Positions 1 to 64,000 of a stretch of DNA of 64,000 bases are shown piece after piece. The stretch spans positions 101,131 to 165,130 of the forward strand of contig CAXRDE010000005.1 of NCBI GenBank assembly GCA_964229355.1, written 5' to 3'. The position numbers were made by a program, and so were the translations under genes. Below the pieces are notes generated by a model. That model was not told where the DNA came from. It saw only the letters and a list, made by a program, of their open reading frames with translations, and did not search any database. The stretch's first letter is position 1, and every line of letters starts with the position of its first letter. The stretch is from Candidatus Sericytochromatia bacterium. Its GTDB lineage: Bacteria > Cyanobacteriota > Sericytochromatia > UBA7694.

Positions 1-440
1 CCCATAAATTGGGGTGACACGCTAAAATAAACTTGCCCGCCCTGAAAGTCACGTCCCTGTTGGTGCAAGGCCTGCAAGAGATCGTGAGCCCAGCAGAGAA
101 ACATCTCGGTAAAGCCCTGCAACAGCGCGCGGGTATAGGGAATGCGTTTTTTGGCCCCGCTGGAACCACTGGTCAGCTCATAAAACAGCGGCGGCTGATG
201 GGTCAGCCCACTCACATCGGGAAGATCGTCATAGCTTTGCAGGGGCAATTGGCGCAATACAGCCAGCCCCTCGGCCAGGGTTTGCTCGGTCGCAGACGGA
301 AGTTTTAAACGCCGCTGCAAACGCAATACATGCCACAGGGTCAGGGTTTGGGCCTGCTCAGGATGGCGTAGAGCGCGCTCCCAGCGCCGATAGGCCCGCC
401 GGGTATACCCGCGCAGGCCCAGAGACCACAGTAGCTTCAC
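1..440 (-). CDS. GH3-family (acyl acid amido synthetase-like) protein, N-terminal part only; gene runs off the left window edge
   Basis: Minus-strand frame is open from pos 1 up to a stop at 450-452. Candidate GTG start at 440-438 overlaps (GTGA) the stop of the 437..1069 ORF. The translation contains ELTSGSSGAKKRIPYT, resembling the SSGTS.G..K.IP adenylation motif of GH3 proteins. Listed plus ORF 33..308 is its antisense. Confidence 0.4.
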   Translation of the reverse strand, partial: MKLLWSLGLRGYTRRAYRRWERALRHPEQAQTLTLWHVLRLQRRLKLPSATEQTLAEGLAVLRQLPLQSYDDLPDVSGLTHQPPLFYELTSGSSGAKKRIPYTRALLQGFTEMFLCWAHDLLQALHQQGRDFQGGQVYFSVSPQFM

Positions 441-1069
441 GGGGTCTGCTCAAAGCGTTGATTAATATGGCCTTCGCTGCGCACCGGCAATTGCACGCCC
501 GGAGCCACCTGCACCCCCGGTCCCAGGACGGAGCCAGCCCCAATAAAGGCACCGCTCCCCAGCACAATGGGATTGGCATACAAACGCAATTGCTGACGGT
601 GGGGCATGACCACATGGGCCACCAACTTCACTTCATGGCCCAGGACCACCCCATCGCCCACCTGCAACAGCCCCCGATCGTGGACTTCTACATTGGGGGT
701 CCAGTACACCTGACGTCCAATGTCGGCCCCCCACAAGCGCAGCCAGGCGCTATAAACACCAGGCAACACCCGCAACAAGCGCTCCAACACCGGAAACACC
801 AGATAAATGACCTGGATTTGGTGGCTGCCCCACCAGTGGCTGTAGTGCTGACCCGTCAACTCTTCGCGCAAAGGCATCTGCAGGGGCTTCACGCGCACAA
901 GCAGCCGGTAAACCCATACGGGGTAAAAGTAAAGCCCCCACACCAGCAGGAGCAAGGCCAGGGCCTTTGCCCACAGCGCGGTAAGCAGGCATACCCCAAC
1001 ACCACAGAGGCCGCTCCACAGCAGTACCGAGGCGGGAAACCAGGCCAAAAGTCGTGATAACGCCGTCAT
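437..1069 (-). CDS. Left-handed beta-helix (hexapeptide-repeat) acyl/acetyltransferase with N-terminal hydrophobic segment
   Basis: C-terminal half shows imperfect hexapeptide periodicity (e.g. LQVGDGVVLGHEVKLVAHVVM, IVLGSGAFIGAGSVLGPGVQVAPGVQL). N-terminal about 45 aa is hydrophobic. ATGA overlap with upstream 1066..1791. Confidence 0.6.
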   Translation of the reverse strand: MTALSRLLAWFPASVLLWSGLCGVGVCLLTALWAKALALLLLVWGLYFYPVWVYRLLVRVKPLQMPLREELTGQHYSHWWGSHQIQVIYLVFPVLERLLRVLPGVYSAWLRLWGADIGRQVYWTPNVEVHDRGLLQVGDGVVLGHEVKLVAHVVMPHRQQLRLYANPIVLGSGAFIGAGSVLGPGVQVAPGVQLPVRSEGHINQRFEQTP

Positions 1070-1791
1070 GAGAAAGGGAAAAACAACTGCTGCCAGGGTT
1101 TAAGACGGGTTTTAACACCCAGACGCTCAGGAAACACCTCGCTGGCATAGTACGTGCCATGCAAACGGTCGTAGAGATTGAGATTGGCACCATAATTGGA
1201 CTGCAGGCGCTGGGCATGATGCCAGGCATGGTCCAAAGGCGTCATCACTCCCAACTGAGACAGGCGGCGCAACAAACGCGGATGTTGCTTGCCCAGTGAA
1301 GAGTGCTTCCAGAGGTCAAGGCAAGCCGACAGGCTCATGCCCAGCAGGACCCCCGCATTGAGATCGGTAATGTACAGCAAAAAGCCGTTGGCCCACAGGT
1401 ACACAATAAAAAAGCTGGTGATCAGGCTATTGCGGGAGGTGGCAAACACATCCATCTGGGTGACGGTATGATGCACCACGTGCAAGGGAAACAGCCGCCG
1501 ATGGTGCAACAGGCGATGGTTCCAGTAATACAGATAGTCCACCACAAAAAAATTCAAGGCAAAGCCTGTGAGTGCTGATACCGAAAAAGCCCCCCGCCCG
1601 GCGGGCCACAGATACTGCAATAGTCCAAAAATCACGGTGGTTTGCAGCAGGGGAATCAGGGTGCCCTGAATGGTCAGATTGCTGCTGTCCAGCACCCATT
1701 CAAAGCCGCTTTTTTTGCGCAATTGTGCCCGCTCCTGAGCAGCCAGCAGCAGCCACAACAGCAGCGCACCAAAGGTCAGCGCAACCCCCAT
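1066..1791 (-). CDS. Fatty acid hydroxylase / sterol desaturase superfamily membrane enzyme
   Basis: Multiple TM segments plus His boxes: HRLLHH, HVVHH, HAWHH (the HxxHH motifs of the membrane diiron FA-hydroxylase family that includes ERG3/ERG25/CrtZ/OlsE). Confidence 0.7.
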   Translation of the reverse strand: MGVALTFGALLLWLLLAAQERAQLRKKSGFEWVLDSSNLTIQGTLIPLLQTTVIFGLLQYLWPAGRGAFSVSALTGFALNFFVVDYLYYWNHRLLHHRRLFPLHVVHHTVTQMDVFATSRNSLITSFFIVYLWANGFLLYITDLNAGVLLGMSLSACLDLWKHSSLGKQHPRLLRRLSQLGVMTPLDHAWHHAQRLQSNYGANLNLYDRLHGTYYASEVFPERLGVKTRLKPWQQLFFPFS

Positions 1792-1799
1792 CTCAGCAG

Positions 1800-2852
1800 C
1801 TAAATCCAGAAGCGAAAATCATGGGACTGTTCGCTCAGGGTATAGGGATTTTTGCCGCGATCAATGGCATGGCGCAAGGACTCAATCAAAATGTGCACAA
1901 TATCTGCATTGGAGTGGCTAAATTTGACGCCGTATTTTTGAATGACTTCCATTTGGGTGTTGAGCACCTCAATGTCCTGATCAATCACGCTTTGACCCTG
2001 GTAACGCACAATGGGGCCAGCACACCAGTTAAACAGCGGACCAAATTGATAGGTGAGATCGGTGTACACATGGGTCAGCGTGGCGTTCACCGGTGTGCAA
2101 TGGGAGCTAATGTAAAAGCTTTTGCCCGGCGAAAAAATATATTCCACGCTGGTGACATTGGGGGTATGAAAAGCGTCTCGGTGCACAATGGGTTCTTTTT
2201 TTGGGTTTAAGAAGAACGAAAACCAGCCCATATTGTCGGTTTCGTTGCGGTAGTCAATGTAAACAGAACCCGCTTTACGCACCACTGTGGCATCGACCTT
2301 TTCATCGCGGCTGACCCGAAAAATTTTATCGTGGACAAACACCGTATGGGGCACGTCCACATAGTTTTCGGCACAATTGGTCACGTCGTTCTGAAAAACG
2401 TTAAACAGCCGGACGGTTTTGTAGCCCTTTTCTTTGTAATGGGGCATGGCAAAGGGCGGCGCATCGATTTCGGGGTGTTTTTCAAGACGCACATACACAA
2501 AGTCATCTTGCTCTAAGACCTCAAAGGTTTTGGCACAGCGGCTTTTGCGGGGTTTAAAATCACGGCTTTCTGAGGGAATACCCACCAGTTCGCCCCGGCC
2601 ATCAAAAATCCAGCCGTGGTAAGCACATTGCAATTGGCCGTTCTGCACATAGCCTTCAGAAAGCTTAAAATTGCGGTGCGGACACCGATCTTGCAAGGCC
2701 ACAGCCTGCCCCTGCTCATCGCGAAACAGCACCACCCATTCATCCAGAATCGTGCGCTGAATGGGCTTGCGATCGCTCAACTCATGGGACTGACAGGCGA
2801 TATACCAAAAATGTTTATGCTGAACGGGTGGGGCTTCCTTTACGTCACGCAC
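1800..2852 (-). CDS. Rieske [2Fe-2S] non-heme iron oxygenase, alpha-subunit type (KshA/PaO-like clade)
   Basis: Rieske motif CPHR...(17)...CAYHGW. Mononuclear Fe motif D-x2-H-x4-H in NYVDVPHTVFVHD. Confidence 0.75.
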   Translation of the reverse strand: MRDVKEAPPVQHKHFWYIACQSHELSDRKPIQRTILDEWVVLFRDEQGQAVALQDRCPHRNFKLSEGYVQNGQLQCAYHGWIFDGRGELVGIPSESRDFKPRKSRCAKTFEVLEQDDFVYVRLEKHPEIDAPPFAMPHYKEKGYKTVRLFNVFQNDVTNCAENYVDVPHTVFVHDKIFRVSRDEKVDATVVRKAGSVYIDYRNETDNMGWFSFFLNPKKEPIVHRDAFHTPNVTSVEYIFSPGKSFYISSHCTPVNATLTHVYTDLTYQFGPLFNWCAGPIVRYQGQSVIDQDIEVLNTQMEVIQKYGVKFSHSNADIVHILIESLRHAIDRGKNPYTLSEQSHDFRFWI

Positions 2853-3143
2853 TTATTTACCCACATATTCTAAGGTGACTTCACCGGTAAGCTGTAGCTG
2901 ACACGCCAGACGACAACGGGGGTCATCGCTCTCCAATTCCAGAACCTCGGCTTCTTCTTCCGACAGGGGCGGCAAATGTTCAGCACCCGCCAACACCTTA
3001 ACCAGACAGGTGGCACAAATGCCCGTGCGGCACCCAAACAAAATGGGCGAGTTCATGACGTCGGCAGACTCGGACAAATATTCGCCTTCGGCCACCGTAA
3101 TGGCCGGCGCATCTTTAAAGTGCAGGGTGTGGCGCACGTTCAT
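2853..3143 (-). CDS. 2Fe-2S ferredoxin (plant/adrenodoxin-type, CxxxxC-xx-C...C)
   Basis: Start taken as MNVRHTL (ATG at 3143-3141), overlapping ATGA with the stop of 3140..4333. The longer listed ORF 2853..3347 has an implausible N-terminal extension. Motif GCRTGICATCLVKV ... CQLQL gives four Cys in ferredoxin spacing. Confidence 0.65.
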   Translation of the reverse strand: MNVRHTLHFKDAPAITVAEGEYLSESADVMNSPILFGCRTGICATCLVKVLAGAEHLPPLSEEEAEVLELESDDPRCRLACQLQLTGEVTLEYVGK

Positions 3144-4333
3144 GAAGCCACCGACTGCCGAAAATGGGCAAAAGCCCGACGGTTGGTGTGCAAATACTCG
3201 GGAATACTGGAGCGTTTCATCAGGGTCACCTGGCGATTTTCGGGGGTAAGAAAGTCCAGTTCCGCCAAATACTGGGCATAAGACTCCCGCGCCACCTGGT
3301 GGGTGGCAAAGGCCCCGTGCACCCCTTCGTTTTCTTGACAAAAGCACTGCTCCATAACCGTCAGGGCTTCGGGCTTTGAGAAACCAAACACCCGACTGCG
3401 CAAAATCTTGTAAATGGTGTCAAAGATCGCGGGCTCGTACCAGAAGATACCATTCACCGAGCAATTAAAAGCGTAGTGGTCCCGCTGACAGCCTTTGACC
3501 GCCAGATTGGCCACGTGTTTTTCAAAGGCCGTGGGGGGCTTTAAGCTTTTGACCACCTCATGGCCAATCAGGGTAGAGCTGTTGAAATGGTAAGACTCAT
3601 CTAAAAAATGATGGTAGCTGATTTGCGCCGGAATGGGGGCCTGGGCCTGATTGGGATGCTTGTCGTAATATTGGCTGAGCTGGTGCTGCACGATTTTGCC
3701 GTTGAGGGTGCGCATGCCCCGTACCGTTAAGTACTGACTGGCAATGAAGGCGTTCGAAGAAGACAGGTAAGCAAAGAAGTGCAGCTGAAACTTTTTCCAG
3801 GCCTGTTTGAAGGTGTTGGTGTTTTGAAAAATCAGGGTTTCACTGGCAAAGTTTTTCATGGGATAGCTAAACATACGCTCCCCAAAGATGGCGGCTTCTG
3901 TGGCGTCAGAAATCACCTTAAAAGCGTTAATGTGGGCCCGCTCCTGATGCGACTCAAAGTCTAAGGTGTCGCAAACAATGCGAAAGTCTTCTAAACCGTA
4001 CAGTCCCGCTGCAGCGGTCTGGTTTAAAAAAATGGTGGCAATTTCTGCGGAAATAATCTGCGAGTAATAGCCCACCCAGTACAGTTGGTTTAAGATCACC
4101 CGCTGGGCCGGACTGGCCTGGTCCCACAGGGGGGTGCCATACAGCAGCGAAAACTTTTCGGGGTTCCAGTACTCTTCTGCACAGGCCGCATAGTCAAAGC
4201 GGGACGCCAAATCATCCAGGGCTTCGGTATTGTCCTGCTGATGATTGCGCTTGAGATTCAAGGCAATTTTTTTATAGGTTTTGGGATCCTCAGCCAGGGG
4301 GCCTGGGACCTTAAGCGGGGTTGCTGTGAACAT
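3140..4333 (-). CDS. Putative ferritin-like diiron oxygenase (AurF/CmlI-like family guess)
   Basis: Soluble 397-aa protein. Two E-x-x-H motifs about 110 aa apart (ERAH in ESHQERAHINAF; ESYH in LDESYHF) as in carboxylate-bridged diiron enzymes. Family assignment is by motif only. Confidence 0.4.
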   Translation of the reverse strand: MFTATPLKVPGPLAEDPKTYKKIALNLKRNHQQDNTEALDDLASRFDYAACAEEYWNPEKFSLLYGTPLWDQASPAQRVILNQLYWVGYYSQIISAEIATIFLNQTAAAGLYGLEDFRIVCDTLDFESHQERAHINAFKVISDATEAAIFGERMFSYPMKNFASETLIFQNTNTFKQAWKKFQLHFFAYLSSSNAFIASQYLTVRGMRTLNGKIVQHQLSQYYDKHPNQAQAPIPAQISYHHFLDESYHFNSSTLIGHEVVKSLKPPTAFEKHVANLAVKGCQRDHYAFNCSVNGIFWYEPAIFDTIYKILRSRVFGFSKPEALTVMEQCFCQENEGVHGAFATHQVARESYAQYLAELDFLTPENRQVTLMKRSSIPEYLHTNRRAFAHFRQSVAS

Positions 4334-4425
4334 GAAAGATCCTTAAGCAATTTTTACATAGCACGGCACTATATACTACAATATATCGTGAGTCCCACCA
4401 AAAAGTTGCGCTGAAAGAGGTTGGT

Positions 4426-5508
4426 ATGTCTGCACTCACCCGAACGAAAATTTTTAATCAGCCCCAAAGCGTTGTGGAAACCTGGTACTGGGCCCTGAAA
4501 TCGAAGGATTTAAAAAAGGGACAGGTCAAACACCTCAATTTTTTAGGCCAGGAACTGGCGGTGTATCGGGGCGAAGACGGTGTGGTGCGGGCCGTCGATG
4601 CCTACTGTCCCCATATGGGCGCCCACCTGGCGGAGGGCAAAGTCGACGGCACCGGCTTACGCTGCTTCTTTCACCACTGGAAGTACGACGATCAGGGGCA
4701 ATTGGTAGACATTCCCTGCCGCAAGTCTCCCGGCATTCAGGCCCAGATTAAACACCACCCCGTGCGTGAAAAATACGATGTCATTTGGATTTATACCGGC
4801 GAAACCCCCACCCACGATGTACACACCATTCCTGAACTTGAGGGCGTTGAAGTGGAAAGTACCTTTGGCAACCAGTTCACCAAGGGTTGTCACCCCAATG
4901 TGGTCATGATCAACGCCATTGACGCCCACCACTTTACCTCGGTGCATAATTTACCCGTGGACGTGGAGTTCGACACCCGCGCTCTCAATGCACACAGCAT
5001 TCAATTTAACAACATCACCTATATTCCCGAAAGCCGCTGGTACCTGCGCTTCTTTAAACGTTTTTATGCCGAGCACCTCACCTACTCCATGTGCTACACC
5101 GCTGGCACCACCGGCTCCGTGACCGTGGGCCCCGATTTTTTACACTGCCACATTATTTTTGCCCTGCGTCCCACACCTGAAGGCAAAGCCGAAGGACTCA
5201 CCATTTTGGTAACGCCCAAACACAAACCCAATCTCCCCTGGCTCAGTGCGTTTAATCCCCTTATTCTCTGGGCCACCAAACAGGTGGGCAATTACTTTGC
5301 CAAGGGCGATACCCAGGTGTTTGAAACCATTCGTTTTCGTTTTCAACACCCCATCAAAGAAGATCAGGCCATTATTAAGTTTATTCAACATCTCGAAAAG
5401 CAGACCGCTCGCCCCTGGGGCTTTGGTCATTACCACAGTCCCAATCCCCTGCCCGAAGAAGATCTCAACGATTTACTCAAACGCAGTCAACAAAAAATAT
5501 CTGGATAA
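4426..5508 (+). CDS. Rieske [2Fe-2S] non-heme iron oxygenase, alpha-subunit type (second copy, divergent from first operon)
   Basis: CPHMGAHL...(17)...CFFHHW Rieske motif. Fe motif DAHHFTSVH. Confidence 0.75.
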   Translation: MSALTRTKIFNQPQSVVETWYWALKSKDLKKGQVKHLNFLGQELAVYRGEDGVVRAVDAYCPHMGAHLAEGKVDGTGLRCFFHHWKYDDQGQLVDIPCRKSPGIQAQIKHHPVREKYDVIWIYTGETPTHDVHTIPELEGVEVESTFGNQFTKGCHPNVVMINAIDAHHFTSVHNLPVDVEFDTRALNAHSIQFNNITYIPESRWYLRFFKRFYAEHLTYSMCYTAGTTGSVTVGPDFLHCHIIFALRPTPEGKAEGLTILVTPKHKPNLPWLSAFNPLILWATKQVGNYFAKGDTQVFETIRFRFQHPIKEDQAIIKFIQHLEKQTARPWGFGHYHSPNPLPEEDLNDLLKRSQQKISG

Positions 5509-5517
5509 CCCATACCC

Positions 5518-6324
5518 ATGAAACGTCTTAAAGCCGAAGGCCTTGCCGCACACGCTCTCTCTGCCGAAACCCAGGCCGATATGTTCCGCCTCTTTGCCCA
5601 GTACTACAGCAATATTGACTTTGCCCAGTTTCAAGCGGACTTGCAAAAAAAAGACCACGTGTTTTTACTTAAGGACAGCAAAGACAATAGCATTCAAGGC
5701 TTCTCGACCATTGTAAGTCTCGAAACTGAAGTCGAAGGCCGGCGGGTACGAGGCATGTTTAGCGGGGATACCGTGGTGCATGAAGATTACTGGGGCCAGG
5801 GCACGCTGGGTGTGGCCTTTTTAAAGTATTTGTTTCTGGCCAAGCTCAAAAAACCCACGACCCCTTTGTACTGGTTTTTGATTTCCAAAGGCTATAAAAC
5901 CTATCTGCTGATGGCCAATAACTTTCCGGTACACTACCCCCGGTATGAGCAAAGCACCCCGCCTGCCATGCAAGGCATTATTGACGCCTTTGGCACCACC
6001 CTGTACCCCGAACACTACAACCAGGCCCAGGGGCTGATTCAGTTTTCGCACCAACACCTCAAAAGCAAAGACTGCTTAAAAACAGATGTCACCCCTATTA
6101 CCGAAGCCATGCGCGCCGCCAATCAACGCATTGCCTTTTTTGCGGACCGCAATCCCCACTGGGAACAGGGAGACGAGTTGGCCTGCATTGCCGAAATGAA
6201 CTTTGCCATGCCCTTTGCCTACGCCTGGAAAACCTTTAAAAAACGCGTTTTTAAACAGGGGCGCCCCCCCCAGGCCGTCACTGAGGAGACCCCACCGCAA
6301 GGCAAACCCTCTTATGAGCGCTAA
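5518..6324 (+). CDS. Hypothetical protein, possible GNAT-fold N-acyltransferase (N-acyl amino acid synthase / OlsB-like) - weak
   Basis: 268 aa, no TM. Size and vague pattern only. Tightly linked (9-nt gap upstream; 11-nt overlap downstream) within the oxygenase locus. Confidence 0.35.
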   Translation: MKRLKAEGLAAHALSAETQADMFRLFAQYYSNIDFAQFQADLQKKDHVFLLKDSKDNSIQGFSTIVSLETEVEGRRVRGMFSGDTVVHEDYWGQGTLGVAFLKYLFLAKLKKPTTPLYWFLISKGYKTYLLMANNFPVHYPRYEQSTPPAMQGIIDAFGTTLYPEHYNQAQGLIQFSHQHLKSKDCLKTDVTPITEAMRAANQRIAFFADRNPHWEQGDELACIAEMNFAMPFAYAWKTFKKRVFKQGRPPQAVTEETPPQGKPSYER

Positions 6325-7216
6325 CACCTTTGAACATGTCCTCGAAACCGCTTTAAGCAAAGCCCAACACCACAGCACCGTCGAGGTGGAACGCATTCTT
6401 CGGAGACGTCTGGGTCAGACCACCGCAGTGCAAGCCCCCTTGCCCTTTGCAGACCTGTGGAGTCTGGCCGATTTAGAAGTGGCCCATGTCAGTGTATTAA
6501 CGGCTGCTCCTCTTGACATCCAGCGCCAGGTGGCCCATGACCTGGCCTATGCCCGCTTCACCGAAGCCTACGCCATCGAAAAAGCAGGCATGAGCTTTGC
6601 GGCCAAAATGAGCTTGCTGGCCCCCAGTCTCAATGAACAAAAACTGTACTCGCTCTTTGCGGCGGAAGAAGCCCGCCACTTTGATTTTATTGATCGCAGT
6701 CTTGGCCACCCTGAACACTTAGCAGCCAACCCCTTTATTGACCTTTTAAATCAGTTGATTGCCAACGGCGATCGCAGTGAATTGTTGTTGTTGGTGCAGG
6801 TGGTCTTAGAGGGCTGGGGCATTGAACACTATGCCAAAATGGCCCACAGCTGTCAGCACCCGGAGGCCAAACTTGCTCTGCAAGGGATTTTAGCCGACGA
6901 AGCGGCCCACCACGGCAGTGGCTTATCGCTGTTTAACGTGCAATCGCTGACCCCGGCAGAACAAGAGCTGCTTGTGAGCCAGCTCAAACACTTCCTCTAT
7001 CTCGTGGCCGTGGGACCCGTGGGTATTTTAAGCGTGCTCGAAAAGCACCTGGGCCCTTTTTCAAATGCCCAAAAGCAACAGATCCTGCAAGAACTCAACG
7101 CAGAGGCCGAGACCCAGCGCAAACTCAAGCTGCTCAAAGGTCTCTTACACAAAGCCGGAGCCCATGAAATCATCGGTATTTTAGAGCAGGAACAAGCCTT
7201 TTGCCCCGCCCTTTAA
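6314..7216 (+). CDS. Ferritin-like diiron protein resembling soluble acyl-ACP desaturase (DesA-like)
   Basis: Start chosen at MSANTFEHV (6314); the longer listed ORF 6203.. overlaps the upstream gene. Motifs AAEEARHFDFI and ILADEAAHH resemble the EENRH / DEKRH iron-ligand motifs of acyl-ACP desaturases. Confidence 0.45.
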   Translation: MSANTFEHVLETALSKAQHHSTVEVERILRRRLGQTTAVQAPLPFADLWSLADLEVAHVSVLTAAPLDIQRQVAHDLAYARFTEAYAIEKAGMSFAAKMSLLAPSLNEQKLYSLFAAEEARHFDFIDRSLGHPEHLAANPFIDLLNQLIANGDRSELLLLVQVVLEGWGIEHYAKMAHSCQHPEAKLALQGILADEAAHHGSGLSLFNVQSLTPAEQELLVSQLKHFLYLVAVGPVGILSVLEKHLGPFSNAQKQQILQELNAEAETQRKLKLLKGLLHKAGAHEIIGILEQEQAFCPAL

Positions 7217-7497
7217 GGGTCTTTGGGCTGCGTTAAAAGATACAGCAGGGGGCCAAAAGCGCCCCAGATCAAGGTCACCCCAATCCAGGGCCAGGGATTC
7301 CGTTGTCGCAACCTGGCATCCCGCACCATCCACACCATGATTAAGCCCAGGGCAATGCTCAGATCCGTAAACACCTGCCATCCGGCAATTGTCTGCGCCT
7401 GATAGGCCAGAACGCCGGTATACCCGTGCTGCCAAAGGGCCAGCCCTGTCAGCAACGTAAACCCCAATAGCACCAGACCCAAAAGTATTTTTTGCAT
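7213..7497 (-). CDS. Small integral membrane protein (three predicted TM helices), hypothetical
   Basis: Internal start MQKILLGLVLLGF chosen over the listed 7566 start. Strongly hydrophobic. Confidence 0.35.
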   Translation of the reverse strand: MQKILLGLVLLGFTLLTGLALWQHGYTGVLAYQAQTIAGWQVFTDLSIALGLIMVWMVRDARLRQRNPWPWIGVTLIWGAFGPLLYLLTQPKDP

Positions 7498-7617
7498 GAG
7501 TGACTCTTTTCTTGACGGCATTTTCAACCGCTTATCGTACACAGATCTGCCTGTAAAAGCAAGCATGGAGAAAGGGTTACCCGTCTACAAACGGATAAAA
7601 GAAGAAAAGAGAACAAT

Positions 7618-8112
7618 ATGCGCAGTATGTCACTTTGTACCCCTGTTTGTCTTACAACAGTATTCCTGCTTTTTAGCAATGGCAGTCCTGCCCAAGGCCA
7701 AAGCCATGTCGCAGACACCCCTGCTGTTCAACCCCAGAGCTCTATTGAATTTCACCTGCAAAAAGATCCCTTAAGAGCCAGCCTGTTAAACCTGATTCCC
7801 TTTGGTGTGGGTTCTTTTCAACAGGGGGACCCCATTGCCTCCACAGGGCTTCTGATCACAGATCTTGTGAGCACGGGTTTAATCACTTACACCTTTTTAA
7901 GCGCACACACAAGAAGTTATGATCAGAACATGGCACTCTTCGGCTGGGGCGTTGCAGGACTTGCCGGTGGACGCCTGGCCGGTGTTATTGCCCCATCGCT
8001 TCATTACCAGGACGAGATGAAGAAACACCAAATGGCTTATGACACGTTTCCTCACCCAATGATTTCCACACGCAGCAGTTTGTCACTTGTGTCCTATCAA
8101 CTTTCTTTTTAA
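7618..8112 (+). CDS. Hypothetical secreted protein
   Basis: N-terminal signal-like segment; no recognisable domain. Confidence 0.35.
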   Translation: MRSMSLCTPVCLTTVFLLFSNGSPAQGQSHVADTPAVQPQSSIEFHLQKDPLRASLLNLIPFGVGSFQQGDPIASTGLLITDLVSTGLITYTFLSAHTRSYDQNMALFGWGVAGLAGGRLAGVIAPSLHYQDEMKKHQMAYDTFPHPMISTRSSLSLVSYQLSF

Positions 8113-8174
8113 GATGGCTTGACCGCTTCATCAAGCCCTTTGAGGGGTATAATGATGCAAAGGATTTTCAAGCC

Positions 8175-9389
8175 ATGCACAAACGTTTTCTCTGCTTTGG
8201 ATTATTACTCAGTCTCAGCGCCTGCGCGCCCCGGTTAGCGCCTGTTTCCACAGCACCGTTGAGCGCCTTAAGCGTCAACAATGCCGCCACAAAACAGGGG
8301 CTCAATGCGGCCTTCTATTACGCCATGGATGATTACAACGGTAAAACCCTGGAAGGTGCTCAGTATTTGCACTGGCAACTGGCCCAGGTGGGTTCACAGC
8401 AACAGTTAGGTCTTTACCTCAGTGCGGACTCCGATGAAAAAGGCGACGGTATTTGGAGCCGGGTCAGTCCCCAGCAAAACTGGCTGGGCCAGGGCTTTTT
8501 AAAGCGGGGAGAACTCGATACCGGCAGAACTCCGGCCCTGCGGGATTTTTTGAGTTGGATGAGTCGAGAAAACCCGGCCCAGCACACCCTGGTGACCCTG
8601 AGCAGTCATGGAGGCGGTTATCGCGGCATTATGTACGATTACGATGGTAACGTAAACGGTCCTTACGAAAACCTGAGCTTACAACAAACCGTCAAAGCCC
8701 TCGACAAAGGCTTTCAGGGCGGGCGCATGGATGTGTTACACCTGGCCGCCTGCATGATGGCCACCATTGAAGTGGCAGATGCGCTCAAAGGTGTCACCCA
8801 GGTGCTGAATGCTTCTGAAGACTTTAGTTTTGGGGGGTCAACGCCCTGGGAGTATATTTTGGCCGCTCATACCACACAACCCAATATGTCTCGCCTGATT
8901 CAAGACACCGTCAAAACCCCCTTTACCCGTGGCGCGTTCGCCCAGCAAGAGGTCAGTCAAACCTGGTCAGCCATTCAGTTAAACCAGGATTTTGAGCAAC
9001 TTGTGAAAGGGGTCGATCGCCTGGCCAAAGCGTTGATTCAGGCCCTGCCCACGGAATCCGCGAGCATTCAGCGGGCGGTGCAAGGGACCTCTATGTTTGC
9101 CTCCATGCAAAAGTGGTCCGACCATTACGGCGATTATAACCAGCGTGACCTGGTGGACTTTTGCCAACAGCTCTTAATGCACAGTCAGAATCCACACATC
9201 CGCGAAGATGCCCAGATGGTCATGGCACAGGTGCAAAAAGTGGTGGTGGCCGAAGCGCACTCCCCCGATCAGGGCATGGCCCACGGTCTGGCGATTTATT
9301 TGCCCAGCAATGGACAGGTGGATCCGGAGTACCGTCAATCGCTCTTTGCTCGACGCACCCTCTGGGATGAGTTTTTAGAAAAGCTTTAA
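8175..9389 (+). CDS. Lipoprotein, clostripain-like (C11) cysteine peptidase candidate
   Basis: Lipobox LSACA. His motif LSSHGGGYRG and Cys motif LHLAACMMAT in the order and spacing of the C11 His/Cys dyad. Confidence 0.5.
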   Translation: MHKRFLCFGLLLSLSACAPRLAPVSTAPLSALSVNNAATKQGLNAAFYYAMDDYNGKTLEGAQYLHWQLAQVGSQQQLGLYLSADSDEKGDGIWSRVSPQQNWLGQGFLKRGELDTGRTPALRDFLSWMSRENPAQHTLVTLSSHGGGYRGIMYDYDGNVNGPYENLSLQQTVKALDKGFQGGRMDVLHLAACMMATIEVADALKGVTQVLNASEDFSFGGSTPWEYILAAHTTQPNMSRLIQDTVKTPFTRGAFAQQEVSQTWSAIQLNQDFEQLVKGVDRLAKALIQALPTESASIQRAVQGTSMFASMQKWSDHYGDYNQRDLVDFCQQLLMHSQNPHIREDAQMVMAQVQKVVVAEAHSPDQGMAHGLAIYLPSNGQVDPEYRQSLFARRTLWDEFLEKL

Positions 9390-9422
9390 ATCTTATTTTT
9401 TAATCAAAGGAAGTCTCTTATC

Positions 9423-10031
9423 TTGGTTTCTTATTCCCTTAAAGCATTGGTTTTGTCTTTTGCACTTAGCGTCAGTTATAGCACCACATCTTTTGCTCTG
9501 CCGAAACTGGAGCAAAGCCAGGTGGTCTCCAGTATTCCTGATGAGATCAAAAAAGCCATGTATCAACTTAAAGCCATGGCTGAAATTTTTGCGGTTGACA
9601 GCGGAGGGGTTTACCCCTCTTCTCTTGAAGAACTCCATCAGGTGGCCATTGAAAATGCCTACGACTTTCGCAAAAGCGCAGTCGCAGACTCCGAAAAGGT
9701 TGAACCCCAGGATCCCATCGCTGGGAATCTCATCTTTATTGACGGAAGAGAATCTCTTTTTCTCATGAGCGAGCAACCCGGCTCCCCCTTATTGGGGCAG
9801 CACTATACCATCGTGGCCCATCCCACCCAACATCAAGGGGTGTGGAGAAGTGATGCAGATTTGACAAAGCTACCGACACAAGGTGCTGTGGTTTATTACC
9901 CGGTTAGCGCAACACCAGGCGGAGCTGCAAGTGGCTACGTGCTGGTATGGTTAACCGCTGAGAATCGGTATGCCTATCAGGTTTCTGATCAAAGCGCCTC
10001 GCCACGCCTTTTTTCCTACAGTAACGACTAA
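9423..10031 (+). CDS. Hypothetical secreted protein
   Basis: Signal peptide-like N-terminus (LSFALSVSYS), no known domain. Confidence 0.4.
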   Translation: MVSYSLKALVLSFALSVSYSTTSFALPKLEQSQVVSSIPDEIKKAMYQLKAMAEIFAVDSGGVYPSSLEELHQVAIENAYDFRKSAVADSEKVEPQDPIAGNLIFIDGRESLFLMSEQPGSPLLGQHYTIVAHPTQHQGVWRSDADLTKLPTQGAVVYYPVSATPGGAASGYVLVWLTAENRYAYQVSDQSASPRLFSYSND

Positions 10032-10037
10032 AACAAA

Positions 10038-10069
10038 AGAGGTTGCTTTATGAGCAACCTCTCTTTTTC
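10038..10069. terminator. Bidirectional rho-independent terminator between convergent genes
   Basis: Perfect 10-bp stem agaggttgct / agcaacctct with 5-nt loop, flanked by an A-run upstream and a T-run downstream. Confidence 0.7.
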
Positions 10070-10088
10070 TTCTCGCTCTAATCAATCA

Positions 10089-11453
10089 TTAGCTCAAGAC
10101 CGCCAGCATGTCTTCGATGCGGGTAAATTTACTGCGTGATTTACCTTTGGCTTCACCTGCGGCGACTTCAGCGGCGTCAATTTTTTTCCAATCCGCATAG
10201 CTCACCACGCGCACACCGGCACTGGCCAATTGGTCTTTGATGGGCGCTGTGTCAGGGACTTCACAGTGCAGCAGTGAAAGGTCTTCAAGCAGTAATTTAA
10301 CCGTGTCATAGCTACAGGGCTTGTTGGTGCCAATAATGCCTGAAGGTCCCCGTTTAATCCAACCCGCGGTATACATCCCGGTTTCAATACGGCCGCCTTC
10401 GTTTTGAAAAACACCCCAGTCCTCACGGAAAGGTACACCTGCCATGGGAACGCCACGGTAACCCACGCTGCGGAAGAAAAGGCCACTGTCCAAAGTTGTG
10501 GTTTCTCCGGTGCCCCGGGCCTTTTGTTGGCCCGCTTCGCCGCTGAGCGCATTGCGTTCTAAAACCACGTGTTCTACGCTGCCGTTCTCGCCCTCAAGGG
10601 CGACGGGACTTTGAAAAAACATCAGGTGCAGTTTACGGGGTTTGTTGGCAAACTCACCCGCTTGCGACTTGGCCAGCAGGTCGCGCATCATGGCCACGTT
10701 TTTACGTTTGGCCGGGTTCATTTCTAATTCAGCCTCATCGGCCGCACTTAGCTCCAGATCTGCAGGATCAATCACCACTTCAGTCAGTTCTAACTCACCC
10801 AGCTCTTTGGCTTCCTGAGGGGTAAAGGCGGCCTGGGCGGGCCCACGGCGACCAATCATGTAAATGTTTTTGATTTTGCTTTCCGCCAGCGCTTCAAGGG
10901 CGTGATCCGCAATATCTGTTTCTTTGAGTTCATCAATGCTCTTAGACAAAATACGGCAGACATCCACAGCCACGTTGCCCTGGCCAATAATGACGGCATT
11001 TTCGCGAGACAGATCAAACACCCGATCTTTGTATTCAGGATGACCGTTATACCAGGCCACAAACTCAGTGGCCGTATAGCTGCGATCTAAGTCTTCGCCG
11101 GGAATATTTAGACGACGATCGCTAGAAGCCCCTGAGGCAAACAATACCGCGTGATAGTGTTGGCGTAGGCTTTCCACACTGAGATCCTGTCCAATGGTGA
11201 CATTGCCCAGAAACTGAAAACCCGGATTGTCTGCGATTTTATCGTAAATCCGGGTGACATTTTTAATTTTGGGGTGATCCGGGGCGACACCACTGCGGAC
11301 CAGCCCAAAGGGGACCGGCAATTTTTCGTACATATCAACAGTGACGGTGTAATCGGATTTAAACAAAGCTTCAGCTGCATAAAAGCCGCTGGGGCCACTG
11401 CCAACAATGGCGACACGTAGTGGGGTTTCTGGGGTTCCTAAGGACATGGGCAA
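10089..11453 (-). CDS. fprA: NADPH:ferredoxin (adrenodoxin-type) reductase FprA-like
   Basis: N-terminal [20 protein letters not shown]-binding motif, [10 protein letters not shown] second nucleotide-binding motif, and overall AdR/FprA-like layout. Confidence 0.75.
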
Positions 11454-11565
11454 TTACCTCTCGGTGCTCAAGTTAATGTATACACAGTGTACTATATGCC
11501 CCTGAACTCTGCGATTTTAACCTCTTCTTAATATCATAAACTTATAAAATTTAATTTCAGAGGGC

Positions 11566-11594
11566 TTGTAAAAGAAATTTTAAAGAACTATAAT
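11566..11594 (+). promoter_or_regulatory. Sigma70-like promoter (TTGTAA - 17 bp - TATAAT)
   Basis: -35 TTGTAA at 11566-11571, 17-nt spacer, -10 TATAAT at 11589-11594 in a 400-nt AT-rich intergenic region. Confidence 0.45.
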
Positions 11595-11784
11595 CATATC
11601 AGACATCAATAAAGGAGGTTAATCGACGATTCAAGAGGGATAACAATCCCTAAAGAGTAATTATTCGTTAATTTTCCGATTTTTTTAAAATTATCTTGCT
11701 TTTAAACCATAAATTAAGGGATTTATCCCCAGCAGTTTGCCCGCTAAGCGGCAAAGGTTGAAAGCCAGATAAGATGTCAAGGAA

Positions 11785-11835
11785 ATACCGTTTTTTTCAG
11801 ACGATCCAGGTTTGAGAAAAACGGTATTTTTTTTG
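11785..11835 (+). terminator. Intrinsic terminator-like hairpin about 40 nt upstream of the phaR-like start
   Basis: 13-bp stem ataccgttttttt / aaaaacggtat.. with 19-nt loop followed by a T8 run. With the promoter above it delimits a roughly 235-nt transcript (candidate sRNA or attenuating leader). Confidence 0.5.
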
Positions 11836-11876
11836 TGTTATTCTGACAGAAGATGCAACGTTCAAAGGATAAGACT

Positions 11877-12434
11877 ATGCGCGTAATCAAACGCTACGAC
11901 AATCGCAAACTGTATGACACCCAAACCAGTAAAACCGTTAACTTAGGCGAAATTGCCGATTTTATTCGTTCTGGTGAAGAAGTCCAGGTGGTGGACAGCA
12001 AGGGCAAGGATATTACCCCAAAAATCCTGGGTCAGATCTTTTTACAAGAAAATGTTGAAACCAAACAATTGATGTTCAATAAATTTGTACTCCAGGGTTT
12101 AATCCAGGAGAGTCAAAATATGGAGAGCATTATTAAAAAGTTTCTTTTGGGAGGCATTGGCCTGGCCTCTATGACTCGCGAAAAGCTCGACGAGTTGGTC
12201 AATGAACTCATTAAACGGGGTGAACTTTCTGAGGATCAACGGGCGCGCTTTGTGAAAGAAATGATGAACCGCAGCAGCAAAAGCATTCATAAAGTGGTGG
12301 ATAAAGTTGCTCACCACGATGAGGATACACCCGTATCTAAAGAAGATCGCATCCGCGAGCTAGAGGCCAAAATCGCGGCCCTACAAGCCGAACTGGATCA
12401 CACCAAGCAAGACAAACCCGAAGCAGGCAACTAA
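11877..12434 (+). CDS. phaR: PhaR-like polyhydroxyalkanoate synthesis repressor / PHA granule-binding regulator
   Basis: N-terminal RVIKRYDNRKLYDTQTSKTV matches the PhaR N-domain signature (IKKYPNRRLYDT). Start at 11877 has an AAGGA RBS; 11853 is an alternative start. C-terminal coiled-coil. Confidence 0.6.
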   Translation: MRVIKRYDNRKLYDTQTSKTVNLGEIADFIRSGEEVQVVDSKGKDITPKILGQIFLQENVETKQLMFNKFVLQGLIQESQNMESIIKKFLLGGIGLASMTREKLDELVNELIKRGELSEDQRARFVKEMMNRSSKSIHKVVDKVAHHDEDTPVSKEDRIRELEAKIAALQAELDHTKQDKPEAGN

Positions 12435-12436
12435 AC

Positions 12437-12856
12437 GTGAAGTTTTTACACACCATGCTACGGGTCAAAGATCTCGATGCGGCCCTGAAATTTTATGTAG
12501 ACCAGCTCGGTTTAGTGGAAATCGAGCGCAAAAAAAACCCGGCAGGACGCTTTACCCTGGTATTTCTCGGACCCAATCCTCATGAACCCATTCTTGAGCT
12601 GACCTATAACTGGGATCAAAGCGAAGCCTACTCCACGGGACGCTTTTTTGGTCATTTGGCCTTTGGTGTGGAAAACATTTACACCACCTGTACACAGCTA
12701 CAAGAAGCCGGTGTCGCCATTCTGCGTCCGCCACGAGACGGGAGGATGGCTTTCATTAAATCTCCCGATGGGGCTTCAGTAGAACTGCTGCAGATCGGTA
12801 ATGCTTTACCCCCCCAGGCCCCCTGGGATACCATGGAAAACCAGGGGAGCTGGTAA
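12437..12856 (+). CDS. gloA: Lactoylglutathione lyase (glyoxalase I)
   Basis: HTMLRVKDL, LELTYNW, GHLAF motifs typical of GloA. Confidence 0.8.
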   Translation: MKFLHTMLRVKDLDAALKFYVDQLGLVEIERKKNPAGRFTLVFLGPNPHEPILELTYNWDQSEAYSTGRFFGHLAFGVENIYTTCTQLQEAGVAILRPPRDGRMAFIKSPDGASVELLQIGNALPPQAPWDTMENQGSW

Positions 12857-13816
12857 ATGAAAAAGCAAACCACTCCAAGAGCACTCGTCGCCGGTGCAGC
12901 CGGACTGGTGGGCTCTGCTTTATGCCGCCATCTGCTTGAGCAAGGTATCGAAGTTATCGCCGTCGATAACTTTGTCACCGGCTCTGCCAAAAACCTACAG
13001 GAACTGCACAATCACCCGCACTTTAGCCATTATTGTCACGATATCTGCGAGCCCTTAACCTTAGAGCAACCCCTTCACTACATTTACCATTTGGCATCTC
13101 CGGCAAGCCCCGATGACTTTGATGGTTTGGCTCTGGAGATTTTAAAGGTCAATAGCCAGGGCACCGAAAATCTGTTGCAACTGGCCAAAACCCATCACGC
13201 CAAATTGCTCTTTGCCTCGACCTCAGAAGTATACGGTGATCCCCTGGTTCACCCCCAGGACGAAAGCTATTGGGGAAACGTGAACCCTTCTGGCCCCCGC
13301 AGTTGCTATGACGAAAGCAAGCGTTTTGGCGAAGCGCTCATCAGCCACTATGCCCGTTTACATGAAGTGGATTACGTGATTGCCCGCATTTTCAATACCT
13401 ATGGTCCCCGTATGCGTCTCAACGATGGCCGCGTGGTACCTGCCTTTATTCAAGCGGCCCTTAATAACACACCCATGCTTTTGCATGGTGGCGGTCAGCA
13501 AACCCGCAGCTTTTGTTATGTCGGGGACCTGGTCCGAGGCCTTGCCCATCTGATGCATTCTGACAAAACCACAGGTGAAACCTTTAACATTGGTAACCCC
13601 CATGAGTTTACTGTCGAAACCCTGGCCACCACCCTCTGGGAAATCGTCGGCAAGCCCGTACAAATGAAAACCATCCCATCCCCCAGGCCCGATGACCCCG
13701 TGCGTCGGCGTCCTGACATCTCTAAAATTAAGGGTGTGCTGGGCTGGGAGCCAGAGATCAACTTGCGCGAGGGACTGGAAATGACCCTGAAGTTTTTTAA
13801 CGAGACCACCCCATGA
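12857..13816 (+). CDS. UDP-glucuronate decarboxylase (UDP-xylose synthase), SDR family
   Basis: VDNFVTGS..NL, IYHLASPASP, STSEVYGDP, RSCYDESKR motifs. Confidence 0.8.
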   Translation: MKKQTTPRALVAGAAGLVGSALCRHLLEQGIEVIAVDNFVTGSAKNLQELHNHPHFSHYCHDICEPLTLEQPLHYIYHLASPASPDDFDGLALEILKVNSQGTENLLQLAKTHHAKLLFASTSEVYGDPLVHPQDESYWGNVNPSGPRSCYDESKRFGEALISHYARLHEVDYVIARIFNTYGPRMRLNDGRVVPAFIQAALNNTPMLLHGGGQQTRSFCYVGDLVRGLAHLMHSDKTTGETFNIGNPHEFTVETLATTLWEIVGKPVQMKTIPSPRPDDPVRRRPDISKIKGVLGWEPEINLREGLEMTLKFFNETTP

Positions 13817-15129
13817 AGCTAGCGATTATTGGTTCCGGATACGTGGGCCTCGTCAGTGGCGCCTGTTTTGCAGAGCTGGGTCACGAGGTGATTTGTATCG
13901 ACAGTAACCCTGAGAAAATTGCCCAATTGCAAGCGGGCAAGGTCCCCATTTATGAGCCCGACTTAGAAGGCCTGGTACACACCAACGTCAGCGCCGGGCG
14001 TTTGCGTTTTTCGACAGCCGTCGCAGAGGGGGTACGTTTCGCAGATATTTTGTTTATTTGTGTGGGCACTCCACCCTTGCCCGGGGGCGGGGTGGACCTC
14101 AGTGCCCTTGAAAACGTCATTCGAGAAATTGCCTCCCATATGGAGAGCTATAAACTCATTGTAGAAAAAAGCACCGTTCCCGTTAAGACCGCCGAATCCC
14201 TTGAACTACTGGCCCAAAAGCACCTAAAAAACACCGACATTCCCTTTGATTTGGCATCAAACCCCGAGTTTTTAAGTGAAGGGCGTGCCATTGCTGATTT
14301 TATGCACCCTGACCGCATTGTTCTGGGGGTTAAATCAGAGCAGGCCATGGCTCTGCTGGTTCAACTTTATGCGCCATTAAACGCTCCGCTGCTGATTACC
14401 GATATCAATAGCGCTGAGTTAATCAAGCACGCCAGCAATGCGTTTTTAGCCATGAAAATCTCTTACGCCAACGCGCTCTCTGCCCTGTGCGATGCCGCCG
14501 GTGCCGATATCAACAAGGTGACCAAAGGCATTGGTCTGGATCATCGCATCGGTCCCGAATTTTTAAAAGCGGGCATTGGTTATGGAGGCAGCTGCTTCCC
14601 AAAAGACGTTTCTGGCTTTATTAAAATTGCTGAGGAGCTGGATTATGATTTCACGCTCCTCAAGTCAGTACAAGACATTAACCAACATCAACAAGAACGC
14701 TTTTTAGAAAAAGTCTGTGAGGCCCTGGGTGCCCTGAAAGATAAAAAGCTTGCGCTTCTGGGGCTGTCCTTTAAACCCAACACTGACGATATTCGTGAAG
14801 CACCTTCTCTGGCTTTGATTAAAAAGCTACAGGCAGAGGGCGCAAAACTCAGGGTTTATGACCCGGTGGCGATGCAGCATGTACAATCACAGTTTGGTGG
14901 CCAACTGGTCTATGCCGAAGATCCTTATGATGCCTGCCAGGGCGCTGATGCAGCCTTGTTTTTAACCGAATGGCGCGAATTTACTTTTTTAGATCTTCCC
15001 CGACTCAAAGCGTGTTTGCATCAACCGGTCGTGATTGACGGCCGCAATATTTTTGAACCTGGAAAAATGGAACGTCTGGGCTTTCGCTACGCCAGCATGG
15101 GTCAGAACTCCCAGACGCCCTGGCGCTAA
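13813..15129 (+). CDS. ugd: UDP-glucose 6-dehydrogenase
   Basis: IIGSGYVGLVSGACFAELGHEV Rossmann N-terminus, GGSCFPKD catalytic Cys motif. Overlaps upstream gene by 4 nt. Confidence 0.85.
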   Translation: MKLAIIGSGYVGLVSGACFAELGHEVICIDSNPEKIAQLQAGKVPIYEPDLEGLVHTNVSAGRLRFSTAVAEGVRFADILFICVGTPPLPGGGVDLSALENVIREIASHMESYKLIVEKSTVPVKTAESLELLAQKHLKNTDIPFDLASNPEFLSEGRAIADFMHPDRIVLGVKSEQAMALLVQLYAPLNAPLLITDINSAELIKHASNAFLAMKISYANALSALCDAAGADINKVTKGIGLDHRIGPEFLKAGIGYGGSCFPKDVSGFIKIAEELDYDFTLLKSVQDINQHQQERFLEKVCEALGALKDKKLALLGLSFKPNTDDIREAPSLALIKKLQAEGAKLRVYDPVAMQHVQSQFGGQLVYAEDPYDACQGADAALFLTEWREFTFLDLPRLKACLHQPVVIDGRNIFEPGKMERLGFRYASMGQNSQTPWR

Positions 15130-16916
15130 GTTTCAGAAGCGCTCACGCTCTCTTCTTGCCAGGCATTGGTGCGGGCTAACTCCGCTTCAAAAGCTTGAAG
15201 CTCGTCTTGAACCCAGCTCTGCCGTTGTTTTTCTGACCAACCGTGTAAGCGCATCAGCAAATGGCTCATCAAGTCAGCCACAGACTGTGCCACACGTTTA
15301 CCCTGTTGTCGATCACGCAGCAAAATACGCTGGCGTCTTAACAGCACATCGTTAAGGCGCAAACTCTGTTCATAAAAAACACTATAAGCCACTTCCACAG
15401 GCAATAATGGCATTTCTTCAGACAGGCCAGGCATCGGTACATCGGCTTTGCCTTTTTCAAACAAAGGAATTAAAGTGGCCAGGGTGCGTACTTCTGAGCC
15501 ATAGCGTCTGAGCAGACGCTGTTGCCATACTTTAGGGAACACCGCAAGCACACTGTGCATTTGTTCAAAGAGAGCGGCCTCGGAATTTGCCTGGTGTTGA
15601 TTACACAAAGGAGTCAATGCCTGAACAGCCCCTTGAAACAGGTGGGGATCTTTTTTGCGCAGGTATTTTAACAGATCATGCGCCATATAGAGATATGTGG
15701 TCAGTTTACCGCCGGCCAACATTACAATACCTGTGGTGGTATCAAATATTTCATGATCTCGAGAAAGGTCCGACTCATGCAGCCCTGACTTGCCGGGTGG
15801 ACTCACCAATGGACGCCACCCACCAAAAGAGCTCACGACATCAGTTCGTTGTAAATGAGCGTCTGGATAAATGGCGTTGACGGAGGCCAATAAATAATCA
15901 ATGTCTTCAAGGGAAGCATAATTATCGTGGTCCAAATAATCGGAGCGGGTGTCCCCTTCATAATCCGTATCGGTGGTACCGACAAGGGAGTAATCTTCGT
16001 AGGGAATAATAAACATCCAGCGCTGCTTGCCACTGGCATCAGGCACACTTTTGAGCATGACCGCTCGCTCTACGGCAGTTACCCGTGGCACCACAATATG
16101 CACCCCTTTAGAAGGGCGTAGATAGGTGGGCTCTTGCGGATTTGCCAGTCGATTAAGATGATCTGCCCAGGGACCCGTGGCATTGACCACGTATTTAGCC
16201 CGCAGGGTGAAGGATTGATTTCCAATGAGGTCTTGCACGTGCACAGTATCGACGCGGTCGCCTTGTTGCTCAAAGCCGGTAACCTGCACATAATTAAATA
16301 CATCGGCACCTGCGGCCTGCGCTGTTTTTAGGGTTTCAATGACCAGGCGCGCATCATCACAGGCTGCATCAAAAAACTGCAGCCCCCCTTCAAAGTCCCG
16401 TTGTTCAATCCCCGGCTCCAGGCTCGCCAGCTGTGAGCGTCGGATAAAGCGATGCAAACGGGTATGCCCAGGGCTTGAAAGCCAGGAAAACACGTCATAC
16501 AACCAGCAGCCCAAATTAATAAACCAGGCTTTTTCTTCGTAACGCCGATAAACAGGCATCAGGAAGGGCACCTTCTTTGCCAGGTGGGGAAAGCGATCAA
16601 ACAACGCATTGCGAGCACTCAAGGCCTCAAACACCAGACCAAATTCATAATGCTCAAGGTAGCGTAAACCGCCGTGCAGAAGCTTCGAAGACTTGCTGCT
16701 GGTACCACTGGCAAAATCACCTTTTTCAAGCAGCGCCACAGACAAACCCGCCGCCACAGCCTCTTGAGCCAGGCCCGCGCCCACAATACCGCCTCCCACG
16801 ATCACCACATCAAACGTTTCAGGGTGACGGGACAATTGTTGCAAACGCCGTTGACGCACACGGGCCGAAAACTCCCGTGTGCCTTCAGGGTAAATGCGAT
16901 CCGTTTTACGTAGCAT
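15126..16916 (-). CDS. glpD: FAD-dependent glycerol-3-phosphate dehydrogenase
   Basis: DVVIVGGGIVGAGLAQEAVAAGLSVALLEKGDFASGTSSKSSKLLHGGLRYLE is canonical GlpD/GlpA. Confidence 0.8.
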   Translation of the reverse strand: MLRKTDRIYPEGTREFSARVRQRRLQQLSRHPETFDVVIVGGGIVGAGLAQEAVAAGLSVALLEKGDFASGTSSKSSKLLHGGLRYLEHYEFGLVFEALSARNALFDRFPHLAKKVPFLMPVYRRYEEKAWFINLGCWLYDVFSWLSSPGHTRLHRFIRRSQLASLEPGIEQRDFEGGLQFFDAACDDARLVIETLKTAQAAGADVFNYVQVTGFEQQGDRVDTVHVQDLIGNQSFTLRAKYVVNATGPWADHLNRLANPQEPTYLRPSKGVHIVVPRVTAVERAVMLKSVPDASGKQRWMFIIPYEDYSLVGTTDTDYEGDTRSDYLDHDNYASLEDIDYLLASVNAIYPDAHLQRTDVVSSFGGWRPLVSPPGKSGLHESDLSRDHEIFDTTTGIVMLAGGKLTTYLYMAHDLLKYLRKKDPHLFQGAVQALTPLCNQHQANSEAALFEQMHSVLAVFPKVWQQRLLRRYGSEVRTLATLIPLFEKGKADVPMPGLSEEMPLLPVEVAYSVFYEQSLRLNDVLLRRQRILLRDRQQGKRVAQSVADLMSHLLMRLHGWSEKQRQSWVQDELQAFEAELARTNAWQEESVSASET

Positions 16917-16919
16917 GGC

Positions 16920-18446
16920 CTAGATAAAATTCAAGAAGGTCACAATGACCAACAGAGGCAACAGCACGCTGAAAGACCACAAAATATACCCACCAAAACT
17001 GGGCATTTTAATATTGGAGTGCTCCGCAATGGTTTTAACCATAAAATTGGGGCCGTTGCCGATATAGGTTAAGGCCCCCATAAACACTGCCCCCACAGAA
17101 ATCGCCGCTAGCAGCTCAGGGAACTGGGCGACAAATTCTGTTAGAGGCGCAGTGGGCACACCATTTTTACTGGCAGCCAGTGTCACAAAGGTCAAATAGG
17201 TGGGTGCGTTGTCTAAGAAACCGCTCAAACCACCGGTGACCCAAAAATACTGCCAGGGGGTTTCAAGCGGCAGCAAAGAGCCTTTGGCCTCAAGAATCGT
17301 CAGGGCAGGGATCATGGCCCCAAAGATGCCCACAAAGATACAGGCCACCTCTAAAATCGGCTCAAAAGAGAAGGCATTGGCTTCACGAATACGGGCAGGG
17401 GTCGTAAAGTAGGATGTCAGGGTAATTAACGTCAGAGCGACCACCTGGAACAACTGGGCACCAATGTCGGCATTGGAAAGGCCATAGGCCGCTTTCAAGT
17501 AAGGATGAACCATATAGCCGGAGGCCAAAATCACGCCAACAACCATGGCCAAAAAGCCCAGGTTGCGAGCGCCTTCAATTTTGAGCTTTTTACCTTCAGC
17601 CCCAGACTGAACGATATGGGTTAAGGAGTGCTTTGTGTCTAACTCTTCTTTGGTAAAGAGATAGGTATCTAGCACCAGGAATACCAAAAGTAGCATCCCC
17701 ACCATAACAAACCACTCAGGAATTAAATGTGAAAAGGTCCACTCAAAAGGCACGCCGCGTAAAAATCCCATATACAGGGGCGGATCACCCAGGGGGGTAA
17801 GCAAACCACCGCAATTGGCCACAATAAAGATAAAGAAAACCATCAGGTGGGTTTTGTGCTGACGGGGTTTATTGGCAGTAATTAAAGGCCGAATCAAAAG
17901 CATACTGGCTCCAGTGGTCCCCATCAGATTGGCCAGCACAGCTCCCAGGGCTAAAAACATGGTGTTTACATGAGGGAATCCTGCAAAGGGTCCCGAAATA
18001 TAAATACCGCCGCTGATAATAAAAAGCGAGGCCAACAGAGCAATAAACGCAGCATACTCCACATAGGTGTGTAAGACCTTGTGCCAGTCACCGGTCGGCA
18101 TGAGATAGAAAGCCACACCGGCAATGGCGCACAGGCCAGCCACCATGAGTTTGTTTTTGTTTTGATGCCACCAATGATCTACTTTAGGAATCAAAGGTAA
18201 AATAGCAATCATCAGTAAGAGCCCCACAAAAGGCAAAATATTTAGCAATAAAGGGCCTGTGCCCATGTTTTGCCAATAACTCATATTGCCGTGATGGCCG
18301 GTATCATGACTGGTGCTGGCGTGGGTTTCTTCCTGAGCGTGGTGCACGGTGTTAGGAGAATGTGAGTCGGTAAGTGTTTGGGTCGGTGTTGTGGAATGGT
18401 CCTGATGGGTTACATCGGGCGCGGTATCCGTAGCCGCAATTTGCAT
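16920..18446 (-). CDS. ArsB/NhaD-superfamily ion transporter with His-rich N-terminal tail
   Basis: About 11 TM helices. N-terminal 55 aa is rich in His/Thr/Ser (HQDHSTTPTQ...HHAQEETHASTSHDTGHHGN). Immediately upstream of glpD. Confidence 0.5.
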   Translation of the reverse strand: MQIAATDTAPDVTHQDHSTTPTQTLTDSHSPNTVHHAQEETHASTSHDTGHHGNMSYWQNMGTGPLLLNILPFVGLLLMIAILPLIPKVDHWWHQNKNKLMVAGLCAIAGVAFYLMPTGDWHKVLHTYVEYAAFIALLASLFIISGGIYISGPFAGFPHVNTMFLALGAVLANLMGTTGASMLLIRPLITANKPRQHKTHLMVFFIFIVANCGGLLTPLGDPPLYMGFLRGVPFEWTFSHLIPEWFVMVGMLLLVFLVLDTYLFTKEELDTKHSLTHIVQSGAEGKKLKIEGARNLGFLAMVVGVILASGYMVHPYLKAAYGLSNADIGAQLFQVVALTLITLTSYFTTPARIREANAFSFEPILEVACIFVGIFGAMIPALTILEAKGSLLPLETPWQYFWVTGGLSGFLDNAPTYLTFVTLAASKNGVPTAPLTEFVAQFPELLAAISVGAVFMGALTYIGNGPNFMVKTIAEHSNIKMPSFGGYILWSFSVLLPLLVIVTFLNFI

Positions 18447-18533
18447 AGCAATGTTTCCTGCATCGTTTGTTATGGGTTTTTACGTTTTTTATGGGTAGTA
18501 TACCGGATCTCTTTAAAGAACCGAAAACAGCGC

Positions 18534-18791
18534 CTAGATCTGAAGCATCTCGTTAAGTTTGCCCGCCCGGTCCAAAGCTTGCAGATCAGTAAAACCGCCC
18601 ACTGCTTGATCATTAATAAAGATTTGCGGCACGGTGGTTTGACCACTGGCTTCTACAAGCCAATTTCTTTTGGCATCGTCATAGGTCACATCAATGGCTT
18701 CATAAGTCACGCCTTTGGCATCTAATAAACGCTCTGCAGCACGACAATAGGGGCAGTAGGTTGTGGAATACACTTCAACTTTGGCAGGCAT
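18534..18791 (-). CDS. grxC: Glutaredoxin 3
   Basis: CPYC active site and TVPQIFI motif. Confidence 0.85.
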   Translation of the reverse strand: MPAKVEVYSTTYCPYCRAAERLLDAKGVTYEAIDVTYDDAKRNWLVEASGQTTVPQIFINDQAVGGFTDLQALDRAGKLNEMLQI

Positions 18792-19011
18792 GGGAATGTT
18801 CTCCTCAATGGAATATTTAATCGAATTCTAACCGATATGCAGGGACTTCATCAATCCTGATCAAAAGCACCCGAGCATGCTATCACCTATAGCGATTGAC
18901 ATTGAGGGCTTTCATTCTTTTGCTCACAGCTGTTAATTCAAAAAAGAAAGGCCCTCCTGAGCCTGCTATAATAGGGAGCATATTTAAAACCTTTCATATT
19001 TTGGAGTCCCT

Positions 19012-20457
19012 ATGGAAAGCACCCTCAGACCTGAAGATTTTCAAGCGGTGGAACACGATCTCAACGGCTTCTGGCAAGATTTCGACGAGCGCTATACCGA
19101 TATCGTACAACGCCAGCCTGTCCAAACCCTGTATGGGGGAGCCCAACTGTTCAAAGCAGATACCGCTCAAAAAATGGGGGATTTAGCCCGTAGGGCTTTA
19201 GACAGCTATGCCCCAAACTTTGTCTATTTAGCCAAAGCAGCGCGTTTAAGCATGCATGAATCACTCCCCGATGATTGGCATCAGGCCGAAGCCCTGGCAC
19301 AGTCCATTCAAGAAAACCCTGAGGCCGCAAAAAATCTAAACCCTGAAGCCTTTCTAGCCTACACCATTTATGACCGGGTACTCCACAAACTGCAAACCGA
19401 ACCCGTTGAAGACTTTCGTATTGATTTTGAAGATGGCTATGGCAACCGCCCCGATGCCGAAGAAGACAACGATGCCGTACGCAATGCCTTAGAAGTCGCA
19501 AAAGGTATGGAAGCCAATATTCTACCGCCGTTTATTGGTATTCGCATCAAGCCCTGGACCCGTCAGCTGTTTCAACGCTCCGCCCGCACCTTAGATATTT
19601 TTGTGACCGCGCTGTTAAAGGCCACACAGAACACCTTGCCACAAAACTTTGTGGTTACCCTACCTAAAGTGACTCACCCCACCCAGGTCTCTGGCCTTGT
19701 GACTTTACTCGAAAAACTCGAAAGCGCCCACCACTTACCGGACGGTAGCCTTCAACTCGAAATCATGGTAGAAACCACCCAGTCTATTTTGGATGGCCAG
19801 GGACAAGTCATGCTGCCACAGCTTTTGGCCGCTGCCAAAGGCCGTTGCCGCGGTGCTCACTTTGGGACCTATGACTATACCGCCAGCTGCAATATTATTG
19901 CCCGCTACCAGAGCATGGACCACCCGGCCTGCGATTTTTCACGACACATGATGCAGGTGGCTTTTTCGGGTACCGGCGTCATGCTTTCTGATGGTGCCAC
20001 CAATATTATGCCGGTCCCTGTACACCGTGCAGAGCCAGGCCAGGCCCTCAATTTGATTCAATTGCAAGAGAACCTTCAGGCTGTCCATAGCGCCTGGGGA
20101 CTTCACAGTGACCATATCCGCCACTCCCTTACCCATGGCCATTACCAGGGTTGGGACCTGCATCCGGCTCAGCTCATTACACGCTATGCCGTGGTTTACG
20201 ACTTCTTTTTAAGAGAGCTGAAAAATTCCACGTTGCGCTTTCAAAACTTTGTTTCAAAAGCGGCGCAGGCCACCTTAAGTGGTGATGTCTTTGATGACGC
20301 CGCCACCGGACGGGGTCTTCTCAATTACTTCCGTTTGGCGCACAATAGCGGTGCGATTAACCAACAGGAAATTGAACAGGCCGGCTTAACCCTGGAAGAC
20401 CTGAGCGGAGGCACGGGCTCAGGTGCGTCACCCTGGCTTGCCTTAATTGCAGGGTAA
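19012..20457 (+). CDS. HpcH/HpaI aldolase / citrate-lyase beta-like family protein (large, 481 aa)
   Basis: RIDFEDGYG (D-x-E-D-G) and IMVETTQSI motifs resemble CitE/HpcH metal-binding signatures. Extra N- and C-terminal regions are unassigned. Confidence 0.35.
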   Translation: MESTLRPEDFQAVEHDLNGFWQDFDERYTDIVQRQPVQTLYGGAQLFKADTAQKMGDLARRALDSYAPNFVYLAKAARLSMHESLPDDWHQAEALAQSIQENPEAAKNLNPEAFLAYTIYDRVLHKLQTEPVEDFRIDFEDGYGNRPDAEEDNDAVRNALEVAKGMEANILPPFIGIRIKPWTRQLFQRSARTLDIFVTALLKATQNTLPQNFVVTLPKVTHPTQVSGLVTLLEKLESAHHLPDGSLQLEIMVETTQSILDGQGQVMLPQLLAAAKGRCRGAHFGTYDYTASCNIIARYQSMDHPACDFSRHMMQVAFSGTGVMLSDGATNIMPVPVHRAEPGQALNLIQLQENLQAVHSAWGLHSDHIRHSLTHGHYQGWDLHPAQLITRYAVVYDFFLRELKNSTLRFQNFVSKAAQATLSGDVFDDAATGRGLLNYFRLAHNSGAINQQEIEQAGLTLEDLSGGTGSGASPWLALIAG

Positions 20458-20465
20458 CTAAGCCC

Positions 20466-21170
20466 ATGGAATGGAATCCTCCTTTTGCCACAGCCACATT
20501 AATCAAGCGCTATAAACGCTTTTTAGCGGACGTGGAAAAGGGGGGGGAAGTCCTTACCGTGCATTGTCCTAACACAGGCCCCATGACAGGCTGTGCCGAA
20601 CCTGGGTGGACCGTGGCTCTAAGTCACTCGGACAACCCACGACGCAAGCTCCCCTGGACGCTGGAAATGACCCACAATGGCCACAGTTGGATCGGTGTGA
20701 ATACCCACCAGGCCAACCGTCTGGCCGAAGAAGCGCTGCAAAAAGGGATGATTCCTGAGCTGCAGGGATACCCCGATCTACAGCGCGAAGTACGCTACGG
20801 TCACGAAAAGAGTCGCATCGACTTCTTGCTGCAAGCGCCGGACCGAAGCGATTGCTATGTGGAAGTCAAATCCGTGACGCTGCTAGAAAACAATGTGCAC
20901 CTTTTTCCTGATACGGTGACCACACGGGGGCAAAAACACCTGCGAGAACTGAGCCTTCTGGCCCAGGAGGGAAAACGGGCCGTCATGTTGTATTTAATCC
21001 AACGCGAAGACGGGGGAAAAACCTTTAAACCCGCTGGTCATTACGACCCAGACTATGCCGACTTGCTCCACATTGCTCAGAAGGCAGGGGTTGAAATTCT
21101 GGCTTACCAATGCCATGTCTCGCCACAACGTTGGCTGGTTAAAGGCCCACTGGACGTACAGGTTCGTTAA
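20466..21170 (+). CDS. sfsA: Sugar fermentation stimulation protein SfsA
   Basis: RYKRFLADV...VHCPNTG N-terminus typical of SfsA. Confidence 0.8.
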   Translation: MEWNPPFATATLIKRYKRFLADVEKGGEVLTVHCPNTGPMTGCAEPGWTVALSHSDNPRRKLPWTLEMTHNGHSWIGVNTHQANRLAEEALQKGMIPELQGYPDLQREVRYGHEKSRIDFLLQAPDRSDCYVEVKSVTLLENNVHLFPDTVTTRGQKHLRELSLLAQEGKRAVMLYLIQREDGGKTFKPAGHYDPDYADLLHIAQKAGVEILAYQCHVSPQRWLVKGPLDVQVR

Positions 21171-21176
21171 GGTGCG

Positions 21177-21539
21177 TTATTTTTGAGTGCTCAGTTGCTC
21201 ATCCAACTGCTTACGCAGTTTCGGATTCACATCCAAAATGCGGGCCGGAAAAATTTCTTTTTGCTTTAATACCACAGGAAAACGCTGATTTTTTAACTGC
21301 TCTTTTGCTCCACCGTGATAATAAGCGGGCGGCACCTGAAATTTATAAAACAGTTTTTCACGATCCAGCTTCACCGTGAGATAGTATTTGCACATGCTTT
21401 CATGGTTTTGCCGACAGCGACTTTCGGTTTCAACACTCGAATAGACAGCATCTTTAAGTACAGTGGGAGCGTTTTTCAGATCATAGTAGTAAGCGCCCGC
21501 CGCGGCCACCAGACCGATCATAAAAAGTTTAAAAAACAT
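21177..21539 (-). CDS. Hypothetical small membrane-anchored protein
   Basis: Start at MFFKLFMIG with a GAGGA RBS; single N-terminal TM. Confidence 0.3.
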   Translation of the reverse strand: MFFKLFMIGLVAAAGAYYYDLKNAPTVLKDAVYSSVETESRCRQNHESMCKYYLTVKLDREKLFYKFQVPPAYYHGGAKEQLKNQRFPVVLKQKEIFPARILDVNPKLRKQLDEQLSTQK

Positions 21540-21636
21540 GTCCGTGTATTCCTCAGTCTTGTTCGTTGTGTTCAATTCTAGCATGCTCCGACATCATGCT
21601 AGAATTAGATTAATATGCTGGGAAAGGAAGCCTATG

Positions 21637-21936
21637 TGGCAAGAACTCTTAAACGACATCATTCAAGACGCTGAGTTCCTGTATGATCGGGTGGTGCGAC
21701 GCTGGGGAAACCCTCACTTTGCTCAATCTACACTCTATGACTGGATTTGGTCTGAACAACTCGCTGAGCAACTTGCCCATTTGCCACCGCGTCAGCAGGG
21801 GGCCCTCCGGGTTGCCCTGATGAAGCACTTTCGTATTAAACCCTGGCCCTGGGCTCCTGAGATTACTCCTCAACCCGCTAAACACAACAACACCGCAGAT
21901 ACAAACAAAGGAAACAAATACCGTGGGATCTTATGA
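21637..21936 (+). CDS. Hypothetical protein
   Basis: Start MWQELLNDI with GGAAGG RBS; overlaps gatB start. Confidence 0.3.
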   Translation, partial: WQELLNDIIQDAEFLYDRVVRRWGNPHFAQSTLYDWIWSEQLAEQLAHLPPRQQGALRVALMKHFRIKPWPWAPEITPQPAKHNNTADTNKGNKYRGIL

Positions 21937-23374
21937 AACCGTTATTGGCTTAGAAGTTCATGCTGAACTGCTCACCGAAAGTAAAATCTTTTGTGGAAGC
22001 TCCGCCCACTTCGGTGGCGAACCCAATCATCATGTAGACCCCGTTACCTTAGGTTTACCCGGTGCTCTACCCGTTCTCAATGAAAAAGTTTTAGAGATGG
22101 CGATCCAGGCCGGTTTGGCCACGGAATGTCGTATTGCCCGCAAAACAAAATTTGACCGCAAGCACTACTTCTATGCGGATCTCCCCAAAGGCTATCAAAT
22201 CACCCAATACGATTACCCCATTGCCGAAGCCGGAGCCATTCGCTTTGAGCACAACGGTGAAGAAAAAAGCGTCCGACTCAACCGCATTCACATGGAAGAG
22301 GACGCGGGAAAGCTGGTACACGCAGGGGCAGCCGGCATGTCAGGTTCAACGCATAGCCTGGCTGATTATAACCGCGCGGGCGTACCCCTTTTAGAAATTG
22401 TAAGTGAACCCGATATGCGTTCCAGTGAAGAAGCCCGTTTGTATCTTGAAAGCCTGCGCGCCATTTTAATGGCGATTGGCGTCTGCGACGGCAAAATGGA
22501 AGAGGGCAGCTTGCGGTGTGATGCCAACATTTCTCTGCGTCCGTTGGGAAGCGCTGAATTCGGGACACGGGTCGAAATCAAAAACATTAACTCTTTTCGC
22601 TTTTTACAAAAAGCCATCGATTATGAAGTCTTGCGCCAAAGTATTGCTTTAGACAGTGGAGAGGTTCTGGTGCAAGAAACCCGACTGTGGGACGAAGCAA
22701 AGGGCGTCACCCGCTCAATGCGATCGAAAGAAGATGCCCATGACTACCGTTACATGCCCGATCCCGACTTAATCTGGTACCACGTGTCAGATGCGAAAAT
22801 TGAGGCGTTGAAAGCCCGCTTGCCGGAGCTACCTGCCGCCCAGCGGGCACGCTATCAGACCCTGGGGCTGCAGCCTGAAGAGGCCAATATTCTGGTTAAC
22901 ACACCAGAACTTGCCCATTGTTTTGAAGCCTGTTTGGCCCTGGGCGCCTCGGCCAGTGACGCCAGTAAATGGCTCACCGGAGACATTCAGGCTTATTTCA
23001 ATCAGCATGAAACCACCCTGGACCAGTCACATTTTTCTGCACCGCTGCTCTACGAACTGCTGCAATTAATTGAATCCGGAAAGATCAGCGGAAAAATCGC
23101 CAAGTCTCTTTTACCCGAAATCATTGAAAAAGGCACTTCACCAACAGCCCTTGTGGAGGCAAAAGGCCTGGCTCAAATTTCGGATACCAGCACCCTCCAA
23201 AAAATCATTGATGACATTTTAAACCAAAACCCTGAACAAGTTCAGGAATTTTTGGCGGGCAAGCAAAAAGTCCTGGGCTTTTTAATGGGGCAGGTGATGA
23301 AAGCAACCAAAGGGCAAGCGGATCCTGGGTTGGCCAATCAAATGGTTCGTCAGAGTCTGCAAGCCAGAGCGTGA
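21923..23374 (+). CDS. gatB: Asp-tRNA(Asn)/Glu-tRNA(Gln) amidotransferase subunit B
   Basis: ETVIGLEVHAEL, KFDRKHYFYADLPKGYQITQ, YRYMPDPDL motifs. Confidence 0.9.
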   Translation: MGSYETVIGLEVHAELLTESKIFCGSSAHFGGEPNHHVDPVTLGLPGALPVLNEKVLEMAIQAGLATECRIARKTKFDRKHYFYADLPKGYQITQYDYPIAEAGAIRFEHNGEEKSVRLNRIHMEEDAGKLVHAGAAGMSGSTHSLADYNRAGVPLLEIVSEPDMRSSEEARLYLESLRAILMAIGVCDGKMEEGSLRCDANISLRPLGSAEFGTRVEIKNINSFRFLQKAIDYEVLRQSIALDSGEVLVQETRLWDEAKGVTRSMRSKEDAHDYRYMPDPDLIWYHVSDAKIEALKARLPELPAAQRARYQTLGLQPEEANILVNTPELAHCFEACLALGASASDASKWLTGDIQAYFNQHETTLDQSHFSAPLLYELLQLIESGKISGKIAKSLLPEIIEKGTSPTALVEAKGLAQISDTSTLQKIIDDILNQNPEQVQEFLAGKQKVLGFLMGQVMKATKGQADPGLANQMVRQSLQARA

Positions 23375-24966
23375 GGCGTTGCAAAAGCCTACTCTTTGGC
23401 CTTGTGCTCAGTGTAGGCTTAAACATTGCCATGCCCACGCAGGCTCAGACGGAGCGTTATTATAAAGAGGGGCTGCAACTTTTACAAGAAGGTGCGTGGC
23501 CGATGGCCAGCCAGCGTTTTCGCCAGGCGCTTTTACAGACAGAAGATCGCGCTGAAATTTGGTTTGCACTCGGCGTAAGTTTGTATCAACAGCAGGATTT
23601 AACGGGAGCTTATCAGGCTTATACCTCCGGGCTGCGCTTGCTGCCCTCGCTCGCGATTCAGGCCCGATTGCGCAGCGGGTTGGGCGACATTTTTTTTGAG
23701 CAGCAAAATTTTCCACAGGCGATTGAAGCCTATACCCAGGCGCTGGCTTTTCAGCCCAATTGGTCAGGCGTCCGCCTAAAACTCGCCACAGCCTTACTGC
23801 GAGAGCAACGTTTTCAAGAGGCTTTAATCCAAAGTGAATGGCTTCAACAGCAAAGCCTTCCTCCTGCGGAGAGTCTATACTTACAAAGTCTGATTTATCT
23901 AGCCCAAAAAGACTTAGAGTCTGCAATTCCCAGTTTAGAGAAGCTTGCTCAATACCCAGAACATGCTTTTAACGCCCGTCAAATGTTGACCTGGCTTTAT
24001 CAAAACAACCACGAGAAAGACTATCAAAGAAACGCAGCGGCCTTAGCCGCTATGGCTTCAGACTACCCGGCGGTCTACCGCGTGCTGGGGTTTAGCGAAA
24101 GCCAGCGCTTCTTCCAATGCTTTTTAGAGCAGTCACACCCATGTCATAACCCCACCTACTTAGAGACACTCCAACGCTGGCGGTTAAGTGGTATAAATAC
24201 CGATAGCGCCTATTTTGCATTGGGCAATTATTATCAACTTCATCATGATTGGGAGCGTGCAGCGTCTGCTTTTTTAAGGGCTGCACAGATTTTTCCTGAA
24301 CGTCATCATTATCAGCAAAAGGCGTATCTCATGGCCCGTAGTCAAAATACAGCCCGCCGTTTCCCTCTTACCTCAAACTTTCCCCCTAAAGAAGAGCAAG
24401 ACAATGCCCTCTGGAGAGAACTTTCGGTTTGGAACGAGCATTTCGTAAAGACCGCCCAGACACCCCCTGAGCCCTCCCTCTCGCCTGGACAAACGCTCTT
24501 TTGGCAGGGCTTTGGAGAATCGTTGTGGTATCAGCCTCCCACTGGAGAAACAAAAAAGCGCTGGGCTCAGGCGGAAAAGCTTTTAGAAGAAGGGGCCGAG
24601 AAAAAAATCATTCAAAGTTGGAGGCTTCAACAAGCGGGAGAAACCAGCTGGGCGCTTAAAACCCTGGAAGAGGCACAATACTATGCCCCTGATTGGTGGC
24701 TACCTTACGCCCTGTGGAGTATCTTTGCTCAGGAAAGCGGAGGATATTCCCTTGAAAGCCTCCAACGTCACGTGGAGATCGCTTATAGCCTCAACCCGAT
24801 TTCGCTTCGCATTGCCGAGCTACGCTTTAACCCTCAGCTCGGCCTTGAAGAGAAACAAGTCAAATTGCGAGAGGTGCTGACCACGTTTCCCGAGCACTCA
24901 GCGTTTCAGGACATGTACCTTAAGACCTTACAAAATAGCCTTAACGCTGACGCTCTACAAAAATAA
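23371..24966 (+). CDS. Tetratricopeptide repeat protein, secreted
   Basis: GTG start overlapping gatB stop (GTGA). Signal peptide, then repeated W/LG-Y-A-P TPR-like 34-aa units. Confidence 0.55.
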   Translation: MRRCKSLLFGLVLSVGLNIAMPTQAQTERYYKEGLQLLQEGAWPMASQRFRQALLQTEDRAEIWFALGVSLYQQQDLTGAYQAYTSGLRLLPSLAIQARLRSGLGDIFFEQQNFPQAIEAYTQALAFQPNWSGVRLKLATALLREQRFQEALIQSEWLQQQSLPPAESLYLQSLIYLAQKDLESAIPSLEKLAQYPEHAFNARQMLTWLYQNNHEKDYQRNAAALAAMASDYPAVYRVLGFSESQRFFQCFLEQSHPCHNPTYLETLQRWRLSGINTDSAYFALGNYYQLHHDWERAASAFLRAAQIFPERHHYQQKAYLMARSQNTARRFPLTSNFPPKEEQDNALWRELSVWNEHFVKTAQTPPEPSLSPGQTLFWQGFGESLWYQPPTGETKKRWAQAEKLLEEGAEKKIIQSWRLQQAGETSWALKTLEEAQYYAPDWWLPYALWSIFAQESGGYSLESLQRHVEIAYSLNPISLRIAELRFNPQLGLEEKQVKLREVLTTFPEHSAFQDMYLKTLQNSLNADALQK

Positions 24967-26371
24967 ACTGACGATCTTCAAGGGCTTTCAAAGCTTGCAA
25001 AAGCTGCATCCGCGAAGCCGGTAGTTCAGCAGCTAAATCTCTAACCCGTTTAACAGGATCTAGAATTTCAAAAATATAAAAAGAGAGATCCGGCAGCATG
25101 TCATGGGTACTGGGCTGCATAATTTGCTCAAGCAGATCATCATCCTGGTACATTTCCCACAGCAATTTATACTCTGTTAGATAGGCATCCGCGGCTTCAA
25201 TCAGCTTAAAGGCGTTTTGGCGAATGGTGGCTGCAGGGGCCTGAGCCGTGGGAATATAAAGAAAATTACCGCTTTCCCAGGACAAAATTGTCATCAAGGT
25301 TTCAACGCTATCTAAGGTCTTGTTTTTAATATCCGCATGCAAAATATTGCCATTTTGAAGCCAAATACCGGCCTGTTCTGAGGCGTTCCACACCAGCAAC
25401 TGTCCACTGTCATGGCGATGTACAAAGTTATGTAAATCGTCTACCAGACTAAACCGAGAAAAGGAATGTAAAGCCGGCAAGACCGAGTTCATTGCCAATC
25501 TGGGGTCCGCGCCGTCAAAAAAGACACGGGTCGACAAAATGCGCAAAAGCTGCTGGAATTGCCGACAATGGGCAAATCGATGCTGGGGCAACTTATGAAT
25601 GGCCGTCATCACCAACTGGTTCAAATCCTGGCCAATCATTGGGTTTAAATGAATGGGCTCTACGGGCGTTTGATTCATAATGGCGTAAATGGTTGAACCG
25701 GGGTCTTCGCCGGGAAAAGGCACTTGCCCTGTGAGTAGTTCGTAGAGGGTCACACCCACGGCATAAAGATCACTTTGCGGGTCTGACAGGCTCTGATTCT
25801 TCAGTAATTCAGGCGCCATATAAGCCACGGTTCCCGCCATGGCACTGGCATCGTTCATAAAGTTTTGGCCCGTAAAGCAAGCCAAACCAAAATCTAATAT
25901 TTTAATATGGCCATCGGGCATAATCAGAATATTTTCGGGCTTAATATCTCGATGCACAATGCCTCGTGCATGCATGTATTCTAAAGCCTGACAGGTTTGC
26001 TCAATCATGGGCAACACGGAAGAAGGCAAGGGTGGGTTTACCCGCATGTAAGCGTCTAAAGTGACCCCTTCAACCCATTCTGTCACCAAACAATAGTGTC
26101 CATTGCCCTCTAACTGATCCAATACTTTTAACACATGGGGATGATCCAACAACCTGAGGATATTACCCTCTTGACGAAAACGTTCAATGGCGGCCGCCTG
26201 AACATCTGGTGAAGCATGAGCAGGCACGTTTAGAAACTTCAAAACCACCATCTGGTGTGTTTGAAGATCATGGGCCTGAAAAACGCTGGCTGAGCCACCT
26301 TGCCCAATTTTATCAAGCAGGGCATAGCGACCTGCAATAGGGGTTGCCGAGGGATTATGCATGTTCACCAT
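24941..26371 (-). CDS. Ser/Thr protein kinase with C-terminal regulatory domain
   Basis: Gly loop IGQGGSASV, VLK lysine, HRDIKPENIL catalytic loop, DFGLA, APE motifs. Confidence 0.8.
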   Translation of the reverse strand: MVNMHNPSATPIAGRYALLDKIGQGGSASVFQAHDLQTHQMVVLKFLNVPAHASPDVQAAAIERFRQEGNILRLLDHPHVLKVLDQLEGNGHYCLVTEWVEGVTLDAYMRVNPPLPSSVLPMIEQTCQALEYMHARGIVHRDIKPENILIMPDGHIKILDFGLACFTGQNFMNDASAMAGTVAYMAPELLKNQSLSDPQSDLYAVGVTLYELLTGQVPFPGEDPGSTIYAIMNQTPVEPIHLNPMIGQDLNQLVMTAIHKLPQHRFAHCRQFQQLLRILSTRVFFDGADPRLAMNSVLPALHSFSRFSLVDDLHNFVHRHDSGQLLVWNASEQAGIWLQNGNILHADIKNKTLDSVETLMTILSWESGNFLYIPTAQAPAATIRQNAFKLIEAADAYLTEYKLLWEMYQDDDLLEQIMQPSTHDMLPDLSFYIFEILDPVKRVRDLAAELPASRMQLLQALKALEDRQFIFVERQR

Positions 26372-26398
26372 TTACTCCACAAACCTGTTATCACATCC

Positions 26399-26863
26399 TC
26401 ATCCTAACATGTCTGAAGGGCTCTGTGAGGGGCTAGCGGCGTCTTCACTGAGTTCAAGCAAGACCCCGCCTGTGGCTTTAGGGTGTACAAAGGCAACTTT
26501 TTTCTGATTTGCACCGGGACGAGGGGTTTTGTCAATGAGACGCACACCCGCAGCGTCCAGCTTTTGTAAAAGCGCTTCTATACCGTTAACCTTCAGACAA
26601 ATATGATGAATACCCGGCCCGCGCTTTTGTATAAAACGCGCAATGGGACTCTCTTCAGAGGTGGGCTCCAATAACTCCAGGTGGCATTCACCGGTGTTTA
26701 AAAAGGCTACATTCACCGCCTCTGTGGGAACCGTTTCTGTTTTTAAAACCTCTAAACCCAGTAACTGATAAAAAGCCAGGGTTTCAGCCAGGCTTTCTAC
26801 CGCCACACCAATATGATCCAACGGTAAAGCACTCAGGGGGGCCGGTAAGTTAGGTGTTTGCAT
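26399..26863 (-). CDS. Methylmalonyl-CoA epimerase (VOC family)
   Basis: LDHIGVAVESL, HLELLEP, GPGIHHICLKV, GVLLEL. Confidence 0.7.
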   Translation of the reverse strand: MQTPNLPAPLSALPLDHIGVAVESLAETLAFYQLLGLEVLKTETVPTEAVNVAFLNTGECHLELLEPTSEESPIARFIQKRGPGIHHICLKVNGIEALLQKLDAAGVRLIDKTPRPGANQKKVAFVHPKATGGVLLELSEDAASPSQSPSDMLG

Positions 26864-27686
26864 TTCTTGTCATCTCCCATAGCGTGTTAAGTGAAGGTGG
26901 GTTTGAGCCTGGCACGCAGTTATAGAGGTCAAAGTCTGTCACGCCTATGTCTCGCAAAATGGCTTCATCGATTAAAGCTTGACCGCTGTAACGCTGGGGA
27001 TCCCCCTGCGTCACCAGAGCAAGCACTGCGTCCGATAAAATGGAAGGTTTACGCCACATGGAAGGTTCGCCCAGGCCCCAGTTAATGGTGGCCAAACTCT
27101 CTATCATGGTCTCTGGCCATAGAGAGTACACGCCGATGTTGTCCGCCTTCACCTCTTCAGCCAAACCGTGACTGAGCAAAGTCATCCCATACTTTGAGAT
27201 GGTATAACCAATATGGTAAGGCACATGGGCCAGATCAATGGGCGGAGACATGTTAATAATGTGTCCCCGCTGGGCTTCTATCATCAGCGGCAAAACCGCC
27301 TGAGCACAGAAAAATGCACCCCGAGCATTGACATCCATCATCAGGTCAAAACGATTGGCCGGGGTTTTCATTAAGGGTTGCCACCAAAGGGCTCCGGCAT
27401 TATTGATCAAAATATCGACGCGACCCAGAGTATCCTTGACCTGTTGCACCATGGCTTCAATCTGTGACACATCCCGCACATCGCACTGTACAGGCAATGC
27501 TTTGACCCCTTTGGCCCGCACCTCTTCAGCCACCGAATGAATGGTGCCGGGTAATTTGGGGTGGGGTTCACTGGTTTTTCCCACCACCACGATGTGACAG
27601 CCCTCGGCAGCCAGATGCAGTGCCAAATCACGGCCAATGCCACGACTACTGCCGGTAATAATCGCCACCTGATCTTTTAATTGCAT
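26850..27686 (-). CDS. SDR-family oxidoreductase
   Basis: TGSSRGIG NAD(P)-binding motif, NNAG, and Y-x3-K (YTISK). Confidence 0.75.
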   Translation of the reverse strand: MQLKDQVAIITGSSRGIGRDLALHLAAEGCHIVVVGKTSEPHPKLPGTIHSVAEEVRAKGVKALPVQCDVRDVSQIEAMVQQVKDTLGRVDILINNAGALWWQPLMKTPANRFDLMMDVNARGAFFCAQAVLPLMIEAQRGHIINMSPPIDLAHVPYHIGYTISKYGMTLLSHGLAEEVKADNIGVYSLWPETMIESLATINWGLGEPSMWRKPSILSDAVLALVTQGDPQRYSGQALIDEAILRDIGVTDFDLYNCVPGSNPPSLNTLWEMTRNANT

Positions 27687-27757
27687 AATTGCTTACCTTT
27701 TTGTGGATTTGCCTATAGCATACCAGAAGGACGACCTCATAAGACAAAGGTAACACG

Positions 27758-28678
27758 ATGAATTATTTAACGGTTTTTCCCGGGCAGGGTGCCCAAAAAG
27801 TGGGCATGGGAGAAGAGTTTAAGGCCTCTTCTCTGTTTCAAGAACACCTGGCAGAAACAGATCATTTGTTGAACTACGCCTTAAGCCACCTCATTGCCAG
27901 GGGGCCTGAAGAAGTTTTAAGAGAGACCCGGCAAGCCCAACTTGCTTTATTTGTGGTTGAAACGGGTATTTACAGGTGCTGGCGTGCAGCAGGCGCACCC
28001 TCTCCCGCTGCGGTGGCAGGCCATAGCTTAGGTGAGTACAGTGCGCTCTACGCTGCAGGGGTTCTCTCTCTGGAAACCGCTCTGTCGCTGGTACAAAAAC
28101 GTGCCACCTGGATGCAGCAAGATTGTGAAGCAAAACCAGGGAGTATGGCTGCGGTTATTCGACCCCAACGGGAGCAAATACAAGCGCTTTGTGCAGAAAC
28201 TGCTGAAGTGGTATGGGCCAACGATAACAGTGAAAGCCAGGGGGTTCTCTCTGGAGAAACACAGGCATTGCAAAGCACCCTACAACGCATTCAAAGAGAA
28301 AAATGGGGCAAAGTCATTCCACTCCAGGTGAGTGGGGCTTTCCACTCACCGCTGATGTACGCTGCCAGCCAAAAAATGGCAACCCACCTCGCAGGTGTGT
28401 TTTTTCAGGCGGCTCAGTTTCCCATCATCATGAACAGTACGGCCGAGGCTCTTACGGATCCTGAAGCGATAAAATCAGCCCTGATTGAACAAATATTAAG
28501 CCCCGTGCGTTGGAGAGAAAGCCTGCTGCATGCAAAGGTACTCTCTATTCAGGGTGTCATTGAGATGGGCCCGTCTACGCTCAAGCGGCTGGTACAACAG
28601 ACATTGCCTGAATTGCCCGTGCATGTCATACAGACCCCGCAAGAGTTAAAGGAAGGGTTAGCCTTTGTTCAAGACTAG
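27758..28678 (+). CDS. fabD: Malonyl-CoA:ACP transacylase
   Basis: FPGQGAQ and GHSLGEYSAL active-site motifs. Confidence 0.85.
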   Translation: MNYLTVFPGQGAQKVGMGEEFKASSLFQEHLAETDHLLNYALSHLIARGPEEVLRETRQAQLALFVVETGIYRCWRAAGAPSPAAVAGHSLGEYSALYAAGVLSLETALSLVQKRATWMQQDCEAKPGSMAAVIRPQREQIQALCAETAEVVWANDNSESQGVLSGETQALQSTLQRIQREKWGKVIPLQVSGAFHSPLMYAASQKMATHLAGVFFQAAQFPIIMNSTAEALTDPEAIKSALIEQILSPVRWRESLLHAKVLSIQGVIEMGPSTLKRLVQQTLPELPVHVIQTPQELKEGLAFVQD

Positions 28679-28713
28679 TTCAAAAAAAAATTTAAAACTT
28701 TTTTGATATCCTA

Positions 28714-28741
28714 TTGTGGCTGAGATCAACTATGCTATAAT
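28714..28741 (+). promoter_or_regulatory. Candidate sigma70 promoter for the tRNA pair
   Basis: TTGTGG (28714-19), 16-nt spacer, TATAAT (28736-41), about 20 nt upstream of tRNA-Phe. Confidence 0.4.
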
Positions 28742-28761
28742 TCATTCCCGAACGCAAGTTC

Positions 28762-28834
28762 GCCCAGATAGCTCAGTCGGTAGAGCAAGGGACTGAAAAT
28801 CCCTGTGTCGACAGTTCGATTCTGTCTCTGGGCA
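28762..28834 (+). tRNA. tRNA-Phe (anticodon GAA)
   Basis: Cloverleaf GCCCAGA acceptor stem, AGCTCAGTCGGTAGAGC D-arm, anticodon loop CTGAAAA, GTTCGATTC T-arm. 3' end is ...GGGCA followed by CTC (no encoded CCA). Confidence 0.9.
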
Positions 28835-28841
28835 CTCTACT

Positions 28842-28883
28842 CAGAGATTCCATTTGTTCCCTCAACACACTACGGAATCTCTG
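28842..28883 (+). other. Inter-tRNA hairpin (10-bp stem cagagattcc / ggaatctctg, 22-nt loop)
   Basis: Perfect inverted repeat between the two tRNAs; probable processing or termination structure. Confidence 0.4.
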
Positions 28884-28896
28884 GGTTTTACACCAC

Positions 28897-28980
28897 GGGG
28901 ACGTGGCGGAATCGGCAGACGCGCTAGCTTGAGGGGCTAGTGGGAGCAATCTCGTGTGGGTTCAAGTCCCACCGTCCCCA
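28897..28980 (+). tRNA. tRNA-Leu (anticodon GAG), class II with long variable arm
   Basis: GGGGACG acceptor stem, anticodon stem-loop CTAGC-TTGAGGG-GCTAG, long variable arm, GTTCAAGTCC T-arm. Ends CGTCCCCA with no encoded CCA. Confidence 0.85.
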
Positions 28981-29036
28981 CTCTCTTCAATCCTTCCGCC
29001 CATCAGCGACTTTTCTCAACGGAATGACAATACCTG

Positions 29037-30083
29037 ATGCATATACTCATTACTGGCGGACTGGGGTTTATCGGATCCCATCTCATTGAACACCTTCTTT
29101 CTGAACATCCTGACGCTCATGTCCTGAACCTGGACGCCTTAACCTATGCCGCCTGCCCGGAAACCCACGATCACTTACACGCGCAATATCCTGAACGTTA
29201 CACCTGGATTCACGGACGTGTGGGCGACTCCCTCTTGCTCCAGCGCCTTTTGCCCCAGGTGGATTATGTGGTGCACTGTGCTGCCGAAAGCAATGTGGAT
29301 CTCTCTTTACACGACAGTCACGTTTTTTTAGAAAGCAATATTCTAGAGACTCAGGTCTTACTCGAAGCCTGTCGTCAACAGACGCATTTACGGCGTTTTT
29401 TATTGGTAAGCACCGACGAAGTCTACGGCAACCCCTGGCTCGACAAACCCTCCCTTGAAAGCGATCCCCTTTTGCCCTGTAGTCCTTACGCAGCAAGCAA
29501 AGCCGGGCAGGATCTTCTGGCTTACAGTTATTGGGTGAGCTTTGGGGTTCCCGTGGTGCGCACCCGTTGTGTAAATAACTATGGCCCCCGCCAGGATCCC
29601 ACCAAACTGATTCCGCGCTTTACCCTGCACACCCTTCAGCAACAAACACTCCCTCTTTATGGCAACGGAAAAAACCTGCGAGAGTGGATTCACGCCCTGG
29701 ATCATGCCCGGGCCCTTTTGTATCTTTTGTTTCACCCCGCGGCACTAGAGGGCGAGGTCTTTAATGTGGGCACAGGCCTAGAAAGCAGCGCCCTTGAAAT
29801 CGGTCGCTCCATACTGGAGCACTTCCAACACCCGCCCTCCCAATTGCAGGGGGTTGAAGATCGCGCCGGTCACGTCCAACGCCACGCCGTCAACAGCAAT
29901 AAGCTCAGAGAGCTGGGTTGGAAACCCCAAATTGACTGGCAAACCGGCTTCACAGAAACCCTGAACTGGTATGCTTCAAATCCTCACTGGATCAGGGCCA
30001 TGATCGCCCACCAAACCACCCATATCTCTGAATACACGAGCCGTTATGGACTGAAGGCTCCCGAGGTGAATAAATTGTGCTAG
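29037..30083 (+). CDS. rfbB: dTDP-glucose 4,6-dehydratase
   Basis: ILITGGLGFIGSH, YAASKA (Y-x3-K), and the overall RmlB pattern. Confidence 0.85.
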   Translation: MHILITGGLGFIGSHLIEHLLSEHPDAHVLNLDALTYAACPETHDHLHAQYPERYTWIHGRVGDSLLLQRLLPQVDYVVHCAAESNVDLSLHDSHVFLESNILETQVLLEACRQQTHLRRFLLVSTDEVYGNPWLDKPSLESDPLLPCSPYAASKAGQDLLAYSYWVSFGVPVVRTRCVNNYGPRQDPTKLIPRFTLHTLQQQTLPLYGNGKNLREWIHALDHARALLYLLFHPAALEGEVFNVGTGLESSALEIGRSILEHFQHPPSQLQGVEDRAGHVQRHAVNSNKLRELGWKPQIDWQTGFTETLNWYASNPHWIRAMIAHQTTHISEYTSRYGLKAPEVNKLC

Positions 30084-30092
30084 CATGTAGGC

Positions 30093-30413
30093 ATGATTAT
30101 TTACAGTGTTACCGTTTCGATTGAAAATGACCTGGCCGAAGAATGGCTTCAATGGATGCAGAGCACCCATATTCCAGAAGTCATGGCCACCGGCTTCTTT
30201 GAAGGCTATACCCTACAGCAGATTTTAGAGCCCGTGGTGGATCCCGATCGCATTAACTACAACGTTTTGTACGAAGTGGCTTCTCGGGATGACTTAGAGC
30301 AATACCAACGCAGTGCTGCCCCTGCTTTGCAACGCAAACACCATGAGCGCTATGGCGAAAATGCCCTGGCCATTCGCGTGGTCATGCATCGTCTGGCTCA
30401 GCAGAAGGCTTAA
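30093..30413 (+). CDS. DUF4286-like small protein
   Basis: MIIYSVTVSIE...EWLQWM pattern recalled from the DUF4286 family. Confidence 0.4.
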   Translation: MIIYSVTVSIENDLAEEWLQWMQSTHIPEVMATGFFEGYTLQQILEPVVDPDRINYNVLYEVASRDDLEQYQRSAAPALQRKHHERYGENALAIRVVMHRLAQQKA

Positions 30414-30434
30414 GTCCCCACTTACAGCTCGTTT

Positions 30435-31301
30435 TTAGCTTGCGGCCCGCAGTTGTGGCTGCTCATGAGGCGGTGAGTCCACTGCCTCCATCACCCGGGT
30501 TTTGATCAAGGTAAAGAGTCCTGAAGCTTTATAGGCTTTGTCTAAAAGTACCGAACCCACCACGCCTCCGGCCACCCCTACAATCGTCACGGGAAGTCCC
30601 GCTGAGCCCGCCAAAGTCATGCCCAAAGTCGCGGTTCCTGAAAAGATACTGGCGCCCACACCCGAGAAAAAGCCACCCACAGCATCTCCCGCCACGTTAC
30701 CAATGGCCTCAGCGCCGGTTTGATTTCCCATGGCTGTGTCTACCACGTTGGCCACCAGAGACGTTCCTGCGTTAATCGCACTCGAAATGCCGCCTGACTT
30801 GAGAGACAACGCACCCGCTTGTTTAAAGCCACTGACAAATCCGCCCCAGGCCTGCCCCGGCTCTCCCGCACTCAAACCCTGCTTGATTTGCCGGTAAGTG
30901 TCCATGGTAATATTACCCACCCGGTCGCCGTAACGGTAGCCAATATAGCCGCCCGAAAGGGTGCGCCCCACCAGACTGCCAATGGCCGCAATCCCCTGGG
31001 GATTATTGCTAAAAGAGGTGTTGTCCTGATAAACATAGCCACCCCCGTCGCGAATCGCGGTGAGTTTGGCGACAATAATGTCGTAACGGGTGCGTTCATC
31101 AGCCTTGGGAATGTATCCCCACTCCATTTTTTTATCGAGCTTTTCGGCCCACTCGAGATCTTCGGGGCTGACGCGCTGCACATCAGAAATAGGCTCAAGG
31201 GGCTTTAAACCTTTTTTAAGCGAATCACCGAGAGCAGGCAACGGCCGTAATGGCGTCAACCCGGTGGCAGGTGAGAGTGCAGAAACAGAAAGTGCTGACA
31301 T
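30435..31301 (-). CDS. Hypothetical Gly-rich (glycine-zipper) membrane protein
   Basis: C-terminal 130 aa has iterated GxxxG/A motifs (GNVAGDAVGGFFSGVGASIFSG...GVAGGVVGSV). No known domain. Confidence 0.4.
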   Translation of the reverse strand: MSALSVSALSPATGLTPLRPLPALGDSLKKGLKPLEPISDVQRVSPEDLEWAEKLDKKMEWGYIPKADERTRYDIIVAKLTAIRDGGGYVYQDNTSFSNNPQGIAAIGSLVGRTLSGGYIGYRYGDRVGNITMDTYRQIKQGLSAGEPGQAWGGFVSGFKQAGALSLKSGGISSAINAGTSLVANVVDTAMGNQTGAEAIGNVAGDAVGGFFSGVGASIFSGTATLGMTLAGSAGLPVTIVGVAGGVVGSVLLDKAYKASGLFTLIKTRVMEAVDSPPHEQPQLRAAS

Positions 31302-31393
31302 AATTTGATTATCCCTTTGATTCTCTTATCGTGAAAAGCACCCTCAACTTACTTATCTTTTGGTTAAATCAAGAGAAATAAATGGTTAAGATC

Positions 31394-31924
31394 CTAATTT
31401 TTCAGCAGGGGCCACTGCCGATCTTTGGGGCTAACCTGCGCACAACGGGTGCGCCAGGGAATCGCCAACGCAGGATCGTTATACGCCACACCCCGTTCTG
31501 CTTCGGGATGGTATTCAGCACAGAAAACCAGGTATTGAACCCAGTTGTTCTCAGCCAACGCCTCAAAACCATGGGCACACCCCGGAGGAATCAACACAGC
31601 CTGATAAGGGGTTTGTAAGAGGAAGCTCTCCCACTGACCGTAAGTCGGTGAATCGGCCCGCAAATCCAGAACCACGTCAAAGATTTCGCCTTGTAAGCAC
31701 ATCACCCACTTCCCCTGAGCAAAGGGGGCCTCCTGATAATGCAGCCCCCGAATTACGCCCTGAGCCGACTGAGAAACATTAAACTGCACCGGTGGCCCCC
31801 AGTTAAGCTGGTGTGCCAGCGTGGATTGCTTAAACACTTCAAAAAACTCCCCCCGTTCATCTCGGTAACTCAAGAAATCCACAAGATACACCCCGGCCAA
31901 AGCTTTTGCGGCCTGTATATGCAA
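31394..31924 (-). CDS. rfbC: dTDP-4-dehydrorhamnose 3,5-epimerase
   Basis: RGLHYQ, cupin fold motifs, YNDP. Confidence 0.85.
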   Translation of the reverse strand: MHIQAAKALAGVYLVDFLSYRDERGEFFEVFKQSTLAHQLNWGPPVQFNVSQSAQGVIRGLHYQEAPFAQGKWVMCLQGEIFDVVLDLRADSPTYGQWESFLLQTPYQAVLIPPGCAHGFEALAENNWVQYLVFCAEYHPEAERGVAYNDPALAIPWRTRCAQVSPKDRQWPLLKN

Positions 31925-31930
31925 GGTCGT

Positions 31931-33010
31931 TTACCCCCTTTGATTCCGCCAATGCACAAGTCCAAGTAGACAGGGCATCAGCACAATATGCGGCAGCCAG
32001 GCTGCCCAGAGCGGTGTCCATTGCCCACTGTCTCCCAGGGCTGTACCCAGGCTCATCAATAAATAATACCCAAAAACCAGCACCAAACTCAAACCCAGAC
32101 CCTGGCTCCGGGTGCGTACGGTGCGCGCCCCCAGAATCACCCCCAGCAGGGCAAAAGGTAGGGCAGCCCAGGGCAAGGCAAACTTTTGGTGCCAGCGCAC
32201 CTGCAGAGCACGGGTATCCTGACCCAGGCTTTGCAATTGCACAATATGCTCCCTTAAGGCCCTGGCGTTCATTTCCTGGGGCGATTGGGGGCCTTTTAAA
32301 AGCTGGGGGAGTGCCTGACTCAAGGGCAAGGTATACGTGGTAAAAAAACCCTGCAAAGGTGCTTGTGCCGGGTGTAAGGTAAGGGTTCGCCCCTGTTGAA
32401 AACGCCAGACGCCCTGTTCAAGACTGGCCTGACGCGCCTGCAGCACAAATTGCAATTGATGCTGCTCAAAACGTTGGATCACCACGTCATACAGCACGCC
32501 GTCGCGCGCTTCGCGGGCGTAAATCAGGTGTTTTAGCCCTTTTTCATCGGTTTCACGTACAAATACATGGGACTGTCGCTGAGGCAAACGCACCTGACCC
32601 TGCTGGGCCGCGGTCAGTAGATGACGAGACCATGCGCTACTGGAGGGCACCAGGCCCTCATTTAAGACAATGGCTCCACCCGCGCAGACACAGGCAAAGC
32701 CCACAAAAGGCAATAAAAGACGCCAAAAACTTAAACCCAATAAGCGAAAGCTCAACCATTCCTGATCGTTGGCCAGTTGGGCCACCGTCAGCATGGCTCC
32801 CATCAGCATGGCCATGGGCAAGGTGTAATAGAGCATTTCGGGCAAACGCAGCACAAAGACCTTGAACATCAGCAGCAAAGAATAGTGAAAACGGGCACTT
32901 TCTTCAATCAACCCAAAAAGTACAAAGCCTGTACTCATTAAGCAACCGAGCAAAGCCAATGCCAACCAGAAAGGCCCCATCAACTGACGCAGAAGATAGC
33001 GATCTAGCAC
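31931..33010 (-). CDS. LptF/LptG-family LPS export permease
   Basis: MLDRYLLRQL..GPF N-terminus and six-TM YjgP/YjgQ layout. Confidence 0.75.
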   Translation of the reverse strand: MLDRYLLRQLMGPFWLALALLGCLMSTGFVLFGLIEESARFHYSLLLMFKVFVLRLPEMLYYTLPMAMLMGAMLTVAQLANDQEWLSFRLLGLSFWRLLLPFVGFACVCAGGAIVLNEGLVPSSSAWSRHLLTAAQQGQVRLPQRQSHVFVRETDEKGLKHLIYAREARDGVLYDVVIQRFEQHQLQFVLQARQASLEQGVWRFQQGRTLTLHPAQAPLQGFFTTYTLPLSQALPQLLKGPQSPQEMNARALREHIVQLQSLGQDTRALQVRWHQKFALPWAALPFALLGVILGARTVRTRSQGLGLSLVLVFGYYLLMSLGTALGDSGQWTPLWAAWLPHIVLMPCLLGLVHWRNQRG

Positions 33011-33013
33011 AAG

Positions 33014-34057
33014 CTACAGCAGTTGCTGCGCCACGAGACTTTCTGCAATTTGTACAGCGTTTAGCGCTGCACCTTTGCGCAGGTTATCGGCCACAATCCA
33101 CAAATTTACCCCGTTGGGATGAGACACATCTTCACGAATGCGCCCCACATACACGGGGTCTTGCCCTGAAATATTTCGGGGAGCCGGAAAGTGCCGGTGC
33201 TCGAGATCATCTTGAATCACGACCCCAGGGGTATGTCGTAAAACCTCACGCACGGCTTCAGGAGACACGGGTTGTGCAAACTCCACGTTGACAGACTCCG
33301 AATGACCGTTGGCCACAGGCACGCGAATACAGGTGGCACTGGTGGGCACATCTGCCTCTAAAATTTTACGGGTCTCGTGGGTCATTTTCATTTCTTCATC
33401 GGTATAGCCATTGTCGAGAAAACTCCCGATAAAAGGAATGAGGTTAAAGGCAATGGGAGCCGGTAAAATTTGCGCCACAGGGGTTTGACCTCCCAGGGCT
33501 TGTTCAGACTGCATGTACAGCTCTTGCACCGCCTGATGCCCGGCCCCTGAAACCGCCTGATACGTGGAAACCACCACCCGCTTCAGGCCAAATTTTTCGT
33601 GCAAAGGCTTTAACACCACCACCAGCTGGGCGGTGGAGCAATTGGGGTTCGCAATCAAGCCTTTGTGCTGTTGTAACGCATGGGCATTGACTTCAGGCAC
33701 CACCAGAGGGACATCGTTTTGCATACGAAACGCGCTGGTGTTGTCAATGACAACACAGCCCTGGGCCACCGCCGCATGGGCAAAGGTTTTACTGACACTT
33801 CCACCGGCGGAAGCAAACAAAATATCTATGCCCTCAAAACACGTGGGGGTCGCCTCTTCAACGGTAATGCTTTGATTGCCAAAGCTTTGCACAGAGCCTG
33901 CTGAACGCTTTGAGGCCAAAAGCCGTAAGTTAGCAACCGGAAATTGGCGTTGCAATAAAATATTCAGGATTTCTTTTCCCACCAGGCCGGTAGCGCCCAG
34001 AACACCCACAGTATATGTTTTCATGATTTGAGTTCCCTTTATCAATCGGTAATGCAA
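33014..34057 (-). CDS. asd: Aspartate-semialdehyde dehydrogenase
   Basis: VGVLGATGLVG NAD motif, catalytic C in NPNCSTAQ. Start may be the internal MKTYTVGV at 34024. Confidence 0.85.
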   Translation of the reverse strand: MHYRLIKGTQIMKTYTVGVLGATGLVGKEILNILLQRQFPVANLRLLASKRSAGSVQSFGNQSITVEEATPTCFEGIDILFASAGGSVSKTFAHAAVAQGCVVIDNTSAFRMQNDVPLVVPEVNAHALQQHKGLIANPNCSTAQLVVVLKPLHEKFGLKRVVVSTYQAVSGAGHQAVQELYMQSEQALGGQTPVAQILPAPIAFNLIPFIGSFLDNGYTDEEMKMTHETRKILEADVPTSATCIRVPVANGHSESVNVEFAQPVSPEAVREVLRHTPGVVIQDDLEHRHFPAPRNISGQDPVYVGRIREDVSHPNGVNLWIVADNLRKGAALNAVQIAESLVAQQLL

Positions 34058-34079
34058 CCATACTGTAGCACTTTTTGGA

Positions 34080-35015
34080 TCAAGCGTCTAAGAGGATTTG
34101 TCCACCCATGGCCAACATGCGTTCACCCAGTGTCGCACCCAGCGCTTCGCAAGCTTCAAGGGTTTCGTTCAGCAGTGGGATCTCTAAGGCGTCGGCAATC
34201 ACCTGTGAACCGTCCACAGAAGCAATGCGTCCACGCAGCCACAGACGCCCCTCAGAGAGCACCGCATAACCGGCGATGGGTTTTTCACAACCCCCGCCCA
34301 GCGCCTTCAGATAAGCCCGCTCCGCACTGACACACAGCATGGTTTCAGTATGATTGATGGCCTGCACATAATCCCCTAGCGCCGTATCTTCCAGACGACC
34401 CTCTAAGGCAATGGCTCCCTGTCCGACCGCGGGCAGCATTTCTTCAGCCTGAAAAACCTGCGCCATGCGTTCCCCCATATCCATGCGCTCTAAAGCGGCC
34501 TGGGCCATAACAATCGCAGCATAGTCCCCCCGATCTAGCTTTGCCAAACGGGTTTGAATATTGCCGCGCAAATCGGCAAATTGGAGGTCTGGACGCAATT
34601 GCTGCAACTGGGTTTTACGGCGCAGGCTTCCGGTACCCACCAGAACCCCCTGCGGTAAATCCTCTAAGCGCAATCCATCCGCAGAAACCAATGCATCAAA
34701 GGGACGATGACGCTCCAATATCGCTGTGATCCCTAATCCCTCAGGCAGGGTAGAAGGCAGGTCTTTAAGACTGTGTACTGCAATGTCAATTTCATGACGG
34801 TAAAGTGCCTCTTCCAGCTCTTTGGTAAACAGACCTTTGTCACCAATAGCGGCCAAAGGGCGGTCTAAAATTTTGTCGCCCTGGGTATGAATAATACGGA
34901 CTTCCACGTGAAGATGCTCGTCCTGAGCTAGCAGGGCTTGTTTGACCCGCTCCGCCTGCCACAAAGCCAGCGGACTCCCCCGGGTGCCTAAAACCACAGC
35001 ATTCACTTTAGTCAT
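34080..35015 (-). CDS. hemC: Hydroxymethylbilane synthase (porphobilinogen deaminase)
   Basis: LGTRGS.LALWQA, HSLKDLP motifs; start at MTKVNAVVLG. Confidence 0.85.
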   Translation of the reverse strand: MTKVNAVVLGTRGSPLALWQAERVKQALLAQDEHLHVEVRIIHTQGDKILDRPLAAIGDKGLFTKELEEALYRHEIDIAVHSLKDLPSTLPEGLGITAILERHRPFDALVSADGLRLEDLPQGVLVGTGSLRRKTQLQQLRPDLQFADLRGNIQTRLAKLDRGDYAAIVMAQAALERMDMGERMAQVFQAEEMLPAVGQGAIALEGRLEDTALGDYVQAINHTETMLCVSAERAYLKALGGGCEKPIAGYAVLSEGRLWLRGRIASVDGSQVIADALEIPLLNETLEACEALGATLGERMLAMGGQILLDA

Positions 35016-36372
35016 GATACACCGCCGAAGGGACACGGGCGTGCATGGGACACGACTTCACTTCTGAGGTCTTTTTTTCTATGGGCTGATGGTACACGTA
35101 TTTATCCATTTCATCCTGAGCGTCCAGAGCAAAGAGGGTATTCAACGCTTCATGATACATCTGCTGTTGTTCTACAGGCGCATTTTTAAGACGCACCACA
35201 GGGTGATGTAGAATTTTCTGAACCATGGCCCGTGTCACCTGATCGAGCATGGCCTCCACCTCGGGCGTCATCTCGGCTTTATGGCGGGCAGTCCCTCGCT
35301 GTAACTCACGCTCTCGAATGGATTCAAAGGTTTGGTACAGAGCCTTAATGGTGGGCACCACATCTCGGTTGTTAAACCATTCTAAAAAGCGGGTGGTTTC
35401 TTCACCAATAATGCTCTGGGCCTGTGAAATATAGAGTCTCCGTTTCTCGATAGACATATCGACTTTATGCTGTAGGGCGTCTACGTCAAAGAGCTGAACG
35501 TTGGGTAAATAGCCGAGCTCCGGATCAATATTACGGGGTACAGAGAGGTCCACAAGCAAAAGGGATTGTCCAAATTGTTGGGAAAGGTCTTGAGGATTTA
35601 GCAAATAATGTTCAGCAGAGGTACACACGACCACAGCATCCATTTCTGTGACCTGGCACAGCGCTTCCTGGGGGCTTAACAAATGGGACTCACCGGCAAA
35701 TAAAAGCTGTAAGTCACGGGCCTTGTCCTGGGTGCGGTTGGCCAAAAATAAAGTGGCGGTGTCTGCCTCAAGATTTTTAACCATCACCTGCGCCATTTGA
35801 CCGGCACCAATCACCAGCAAACGGGCCGAGGGCAAAGCCGAGACGTGTTCTTTGACCAGACGAGCGGCCAGCGCCCCGATCGAAGCACAACCCTTGTTAA
35901 TATCTGTCTCCGTGCGCACACGTTTTCCCGCCATAATGGCGTAACGCAACAGTTGGTTAAGAATTGCACCCGAGGCCTGCTCTTGCTGCGCCAGTTCCTG
36001 AGCGGTCTTGACCTGTCTCAGGATTTCATTTTCACCCAAAACCATGGAGTCTAAGCCGGCGGCCACTTCAAAGAGATGGGTTGCCGCGAATTTATTGTAG
36101 AAGGTGTAAAGCAAAGGCTCTAAGGTATCACGAGAGAGCTGGCTGGAGCGTAAAAGAATCTCAAGGATCTGTTCACGGGACTTTAACGTATCGTGCACAA
36201 TGGCATAGACTTCCGTACGGTTGCAGGTGGACAAAAGCACGGCTTCTGCAATGGCATCTTGCTGACGAAGTTGTTGCAAGATGGCCTGTGCTTCACGGGT
36301 GTGAAAAGAAAGTTGTTCTCTGGCGTAGAGGGGAGCGCTTTTATAATTTACGCCAATTAAAATTAATTGCAC
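35008..36372 (-). CDS. hemA: Glutamyl-tRNA reductase
   Basis: LSTCNRTEVY catalytic Cys motif, GAGQMA NADPH-binding motif. Confidence 0.85.
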   Translation of the reverse strand: MQLILIGVNYKSAPLYAREQLSFHTREAQAILQQLRQQDAIAEAVLLSTCNRTEVYAIVHDTLKSREQILEILLRSSQLSRDTLEPLLYTFYNKFAATHLFEVAAGLDSMVLGENEILRQVKTAQELAQQEQASGAILNQLLRYAIMAGKRVRTETDINKGCASIGALAARLVKEHVSALPSARLLVIGAGQMAQVMVKNLEADTATLFLANRTQDKARDLQLLFAGESHLLSPQEALCQVTEMDAVVVCTSAEHYLLNPQDLSQQFGQSLLLVDLSVPRNIDPELGYLPNVQLFDVDALQHKVDMSIEKRRLYISQAQSIIGEETTRFLEWFNNRDVVPTIKALYQTFESIRERELQRGTARHKAEMTPEVEAMLDQVTRAMVQKILHHPVVRLKNAPVEQQQMYHEALNTLFALDAQDEMDKYVYHQPIEKKTSEVKSCPMHARVPSAVYHD

Positions 36373-36585
36373 AAATGCCTCTTTTGTTTTGCAAATGTTT
36401 TAAAATTTAATAACAGGTTAAATTCCGACTTAATTTGTTATTTTTATTCTAACACGATCTTAGCAAAATGCGCTTGATCACCGCATTGACGAAGATCAAA
36501 ACAGCACTTGATACCTCCCGACTATTTCTGTTAAATTAATCTTTTCTTAAGCAAGTTTTATGTTAGACATAACGATAACCTTTTT

Positions 36586-37431
36586 ATGAACATCGCTATT
36601 AATCGTCAAAACACCGCAGTACAAGGCATTCGGGAACTTCGCCCGGGTATTTCTATTGAGCAGGCCGTTCAAAAAACCAAAAAAAATGGCCTTGATGAAG
36701 TTTTTTTCATGTCTCAAGGACGCGCCTATGTGGCCTATGGTGACGCCATTAATTTAAGCAATCTCAAAAAAAATGAAGTTCCTGCCGTGATGTTCAACGG
36801 CATGTCTGCAGACCTGATTGCCTTTGACGATGAAGCCAACTCAATTGCTGAAGGCGCCGCCCGTGGTGCCATTGAAGAAGTGGGCAACGCCATTGGCTTT
36901 GTGCGCACCTCTGTCGGCAATTTGGTCAAAAATGTAGGCCCCACAGCGTTTGGTGTCGCCACCGTTGGCACCATTGGCGTGGGTATTTATACCCTGTGGA
37001 AGCGATCTCAAGCCGGTGCGATAGGTCAGGCCGTGGTGAGTCAGGTGAGTCAAAAAAGCCTGAGCGCCGCCAGCGGCATACCCCTGTCTCACTTTTTGAA
37101 CGGCATGAAAATCACCGCTCTGGCCGGTTTAGCCGGCGCAGGCATTTTAGCTGCTTATGGCGCCATCAAAGGTGCTTTAGACGCAAAAGCAAACCCTAAA
37201 GATTATGCCTCCATTGCCAGTATCACCGCTGATGGCGCCTCACCCACCAACGGGGGAGCCGCTTTAAGCTGGCAGCAACTCAATGGTGAAGCCCCCATCC
37301 CCGATCAAAACACGCCCGCCCCCGCTCCTGTTACCGACGGCAGTGATAATGATATGGGTCTGGGCTTTGGCATTCAGACCCGCCCGCAGCCTGCACAAAT
37401 TCTCATGGATCCGCGATTATTGAGGCGTTAG
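36586..37431 (+). CDS. Hypothetical protein, paralog A of a tandem pair (conserved N-domain + Gly/Ala-zipper TM region + variable tail)
   Basis: About 60% identical over the N-terminal 230 aa to 37535..38461 (MNIAINRQNTAVQGIRELRPGI.../MNISINSKQIAVQGIRALRPGI...). GxxxG/AxxxA-rich predicted TM segments. Confidence 0.5.
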   Translation: MNIAINRQNTAVQGIRELRPGISIEQAVQKTKKNGLDEVFFMSQGRAYVAYGDAINLSNLKKNEVPAVMFNGMSADLIAFDDEANSIAEGAARGAIEEVGNAIGFVRTSVGNLVKNVGPTAFGVATVGTIGVGIYTLWKRSQAGAIGQAVVSQVSQKSLSAASGIPLSHFLNGMKITALAGLAGAGILAAYGAIKGALDAKANPKDYASIASITADGASPTNGGAALSWQQLNGEAPIPDQNTPAPAPVTDGSDNDMGLGFGIQTRPQPAQILMDPRLLRR

Positions 37432-37534
37432 ATCGAAAAAACCAAAAAAATCTCTGTTTTTAACCTTTTTTTAAGCAAGCTTTATTTGATCAATAACTAT
37501 AAGGATAGAGTAGACGCTTAAGAAGTAGGTTTTT

Positions 37535-38461
37535 ATGAACATATCTATCAATAGCAAGCAAATCGCCGTTCAGGGTATTCGGGCCTTACGCCCGGGCATT
37601 ACCGTGGAACAAGCCACCCAAAAAACCAAGAAAAATGGTTTGGATGAGGTTTATTTTAAGTCTGGGGGCCAATATTATGTGGCCTACGGTGATTCATTGG
37701 AATTGGGCGATCTACGTAAAAACGAAATTCCTGCCGTCATGTTCAACGGCTTACAAGCCGATATTATTACCTACGATGATGAAGTCAACTCCGTACTGGA
37801 AGGCGCTGGCCGCGGAGCCCTCGAAGAACTCAACGTGGGTATCGACTTTGTTCGCAAATCGATCGGCAGTATGATCACCCGTGTGGGGCCAACCGCCGTG
37901 GGCGCAGCTGCCGTTGGGGCAGCAGGCTTAGGTCTTTACAAACTCTGGCAAGAATCTCAAAAAATTGGAGCCATTGGGGCTTCACTGGCCGCCAATGGAG
38001 CCGCAAGCGGCACCCTCAGCATGGCCGCTGGCGCAGCCGGAGGAGGAGCATCTGCCATTCTCAACGGCATGAAAATTGCCGCTATTAGCGGTTTAGCCGG
38101 CATCGGTATCCTCGCGGGGTATGGCGCATTAAAAGGCGCCTTAGAAGCCAAAGCAGCGCAAAAAGACTATGCCTCTATTGCCAGCGTCACCGCTGACGGA
38201 GCCAGCCCCACCAACCAGGGCGAAGCACTCACCTGGCAACAACTCAATTCAAACGCCCCCGCCAACCATAACGATATGACCACACCCGTGAACACAAATC
38301 CGCCTTATAGCGCTCCTATTGTGCCCGGTGACGTGGTGAGCAACCCTGTGTTTCAAAACCCCACCTTTGGCAACTCACCTTTTGACGTGTATGCTGCCAG
38401 TTCAAAAGCCGTGGGCGCTCTCATGAATCCTTCCCAACTGCAAGCCGCTAGCCAGCGCTAA
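37535..38461 (+). CDS. Hypothetical protein, paralog B of the tandem pair
   Basis: See paralog A; the C-terminal tail diverges (Pro/Asn-rich). Confidence 0.5.
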   Translation: MNISINSKQIAVQGIRALRPGITVEQATQKTKKNGLDEVYFKSGGQYYVAYGDSLELGDLRKNEIPAVMFNGLQADIITYDDEVNSVLEGAGRGALEELNVGIDFVRKSIGSMITRVGPTAVGAAAVGAAGLGLYKLWQESQKIGAIGASLAANGAASGTLSMAAGAAGGGASAILNGMKIAAISGLAGIGILAGYGALKGALEAKAAQKDYASIASVTADGASPTNQGEALTWQQLNSNAPANHNDMTTPVNTNPPYSAPIVPGDVVSNPVFQNPTFGNSPFDVYAASSKAVGALMNPSQLQAASQR

Positions 38462-38484
38462 GCCGACAGCAGCACACAAAAACC

Positions 38485-39303
38485 TTAAGTGGGCGAAGAG
38501 TCCAGAGGCTGAGATGCGCTCGCTTTTTCAGGTTCACTGTTTGCCGTCTCAGGGGGAAGCTCAATCTCCGTAAAATGCCGCCGCATATGCTGTAAAATCG
38601 CCTGGGCGTTCACTGCAGCCTTTTGATACACCGGTGCCAGGGCCTCGTTTAAACGTTTGCGGGAAATGCGACCCGGCATGGCATCTAAGCTTGCCAATGG
38701 CGAAGCCTGAGCCTCATCTAAGATTTCAGTTTCAAAGGCCCGCTTAATGCCCCAATACTCATGGGGTTGCTGACGCAAAGGCACTTCCGGTAACGTCGAA
38801 AGCGGCTGGTGCATGGGCTCATCCACTTCAACTCCTTGCAGCTTAAACAAAAGCAACGGATCTGCGTCCATGAACTCAGCCAATAGACAACAGACGGCGG
38901 CCATATGCTTGCAAGGCACCGTCCAATCAGGACACGAACAATCCATGCTCATATGTACATCAGGACTTGGAAAAAAGTGGGCACCCGCCTCTTCAAAACG
39001 CTGTTGCCACTCCAGGGGGATATCGGTCTTGAGCATTTCACTGTGGTTTTGAATCAATTGCTGAATGAGCAATTGTTGTCCCCGGGGGTAGGGGGCAAAC
39101 ACAATCGTCACGGTATAAGGGTTGATGCGGCTGCCGCGCACCTCTGCCTGCACCTGATTTTCTTGAATACGAAAATCTTTGACGTTACCCTGTTTGGCAT
39201 AAATTTCGCCCCGAAGCATCCGCTCTGGCTCTGACTGGGCGATACGTGATAACCATTGCCGAGACCACCAACGTCGTCCAAAACTTTGTAAGGGTGCAAC
39301 CAT
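38485..39303 (-). CDS. SWIM zinc-finger protein (YwqB-like partner of SNF2 helicase)
   Basis: C-x-C-x(n)-C-x-H SWIM signature in MDCSCPDWTVPCKHM. Stop abuts the SNF2 gene. Confidence 0.7.
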   Translation of the reverse strand: MVAPLQSFGRRWWSRQWLSRIAQSEPERMLRGEIYAKQGNVKDFRIQENQVQAEVRGSRINPYTVTIVFAPYPRGQQLLIQQLIQNHSEMLKTDIPLEWQQRFEEAGAHFFPSPDVHMSMDCSCPDWTVPCKHMAAVCCLLAEFMDADPLLLFKLQGVEVDEPMHQPLSTLPEVPLRQQPHEYWGIKRAFETEILDEAQASPLASLDAMPGRISRKRLNEALAPVYQKAAVNAQAILQHMRRHFTEIELPPETANSEPEKASASQPLDSSPT

Positions 39304-42300
39304 TAGCCGGTCACCAGATCAGCACTCAGGCGGAACAGGGTGCGCAGCTCATCATCACTTAGCTCCGTAATCCAGTTTTCACCGCTGCCTACAATTTGTT
39401 CTGCCAATTCTTGTTTTTCACTCAACATATCATCGATTCGTTCCTCTAAGGTCCCGCTACACACCAGCTTATGCACCTGGACATTGCGGGTTTGCCCAAT
39501 ACGATAAGCCCGGTCGGTGGCTTGATTCTCCACAGCGGGATTCCACCACCGGTCATAATGAAACACGTGGTTTGCCGCTGTCAAGTTAAGCCCTGTGCCC
39601 CCCGCCTTAAGACTGAGTACGAAGATGGCGGGTTTGGCATCGCTTTGAAAATGCTCTACCATTTCGGTACGGCGCTGACGGGGCGTGCCACCGTGTAAGA
39701 AAAAAACTTCCTGATCAAAGCGTTGGCTCAGGTATTGCTGCAATAATTTACCCATTTCCGCAAACTGGGTAAACACCAGGGCTTTTTCATCTCCGGCAAG
39801 CACCTCCTCCAGCATCTCTTCGAGACGATTCAACTTGCCCGAACGGCTTGCCAGCGGCCCGGCTTCTTTTAAAAAGTGGGACGGATGGTTACAAATCTGT
39901 TTCAACTTGCTTAAAGAGGCCAGTACCAATCCCCGGCGGGCCATACCGTCTAACTCAGCCAACTGCTCTTCAATACCATCTACCGTGGCCGCATACAAAC
40001 TCGCCTGTTCTACGGTTAACGTACAATAGGTTTTGCTCTCTTGCTTTTCGGGCAAGTCGGGCACAATGGTAGGGTCTGTTTTTAAGCGCCTTAAAATAAA
40101 GGGGGCTGTCAGATGGTGCAATTGCTTCAGGGCGTGTTTGTCTTGCCAACGCTGAATAGGTGTTAAAAATAAGGTTTTAAAGGCCCTGCGGGTACCCAGC
40201 AAGCCCTGGTTTAAGAAGTCCATTAAGGTCCACAAATCGCCCACATGATTCTCTACAGGGGTACCCGTCAAAGCCAGCTTCCAGCGCGAAGGCAAGCCCC
40301 GGGCGGTCTGCGATTGTTTGGTCTGGGCATTCTTAATGTTTTGCGCTTCGTCAAGAATCAAGCCCGCCCATTTTACCTGGGACAGAAACTCCGCATCGCG
40401 GTGCAACAGCGCATAGGAGGTAATCACCAATCCCGCAGGAGGCACTTTGGCAATAAAGTCTTCACCCTGGTCCCGCTGCGAACCATGGTGAATTTTCACG
40501 GGAATTTCAGGCACAAAGCGATGGGCTTCACGGCGCCAGTTGTCTAATAAAGAGGTAGGGCACACCAGCAGGCTAGGTTGAATTTCACCCTGCTCATAAA
40601 AATACTGCATCAGGGCCAGGGTTTGAATAGTTTTGCCTAAACCCATGTCATCGGCCAGACAACCGCCCAGGCCGTGGCCGCATAAAAACGCCAGCCAGTT
40701 TAAGCCCCGCTGCTGATAATGGCGCAGGGTGCCAGTAAAACCGGTGGGGGGTTCAATATCTGCAATTTCGCGCTCACCCCGTAACTCCGCCAGAAAATCC
40801 GCCAGCCAGCCCTGTACCTCTACAGAGGTAATCTCAAAAGGCGCGTGCTCACCCTGAGGACCCAGGAGCAAGACATCTCGCAGAGCCATCTGCTTGGGCT
40901 TACCATGACGCCATAAGCTTAAGGCCCGTTTCATATCCTCTGGAGAAACTTTCAGCCAGCGGCCCCGCCAGTGCACCAACGGCGATTTTAAAGCCGCCAG
41001 CCCCTTCAATTCCTCAAAACTAATGGGGTGATCGCCAAGCATCAGTTCCCAGTCCGCGTGCAATAGGGTGTTCAGAGAAATATGTCCCTGGGCCTGTTGG
41101 TGATCATCCAGGGGACGCACCCGCACCTGGCCCCGCAAAGGCGTGCTTTCTTCGAGCCACCAGCGGGGCAAACGCAAGCCAAAGCCACTTTGCTCTAAAG
41201 CAGGAGCTTGCATCAAAAAATACTCCACCTGCGCCGGCTGCAGCTCCATCCCCGAGTGGGCCCTTAGCAATTTCATACTGAGCTCCGGAATACGTAAAGC
41301 GGCCTGTTCTAAGGCATCATTGACAAACACCTCCAGGGGCCAATTCAAGGTATTTAAAATCGCCGGGCGATCTTCGCTGTGTAAAACTTCGATGGGAACA
41401 TACAAATGGGGTTCCTCACGGGAGTGCAAAAGCAAGCGCACAAACCATGATTCAGAGGTTTCTGTGGGTTCTTCTAACTGAAATACCAATTGAAAGGGGG
41501 CCTCAGACATCACGCGCAAAGGACGGGTCCAGCGCTGAATGTGACGGCGAAAAATCACGAACTCCGGCTCAACCCCTTGAATCAAACCATTGCGACGACG
41601 CAACGCCTCGGTCCAACGGGACTCCACACTGAGCTCAGGCACTTTGCGAGGTGAGTATTCACCCCCCACATTATCTCGGCGCACCAGGGTATCGGTCATG
41701 CGCCCCAGTGCCTGCAGCAACACATGGCGCAGTTGTGAAAAGGGAGCCTGGGTTTTATCATAATTGAGCGCTTGCACCACTTCCGGCATATGCTGCTGCA
41801 GTTCGGCCAACACCAGATGGTCTTCTTGCTGCAGTAGCGGCTGCCAACGGGCAAACCACTCCTGTTCAATTTGTTCAATATCGGGAAGCAATTGCTGACG
41901 CCGCACCAAACTCAGGGCCAGGCGATAGAGACGTTTCCAACCCTCCATTTCAACGCCCAAAGACCATTGGGGCGTATCTTGTAAAGCATTGTCATTGCCC
42001 AACCAATCGAGTACCTTGCCACTGGGTAAGCGAATCCCCTCCAGGGCCCAGGACTGAAGGGTCAGGGGAGACTGAACAGCCACACTACCGGTGCTGCTGG
42101 TGGGCCCTTGCTCAGAACCCGGCACCCACAGCACGGCATGCTCTTCTTTGAGCATGCGAGGCTGATGGGCAATTTCGAGCTGTTTTAAAATATCCCAAAG
42201 CGCTTGCCGCTTGGCCTGGTAAGGATAATGCCCTTCGGGCTGTGAGGTGGGCAAGGCGGTCTCTGCCCAAAAAACAAAGTGGGGGTGGATATAGGCTAAG

Positions 42301-42314
42301 TGTAAGGTATACAT
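39303..42314 (-). CDS. SNF2-family DNA-dependent ATPase/helicase (YwqA/RapA-like) with long N-terminal region
   Basis: LRHYQQRGLNWL, DDMGLGKT Walker A, DEAQNIKN motif II, helicase-C motifs (QATDRAYRIGQ). Start placed at MYTLHLAY (42314), which overlaps (TAATG) the stop of the MshEN gene. The longer listed ORF would overlap that gene by 70 nt. Confidence 0.8.
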   Translation of the reverse strand: MYTLHLAYIHPHFVFWAETALPTSQPEGHYPYQAKRQALWDILKQLEIAHQPRMLKEEHAVLWVPGSEQGPTSSTGSVAVQSPLTLQSWALEGIRLPSGKVLDWLGNDNALQDTPQWSLGVEMEGWKRLYRLALSLVRRQQLLPDIEQIEQEWFARWQPLLQQEDHLVLAELQQHMPEVVQALNYDKTQAPFSQLRHVLLQALGRMTDTLVRRDNVGGEYSPRKVPELSVESRWTEALRRRNGLIQGVEPEFVIFRRHIQRWTRPLRVMSEAPFQLVFQLEEPTETSESWFVRLLLHSREEPHLYVPIEVLHSEDRPAILNTLNWPLEVFVNDALEQAALRIPELSMKLLRAHSGMELQPAQVEYFLMQAPALEQSGFGLRLPRWWLEESTPLRGQVRVRPLDDHQQAQGHISLNTLLHADWELMLGDHPISFEELKGLAALKSPLVHWRGRWLKVSPEDMKRALSLWRHGKPKQMALRDVLLLGPQGEHAPFEITSVEVQGWLADFLAELRGEREIADIEPPTGFTGTLRHYQQRGLNWLAFLCGHGLGGCLADDMGLGKTIQTLALMQYFYEQGEIQPSLLVCPTSLLDNWRREAHRFVPEIPVKIHHGSQRDQGEDFIAKVPPAGLVITSYALLHRDAEFLSQVKWAGLILDEAQNIKNAQTKQSQTARGLPSRWKLALTGTPVENHVGDLWTLMDFLNQGLLGTRRAFKTLFLTPIQRWQDKHALKQLHHLTAPFILRRLKTDPTIVPDLPEKQESKTYCTLTVEQASLYAATVDGIEEQLAELDGMARRGLVLASLSKLKQICNHPSHFLKEAGPLASRSGKLNRLEEMLEEVLAGDEKALVFTQFAEMGKLLQQYLSQRFDQEVFFLHGGTPRQRRTEMVEHFQSDAKPAIFVLSLKAGGTGLNLTAANHVFHYDRWWNPAVENQATDRAYRIGQTRNVQVHKLVCSGTLEERIDDMLSEKQELAEQIVGSGENWITELSDDELRTLFRLSADLVTG

Positions 42315-42694
42315 TAAGAGTTCAAACGACGACGTATTTCTGCTTGTTGTGACAAGGTGGCATCCAATTGTTCCTGGGTGCAAAAGCCCAGTTCAATCAA
42401 GGCTTCTCCAAGGGGTATTTCGCGGGTGACATGACAGCTTAAGGCTTCTATCAATTGCTCACGGGAAATCACGCCCCCCTGAATCAACAGGTTACCCAAC
42501 CGGGTGGTACGGCGTACCTGTTGACGTTTATGGTAAAAACTTTCCACCAGAGGACGCGCGGGCTGCCCATTGATCAAGGTATCGGCACTCAACACACCAA
42601 TATCATCTAAAGCATAGGCAACCAGTTCGTCTGCTGTGGCACCAAAGGCGCTAAAATCAGCCAGGGCTAAATGTTCAATACAAACCTGGCTCAT
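42314..42694 (-). CDS. Stand-alone MshEN-domain protein (predicted c-di-GMP receptor)
   Basis: Tandem 24-aa motifs RLGNLLIQGGVISREQLIEALSCH and PLGEALIELGFCTQEQLDATLSQQ separated by a 5-aa spacer (VTREI) fit the RLGxx(L/V/I)(L/V/I)xxG(L/V/I)(L/V/I)xxxx(L/V/I)xxx(L/V/I)xxQ x2 MshEN signature. ATGA overlap with the upstream gene and TAATG coupling to SNF2. Confidence 0.6.
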   Translation of the reverse strand: MSQVCIEHLALADFSAFGATADELVAYALDDIGVLSADTLINGQPARPLVESFYHKRQQVRRTTRLGNLLIQGGVISREQLIEALSCHVTREIPLGEALIELGFCTQEQLDATLSQQAEIRRRLNS

Positions 42695-44814
42695 CGCACG
42701 TTAAAACTCACGCGATGGGTCGAGGTGTTGCCCATGCGATCCGTGGCTTTCACCACAAGCATGTGTTGCCCCTTAGCCGGACGCTTCATTTTCAAAAGAA
42801 AGCTCTCTTCACGGCCATCAATGATTTTATCCACAGACTGCACAAAATCGCTTTGTTGGCCATCTAAAATCGTTTCTACATACGCCAGGGCAGACAGCTG
42901 ATCTTTAGCCTCAAAGCGCACTTCCACATGATCTTGTTTAACCGTTGCCTGCAGGCCGGAAACCGTCGGCACGGTATTATCAATGGTCATCAGCTCACTG
43001 TCGCGATACACCCGATAGCTCTCGCCGGGATTTGATAAAGCATCGCTGGCATAGACACGGAAGCGGTAGTTTCCATCGGATAAGGTGCTGGAGTCAAACG
43101 AATAGATGGGCTGAGTCAGATCTTTGGCGAGCGGTACCCATTCGGTCTGACCATACGCTTGGTAATACACATCAAAGGTCAGCCGATCTTCATTGGCATC
43201 TTCGCTGTCCCAGGCCACAGTCAACATGCCCTGTTTAAAATCTTGCAGCATACGGATCTCACTGCTGGACTTTTCTTCGAGCATCTGAGCGTAAACAGAT
43301 TCTGTACTCTGGGGTTGACGCAGGCTTTGCAGTACACGGGGTTCTAGCTGGACGACCCGTGGGGCTTCCGGTTTGCCATAGGTGTGGGGTTTAAAGAAAA
43401 TACCGCGGTCCAGGAAGTATACTTCATGCACAATAGGTGCGAGATTGTCTCGCACATAGTTGACCTCAAAACTTTTAAGCTGTGGTGTTCGCTGGGCACT
43501 ATTGCTCTGCAGTTCAAATTTGGCCTGCAGAAAGCGACCCGCAGGCGAAGTAATGGGGACTTCTGTGCCGGTTTTAAAGGCACTCCAGTCACTCCAGGTA
43601 TTATCAGGGGTGGCTGTATTTCCGGTACGGGTGGCCACGCGAATTTGCGTCCCTGATGGCACCACAGCCTGCAGTCGCAAAAGGCCCCAGGAAGCTGAAA
43701 TACCAGCACTCATAACATCACTTTCATAAATTCCCGTCCGTAAAAAGCCGCCTTCATAACGGTCAATGCGCGCGGGACTGCTTCCAAAACTTAAAAAGCC
43801 GTCATTGGCGGCAGCGGCGATCAAAAGAGACACCTGATCAGAGGCAGAGCGCGTGGCCAGGCTTAACTCCCGCACTTCCGGGTTTTCCGGCTGGTAAATC
43901 TTGTAGATGCGCCCGGCGTTGCCCGTGCCCACAAAAAGGTCACCGGCTTTGTTGAGCGCGAGTGTGTTGGCGGTTTCGTTATCCAGGGGAAACAACAGTT
44001 CAGAATGTCCCTGGCGATCAATACGAAAGACCGCACTTTTGGCACGGCTTTTATCTGCTGCAGAGCGGTTTAAAGCCACAAAGAGATCGCCCTTACCATT
44101 GCCGGTGATGGCTGTCACCTCGTCAAAGTCGGCATCTAGAAGCGCACGGGCCTTGTCTTTGCGTTCGTATTGATAGACAATGCCGCGGCTGCCGCCGCCA
44201 AAAACCATGCCCCAATGGGGGTCTTCGTAGAGCGCGCGCAGATTGTTTTCTTTAGACTGGTACAACAATTCAGCACTATCGCCTTGAAGGCGGTAAAGGG
44301 CGCCGCGGTTGCCGGTGGTAAAATAAACTTGCCCGTCTTTAGCGGGCAAAATATTCCAAATGTACTGTTCTTTGGCCTGAAAAATCGGCTTGAGCCCGCT
44401 TTTGTCGCCCTTGTAAAGGCGGCCGTCGGGAGCACTGGCGGCATACAAGCTGCCATCTTTGCCCTTCGCCACGGCGGACACAAACCCCTGAGGTAAATCC
44501 AGAATGGTTTTTTCGCTACCCGACTCTCCAAGGCGCACAATCATTGCTGATCCTGGTTTTGCAGTAGCCACAAGCATTTCATTGGCATTCAGAGGAACAG
44601 CGTCCATGATGTTATTGGCCGTTAACTGATTGCGTTCTTCGAAGGCCGAGCTCAGGGTTAATGAACCGTCAGACTGAATGGCTGTGGAAACCAGAGCTCC
44701 ATTCAAAAAGTCTCTCACACCTTCCACATACCAGTTTTTAGGAAACTCAGCATGGGCGGGAAACGTTAGGCTTGCCGCTAACACCGCACCAAATACGCTT
44801 TTTATCTTCATCAT
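42691..44814 (-). CDS. Secreted beta-propeller (Reg_prop-like repeats) plus Y_Y_Y-like domain protein without kinase module
   Basis: Signal peptide. Repeated G.LY/FV..G motifs (GSLYAASAPDGRLY, GQVYFTTGNRGALY, GDLFVGTGNAGRIY). C-terminal NYRFRVYASDALSN resembles the Y_Y_Y domain of hybrid two-component periplasmic sensors. Confidence 0.5.
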   Translation of the reverse strand: MMKIKSVFGAVLAASLTFPAHAEFPKNWYVEGVRDFLNGALVSTAIQSDGSLTLSSAFEERNQLTANNIMDAVPLNANEMLVATAKPGSAMIVRLGESGSEKTILDLPQGFVSAVAKGKDGSLYAASAPDGRLYKGDKSGLKPIFQAKEQYIWNILPAKDGQVYFTTGNRGALYRLQGDSAELLYQSKENNLRALYEDPHWGMVFGGGSRGIVYQYERKDKARALLDADFDEVTAITGNGKGDLFVALNRSAADKSRAKSAVFRIDRQGHSELLFPLDNETANTLALNKAGDLFVGTGNAGRIYKIYQPENPEVRELSLATRSASDQVSLLIAAAANDGFLSFGSSPARIDRYEGGFLRTGIYESDVMSAGISASWGLLRLQAVVPSGTQIRVATRTGNTATPDNTWSDWSAFKTGTEVPITSPAGRFLQAKFELQSNSAQRTPQLKSFEVNYVRDNLAPIVHEVYFLDRGIFFKPHTYGKPEAPRVVQLEPRVLQSLRQPQSTESVYAQMLEEKSSSEIRMLQDFKQGMLTVAWDSEDANEDRLTFDVYYQAYGQTEWVPLAKDLTQPIYSFDSSTLSDGNYRFRVYASDALSNPGESYRVYRDSELMTIDNTVPTVSGLQATVKQDHVEVRFEAKDQLSALAYVETILDGQQSDFVQSVDKIIDGREESFLLKMKRPAKGQHMLVVKATDRMGNTSTHRVSFNVR

Positions 44815-44824
44815 GTCTATACCT

Positions 44825-46681
44825 CTAATTAATCACCCTGCCCACAGGGGTCACAAAGACCCGAACAGCTTGTTGACCTTGCAAATCATAAGCCACGGGA
44901 ACACTGTACTCTGTACCGGGAGAGCGCATTAAGGGTACCGTACTGCTCAGGTTGGCTGCATTATCTAATTGTTCAATCACCGAAGGGGGCATTTTAGCAT
45001 AAAGCTGACTGTCCATGGTAATGCCTGGAGACTCAGCAATCCACTTCAGGTACAAGCGCTGGGGCTCACGCTCCACGGCCAGGTCCGATAAAAGCTCGGC
45101 GTAGCTTGCATACCCCGTTTTAATACCCGCTTCGAGACGCTGAAGTGAAGCTGCATCACTGGCCAATAGCGTCATGGGGCCGTAAGCCGCATCTTCAGGC
45201 ACTTGTACCCGCAGATGACGTACCAGGGTTTCATTGCGATAGGTTTTTAGGCGCACATGCACCCCCACGCTTTCACCCGGTTTGACTTCACTGCGATCCG
45301 CCCAAATGGCATCAATGGCAGCAATGCGCGTCTGGGGAGCCAGCTGATAATTCAAGGTGATTTTTTCGATAGAAGGGCTTTGAAAGGGGTTGGCCCACAC
45401 TTGAAAAAGCTTGCTGGCCACACTCTGGGCTGCCAGTTGCGCCGCGCTCTGGGTCGGGGTAGTGGAATAATAGCCCGTCAAGGGTAGCTCCCGACCGTCC
45501 ACTTTGGCAGTACCCGAAGCTTTGATATTGCCGCCGAGATTAAACTGCAAGCGGTCACTCAAACTGTTTTGAATACCCATGGCCAGTAGCATGGGGGTGT
45601 AACTGGGATCTTGAAACACCTCAAAATTGACCTGAGTCAGGTCCACGCCAGTGCTATCCTGAATGTTAATGTGTACGGGAATCATCCGGGTGTGTAAACC
45701 GTTGGTGCCCGCAATCGCCGTCAGGCGATCCTGGGTAATGGTTCCAACTTCGCGGCCATCTTCAGCCATTTTGTAGGAACCCATTTCAGAGACCAGAATA
45801 TGGTGTACATAAGCAGTGGCCATGGGCATGCGCACATTACCGGCACCAAAGAAGGGGTGTCCAAAGGCCAGCACCTTATCGCCATCCACGTACGATACCG
45901 TGCCGGTACCGGATATGGAAATATCCCCGCGGACCATCTGCCCGGCAATCGCTCCTCCCATTTCCAGCTTATCGGGCGCTTCAGGGTGGCCCTTCCAGCC
46001 GCCTGAGCTACCCATCACCGCGTGAAACCCCATTTTCTGGAGCTGGGGTTGATAGGTGGCAAAGACATCGGGTGAAATCCCACTAATGGTGACGGGGGTG
46101 GCGATGGGTTGAAAATCTAAGGAACGCCCCTGAAATTGGACCTGACCCGAGGCCAGGAGTGGGTTTTGCGGGGTCGTAGCAGCATTGGCAGGTTGGTAAA
46201 CCTGCTGTGCTGGCAGGGCTGGCTGTTCGGGAATAGCAAACAGCTTCAACATATCTTGAATGGGGGTAATGCCCGCAATGGGCACTTTGGTAAAGGAGCC
46301 AAAGCGATAGGACAGAGCGCCAATGAGCTGGCCATCAATGTAACAGGGGCTTCCGCTCATGCCTGAGACAACCCCGGTATATTCCGCTTTGGGTCCAGAG
46401 ATTTGAGCCAGGTAAACATCAAGTCCAGGCCCGAGCATGCCCTTCATGTTTCCCAGAATCTCAAAGGCAAAAGGCTCAATCTTTGTGCCCTGAAAAACCG
46501 TTCGACATTCCCCTTTCATACCCCGTTGCACCTGAGATTGAGGTCTTAAGACTTCTTTCGCCTGCGCAGGACGGGGGGTGTGATTTACAGCGCATAAACT
46601 CAATGTCAATGCAAAAAGGAAAGTCTGCTTGAACATGCACGGCTCTTTTCCAAAAAAGTTTCTCTTCAGTTTAGCATACAA
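44825..46681 (-). CDS. Secreted serine peptidase with SpoIVB (S55)-like active-site motif
   Basis: GVVSGMSGSPCYIDGQLIGAL closely resembles the SpoIVB GMSGSPI..G..IGA catalytic Ser region. Signal peptide present (start may be the internal MFKQTFLF). The rest of the protein is unassigned. Confidence 0.45.
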   Translation of the reverse strand: MYAKLKRNFFGKEPCMFKQTFLFALTLSLCAVNHTPRPAQAKEVLRPQSQVQRGMKGECRTVFQGTKIEPFAFEILGNMKGMLGPGLDVYLAQISGPKAEYTGVVSGMSGSPCYIDGQLIGALSYRFGSFTKVPIAGITPIQDMLKLFAIPEQPALPAQQVYQPANAATTPQNPLLASGQVQFQGRSLDFQPIATPVTISGISPDVFATYQPQLQKMGFHAVMGSSGGWKGHPEAPDKLEMGGAIAGQMVRGDISISGTGTVSYVDGDKVLAFGHPFFGAGNVRMPMATAYVHHILVSEMGSYKMAEDGREVGTITQDRLTAIAGTNGLHTRMIPVHINIQDSTGVDLTQVNFEVFQDPSYTPMLLAMGIQNSLSDRLQFNLGGNIKASGTAKVDGRELPLTGYYSTTPTQSAAQLAAQSVASKLFQVWANPFQSPSIEKITLNYQLAPQTRIAAIDAIWADRSEVKPGESVGVHVRLKTYRNETLVRHLRVQVPEDAAYGPMTLLASDAASLQRLEAGIKTGYASYAELLSDLAVEREPQRLYLKWIAESPGITMDSQLYAKMPPSVIEQLDNAANLSSTVPLMRSPGTEYSVPVAYDLQGQQAVRVFVTPVGRVIN

Positions 46682-46720
46682 AAGACTACCCCCTGAGGAG
46701 AACTAGGTTACACTAAAAAT

Positions 46721-49180
46721 ATGTCAAACTGGCCTGAAATCAATCTTTCGTCACCGGATGCAGAGACCCATGCATTGGCAGAAACTCTGGGGGTTTCTCC
46801 TTTTTTGGCGCAATTGCTCAAAAACCGTGACCTGGATGCCCACGAAGCCCGTCTTATGTTGGCCGAGGTGCCGTCGCTGCACTGGCCAGAGCCCGACTTC
46901 ACTCAGGATTTACAGGAACTATTTTCAAAGCTGCATCGTGAAAACGCGCTGATTGCAATCTTTGGAGATTATGATGCCGACGGTTTAAGTGGCTCATCGG
47001 TATTGCACAGTTTTCTAAACGAAGCCGGTTTTGCGGTGACCACCCAACTGCCCACGCGCTCACAGGGCTATGGGCTGAACCCAACGACACTGCAAGCCCT
47101 GATTGACGAGGGGCATCAACTGCTCATTACCGTAGATTGTGGCATTAGCAACCGCGAAGAAATCGCTTTTTGTCGGGCCCAGGGCATGGAGGTGATCATC
47201 ACAGACCACCACGGCCTGCCCGAAATACTGCCCGAAGCCCGCTTTATATTACACCCTCAGGTCCTTGACATTGAAGCCTTGCAAAACCTGTCGGGGGCAG
47301 GCATGGCCTACTGGCTCACCTGTTTACTGGCTCCTGCTTTCCCGCAGGCTCCAGCTCCCGAGACGCGTCTTGACCTGGCGGTTCTCGGCACCCTGGCAGA
47401 TATGACTCCTTTACGGGGTCTCAATTTTGCTCTGGCAAAACGGGGGCTACAGGCGTTTCAAAAAACCCAGCGACAGGGGCTACTGGCCTTATGTCAGCTC
47501 AAAAACATTGTTTTAGAAACCTTAACCGAAGACGACCTCACCTTTCGCCTGATTCCACTACTCAATGCCGCCGGGCGTATTGACTCTCCGAAGCCCGCGC
47601 TGGATCTGTTATTGGCTCCCACCGAAAACGAAGCAAAGCAATTGGCAACGGAGCTAGAGTCGCTCAATAGGCAACGGCAACACTACTGCCAGGAAGTCTT
47701 GCAGTCCGCCCAGGCAAAACTTCAGGGTCACACCGGTCAGACCATTGTCCTGGCCGACGCCCAATGGCCCCACGGTGTCCTGGGCATTACCTGCTCCCAA
47801 CTTCTGGGGGAATATCACCAGCCGGTAGTCCTCATGGCCATTGAAGAAGGAGGCCAGATTGCCAAAGGCTCCATTCGCGCCCCGGAAGGCTACCACGTGC
47901 TCCAGGCACTTCAGCAATGCCAACATTTATTATTGAAGTTTGGCGGCCACGAAATGGCCGGCGGTTTTAGCATTAATACTGCCCGTATTGCTGATTTTGC
48001 ACAGGCTTTTGACAGGGCTTGTCAGTCTCAACAAGGGGAATACACCCATCACATTCAGGTGGACATGGCCTTGAACCCGCGTTTGCTCAGCCTTGATCTC
48101 TGGAAAGAGACCCGGCAACTGGCCCCCTTTGGCGTGGGCAACCCCGCTCCCCTTCTGATGAGCTTAAAAGCACCACTCAGCGACGTTAAACCCGATAAAA
48201 AATCCCAGACCCATTTGTTTGCCCAGCTGGGCTCCGATATCCGCGTTAAAGCCTGGGGTTCCTGGCAAGCTGAGTATGTCAGAGCCTCGTCCTTCGACCT
48301 GATTTATCGCCTGGAACGTAACCGTTGGCGCGGCAAAGACAAGTTAGAACTTACCCTGGAGCACCTTCGGGTTTCTCCTGCCCAACCCGCGCCGCGCGCC
48401 CCCCAGACATCCACACCCCGCGAGACAGTCCCGCCACCCCCAGCCACCGTACGCGCCGTTGTGCCCAAACAACCAGCTCGCCGCCTACAAAGCCCCTACC
48501 CCGCTCAGCCGCTAACCCCCAGTGCGTATCTTCCCGGCTTTTTTAGCGCGGGAGGAGAGTGGTGGCAGGTGCCCGAGGTGCGGTATACCGATTTGCCTGA
48601 ACCAGGGGCCCATTGGCATGATATGCGCCACCACAGTGAGTCCCCTGAATATAGCGTGCAGTACCATCTCAGCTGTCCCGCCCATGCGGTCTTAAAAACC
48701 GCAAAACCCGGTGAATTTTCGGGCCTCTTATTGGGGGAGCTCCCCCCCCAGGGGCAGCTCGAACACTACCGGCACAGTTTCCATAATATTTATCTTACCG
48801 CTCAAACCAGCCCCACCCCTTTGCCTCACTTTACTCAGTTGCAGCAAGTCATTCAGTGGCTCGGAGAACCGCAGAATGCAGGAACGCCCCTACGTAGCGC
48901 CCTGGATCTCGCCCAGATGATGCATTGGGATCGCTATCAGGCAAAAATCTGCCTCAGAGCCTTGTGTGATCTGGGGCTCTTGACATATGATAGGGAACGT
49001 TATTGTTTAAGTTATAAGAATCAAGCCTATCATTTGGAAAACAGCGTGTTTTATCAGGAAGAAAAAGCTTTTTGGCAAGCCCGTCAAAGCGCCCAGCGCC
49101 TGTGGCATCACCTCTCCTTTGAGCGGCTCAAAAATTTATTAATTCAGGAAGCTTTCCATGACACAGACTCTCTCCCATGA
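46721..49180 (+). CDS. recJ: Single-stranded-DNA-specific exonuclease RecJ with about 250-aa C-terminal extension
   Basis: DHH motifs (DYDADGLSG, ITVDCGIS, ITDHH), DHHA1 region (GGHEMAGGF), then a Pro-rich linker and an unassigned C-terminal domain. Confidence 0.85.
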   Translation: MSNWPEINLSSPDAETHALAETLGVSPFLAQLLKNRDLDAHEARLMLAEVPSLHWPEPDFTQDLQELFSKLHRENALIAIFGDYDADGLSGSSVLHSFLNEAGFAVTTQLPTRSQGYGLNPTTLQALIDEGHQLLITVDCGISNREEIAFCRAQGMEVIITDHHGLPEILPEARFILHPQVLDIEALQNLSGAGMAYWLTCLLAPAFPQAPAPETRLDLAVLGTLADMTPLRGLNFALAKRGLQAFQKTQRQGLLALCQLKNIVLETLTEDDLTFRLIPLLNAAGRIDSPKPALDLLLAPTENEAKQLATELESLNRQRQHYCQEVLQSAQAKLQGHTGQTIVLADAQWPHGVLGITCSQLLGEYHQPVVLMAIEEGGQIAKGSIRAPEGYHVLQALQQCQHLLLKFGGHEMAGGFSINTARIADFAQAFDRACQSQQGEYTHHIQVDMALNPRLLSLDLWKETRQLAPFGVGNPAPLLMSLKAPLSDVKPDKKSQTHLFAQLGSDIRVKAWGSWQAEYVRASSFDLIYRLERNRWRGKDKLELTLEHLRVSPAQPAPRAPQTSTPRETVPPPPATVRAVVPKQPARRLQSPYPAQPLTPSAYLPGFFSAGGEWWQVPEVRYTDLPEPGAHWHDMRHHSESPEYSVQYHLSCPAHAVLKTAKPGEFSGLLLGELPPQGQLEHYRHSFHNIYLTAQTSPTPLPHFTQLQQVIQWLGEPQNAGTPLRSALDLAQMMHWDRYQAKICLRALCDLGLLTYDRERYCLSYKNQAYHLENSVFYQEEKAFWQARQSAQRLWHHLSFERLKNLLIQEAFHDTDSLP

Positions 49181-49694
49181 AGAAGCCCTTAAGCACTATA
49201 TCCGGGATGTGGCTGACTTTCCCAAGCCCGGTATATTATTTAAAGACATTACCCCCCTGCTTAAGTCCCCTGAAGCCCTTAAACGCATCGTACAAGCAAT
49301 GGTTGAAGTCTGCGAAACCGATCGTCCCGATTATATCGCCGGGATTGAGTCCCGCGGTTTTATTCTGGGAATGCCGCTGGCCCATGAGCTCAATGTGGGC
49401 TTTATTCCTGTCCGCAAAGCGGGCAAGTTACCTGCTGCCACCTATCGCCAGGAGTATAGCCTCGAATACGGCACTGACGTGTTAGAGATTCACCAGGACG
49501 CCATTGAGCCCGGTAAAAAAGTGTGGGTCATTGATGACTTGCTCGCTACCGGAGGTACCGCTGCAGCCACCTTAGCCCTGCTGGAGCAAACCGGAGCCGA
49601 CGTACTGGGCATGTTATTTGCCATTGAATTAAATTTCTTAAACGGACGGGAGAAACTGTCGCCTTGCAAGACGATCAGCCTGATGAAGTACTAA
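49158..49694 (+). CDS. apt: Adenine phosphoribosyltransferase
   Basis: FKDITPLL, VWVIDDLLATGGT PRPP-binding motif. Confidence 0.85.
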   Translation: MTQTLSHEEALKHYIRDVADFPKPGILFKDITPLLKSPEALKRIVQAMVEVCETDRPDYIAGIESRGFILGMPLAHELNVGFIPVRKAGKLPAATYRQEYSLEYGTDVLEIHQDAIEPGKKVWVIDDLLATGGTAAATLALLEQTGADVLGMLFAIELNFLNGREKLSPCKTISLMKY

Positions 49695-52003
49695 AACAAA
49701 AACGCCCACGTCTTGATTTAGACTGGAACGAAAATTTGGAAGCCGACTACCCGCCCTATGTGGCCAGTCTGATGCGCCACTTGCGCACCAAACTGAGCTA
49801 TGCAAGCCCTGAAGACGTCACCCTCGCGCGCAAGGCTTTTTTTGTGGCCTATGAACTCCACAAGCATCAAACCCGTAAATCTGGCGAGCCCTATATTATT
49901 CACCCCTACGAGGTGGCCCTGATTCTCACCGAGCTGAACGCAGGGGGCGAAACCCTGGCTGCAGGCTTTTTACACGACATCTTAGAAGACACCGACTTCA
50001 CCAACGAAGAGATGACCGAAGCCTTTGGTGAAACCGTCTGCCATCTGGTGGATGGGGTGACCAAGCTCAGCAAATTCTCATTCTCCTCCACTGAAGAGCG
50101 CCAGGCAGAAAACTTCCGCCGCATGTTTGTGGCCATGGCCAAAGACATTCGCGTGGTCATTATTAAGCTGGCGGACCGCCTACACAATATGCGCACCCTC
50201 GATCACATGAAAGAAGAAAAGCAAAAAAAGATCGCTCAGGAAACCCTCGATATTTTTGCACCCCTGGCCCACCGCCTGGGAATCGGTCGCCTCAAATGGG
50301 AGCTAGAAGATCTGTGCTTGCGCTACCTTCACCCTTCTGAGTACCTCAAAATCTCACAACAGCTGTCACAAAAGCGTGCCCTGCGAGAAGAAACCCTGGG
50401 CGAAGCCGTCGATGTTTTAAAAAAGGGGCTTATTGAGTTAGGCCATAACTTCTACGTGGGTGAAGAAAACCCCGAAAGCGCCCGTCAAAAAGGCAAACAA
50501 ATTCAAATTTTGAGCCGTGTAAAAAACTTTTATAGCATCTACAACAAAGTGTTTGCTAAAAATAAAGAATTCACCGATATTTATGATTATTACGGCCTCC
50601 GGGTGCTGGCGCCTACCGAAACCGACTGTTACACCGTGTTGGGTATTGTTCACGCCATTTGGAAGCCTATCCCCGGACGTTTTAAAGACTACATTGCCAT
50701 GCCCAAGCAGAACATGTATCAGTCATTGCATACCACCGTCATGGGCAAAAGCGGGCAACCCTTAGAGGTGCAAATTCGCACCTATGAGATGGAGCAAATT
50801 TCAGAGTTCGGGATCGCCGCCCACTGGAAATACAAACAGGGCAACAAAGGCTCTAAGACAGACTTACAACTCACGTGGTTGCGCCAGTTATTGGATTGGC
50901 AAAATGACCTTAAAGATGCCGAAGAGTTTATGGACAACGTCAAAGAAAATCTCTTTGAAGACGATGTCTATGTGTTTACCCCCCAGGGCGATCTGCACGT
51001 GCTGCCTCGGGGCGCCACGGCCGTAGACTTTGCCTATAAAATCCACACCCAGGTAGGCAATCGCTGCATTGGCGCAAAAATGAACGGGCGCATTATTTCA
51101 TTGCCCACACCCCTCGAAAATGGCGCTCAGGTAGAGATCCTGACCAGTAAAAACGCTCAGCCCAATCTGGGCTGGTTAAACTTCGTAATCACCAACCAGG
51201 CGAAAAACCAGATTCGGAAGCACTATAAAAAAGAGCAGCGTGAAGACAACATCAAACGGGGCCGAGAACTTTTAGAGTCTGAGTTTGGCAAAGAGGGCCT
51301 TGAAAACTTTCTCAAGTCCAAAAGCATGGATGAGTTGGCACAGCGGTTTAATCGCAATTCAGTAGATGACTTATTGGCCACCGTGGGCTATGGGGAAATC
51401 ACCCCCCGCCAACTGCTCAACCGCGTTCGCACCGGCCCCCTCAATCCCGATAAACTGCCCAGGTCTGCCGAAAAAGTGCTGGGTGAAACAGTCCCTCAGG
51501 GGCGCTTGCGCCGGGCCGATAAACAGCGAGAAAAAGGCCTCTTAATTGCCGGAGAGCCCGGTGTCATGGCGTTTTTCCCCAAGTGCTGTACACCCGTTCC
51601 CGGCGAACCCATTATTGGGGTCGTCACCCGAGGCAAAGGCGTTGCGGTTCACTCCAAAGAGTGCCCAAATCTGGGGCAGGTGAACGAAAAACGCTTTATT
51701 CCCGCCAGTTGGGGCATCATGAACAATGAAACCTACCCTGTGGAATTGGAAATTTTCACCATTGATCGCCGCGGACTGCTCAAGGAGGTCATTACCCGAC
51801 TCAGCGACAACAAAATTAACATTTTGGCCGCCAACATCAATACGAACCAGGACAAAACCGCCAAGTTAGATCTGGTGGTGGAAGTTTCAAACATTGAAGA
51901 GCTGAGAAAAATCATGCAGAAGCTGCGTCAGATGAGCGATGTGCTCAGTGTGAATCGGGTCATTAAAATGTCAAGAAGCATGAAAAAAGCCACAAAAAAG
52001 TAA
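49664..52003 (+). CDS. Bifunctional (p)ppGpp synthetase/hydrolase RelA/SpoT family
   Basis: HD domain (HPYEVALIL...HD), synthetase motifs (RVKNFYSIYNK, DYIAMPKQNMYQSLHTTV), TGS and ACT regions. TTG start with GGAGA RBS, overlapping the apt end. ATG alternatives at 49772/49775. Confidence 0.85.
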   Translation: MQDDQPDEVLKQKRPRLDLDWNENLEADYPPYVASLMRHLRTKLSYASPEDVTLARKAFFVAYELHKHQTRKSGEPYIIHPYEVALILTELNAGGETLAAGFLHDILEDTDFTNEEMTEAFGETVCHLVDGVTKLSKFSFSSTEERQAENFRRMFVAMAKDIRVVIIKLADRLHNMRTLDHMKEEKQKKIAQETLDIFAPLAHRLGIGRLKWELEDLCLRYLHPSEYLKISQQLSQKRALREETLGEAVDVLKKGLIELGHNFYVGEENPESARQKGKQIQILSRVKNFYSIYNKVFAKNKEFTDIYDYYGLRVLAPTETDCYTVLGIVHAIWKPIPGRFKDYIAMPKQNMYQSLHTTVMGKSGQPLEVQIRTYEMEQISEFGIAAHWKYKQGNKGSKTDLQLTWLRQLLDWQNDLKDAEEFMDNVKENLFEDDVYVFTPQGDLHVLPRGATAVDFAYKIHTQVGNRCIGAKMNGRIISLPTPLENGAQVEILTSKNAQPNLGWLNFVITNQAKNQIRKHYKKEQREDNIKRGRELLESEFGKEGLENFLKSKSMDELAQRFNRNSVDDLLATVGYGEITPRQLLNRVRTGPLNPDKLPRSAEKVLGETVPQGRLRRADKQREKGLLIAGEPGVMAFFPKCCTPVPGEPIIGVVTRGKGVAVHSKECPNLGQVNEKRFIPASWGIMNNETYPVELEIFTIDRRGLLKEVITRLSDNKINILAANINTNQDKTAKLDLVVEVSNIEELRKIMQKLRQMSDVLSVNRVIKMSRSMKKATKK

Positions 52004-52096
52004 AGTCCGACCCGATTTACCCCGCTATCGGGATGATTCTTGAAGCAAAAATCGGTTACAATTTGACATAACCACCTGATCAAAGGAACGTCTGCT

Positions 52097-53452
52097 ATGT
52101 TGAGTCGTCGCTATTGGAGTCAATCTACCCTTTCATTGTGTACTACCCTGGGATTACTCAGTGTGATCAGCAGTTGTGGAGACAATAAACAACCACCACC
52201 GGTGGGAGCCATTAACGGTCAAATTCCCGGTGCGCTGCAACCCCTACCCGGCACCGATCCCAATTTTGTAGACCCCAATTTCGTTGATCCCAACTTTGTC
52301 GACCCCAATGCCCCTTACGACCCTGCCCTGGATGCAGGTATTGACGCGGGTGTGGGTGTGAACCCGGGTACCCCGACTGATCCGGGCCTTACGGACCCAG
52401 GTGTGGATCCTGGCGCAGACCCCGGAAGCGATCCAAACTTCAACCCGCCTGACACAGGGGCCGTTGGTGAAGATGTACCCGGTGGTGAAGCCCCTGTGGG
52501 TGGAGATAACCCCTATATCGGCGACGCCCCTGACGACGGTAGCGATTTACTGGGTGACAGCGGCGATTTGCCTGACTTAGGAGGCGACGTCTTTGGCAGT
52601 GAGCCACCTGCCGCAGACCCCAGCAAAGGAAATACGTTTCTGGGCATTGTCAAAAACCCCAAAGTGAATTATCTGAGCGGTTTAGCCAGCAGTGGCAATC
52701 AGATTTACATGGGTCATTACAATGACGGCATCATAAACAATGACCGCTATATCCGCAGTTTTAATCTGGGCGATGGCACCACCAATGACGTGAGTATCTA
52801 CAGTCAGTTTCGCGATGGTGATAACCCTACCCGTCTCATTGCGGGCGTGAGTATTGCCAACGGTGAGCTGTGGGCCACCCTCAATGAACCCGACGGCAGT
52901 GGCTTTAACGTTTTTCGTTATAGCAGTTCAGGCACAAAAATTAAAACCTATAGCGTGGGCCAGGCCGGCCTGGGAGATATCGCCGTCGGTGGCGGTAAAG
53001 CCTTTATTGCCAGTCCCGCCGATCAAGGGGTGGTGAGCTTAGATATTCAAAGCAGTCAGGCCAACCTGATCAGCTCAGGATCTCCCGCTGGCCTCGGCGT
53101 CGACGGCAGCGGTAATGTATGGGTTACCGTCAACGGAGAAATTGTTCAATACAATGGCAGCACGGGCAATGAAATGCTCCGCTTTAATGGCGCAGGGAAA
53201 AACGGAAGTGGTAAAGCCATTTCAAACATCGGAGACGTGGCTGTAGACCCCAATAACGGCGATGTGTACGTGGTTTCTGGCTCTGGCCCAGGCACCGTTA
53301 TTGCTCGCTACGACTCCCGTGGTAACTATATTCACAGCTTTGGTAATTCGAATTTAAGCAGCCCCAAAGGACTCGCCATAGGCTCCAATGGACACCTCTA
53401 TGTCAGCGACAGTCAACTGGGTGCAGTGATTGCCTTTGATGCTGGAAAATAA
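52097..53452 (+). CDS. Lipoprotein with DPNFV tandem repeats, low-complexity acidic linker and C-terminal NHL/beta-propeller-like repeats
   Basis: Lipobox ISSCG; C-terminal repeats such as GLAIGSNGHLYVSDSQLGAVIAFD. Confidence 0.5.
   Translation: MLSRRYWSQSTLSLCTTLGLLSVISSCGDNKQPPPVGAINGQIPGALQPLPGTDPNFVDPNFVDPNFVDPNAPYDPALDAGIDAGVGVNPGTPTDPGLTDPGVDPGADPGSDPNFNPPDTGAVGEDVPGGEAPVGGDNPYIGDAPDDGSDLLGDSGDLPDLGGDVFGSEPPAADPSKGNTFLGIVKNPKVNYLSGLASSGNQIYMGHYNDGIINNDRYIRSFNLGDGTTNDVSIYSQFRDGDNPTRLIAGVSIANGELWATLNEPDGSGFNVFRYSSSGTKIKTYSVGQAGLGDIAVGGGKAFIASPADQGVVSLDIQSSQANLISSGSPAGLGVDGSGNVWVTVNGEIVQYNGSTGNEMLRFNGAGKNGSGKAISNIGDVAVDPNNGDVYVVSGSGPGTVIARYDSRGNYIHSFGNSNLSSPKGLAIGSNGHLYVSDSQLGAVIAFDAGK
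52256..52309 (+). repeat. 15-nt tandem repeat x3.6 (encodes DPNFV x3.6)
   Basis: gatcccaattttgta / gaccccaatttcgtt / gatcccaactttgtc / gaccccaat. Confidence 0.8.
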
Positions 53453-53509
53453 AGGGAAAAAGCTCAGGCTCGTCCCATGAACTGCCGCCATACCCTTGCC
53501 GCTTAACTT

Positions 53510-55765
53510 ATGCGAAATCAAACTCAATTTAGGCCCTACCGACCTGACTCTTTTCAGAAGCCACAGTCCCCGATTAAACAAAAACGAAACCGTGTCAGTC
53601 ACCTCCTATGGCAAACCTTCCGCTGGACAGCTCGCCTGAGCACCTTGCTGATCTTACTGGTTCTAACCAGTGTCAGCGGCGCTTTTTTTGGCATGAAAAA
53701 GAACTTTCAACATCTTCCTCAGGTCTCCCGTTTAGAATATTATGCTCCCGTAGAAAGCACCGAGATCCTCGATGCCCAGGGCAAATTACTGTATAAGCGC
53801 CACGGCGAAGAAAACCGCAAGGTGGTGGCCCTGCAAGAAATTCCCCTGCACGTACAGCGGGCCGTTATCGCCGCCGAGGACGCACGCTTTTATGAGCATA
53901 AAGGGGTCGATGTCAAAGGGTTGGCCCGGGCCTTAAAAGTCAACCTGGACGAAGGCAATGTGGTGCAAGGGGGAAGCAGCATTACCCAACAGGTGGTCAA
54001 AAACTTATTCTTGACCCCTGAGCGGACAGCGCAACGAAAACTGGCGGAAATGTGGATGGCCCTTCAGGTGGAGCAGCGGTATTCTAAGGCGCAAATTTTA
54101 GAGCTGTACCTGAATCAGGTGTACTGGGGCCACAATGCTTATGGCATTCAAGCCGCCGCCACCAACTACTTTGGCAAATCCGTCAAGCAACTGAATGTGG
54201 CCGAAGGCGCCCTTTTAGCGGGCTTACTTACCGGGCCAGAGCTTTATTCTCCTTATCACAACCCCAAAGGAGCCAAAGAGAGACAACGGCTTACCCTACA
54301 GCGCATGGTGGACACCGGTCACCTGACCCCCGGTGAAGAAAAAACAGCCTTAGCCACTCCCCTGAAGTATCCGGGAATTAAAGAAGGGAGCATGAAAGCC
54401 CCTTATTTTACCTCTTATGTTTTGGCCATGCTCAAAGAAAATTATGGCAACAGCCAGGCCTACAAAAATGGTCTGAAAGTCTATACGACGCTCAATGCGG
54501 ACTGGCAAAATCAGGGCGAAGCCCTATTAAGAAAGCACGTGGCCGCCAATCGCCGCTCACGGGTTTCTGAAGGAGCACTGGTCGCCATTGAAAACCAAAC
54601 CGGATTTGTACGCGCCATTGTAGGCGGCACGGGTTATCACAAAAGTCAGTTCAATCGTGCCTGGCAGGCTCAACGTCAACCCGGATCAGCCTTTAAGCCT
54701 TTTGTTTACTTAACAGCCTTTGCCCGGGGCTATCGCCCGGAGCACATTGAGATAGATGAACCCATTCGCTACCGCAAAGGATCTTACAGTTGGCAGCCCA
54801 AAAACTATGCCGGGGGTTACAGTGGCCCCATTACCCTACAACGCGCCCTGGAGCGCTCCAATAATATTGTAGCGGTCAAATTGGCCGAGCGGGTGGGCAA
54901 CGGCAATGTGATTGAAACAGCCCATCGTCTGGGCATTCGCTCCCCCTTACGCAACGTGTGGTCACTGGCCCTGGGCCCCAGTGAGGTCACGCCCCTGGAA
55001 ATGGCGAGTGCCTACCGTACCATTGCCCAGGGGGGTGATTACTTAGCGCCCACTCCCATTCTTTGGATTGAAGATCGTTTTGGCAATATTATCGAAGACA
55101 ACCGGCACCGCCAGCCTGAAAACGTGTACAGTCGCAGCGCCACAGAAATGTTAATCCCTTTAATGGTGGGCGTTATTGAGCGGGGAACTGCCCCACAGGC
55201 CCGTATTGGACGCCCTGCAGCAGGCAAAACCGGGACCACCAGCGACAACAAAGACGTGTGGTTTGTGGGCTTTACCCCGGACATTACCACGGCCGTGTGG
55301 GTAGGAAATGACAAGCCCCAAACCCTTTATGGAGCCACCGGCGGGCGTATTGCAGCGCCCCTTTGGGCCCAATTCATGCGCTACGTTCACAAGGGTGTTC
55401 CACCCCATAAATTTGCGTTTATGAAAGGATTGCCCGTCTTTAAAGGTGTGGCCATCAACACCGATGAAACCGGAAACTTTGAAGCGCAGTATGAACGCCT
55501 AAGCCCCTCTGCCGAACCCAGTGTGGATCCCTTTCTGGTCAACCCCAACACCTTTGAGGTGAAACCCGAAGATCTCGATGTGAACCTGGCGGATATTCCT
55601 GTGACTTTACCTTCAAGCGCTCAACTTCCACCCAATAGCGCTCCGATTCACCAGGGCATTACCAACCCCCAATCCCCCACCCAGGCCCAGGATCAGAAGG
55701 TGGTTTCGGAGCTCGATCAATTACTCAAAGAGCTCGATCGCTTAGAGGTGCCCAACGGCAATTAA
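53510..55765 (+). CDS. mrcA: Class A penicillin-binding protein 1A (glycosyltransferase + transpeptidase)
   Basis: GT51 motifs (AAEDARFYEHKGVD, GGSSITQQ); transpeptidase motifs present. Confidence 0.85.
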   Translation: MRNQTQFRPYRPDSFQKPQSPIKQKRNRVSHLLWQTFRWTARLSTLLILLVLTSVSGAFFGMKKNFQHLPQVSRLEYYAPVESTEILDAQGKLLYKRHGEENRKVVALQEIPLHVQRAVIAAEDARFYEHKGVDVKGLARALKVNLDEGNVVQGGSSITQQVVKNLFLTPERTAQRKLAEMWMALQVEQRYSKAQILELYLNQVYWGHNAYGIQAAATNYFGKSVKQLNVAEGALLAGLLTGPELYSPYHNPKGAKERQRLTLQRMVDTGHLTPGEEKTALATPLKYPGIKEGSMKAPYFTSYVLAMLKENYGNSQAYKNGLKVYTTLNADWQNQGEALLRKHVAANRRSRVSEGALVAIENQTGFVRAIVGGTGYHKSQFNRAWQAQRQPGSAFKPFVYLTAFARGYRPEHIEIDEPIRYRKGSYSWQPKNYAGGYSGPITLQRALERSNNIVAVKLAERVGNGNVIETAHRLGIRSPLRNVWSLALGPSEVTPLEMASAYRTIAQGGDYLAPTPILWIEDRFGNIIEDNRHRQPENVYSRSATEMLIPLMVGVIERGTAPQARIGRPAAGKTGTTSDNKDVWFVGFTPDITTAVWVGNDKPQTLYGATGGRIAAPLWAQFMRYVHKGVPPHKFAFMKGLPVFKGVAINTDETGNFEAQYERLSPSAEPSVDPFLVNPNTFEVKPEDLDVNLADIPVTLPSSAQLPPNSAPIHQGITNPQSPTQAQDQKVVSELDQLLKELDRLEVPNGN

Positions 55766-55861
55766 AAAACCGTGAATTTTATTTTCATTTGCGCACATTC
55801 CCTGTAAGGGATGGTATGATATTCACGTTCCAAGCCAAACACAGTAAGGAGAATGAACACC

Positions 55862-56101
55862 ATGGCCTATATTATTACGTCACCCTGCGTCGAAACCAAA
55901 GATGCAGCGTGTGTTGAAGTTTGCCCCGTAGACTGTATTCACACCGACGATGATGCTCCTCAGTACTATATTAACCCTGATGAATGCATCGACTGCGGTG
56001 CCTGTGCGCCTGTTTGTCCTGTAGAAGCCATCTTCCCCGAAGAAGATGTTCCTGAAGAGGATGAGTCCTTCATCGCCACCAACGCAGAATACTTCGAATA
56101 A
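55862..56101 (+). CDS. 7Fe-type ferredoxin (3Fe-4S/4Fe-4S)
   Basis: CVEVCPVDCI and CIDCGACAPVCP cysteine clusters. Start MAYIITSPC; the listed ORF begins 9 nt earlier. Confidence 0.75.
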   Translation: MAYIITSPCVETKDAACVEVCPVDCIHTDDDAPQYYINPDECIDCGACAPVCPVEAIFPEEDVPEEDESFIATNAEYFE

Positions 56102-56139
56102 AGCCTTTTGGGCGATATCGATTTCGAAGGTGTTTACAG

Positions 56140-56172
56140 GCACCGCCTCCATTGCGGGGCGGTGCTCTTGCT
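56140..56172 (+). terminator. GC-rich hairpin then T-rich tract after the ferredoxin gene
   Basis: gcaccgcc / ggcggtgc 8-bp stem, then tcttgctt. Confidence 0.4.
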
Positions 56173-56251
56173 TAAATCGATGTGAGCAAGCTCACACACA
56201 GCTGTCAAAATGAAGTTACAATAAAAGGTAAAGCTTTGCAGAAGGTATGCT

Positions 56252-56422
56252 ATGGCCAGCCACTTTGACCGTGTCATTCAAGAGTTTCATGAAAAACGCT
56301 TAGACAAAGAAATTTACGCGCAACGGGTGCGCTACGAACGTATGCAAGAGCTCAAAGAACTCGCCGCCAGTGCAGATCAAGAAACGCGCAAACGCCGGGT
56401 TCGCCGCTACAACACCTATTAG
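56252..56422 (+). CDS. Possible 56-aa basic small protein (below ORF-track length cutoff)
   Basis: ATG at 56252 with AAGG RBS. Encodes MASHFDRVIQEFHEKRLDKEIYAQRVRYERMQELKELAASADQETRKRRVRRYNTY. Its stop TAG directly abuts the ATG of the AMMECR1 gene. Confidence 0.25.
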   Translation: MASHFDRVIQEFHEKRLDKEIYAQRVRYERMQELKELAASADQETRKRRVRRYNTY

Positions 56423-56950
56423 ATGATAACCAGCCTTCCTCAACTGGCCCGCGAAAGTTTAGCCACCTATCTTCAAACCCAACATCTTCTACAGCTTTCC
56501 CCGCAGGACTGCAGCCCCGCACTGGCCAGTTTTTTTACCACGTCAGCGGGAGCCTTTGTCACCCTAAAAACGGGGGGACACCTACGCGGTTGTATCGGAA
56601 CGATCACCCCCACACAGCCCCAGGTGATACAGGAAGTGATCATCAATGCCTGTGCAGCGGGCACCCGTGACCCCCGATTTCCTGCCGTAAGTCCAGAGGA
56701 GTTAGACCGTTTAAGCTATAGCGTCTCCGTTATGCATCCTCCTGAAGCGATTACAGACGTCACCCAGCTCGATCCTCAGCGTTATGGTGTTATTGTAAAA
56801 TCCGGTCAGCGACAAGGTTTGTTACTGCCACAGTTGGACGGTATTCACCACGTCGAACAGCAAATCTTCCATGCCCGTCAAAAGGCGGGCATTCCACCCA
56901 ATGCTCCCCTTGCATTATCACGCTTTCAAGTGGACTTTTATGAGGAATGA
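56423..56950 (+). CDS. AMMECR1-domain protein
   Basis: LRGCIG signature motif and overall size. Confidence 0.8.
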   Translation: MITSLPQLARESLATYLQTQHLLQLSPQDCSPALASFFTTSAGAFVTLKTGGHLRGCIGTITPTQPQVIQEVIINACAAGTRDPRFPAVSPEELDRLSYSVSVMHPPEAITDVTQLDPQRYGVIVKSGQRQGLLLPQLDGIHHVEQQIFHARQKAGIPPNAPLALSRFQVDFYEE

Positions 56951-57015
56951 CCAGCCTGAATTCCTGTGATATAATGAAAAAACACGCTATTACCACCCGA
57001 AATTAGAGGTTACCC

Positions 57016-58749
57016 ATGGGACTCCTGAAAGCGGCGGACGCCGAATATTTATTACTTGATGATGAACTGCCTACGCAAAGTATGGCCTTGCGAAGCCAGG
57101 AAGATGGCCCCCCAGAGTACGAAATGTCGGGTCCTATCATCATTGGCGGTTCAGGCGTCCTTGAGCTCGAAGACCTTGACCTCAGTCAGTACACCAGCGA
57201 TGACGGCGTTTTTTTTACGGCCGCCACCACAGAGATCACCTTTGGTGAAGCCGTTACCATTGGTGGCAGTCGCACCGCGGTAGAAGAGCCCGAAGAATAT
57301 ACATCCTACGACAGCTTCGCCAACGAAGAAGACGAATACGGGGCCTTGCCTGATTACGGGACCGAGTACGATTTACCCCTGGAGGAGGAGTTTGTCGACG
57401 AGGATCCCAACCAGGAACCCGCTGCCATCAAAGACTTCTCTAAACTTTCAAGCATCGGTAATGAAGACGACGAGCAGGGCGCTGCTGCCTGGGCCGATAG
57501 CCAACGCACGAGCATGATGACCCGTCTGGACGACAAAGTTCGCCAGATGATGAACGAACAGGGCAGCGTTTTCAAACAACAATCGAAGGAACAGCTCTCT
57601 TTCGTCTCTGCCGAAGAGAAAAACCGCCTCGTCTCTGAGGCCATGGAGACGCTCCGCCACAATCCCCAGGCCGAGTCTCTGGATTTTGAAAAAATCTTTC
57701 AGGATATTGCGGACTACATTGAAAATCTGGCCTGGCATCACACTGAAAAAATCCATGAAGACATGGAAGCTGAACGGGCACAAAGCTTAGCCACCATTGA
57801 AGAATACGTCGAAAACTCCATCAACGAACAACGCGAACAAATGATGATGGAAGCCCAGGAGTACATCTCGAAAACCGTTCAGGAGTACAAACAGTCCCTC
57901 ACCGAAGACAACGAATATATTAAGGCCGCCAACCAAATCATTGCAGACCGCGAAAATATTCTTAACGAAGCTTACGAAAAATCCTTGCTCATGGTACAAG
58001 AGGCCGAAACCGAGCACGGACGCATCATGGAAGACGCCCTGATGCAACAGCAACAGGCAGAGCAGACCCTTCAGGAGGCAGAAGCCCAGGTGGAGCTTAT
58101 GGCCCAGGAAGCCCAGGCCGAAGCGGAACGTATTCTCTCTGAAGCCAATATGGAAGCCGCCCGCATTATTGAAGCCGCCGAACAATCTCACCAGGAGATT
58201 GTGGAAGCTGCCACTCAGGATGGTTTCAACGTGGGTTACCAGGAGGGCCGCGAAGAGGCCATCAAAGAAAATGCCCAGTTGCTCATGGAGACCACCAACG
58301 CTCTCAACAAGCTCCACGCTGCGTTCCCTGTAGCGGTCAAACAAAATGAAGACAAGCTGATCAAATTGGCCCTCGAAATCTCTCGCGAAGTCATTCAAGA
58401 CGAACTGGCCATGAAGCCCGAAATCGTTCTCAAAAACGTGGAGCGCGCCATTGGCAAGGTGTCAGACCTCGAGAAAGTCTTAATCAAGGTCAACCCGCTG
58501 GATCTGGATATGATTCTGCCCAAACAAGAGTACTTCAAAAAGTTGCTGCCTGACGTTCAAGACTTTGTTATCACCGGTCACTACTCCATTGAGCGGGGCG
58601 GTTGTACCATTGAAACCAACTCGGGCACCATTGATGCCCAGGTCAACACGCAGCTGGCGGTTGTGGAAGAGGTCTTCCAACAGATTCGCGCCGAGTATGA
58701 CTTTGACGATGACGATGACGATGACATGAATGAAGAGGATGAAATCTAA
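57016..58749 (+). CDS. FliH/SctL-like type III ATPase regulator with very long acidic, coiled-coil N-terminal extension
   Basis: C-terminal about 130 aa (KVLIKVNPLDLDMIL...YSIERGGCTIETNSGTIDAQVNTQL) matches the FliH/HrpE C-domain pattern (GGC.IET..G.IDA....QL). N-terminal 400 aa is D/E/Q-rich, with a poly-Asp tail. AGAGG RBS. Confidence 0.5.
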   Translation: MGLLKAADAEYLLLDDELPTQSMALRSQEDGPPEYEMSGPIIIGGSGVLELEDLDLSQYTSDDGVFFTAATTEITFGEAVTIGGSRTAVEEPEEYTSYDSFANEEDEYGALPDYGTEYDLPLEEEFVDEDPNQEPAAIKDFSKLSSIGNEDDEQGAAAWADSQRTSMMTRLDDKVRQMMNEQGSVFKQQSKEQLSFVSAEEKNRLVSEAMETLRHNPQAESLDFEKIFQDIADYIENLAWHHTEKIHEDMEAERAQSLATIEEYVENSINEQREQMMMEAQEYISKTVQEYKQSLTEDNEYIKAANQIIADRENILNEAYEKSLLMVQEAETEHGRIMEDALMQQQQAEQTLQEAEAQVELMAQEAQAEAERILSEANMEAARIIEAAEQSHQEIVEAATQDGFNVGYQEGREEAIKENAQLLMETTNALNKLHAAFPVAVKQNEDKLIKLALEISREVIQDELAMKPEIVLKNVERAIGKVSDLEKVLIKVNPLDLDMILPKQEYFKKLLPDVQDFVITGHYSIERGGCTIETNSGTIDAQVNTQLAVVEEVFQQIRAEYDFDDDDDDDMNEEDEI

Positions 58750-60132
58750 GTGGGAAACTTAGCTTACGCACAGGGCGTTGACGAATCTTACGAGCATTAT
58801 TTTGACTACCAAAACTACCAGGTCGTCCTCAATAACACCAATCTGATTCGCGCCAAAGGCTCTGTGGTTCAGGTGGTCGGTCTGGTGCTTGAGGCACTGC
58901 TTCAGGGCGTCGAGATCGGTGAACTGTGTTTTATTCGTTCTGCAGACCGCAAACGCACCTATCCGTGCGAAGTGGTGGGCTTTCGTGCCCGCCGCGTTCT
59001 CCTCATGCCGCTGGCAAACCTTGAAGGAATTGGTGCCGGTGCAGAAGTTATTGCCACCGGTAAACAGGTCTCCGTCAAGTGCGGCCCCGGCCTGCTGGGC
59101 CGTGTACTGGATGGTCTGGGGAACCCTATCGACGGGAAAGGCCCCATTGTCGCTGAAAAATACTACCCCTTGCGAGCCCCTGCGCCCAACCCCATGAAAC
59201 GGAAACGGATCGATACCGTTATGCCCACCGGGGTACGTGTGATTGACGGAATGCTCACCTTTGGCGCAGGCCAACGGGTCGGCATGTTCGCCGGTTCAGG
59301 GGTTGGTAAATCGACGCTGTTGGGTGCCATTGCCCGAAACGCCAAAGCGGATATCGCTGTGGTCTGTAACGTGGGGGAACGGGGCCGGGAAGTTCTGGAA
59401 TTTATTGAAGATAACTTAGGTGAAGAAGGCATGGCACGGGCCGTGGTTATTTCAGCTACCTCTGATACCTCTTCGTTGGAACGGGTAAAAGCCGCCTATA
59501 CCGCCACAGCAGTCTGCGAGTACTTCCGAGATCAAGGCAAAAACGTCTTCTTAATGATGGACTCTGTAACCCGATTTGCCATGGCACAGCGGGAGATCGG
59601 GTTGGCCATCGGTGAACCCCCTGCTACCAAAGGGTACACCCCTTCGGTATTTGCCCTGTTGCCTGAGCTTTTAGAACGCACCGGGATGGGAGAAACGGGT
59701 TCAATTACGGCCCTTTACACCGTACTGGTGGAAGGGGGTGATATGGACGAGCCTGTTGCTGACGCAGTTCGAGGTATCTTAGATGGCCACATTGTAATGA
59801 GTCGTAAAATTGCCTCAGACAACATTTACCCCGCCATTGACATTCTTCCCAGCGTTAGCCGTCTCTTCAACGCCCTCACCACCCCTGAACATCAGGCTGC
59901 GGCTTCAGAAGTACGCAATATTCTGTCCACTTATGAAAGCGCGGTGGACCTGATTAACATCGGGGCTTATGTACGCGGTAGTAACGCCGATATTGACCAT
60001 GCCATCTCGATGATTGACCAGATCAAGAGCTTCCGCAAACAGGGCGTTAACGATCCGACCCCCTTCCAGGATACCGTCAACGCCGTCAAGCAGCTAGGAA
60101 CCAAAACCGCCAGTTGGGCGAACCTCGCTTAA
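58750..60132 (+). CDS. fliI: Type III secretion / flagellar export ATPase (FliI/SctN family)
   Basis: GTG start overlapping previous stop (TAAGTG) with GAGGA RBS. Walker A GSGVGKST, Walker B LLMMDSVTR, and the overall F1-like ATPase pattern. Confidence 0.85.
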   Translation: MGNLAYAQGVDESYEHYFDYQNYQVVLNNTNLIRAKGSVVQVVGLVLEALLQGVEIGELCFIRSADRKRTYPCEVVGFRARRVLLMPLANLEGIGAGAEVIATGKQVSVKCGPGLLGRVLDGLGNPIDGKGPIVAEKYYPLRAPAPNPMKRKRIDTVMPTGVRVIDGMLTFGAGQRVGMFAGSGVGKSTLLGAIARNAKADIAVVCNVGERGREVLEFIEDNLGEEGMARAVVISATSDTSSLERVKAAYTATAVCEYFRDQGKNVFLMMDSVTRFAMAQREIGLAIGEPPATKGYTPSVFALLPELLERTGMGETGSITALYTVLVEGGDMDEPVADAVRGILDGHIVMSRKIASDNIYPAIDILPSVSRLFNALTTPEHQAAASEVRNILSTYESAVDLINIGAYVRGSNADIDHAISMIDQIKSFRKQGVNDPTPFQDTVNAVKQLGTKTASWANLA

Positions 60133-60171
60133 TGTCCGTATCTATTTTCTACGTGAGCCGCTGCTAAGGCA

Positions 60172-61596
60172 ATGGCTGGTGGTGGTGGACTGGGAACAGA
60201 AAACTTACTGCTCGCCACAGGTGTGGTCAGCACCTGCATTTTTATGGTGGCTGCCTTTGCCAGCTCCGAAGCCTCTATTTTGGCGGCCAATCGCCTGAGA
60301 ATTCAACAGCTGGCGGATCGGGGCGATAAACAAGCCCAGGCCTTTTGCGAGCTGCGAGACAACGAAGACAAAATGTTTGCCACCATTTTGGCTGTGGAAA
60401 ACATGTTTATTATTTTCGCGGCTTCTTTTGGGGTTTCTTCGGCAGAGCGTATCTTGGGTAAGGATCACCACATTATGCTGGGATCCATCACTTTGCTCAC
60501 CTTAACACTCATTCCCTTTTTACTGGAATTTTTGATTGTATTGTTTGGTGAGATTACACCCAAAACCTACGCAGCTCGCCACGCAACGCGCATGGCTTTA
60601 CTGATCTCTCGCCCCCTGAATCTCATTGTCAAAATCCTTTATCCGCTCATCCGCTTTACCTTTGTCATTCCCTCGCGCCTGCTCATTCAAGGACTGGATC
60701 GCATTTTTGGCCACAACGAACACGGCCCCAGCATTACCGAAGAAGAATTGCTTTTAATGATTGACCGCAGCAGTCAAGAAGGCATTCTGGATGATGACGA
60801 ACACAATTTGCTGCGCAATGTGTTCGAGTTTGGGGACACCCGTGTTTCTGAGGTCATGACCAGTCGTACCCATATTGAGGCTTTTGATCTCAACGAAAGC
60901 GTTCAAGAGGCGCTGCCCCGCATGATGAAAAGTGGACACTCTCGCTTTCCAATTTATCGGGAGTCCATTGATGACATTCAGGGCCTGGTGCATCTCAAGG
61001 AATTAATCCGTCTGCACTACAATGGAAAAATCCAACCGGATATGCGCCTGTCCCAATTTGTACGGCCCACCTTGTTTATTCCTGAAAACAAACGCATTAT
61101 CCAATTGCTCGAAATGATGCAAAAGCACCGCTTACGCACCGTCATTGTAGCCGATGAATATGGCGGCACGGAGGGGTTAATCACCTTTAATGACCTGATG
61201 CGCGAGGTCTTTGATGATGTCAAAGCCATCAACCCCGATAACTTAGACATTCAAAAAATAGGCCCCGACAGTTTTTTAATTCAGGCCCAGACTTCCATTT
61301 ACGCCATCGAAGAAGAATTAAATTTTGTGTTTCCCGAAGGCAAGTACCAAACCCTGGCGGGTTTTGTCCTGGAGCAGTTGGGGCACATTCCCCAGGTGGG
61401 AGAAGGTTTTCAATATGGTAACTGGCTGCTTACCGTCAATGCTGTAAGCGGTCCTAAAATCGAACGGATTGAGCTCAAAAAAACTGCCCAAACCACCCCC
61501 TTAAAAAATCAAAGTAACACTGACGCTTTAACAGCGCAAGAACACATTACCCGTCCGTTAAAGTCCACCAAACAATGGGGACCCGAAGCGGTCTAA
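60172..61596 (+). CDS. CNNM/HlyC/CorC-family transporter (DUF21 + CBS pair + CorC_HlyC)
   Basis: N-terminal 4-TM DUF21, CBS-like segments, C-terminal transporter-associated domain. Confidence 0.75.
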   Translation: MAGGGGLGTENLLLATGVVSTCIFMVAAFASSEASILAANRLRIQQLADRGDKQAQAFCELRDNEDKMFATILAVENMFIIFAASFGVSSAERILGKDHHIMLGSITLLTLTLIPFLLEFLIVLFGEITPKTYAARHATRMALLISRPLNLIVKILYPLIRFTFVIPSRLLIQGLDRIFGHNEHGPSITEEELLLMIDRSSQEGILDDDEHNLLRNVFEFGDTRVSEVMTSRTHIEAFDLNESVQEALPRMMKSGHSRFPIYRESIDDIQGLVHLKELIRLHYNGKIQPDMRLSQFVRPTLFIPENKRIIQLLEMMQKHRLRTVIVADEYGGTEGLITFNDLMREVFDDVKAINPDNLDIQKIGPDSFLIQAQTSIYAIEEELNFVFPEGKYQTLAGFVLEQLGHIPQVGEGFQYGNWLLTVNAVSGPKIERIELKKTAQTTPLKNQSNTDALTAQEHITRPLKSTKQWGPEAV

Positions 61597-61612
61597 ACAG
61601 AAAGAGGAAACC

Positions 61613-62776
61613 ATGTACACTTATTTAGTGCTGGGTGCCGGCATTCAAGGCACCACCATCGCTTACGATATGGCCCGCTTTGGCGATGCCAGCGTAGTGC
61701 ATTTAAAAGATGCCGTGGGCACGCAGGCTGAAGCATCGGCAGCTCACATTAACCAACTTCTCACGCAGGAAGGTCTAAACCCCTGTGTGCAAGCCGGAGA
61801 GATCGATGTCACCGACACCGTTGCCTTAAAAGCAGCCATGCAGGACGTCAATAGCTGCCTGAGCGCAGTCCCTTACCGCTTTAATCCGGTCATTGCAGCT
61901 TGTGCGGTAGAAACCCAAACCCATTTTAACGATCTCGGCGGTAACACCGCCCTTGTTCAAGAGGAACTCGCCCTCCACGATCAGGCCCTGGCAGCAGGTG
62001 TTTCACTGATTCCCGACTGCGGTCTGGCCCCTGGTCTGGGCAACACCCTGGCCGCTTACGGCATTCAACAATTGGATCACTGCGATGAGGTTCAAATTCG
62101 CTGTGGGGGTCTCCCCCAGAACCCCCAACCCCCGCTGGACTACATGATTGTCTTTAGCATTGAGGGCCTCACCAACGAATATTTTGGTAAGGCGGTGGTC
62201 TTACGCAACGGGCAGATTGAAGAAGTAGATACCTTTGAAGAATTAGAAACCCTGCATATCGAAGGTCTGGGCGAAGTTGAAGCCTTTACAACCTCGGGTG
62301 GCACCTCTACTTGCCCCTGGACCTATCAGGGTCAGGTCAATACCTATGAGTACAAAACCATTCGCTATAAAGGCCACCATGCCAAGTTCAAAGTGCTCAA
62401 AGATCTTGGGCTCTTAGAACTGGATGCGGTCAATGTTAAAGGTCAGCAAGTGGTGCCCCGTGATGTGTTCCACGCAGTGGCCAAGGAACGCCTCACCTTT
62501 GAAGACAAACGAGATTTGGTGGTAATTCAGGCCGTGTGCAAAGGCACCCTGAACGGCAGTCCCAAAACCGTGGGCTACACAATATTGGATTATTACGATG
62601 AAGCCACTCAGTTTAATGCCATGTCCCGCATGACGGGTTATCCCGCTTCCATTGTGGCCATTATGTCGGCCCGGGGCCAAAACGAAAAAGGTGCCGTGCC
62701 TTTGGAGCGGGCTGTGCCCGGCGATATTTTTATGGAAGAACTGGCCAAACGGGGCATTAACATTCAAGTGCTCTAA
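61613..62776 (+). CDS. Saccharopine dehydrogenase-family NAD(P)-dependent oxidoreductase
   Basis: LVLGAGIQG Rossmann N-terminus; overall SDH/LysDH-like pattern. Confidence 0.65.
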   Translation: MYTYLVLGAGIQGTTIAYDMARFGDASVVHLKDAVGTQAEASAAHINQLLTQEGLNPCVQAGEIDVTDTVALKAAMQDVNSCLSAVPYRFNPVIAACAVETQTHFNDLGGNTALVQEELALHDQALAAGVSLIPDCGLAPGLGNTLAAYGIQQLDHCDEVQIRCGGLPQNPQPPLDYMIVFSIEGLTNEYFGKAVVLRNGQIEEVDTFEELETLHIEGLGEVEAFTTSGGTSTCPWTYQGQVNTYEYKTIRYKGHHAKFKVLKDLGLLELDAVNVKGQQVVPRDVFHAVAKERLTFEDKRDLVVIQAVCKGTLNGSPKTVGYTILDYYDEATQFNAMSRMTGYPASIVAIMSARGQNEKGAVPLERAVPGDIFMEELAKRGINIQVL

Positions 62777-62794
62777 ATCCTGACACCCTGGCGC

Positions 62795-64000
62795 TTATTT
62801 ACGCCAGAAGTCAGGTACCAGCAGCACAAAGGCCGTGTAAATCTCCAGGCGACCCAGTAACATACAAAAAATTAGCACCCACTTGGCCATCACAGGCAGG
62901 GCCTCAAAGTTGTGGCCCGGTCCCACCAGGTTTATACCTGGGCCCACATTGCTAATCGAGGTCAACACGGCCGAGATCGATGTGCCAAAATCGATACCCA
63001 TGGCGGTGAGCGAAAGGGTGCCCGCCACCAGTAAAAAGCTCATAATGGTAAAGAAAGCCAGCACCGCCCGCAGGACATCCCGAGAAACGGGATACCCACC
63101 CAATTTAATGGAAATCACGGCCCGGGGGTGAATAATGGTCAGAAGCTCGCGCCAGGCATATTTAAAGAGGATCACCAGGCGAATCAATTTGGCTCCACCG
63201 GCCGTAGAACCAGCCATGCCGCCACCGATCATCAGGGTCAATAGTAGGGTTTGTGAGAACACCGGCCAGCTTTCCCAGTTTTGACTGCTAAATCCTGTGG
63301 TGGTGGCAATACTCACAATTTGAAACAAGGCGTGACGCACCGCTTCTGACACGTGGGTATAAATCCCTTCATGCAGCAGGTTACCGGTCATCAATCCCAG
63401 CACCACCAAAATGACCACCCCATACACTCTAAATTCCTGGTCAGACCAAATTTCACGTAGCTTACCCTGAAACAGCTTGTAAATCAGCACAAAATTGACC
63501 CCGCCCATGAACATAAAGGCCGTGATCACGTAATCCACGTACGCACTGTGATAATCCTCTACGCTGGCAGCCATGGGAGAAAAACCGCCGGTAGAAAGGG
63601 TTGAAAAGGCATGACACAGGGCGTCAAAAGGGCTCATTTTGTAGCACAAGAGAAAAAACTCAGCCAGGGTCAACAGCACATACAGCAACCAGAGCGACTT
63701 GGCGGTATCACTAATTCGGGGGGTGAGTTTATCCACAGAAATCCCGGGGACCTCTGCCTTAAACAGCTGCATACCGCCCACCCCCAATAAGGGCAAAATC
63801 GCAATGGAAAGCAGAATAATGCCCATGCCGCCCAGCCACTGGCTTTCACTGCGCCACATCAAAATACTTTTCGATAACCCGGGAATATCGTTGACCACAC
63901 TGGCACCGGTGGTGGTCAAGCCTGACATGGCTTCAAAATAACTATTGGTAAATACTTCAAACCAGGCCCATGGGCCTGTAGCTACAAAACTCTGTGTCAA
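62795..64000 (-). CDS. TrkH/KtrB-family potassium transporter, N-terminus beyond the window edge
   Basis: Repeated M-P-M pore-loop pattern and GGxxGS/T-like selectivity segments (TTTGFS, TLSTGGFS, TTGASV). The apparent M at 64000 is only the frame at the window boundary. Confidence 0.7.
   Translation of the reverse strand: MTQSFVATGPWAWFEVFTNSYFEAMSGLTTTGASVVNDIPGLSKSILMWRSESQWLGGMGIILLSIAILPLLGVGGMQLFKAEVPGISVDKLTPRISDTAKSLWLLYVLLTLAEFFLLCYKMSPFDALCHAFSTLSTGGFSPMAASVEDYHSAYVDYVITAFMFMGGVNFVLIYKLFQGKLREIWSDQEFRVYGVVILVVLGLMTGNLLHEGIYTHVSEAVRHALFQIVSIATTTGFSSQNWESWPVFSQTLLLTLMIGGGMAGSTAGGAKLIRLVILFKYAWRELLTIIHPRAVISIKLGGYPVSRDVLRAVLAFFTIMSFLLVAGTLSLTAMGIDFGTSISAVLTSISNVGPGINLVGPGHNFEALPVMAKWVLIFCMLLGRLEIYTAFVLLVPDFWRK

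What the first reader, a model, noticed from the sequence alone, without database searches (positions are those of the whole stretch)
57016..60132. Orphan FliH-FliI (type III secretion ATPase complex) pair with a giant acidic FliH
A FliI/SctN ATPase (Walker A GSGVGKST) is translationally coupled (TAAGTG) to a 577-aa protein. The C-terminal about 130 aa of that protein match the FliH/SctL fold signature, but its N-terminal 400 aa are an extreme D/E/Q-rich coiled coil with a DDDDDDDMNEEDEI tail, twice the size of typical FliH. No fliF/G/J, flhA/B or injectisome genes flank it; neighbours are AMMECR1, ferredoxin, CorC and SDH. This points to a degenerate or repurposed type III ATPase module or a widely dispersed flagellar regulon.
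Basis: partly seen in the sequence, partly recalled or inferred. Interest (0 to 1): 0.6.

Follow-up and report, generated by a model that had tools for sequence, protein, structure and literature searches.

The report
Displaced flagellar FliH-FliI pair, giant FliH
This is the export-ATPase module (FliH plus FliI) of a flagellum in a non-photosynthetic cyanobacterium (Sericytochromatia), a group that scatters its flagellar genes around the chromosome. It is not an orphan or decaying remnant; its one unusual feature is a FliH 2.5 times the normal length, with an acidic extension found only in this group.

Summary
ORF 57016-58749 is a 577-aa FliH-family protein (23% D/E, net charge -89). ORF 58750-60132 is an intact FliI/YscN-family ATPase that starts with GTG directly after the fliH TAA. 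No other flagellar, chemotaxis or injectisome gene lies in the 64-kb window.

The "orphan, degenerate or repurposed" reading is not supported.
- Both genes are under strong purifying selection (dN/dS about 0.01-0.04).
- The ATPase groups with flagellar FliI of Margulisbacteria, Firmicutes and allied phyla (bootstrap 100), not with SctN.
- The lineage is Candidatus Sericytochromatia. One MAG that carries the same long FliH also carries a flgG-A-H-I-J / sigma / flgB-C / fliE-F / flhA cluster on another contig.
- Related contigs place motAB, cheW or cheR within 5 kb of fliH.
- fliG sat beside fliH in 0 of 17 Sericytochromatia-type loci, against 46 of 56 loci from other lineages.

The roughly 330-aa N-terminal extension is conserved across the family and absent from the other 1.84 billion representative proteins searched. 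This is a lineage-wide variant of FliH in a dispersed flagellar regulon.

I could not check the window's own genome for the remaining flagellar genes.

The parts
56947..56975 (+). Sigma-70-type promoter-like site ATGACC-17 nt-TATAAT with a TG extended -10, in the 65-bp gap between AMMECR1 and fliH. A Shine-Dalgarno-like AGAGG follows at 57005-57009.
   Evidence: 10 of 12 matches with TG, the best site in the region. The number of sites in the region is not above chance (5 found, 5.7 expected); the core TTCCTGTGATATAATGAAA is identical in L001 although synonymous sites between the two genomes are saturated (dS 1.5-1.9). Function is inferred.
57016..58749 (+). fliH: 577-aa FliH-family protein, the stator/tether of the export ATPase, with a lineage-specific N-terminal extension.
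   Evidence: PF02108 77.6 bits; NF005198 136.7 bits, below its 200 cut-off; the best fold matches are the FliH chains of 5b0o; 90 homologues, and all named ones are Sericytochromatia, Blackallbacteria or Cyanobacteriota.
57016..57420 (+). FliH aa 1-135: acidic, predicted disordered region. It begins with the family-wide motif M-G/L-L-L-K-A..Y and contains two short conserved IGG motifs (aa 41-47 and 80-86).
   Evidence: pLDDT below 50; K5 and G77 nearly invariant; motif present in both long and short forms; dN/dS 0.18: looser, but still selected.
57421..57936 (+). FliH aa 136-307: helical part of the extension, with no counterpart in canonical FliH.
   Evidence: helices 134-145, 152-193, 199-215 and the start of 224-399; aa 1-307 hits only 15 proteins among 1.84 billion representatives, all from this family.
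57937..58464 (+). FliH aa 308-483: long helices (the end of helix 224-399, then 404-466 and 468-483) corresponding to the dimerising stalk of FliH. Includes the AxxxGxxxGxxxG glycine repeat at aa 399-411 (nt 58210-58248).
   Evidence: dN/dS 0.009 for aa 224-400. G407, E410 and G411 are invariant.
58465..58713 (+). FliH aa 484-566: C-terminal alpha/beta domain, by homology the FliI-binding domain.
   Evidence: Pfam FliH aa 425-548; strands 487-541; 5b0o FliH; most invariant columns lie here.
58699..58746 (+). Acidic C-terminal tail DFDDDDDDDMNEEDEI.
   Evidence: A short acidic tail occurs across the family; the poly-Asp run occurs only in close relatives of the window.
58747..58752 (+). TAA-GTG junction: the fliH stop codon abuts the fliI start codon, with GAGGA 9-13 nt upstream.
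   Evidence: The same zero-gap junction occurs in L001 and in L004/L005. Translational coupling is inferred.
58750..60132 (+). fliI: 460-aa flagellar-type type III export ATPase. Walker A at nt 59293-59316, GERGREV at 59374-59394, Walker B at 59551-59580, T3SS_ATPase_C at 59878-60090.
   Evidence: TIGR01026 594.2 bits against a 379.5 cut-off; Salmonella FliI 5b0o_A, 400 bits; tree; motifs.

Best explanation
The two genes encode the cytoplasmic ATPase module of a flagellar type III export apparatus in a Candidatus Sericytochromatia bacterium.

By homology, the FliH C-terminal domain binds the N-terminus of FliI, the long helices dimerise, and FliH2-FliI complexes assemble into the FliI ring beneath the FlhA export gate. 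FliH tethers this ring to the C ring. The ATPase helps load and unfold rod, hook and other axial substrates.

The pair looks orphaned because this class has broken up the ancestral fliE-fliF-fliG-fliH-fliI cluster. Basal-body, gate, switch, stator and chemotaxis genes sit in separate small units elsewhere in the genome.

The roughly 330-residue acidic extension is a conserved innovation of the class. It consists of a disordered head with a conserved N-terminal motif, followed by about 170 extra helical residues. I infer that it lengthens or elaborates the FliH tether, with the conserved N-terminal motif as the candidate C-ring (FliY/FliN) contact.

Shown: gene identity, intact motifs, purifying selection, flagellar-type phylogeny, lineage-wide displacement, and flagellar genes in relatives. 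Inferred: physical assembly, translational coupling, promoter use, the role of the extension, and the presence of the remaining genes in this particular genome.
For: Identity:
- Searches give the FliH and FliI/YscN family matches.
- the closest solved relative is Salmonella FliI.
- the best fold matches are the FliH chains of 5b0o.
- Walker A and B, the catalytic Glu motif and the GxxxG repeat are all present.

Functional constraint:
- fliI has dN 0.020 and dS 1.50. FliH aa 224-577 has dN/dS below 0.01.

Phylogeny:
- Sericytochromatia FliI are monophyletic (bootstrap 100).
- They are nested with flagellar FliI of Margulisbacteria, Saganbacteria, Firmicutes, Armatimonadota and Eremiobacterota (100).
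- YscN, HrcN, RhcN and Spa47 fall outside.
- the nearest relatives outside the class (59-62% identity) are all annotated as FliI.

Dispersed regulon:
- MAG LF-bin-346 (JACMPN01) has FlgG, FlgA, FlgH, FlgI, a rod-binding protein, a FliA-like sigma factor, FlgB, FlgC, FliE, FliF and FlhA (FHIPEP, 861 bits) on contig 445. There is no fliH or fliI there.
- Its long FliH (P0040, H7338_14990) is on another contig. The tie between the H7338 locus tags and JACMPN01 rests on matching contig lengths.
- L012 has bona fide FliM, FliY, CheY, FliA, CheC and CheD beside the family-specific axial-protein array.
- motA-motB lie 4.3 kb from fliH-fliI in L053 and L054. CheW lies 5 kb from the pair in L039, whose FliI is 92% identical to the window's and which keeps the AMMECR1-fliH-fliI-CNNM synteny. 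CheR and CheW lie next to fliH in L047.
- fliG is adjacent to fliH in 0 of 17 Sericytochromatia-type loci and in 46 of 56 loci from other lineages, using the same method.

Extension:
- it is conserved across about 90 homologues.
- it is found nowhere else.
Against: - No other flagellar gene lies in the 64-kb window, and the rest of this organism's genome could not be read.
- The exact FliH protein is not on record in the collection.
- Both proteins fall below every NCBIfam equivalog cut-off: FliI_clade2 601.2 against 629.8, and FliH NF005198 136.7 against 200.
- In about 0.6 Mb of Sericytochromatia-type loci I found no FliJ, full-length FliG, FlhB, FliP/Q/R or flagellin. This is a small sample of the genomes.
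- The taxon of L012 (FliM/FliY) is inferred from 60% identity of its axial paralogues to those of the named MAG.
- FliH and FliI are about 1 Mb apart in one 5.18-Mb genome, so the tight pairing is not universal.
Confidence: 0.8

Rival explanations
1. Relic or repurposed module. This particular organism has lost the flagellum and keeps FliH-FliI for another job, as Chlamydia keeps flagellar-type FliI, FliH, FliF and FlhA copies without a flagellum. An example would be powering some other secretion or cytoskeletal device, with the acidic extension as the new interface.
For: - No flagellar gene lies within 57 kb upstream or 4 kb downstream.
- The local synteny is with housekeeping genes and is kept in L001 and L039.
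- The promoter looks sigma-70-type, not sigma-28-type.
- The extension has no known homologue.
Against: - The same displaced arrangement occurs in relatives that do have basal-body, gate, switch, stator and chemotaxis genes.
- The basal-body cluster of MAG LF-bin-346 lacks its own fliH and fliI, so the displaced pair is the only visible candidate to serve it.
- L039, with FliI 92% identical and the same synteny, has cheW 5 kb away.
- Purifying selection is as expected for a working FliI.
Confidence: 0.1
2. Non-flagellar type III secretion (injectisome-like) ATPase complex, SctL-SctN, belonging to a cryptic secretion system.
For: - SctN and SctL models also score well: TIGR02546 at 582 bits, and NF004968 HrpE/YscL at 76.6 bits.
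- Identity to YscN (50.5%) is higher than to E. coli FliI (45.7%).
- Some database names call relatives 'EscN/YscN/HrcN'.
Against: - In the tree the protein groups with flagellar FliI of Terrabacteria-type phyla at bootstrap 100, and SctN falls outside.
- All SctN equivalog cut-offs are missed.
- The associated genes in relatives are flagellar-specific: FlgH and FlgI L/P rings, FlgA, FlgB/C/G, FliE, FliM, FliY with a CheC domain, MotAB and FliA.
- No secretin, needle or translocon gene was seen.
Confidence: 0.03
3. Part of an atypical, flagellum-derived machine. The apparatus is real but structurally divergent, with an unusually long FliH tether and perhaps a filament built from the greatly expanded FlgE/G-like axial proteins. 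On this reading 'ordinary flagellum' understates what the pair serves.
For: - FliH is 2.5 times the canonical length, with about 260 helical residues.
- At least 14 loci of one FlgE/F/G-like family occur in a single MAG.
- A seven-gene tandem array of the family occurs in L011/L012.
- A 96%-identical twin pair sits next to Maf and nonulosonic-acid genes, and a TPR-GT41 glycosyltransferase sits next to another copy.
- No flagellin was hit in the Sericytochromatia loci read, although the same E. coli FliC query found flagellins in other lineages' loci.
Against: - Only a small fraction of any genome was read, so flagellin may simply lie elsewhere.
- The structure models are of low confidence (pLDDT 60-64).
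- Multiple rod/hook paralogues and glycosylation islands are not in themselves proof of a new filament.
Confidence: 0.2

Closest known systems
Salmonella / E. coli FliH-FliI (structure 5B0O, FliH2-FliI complex)
   Same: - C-terminal FliH domain, GxxxG glycine repeat and helical stalk.
- FliI with the N-terminal barrel, the Walker motifs and the T3SS_ATPase_C domain.
- fliH immediately upstream of fliI.
   Different: - E. coli FliH is 228 aa; this one is 577 aa.
- It has about 330 extra N-terminal residues and a net charge of -89.
- It is only 22.6% identical over the shared part.
- It is not embedded in fliE-fliF-fliG-fliH-fliI-fliJ.
Flagellar FliI 'clade 2' (TIGR03497) of Firmicutes, Margulisbacteria and Saganbacteria
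   Same: - Best-scoring equivalog model (601 bits).
- 58-61% identity.
- Groups with them at bootstrap 100.
   Different: - Misses the curated cut-off (629.8).
- Sericytochromatia form their own long branch.
- The N-terminus is about 20 residues longer.
Borrelia burgdorferi FliH 'spokes' linking the FliI hub to an enlarged C ring (PMC6248999)
   Same: [quoted passage not shown] That paper links longer spokes to a larger cytoplasmic ring.
   Different: Nothing is known here about C-ring size. The tie between the extension and tether length is my inference. The acidic disordered head has no described counterpart.
Chlamydia flagellar-type FliI, FliH-like, FliF and FlhA genes in a non-flagellated bacterium (my own recollection, not checked here)
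   Same: FliI/FliH-type genes lying away from any flagellar cluster.
   Different: The Sericytochromatia lineage does carry L/P-ring, rod, MS-ring, gate, switch and stator genes, so the pair is displaced, not orphaned.
Injectisome SctL-SctN (YscL-YscN, HrcL-HrcN)
   Same: Homologous two-gene module. sctL lies immediately upstream of sctN in Ralstonia and Bradyrhizobium.
   Different: The tree places SctN outside the clade that holds this protein. The accompanying genes in relatives are flagellar.
Peripheral stalk subunits of V/A-type ATPases (subunit E) and the F1 alpha/beta subunits
   Same: Remote fold similarity of FliH to subunit E and of FliI to F1-beta (29% identity). This is the long-recognised deep homology.
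   Different: The T3SS_ATPase_C domain and the FliH Pfam domain place the pair firmly in the type III branch.

Membership tests
FliI/YscN-family type III export ATPase (TIGR01026) | Whole-protein score above the curated subfamily cut-off | tested here: met
   594.2 bits against a cut-off of 379.5.
FliI/YscN-family type III export ATPase (TIGR01026) | Domain set: N-terminal beta-barrel, RecA-like nucleotide-binding domain, T3SS ATPase C-terminal domain | tested here: met
   PF02874 26.3 bits, PF00006 287.6 bits, PF18269 85.7 bits, all above their cut-offs.
FliI/YscN-family type III export ATPase (TIGR01026) | Walker A, Walker B and catalytic glutamate motifs intact | tested here: met
   GSGVGKST aa 182-189, LMMDSVTRFA aa 268-277, GERGREV aa 209-215.
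Flagellar FliI (as opposed to injectisome SctN) | Score above an NCBIfam FliI equivalog cut-off | tested here: not met
   FliI_clade2 601.2 against 629.8; clade1 569.7 against 619.1; clade3 537.5 against 587.45. The miss is narrow, as expected for a divergent lineage.
Flagellar FliI (as opposed to injectisome SctN) | Phylogenetic placement among flagellar FliI | tested here: met
   NJ tree, 437 columns, 100 bootstraps. The protein groups with FliI of Margulisbacteria, Firmicutes and allies at 100, and SctN sequences fall outside. The method is simple and the sample small.
Injectisome SctN | Score above the SctN equivalog cut-off, or clustering with SctN | tested here: not met
   TIGR02546 582.3 against 604.75. 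It does not cluster with YscN, HrcN, RhcN or Spa47.
FliH/SctL family | C-terminal FliH domain (PF02108) above the gathering score | tested here: met
   77.6 bits against 24.1, aa 425-548.
FliH/SctL family | Score above an NCBIfam FliH or SctL equivalog cut-off | tested here: not met
   Best is NF005198 at 136.7 against 200; TIGR03825 scores 96.5 against 148.9; TIGR02499 (SctL) scores 45.8 against 78.7.
FliH/SctL family | Glycine (AxxxG/GxxxG) repeat followed by a helical stalk and a globular C-domain, with fold similar to solved FliH | tested here: met
   ATQDGFNVGYQEG at aa 399-411. Foldseek's top three matches are the FliH chains of 5b0o (E 7e-5, probability 1.00). The model's mean pLDDT is only 64, but 80-92 across the helices.
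FliH/SctL family | Gene immediately upstream of the ATPase gene | tested here: met
   Zero-gap TAA-GTG junction. FliI is directly downstream of fliH in 12 of 17 related metagenome loci.
FliH/SctL family | Binding of the FliI N-terminus, dimerisation, and binding of FliN/FliY through the N-terminus | not testable with these tools
   Needs complex modelling or biochemistry. Only single-chain prediction was available.
Bacterial flagellum (system-level membership) | Export gate, MS ring, rod, L/P rings, switch and stator genes in the same genome | not testable with these tools
   Only 64 kb of this genome is available, and none of these genes is in it. Relatives were tested. MAG LF-bin-346 has FlhA, FliF, FliE, FlgB, FlgC, FlgG, FlgH, FlgI and FlgA plus the long FliH. 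L012 has FliM and FliY. L053 and L054 have MotAB beside fliH-fliI.

The most novel reading that the evidence does not exclude
Sericytochromatia may build a structurally unusual flagellar machine. Two observations point that way. The giant FliH, with about 260 helical residues and a 135-residue acidic disordered head, would form tethers far longer than in any imaged motor. This implies either an oversized or re-organised cytoplasmic ATPase/C-ring assembly or an extra docking platform. Separately, the FlgE/G-fold axial-protein family is massively expanded: at least 14 loci in one MAG, tandem arrays, and copies next to Maf, nonulosonic-acid and TPR-GT41 glycosylation genes. These proteins might supply the filament in place of flagellin.
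Probability: 0.2. Interest if true: 0.7.

Novelty: new variant of a known kind. Interest (0 to 1): 0.38.

Why it matters
Flagella in the cyanobacterial phylum have been discussed for Melainabacteria. My three searches of the held papers found nothing on flagellar or type III genes in Sericytochromatia. These results indicate that this uncultured sister class of the oxygenic cyanobacteria carries flagellar basal-body, export-gate, switch and stator genes, in a fragmented layout, and so probably a flagellar system. They also reveal a FliH with a large, conserved, lineage-restricted extension.

This bears on how flagellar gene order decays, and on how far the FliH tether can vary, which makes it a target for cryo-ET and complex modelling. 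It also matters for annotation. A 'lonely' fliH-fliI pair should not be read as a remnant or a secretion system without checking the lineage.

Tried and rejected
- Exact look-up of the window FliH returned nothing on record, so the source contig could not be extended.
- A genome-collection scan with the single FliM of L012 found no relative. The repeat scan with an alignment of the axial-protein family worked.
- I tried to tie the window's closest relative (P0004, 363-kb contig) to an axial-protein gene of the same assembly through cluster records. No accessions were held.
- tblastn of 120 FlgE/F/G-like proteins against the window gave no hit.
- Three literature searches for Sericytochromatia with flagella, type III secretion or motility turned up nothing specific.
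- I considered a V/A-ATPase stalk (weak AhaH hit; subunit E fold hits). This is the known deep homology, not membership.
- I considered DivIVA/Scy-like coiled-coil proteins (E about 1e-4). These are compositional coiled-coil matches.
- I considered SctL-SctN. The tree and the associated genes in relatives reject it.
- I considered a functional link to the neighbours AMMECR1, CNNM and ferredoxin. That synteny holds only in close relatives (L001, L039) and is absent in L003, L004, L006 and L053.
- My first gene call in L014 (5573-7495, minus strand) was a shadow ORF. The real gene there is fliF on the plus strand.


Full report
**What is at the locus**

The sequence at the junction reads GAA ATC TAA GTG GGA, so the fliH stop codon abuts the fliI start codon.

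The first protein:
- It matches Pfam FliH (PF02108) at aa 425-548 with 77.6 bits against a cut-off of 24.1.
- NCBIfam FliH and SctL models align over aa 308-557, but all score below their equivalog cut-offs. The best is NF005198 at 136.7 against 200.
- E. coli FliH (228 aa) aligns at aa 30-215 to aa 360-546 of this protein, at 22.6% identity and E 2.5e-10.
- The FliH-typical glycine repeat is present as ATQDGFNVGYQEG at aa 399-411.
- The canonical part is therefore the last 220-250 residues, and roughly 310-330 residues are extra.
- The protein has 133 D/E against 44 K/R, a net charge of -89 and a pI of 4.1.

The second protein:
- It has the three domains of a type III ATPase.
- It passes the FliI/YscN subfamily model, 594 bits against 379.5. 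It narrowly misses both the FliI_clade2 equivalog (601 against 630) and the SctN equivalog (582 against 605).
- It keeps Walker A, Walker B and the GERGREV motif.
- Its best solved relative is Salmonella FliI (5b0o_A, 400 bits).

**Surroundings**

I scanned about 50 ORFs across the whole window against Pfam. I also searched the window by tblastn with 50 flagellar and chemotaxis reference proteins from E. coli and from Sericytochromatia loci. Only fliH and fliI were hit.

The neighbours are RecJ, a phosphoribosyltransferase, RelA/SpoT, an NHL-repeat protein, PBP1, ferredoxin and AMMECR1 upstream. CNNM/CorC, saccharopine dehydrogenase and TrkH lie downstream.

The 65-bp gap before fliH holds ATGACC-17-TATAAT with a TG extended -10 and an AGAGG ribosome-binding site. 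The core of this site is identical in a relative whose synonymous sites are saturated. Promoter function is inferred. No convincing terminator separates fliI from the CNNM gene.

**Which organism**

About 90 homologues of the long FliH exist, 416-646 aa long. Every one that carries a source name is Candidatus Sericytochromatia, Blackallbacteria or 'Cyanobacteriota'. This is the non-photosynthetic sister class of the oxygenic cyanobacteria.

L001, a 363-kb contig, has the same gene order as the window, with FliH 88% and FliI 98% identical.

**Is the pair decaying?**

No. Against L001, fliI has dN 0.020 and dS 1.50 (ratio 0.013), and fliH has dN 0.073 and dS 1.90 (ratio 0.039). FliI has the lowest dN of the eight genes compared.

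Within FliH, aa 224-400 and aa 401-577 have ratios below 0.01. The disordered head, aa 1-135, has 0.18. Synonymous sites are saturated, so the ratios are approximate. The ranking is clear all the same.

**FliI or SctN?**

The nearest proteins outside the class are 59-62% identical. All are annotated as flagellar FliI, from Margulisbacteria, Saganbacteria, Armatimonadota, Eremiobacterota and Firmicutes.

I built a neighbour-joining tree from 437 columns with 100 bootstraps and an F1-beta outgroup.
- The Sericytochromatia proteins are monophyletic (100).
- They sit inside the clade of those FliI proteins (100).
- E. coli FliI joins next (83).
- YscN, HrcN and RhcN form a separate group (80).
- Spa47 is outermost.

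The higher raw identity to YscN (50.5%) than to E. coli FliI (45.7%) reflects the divergence of proteobacterial FliI. It does not indicate an injectisome affiliation. The tree is simple and sparsely sampled.

**Is the regulon elsewhere?**

The rest of this genome cannot be read with the tools, so I tested relatives.

First, the 5.18-Mb contig ERZ21878443 contig_1.
- FliH sits at 1.09 Mb and FliI at 0.09 Mb.
- At least six FlgE/F/G-family genes sit at 1.10, 1.42, 2.17, 4.10 and 4.82 Mb.
- Two of them lie beside a Maf glycosyltransferase and nonulosonic-acid genes.

Second, a scan of 185,579 species genomes with an alignment of that axial family.
- It returned 14 loci, all in one MAG, 'Candidatus Sericytochromatia bacterium LF-bin-346' (JACMPN01).
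- Matching contig lengths tie this MAG to locus-tag prefix H7338, and hence to the long FliH P0040, which is 545 aa.
- Its contig 445 (L014) encodes, in order:
  - FlgG (C-terminal part);
  - FlgA, FlgH (130 bits) and FlgI (409 bits);
  - a rod-binding FlgJ-like protein and a FliA-like sigma factor;
  - FlgB-like and FlgC-like proteins, then FliE;
  - FliF, 32% identical to E. coli FliF (E 2e-54);
  - FlhA (FHIPEP, 861 bits; 41.5% identical to E. coli FlhA);
  - one of the axial paralogues.
- No fliG-fliH-fliI follows fliF there.

Third, contig L012.
- It carries seven tandem axial paralogues that are 60% identical to those of LF-bin-346.
- It also carries FlgG, a rod-binding protein, FliM (319.5 against a 219.6 cut-off), FliY (314 against 218), CheY, FliO (below its cut-off), FliA/WhiG (257 against 189.6), CheC and CheD.

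Fourth, a metagenome scan with the FliH alignment, which gave 73 loci.
- I applied one reference set to all of them. fliG lies next to fliH in 46 of the 56 loci with canonical short matches, most of them full fliE-fliF-fliG-fliH-fliI clusters. It lies next to fliH in 0 of the 17 Sericytochromatia-type loci.
- In those 17, fliI follows fliH directly in 12. FliH stands alone in two (L043, L047), as it does in L003.
- motA-motB lie 4.3 kb from the pair in L053 and L054.
- CheR and CheW flank the lone fliH of L047.
- L039 keeps the AMMECR1-fliH-fliI-CNNM synteny of the window, with FliI 92% identical. It has a CheW gene (114.7 bits) 5 kb upstream.

Taken together, the class has a flagellar system whose genes are scattered. 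The displaced fliH-fliI unit is its ATPase module.

**The extension**

The whole family is acidic, with net charge from -47 to -97. It shares the N-terminal motif M-G/L-L-L-K-A/G...Y and a short acidic C-terminal tail. A subclade of 416-432 aa has a shorter version.

A search with aa 1-307 against 1.84 billion representative proteins returned 15 hits. All were members or fragments of this same family.

The AlphaFold model has a mean pLDDT of 64.
- It is poor for aa 1-135.
- It reaches 80-92 along the helices. It shows a disordered head, helices of lower confidence at 134-215, one helix from 224 to 399, another from 404 to 466, and the alpha/beta C-domain.
- Foldseek's best matches are the FliH chains of the Salmonella FliH-FliI complex, followed by V-ATPase subunit E.

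Established work assigns the FliH C-domain to FliI binding, a central region to dimerisation, and the N-terminus to FliN binding. It also shows FliH as spokes between the FliI hub and the C ring (PMC6248999).

My inference is that the extra helical residues and the conserved N-terminal motif lengthen or elaborate this tether. At 0.15 nm per residue, a straight 176-residue helix would span about 26 nm. That is close to the roughly 30-nm radius of the large Borrelia C ring described in that paper. The stalk may therefore fold back, reach a different partner, or belong to an enlarged assembly. This is untested.

**Verdict**

The 'orphan, degenerate or repurposed' interpretation is not supported, and the 'dispersed regulon' alternative is supported for the lineage.

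FliI is an ordinary new member of flagellar FliI. FliH is a lineage-restricted variant with a large, conserved extension of unknown role.

The main gap is that the window's own genome could not be searched for the remaining genes. Beyond that, FliJ, full-length FliG, FlhB, FliPQR and flagellin were not seen in the roughly 0.6 Mb of Sericytochromatia-type sequence I could read.

Noticed in passing
L011/L012 8940-15786 (L011 coordinates); L013-L026; L008 9188-10786; L027 10001-12922: Sericytochromatia hold a greatly expanded family of 250-325-aa FlgE/F/G-like axial proteins. There are at least 14 loci in one MAG, a seven-gene tandem array, and a 96%-identical twin pair next to Maf and nonulosonic-acid genes. 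A further copy sits next to a TPR-GT41 glycosyltransferase in Blackallbacteria-type contigs. The model has terminal helices and a beta-rich middle, and its best fold matches are Salmonella FlgG and FlgE, not flagellin. Multi-copy genes beside glycosylation genes is the pattern usually seen for flagellins, and no flagellin was found in the loci read.
   Followed up: partly
L003 10001-11641 and L006 10001-11395 (ENA ERZ21878443 contig_1, 5.18 Mb): In this genome fliH and fliI are about 1 Mb apart, and each stands alone among unrelated genes. FliH also stands alone in L043 and L047. The tight fliH-fliI coupling seen in the window is therefore not universal in the class.
   Followed up: partly
L014 5630-7540: The FliF ORF (636 aa) of MAG LF-bin-346 has a FliG middle-domain hit at its C-terminal end (aa 561-632, 30.3 bits against a 25 cut-off). 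flhA follows with no room for a full fliG. This could be a natural FliF-FliG partial fusion, a frameshift, or an assembly error.
   Followed up: no
L007 11239-16612: A 5.4-kb stretch with no called gene lies directly after a 412-aa FlgE-like gene in the 5.18-Mb genome. I did not inspect it.
   Followed up: no
window 52097-53452: A secreted-looking 451-aa protein with a short tandem repeat (DPNFV three times) and a Pro/Asp/Gly-rich region, followed by NHL/beta-propeller repeats. It is conserved next to RelA in L001.
   Followed up: no
window 1066-7216: A cluster of oxygenase-type genes: a fatty-acid hydroxylase, two Rieske proteins, a weak AurF-like di-iron hit, a ferritin-like protein and one ORF with no family. 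It may be a lipid- or metabolite-modifying cluster.
   Followed up: no
window 36586-39303 and 42691-46681: Three consecutive ORFs of 272-308 aa have no Pfam match, next to an SNF2 helicase with DUF3670. Two large ORFs (707 and 618 aa) have only sub-threshold Ig-like or S55-peptidase hits.
   Followed up: no
window 19012-20457: A 481-aa DUF6986 protein (552 bits) with a weak malate-synthase TIM-barrel hit lies directly upstream of SfsA.
   Followed up: no
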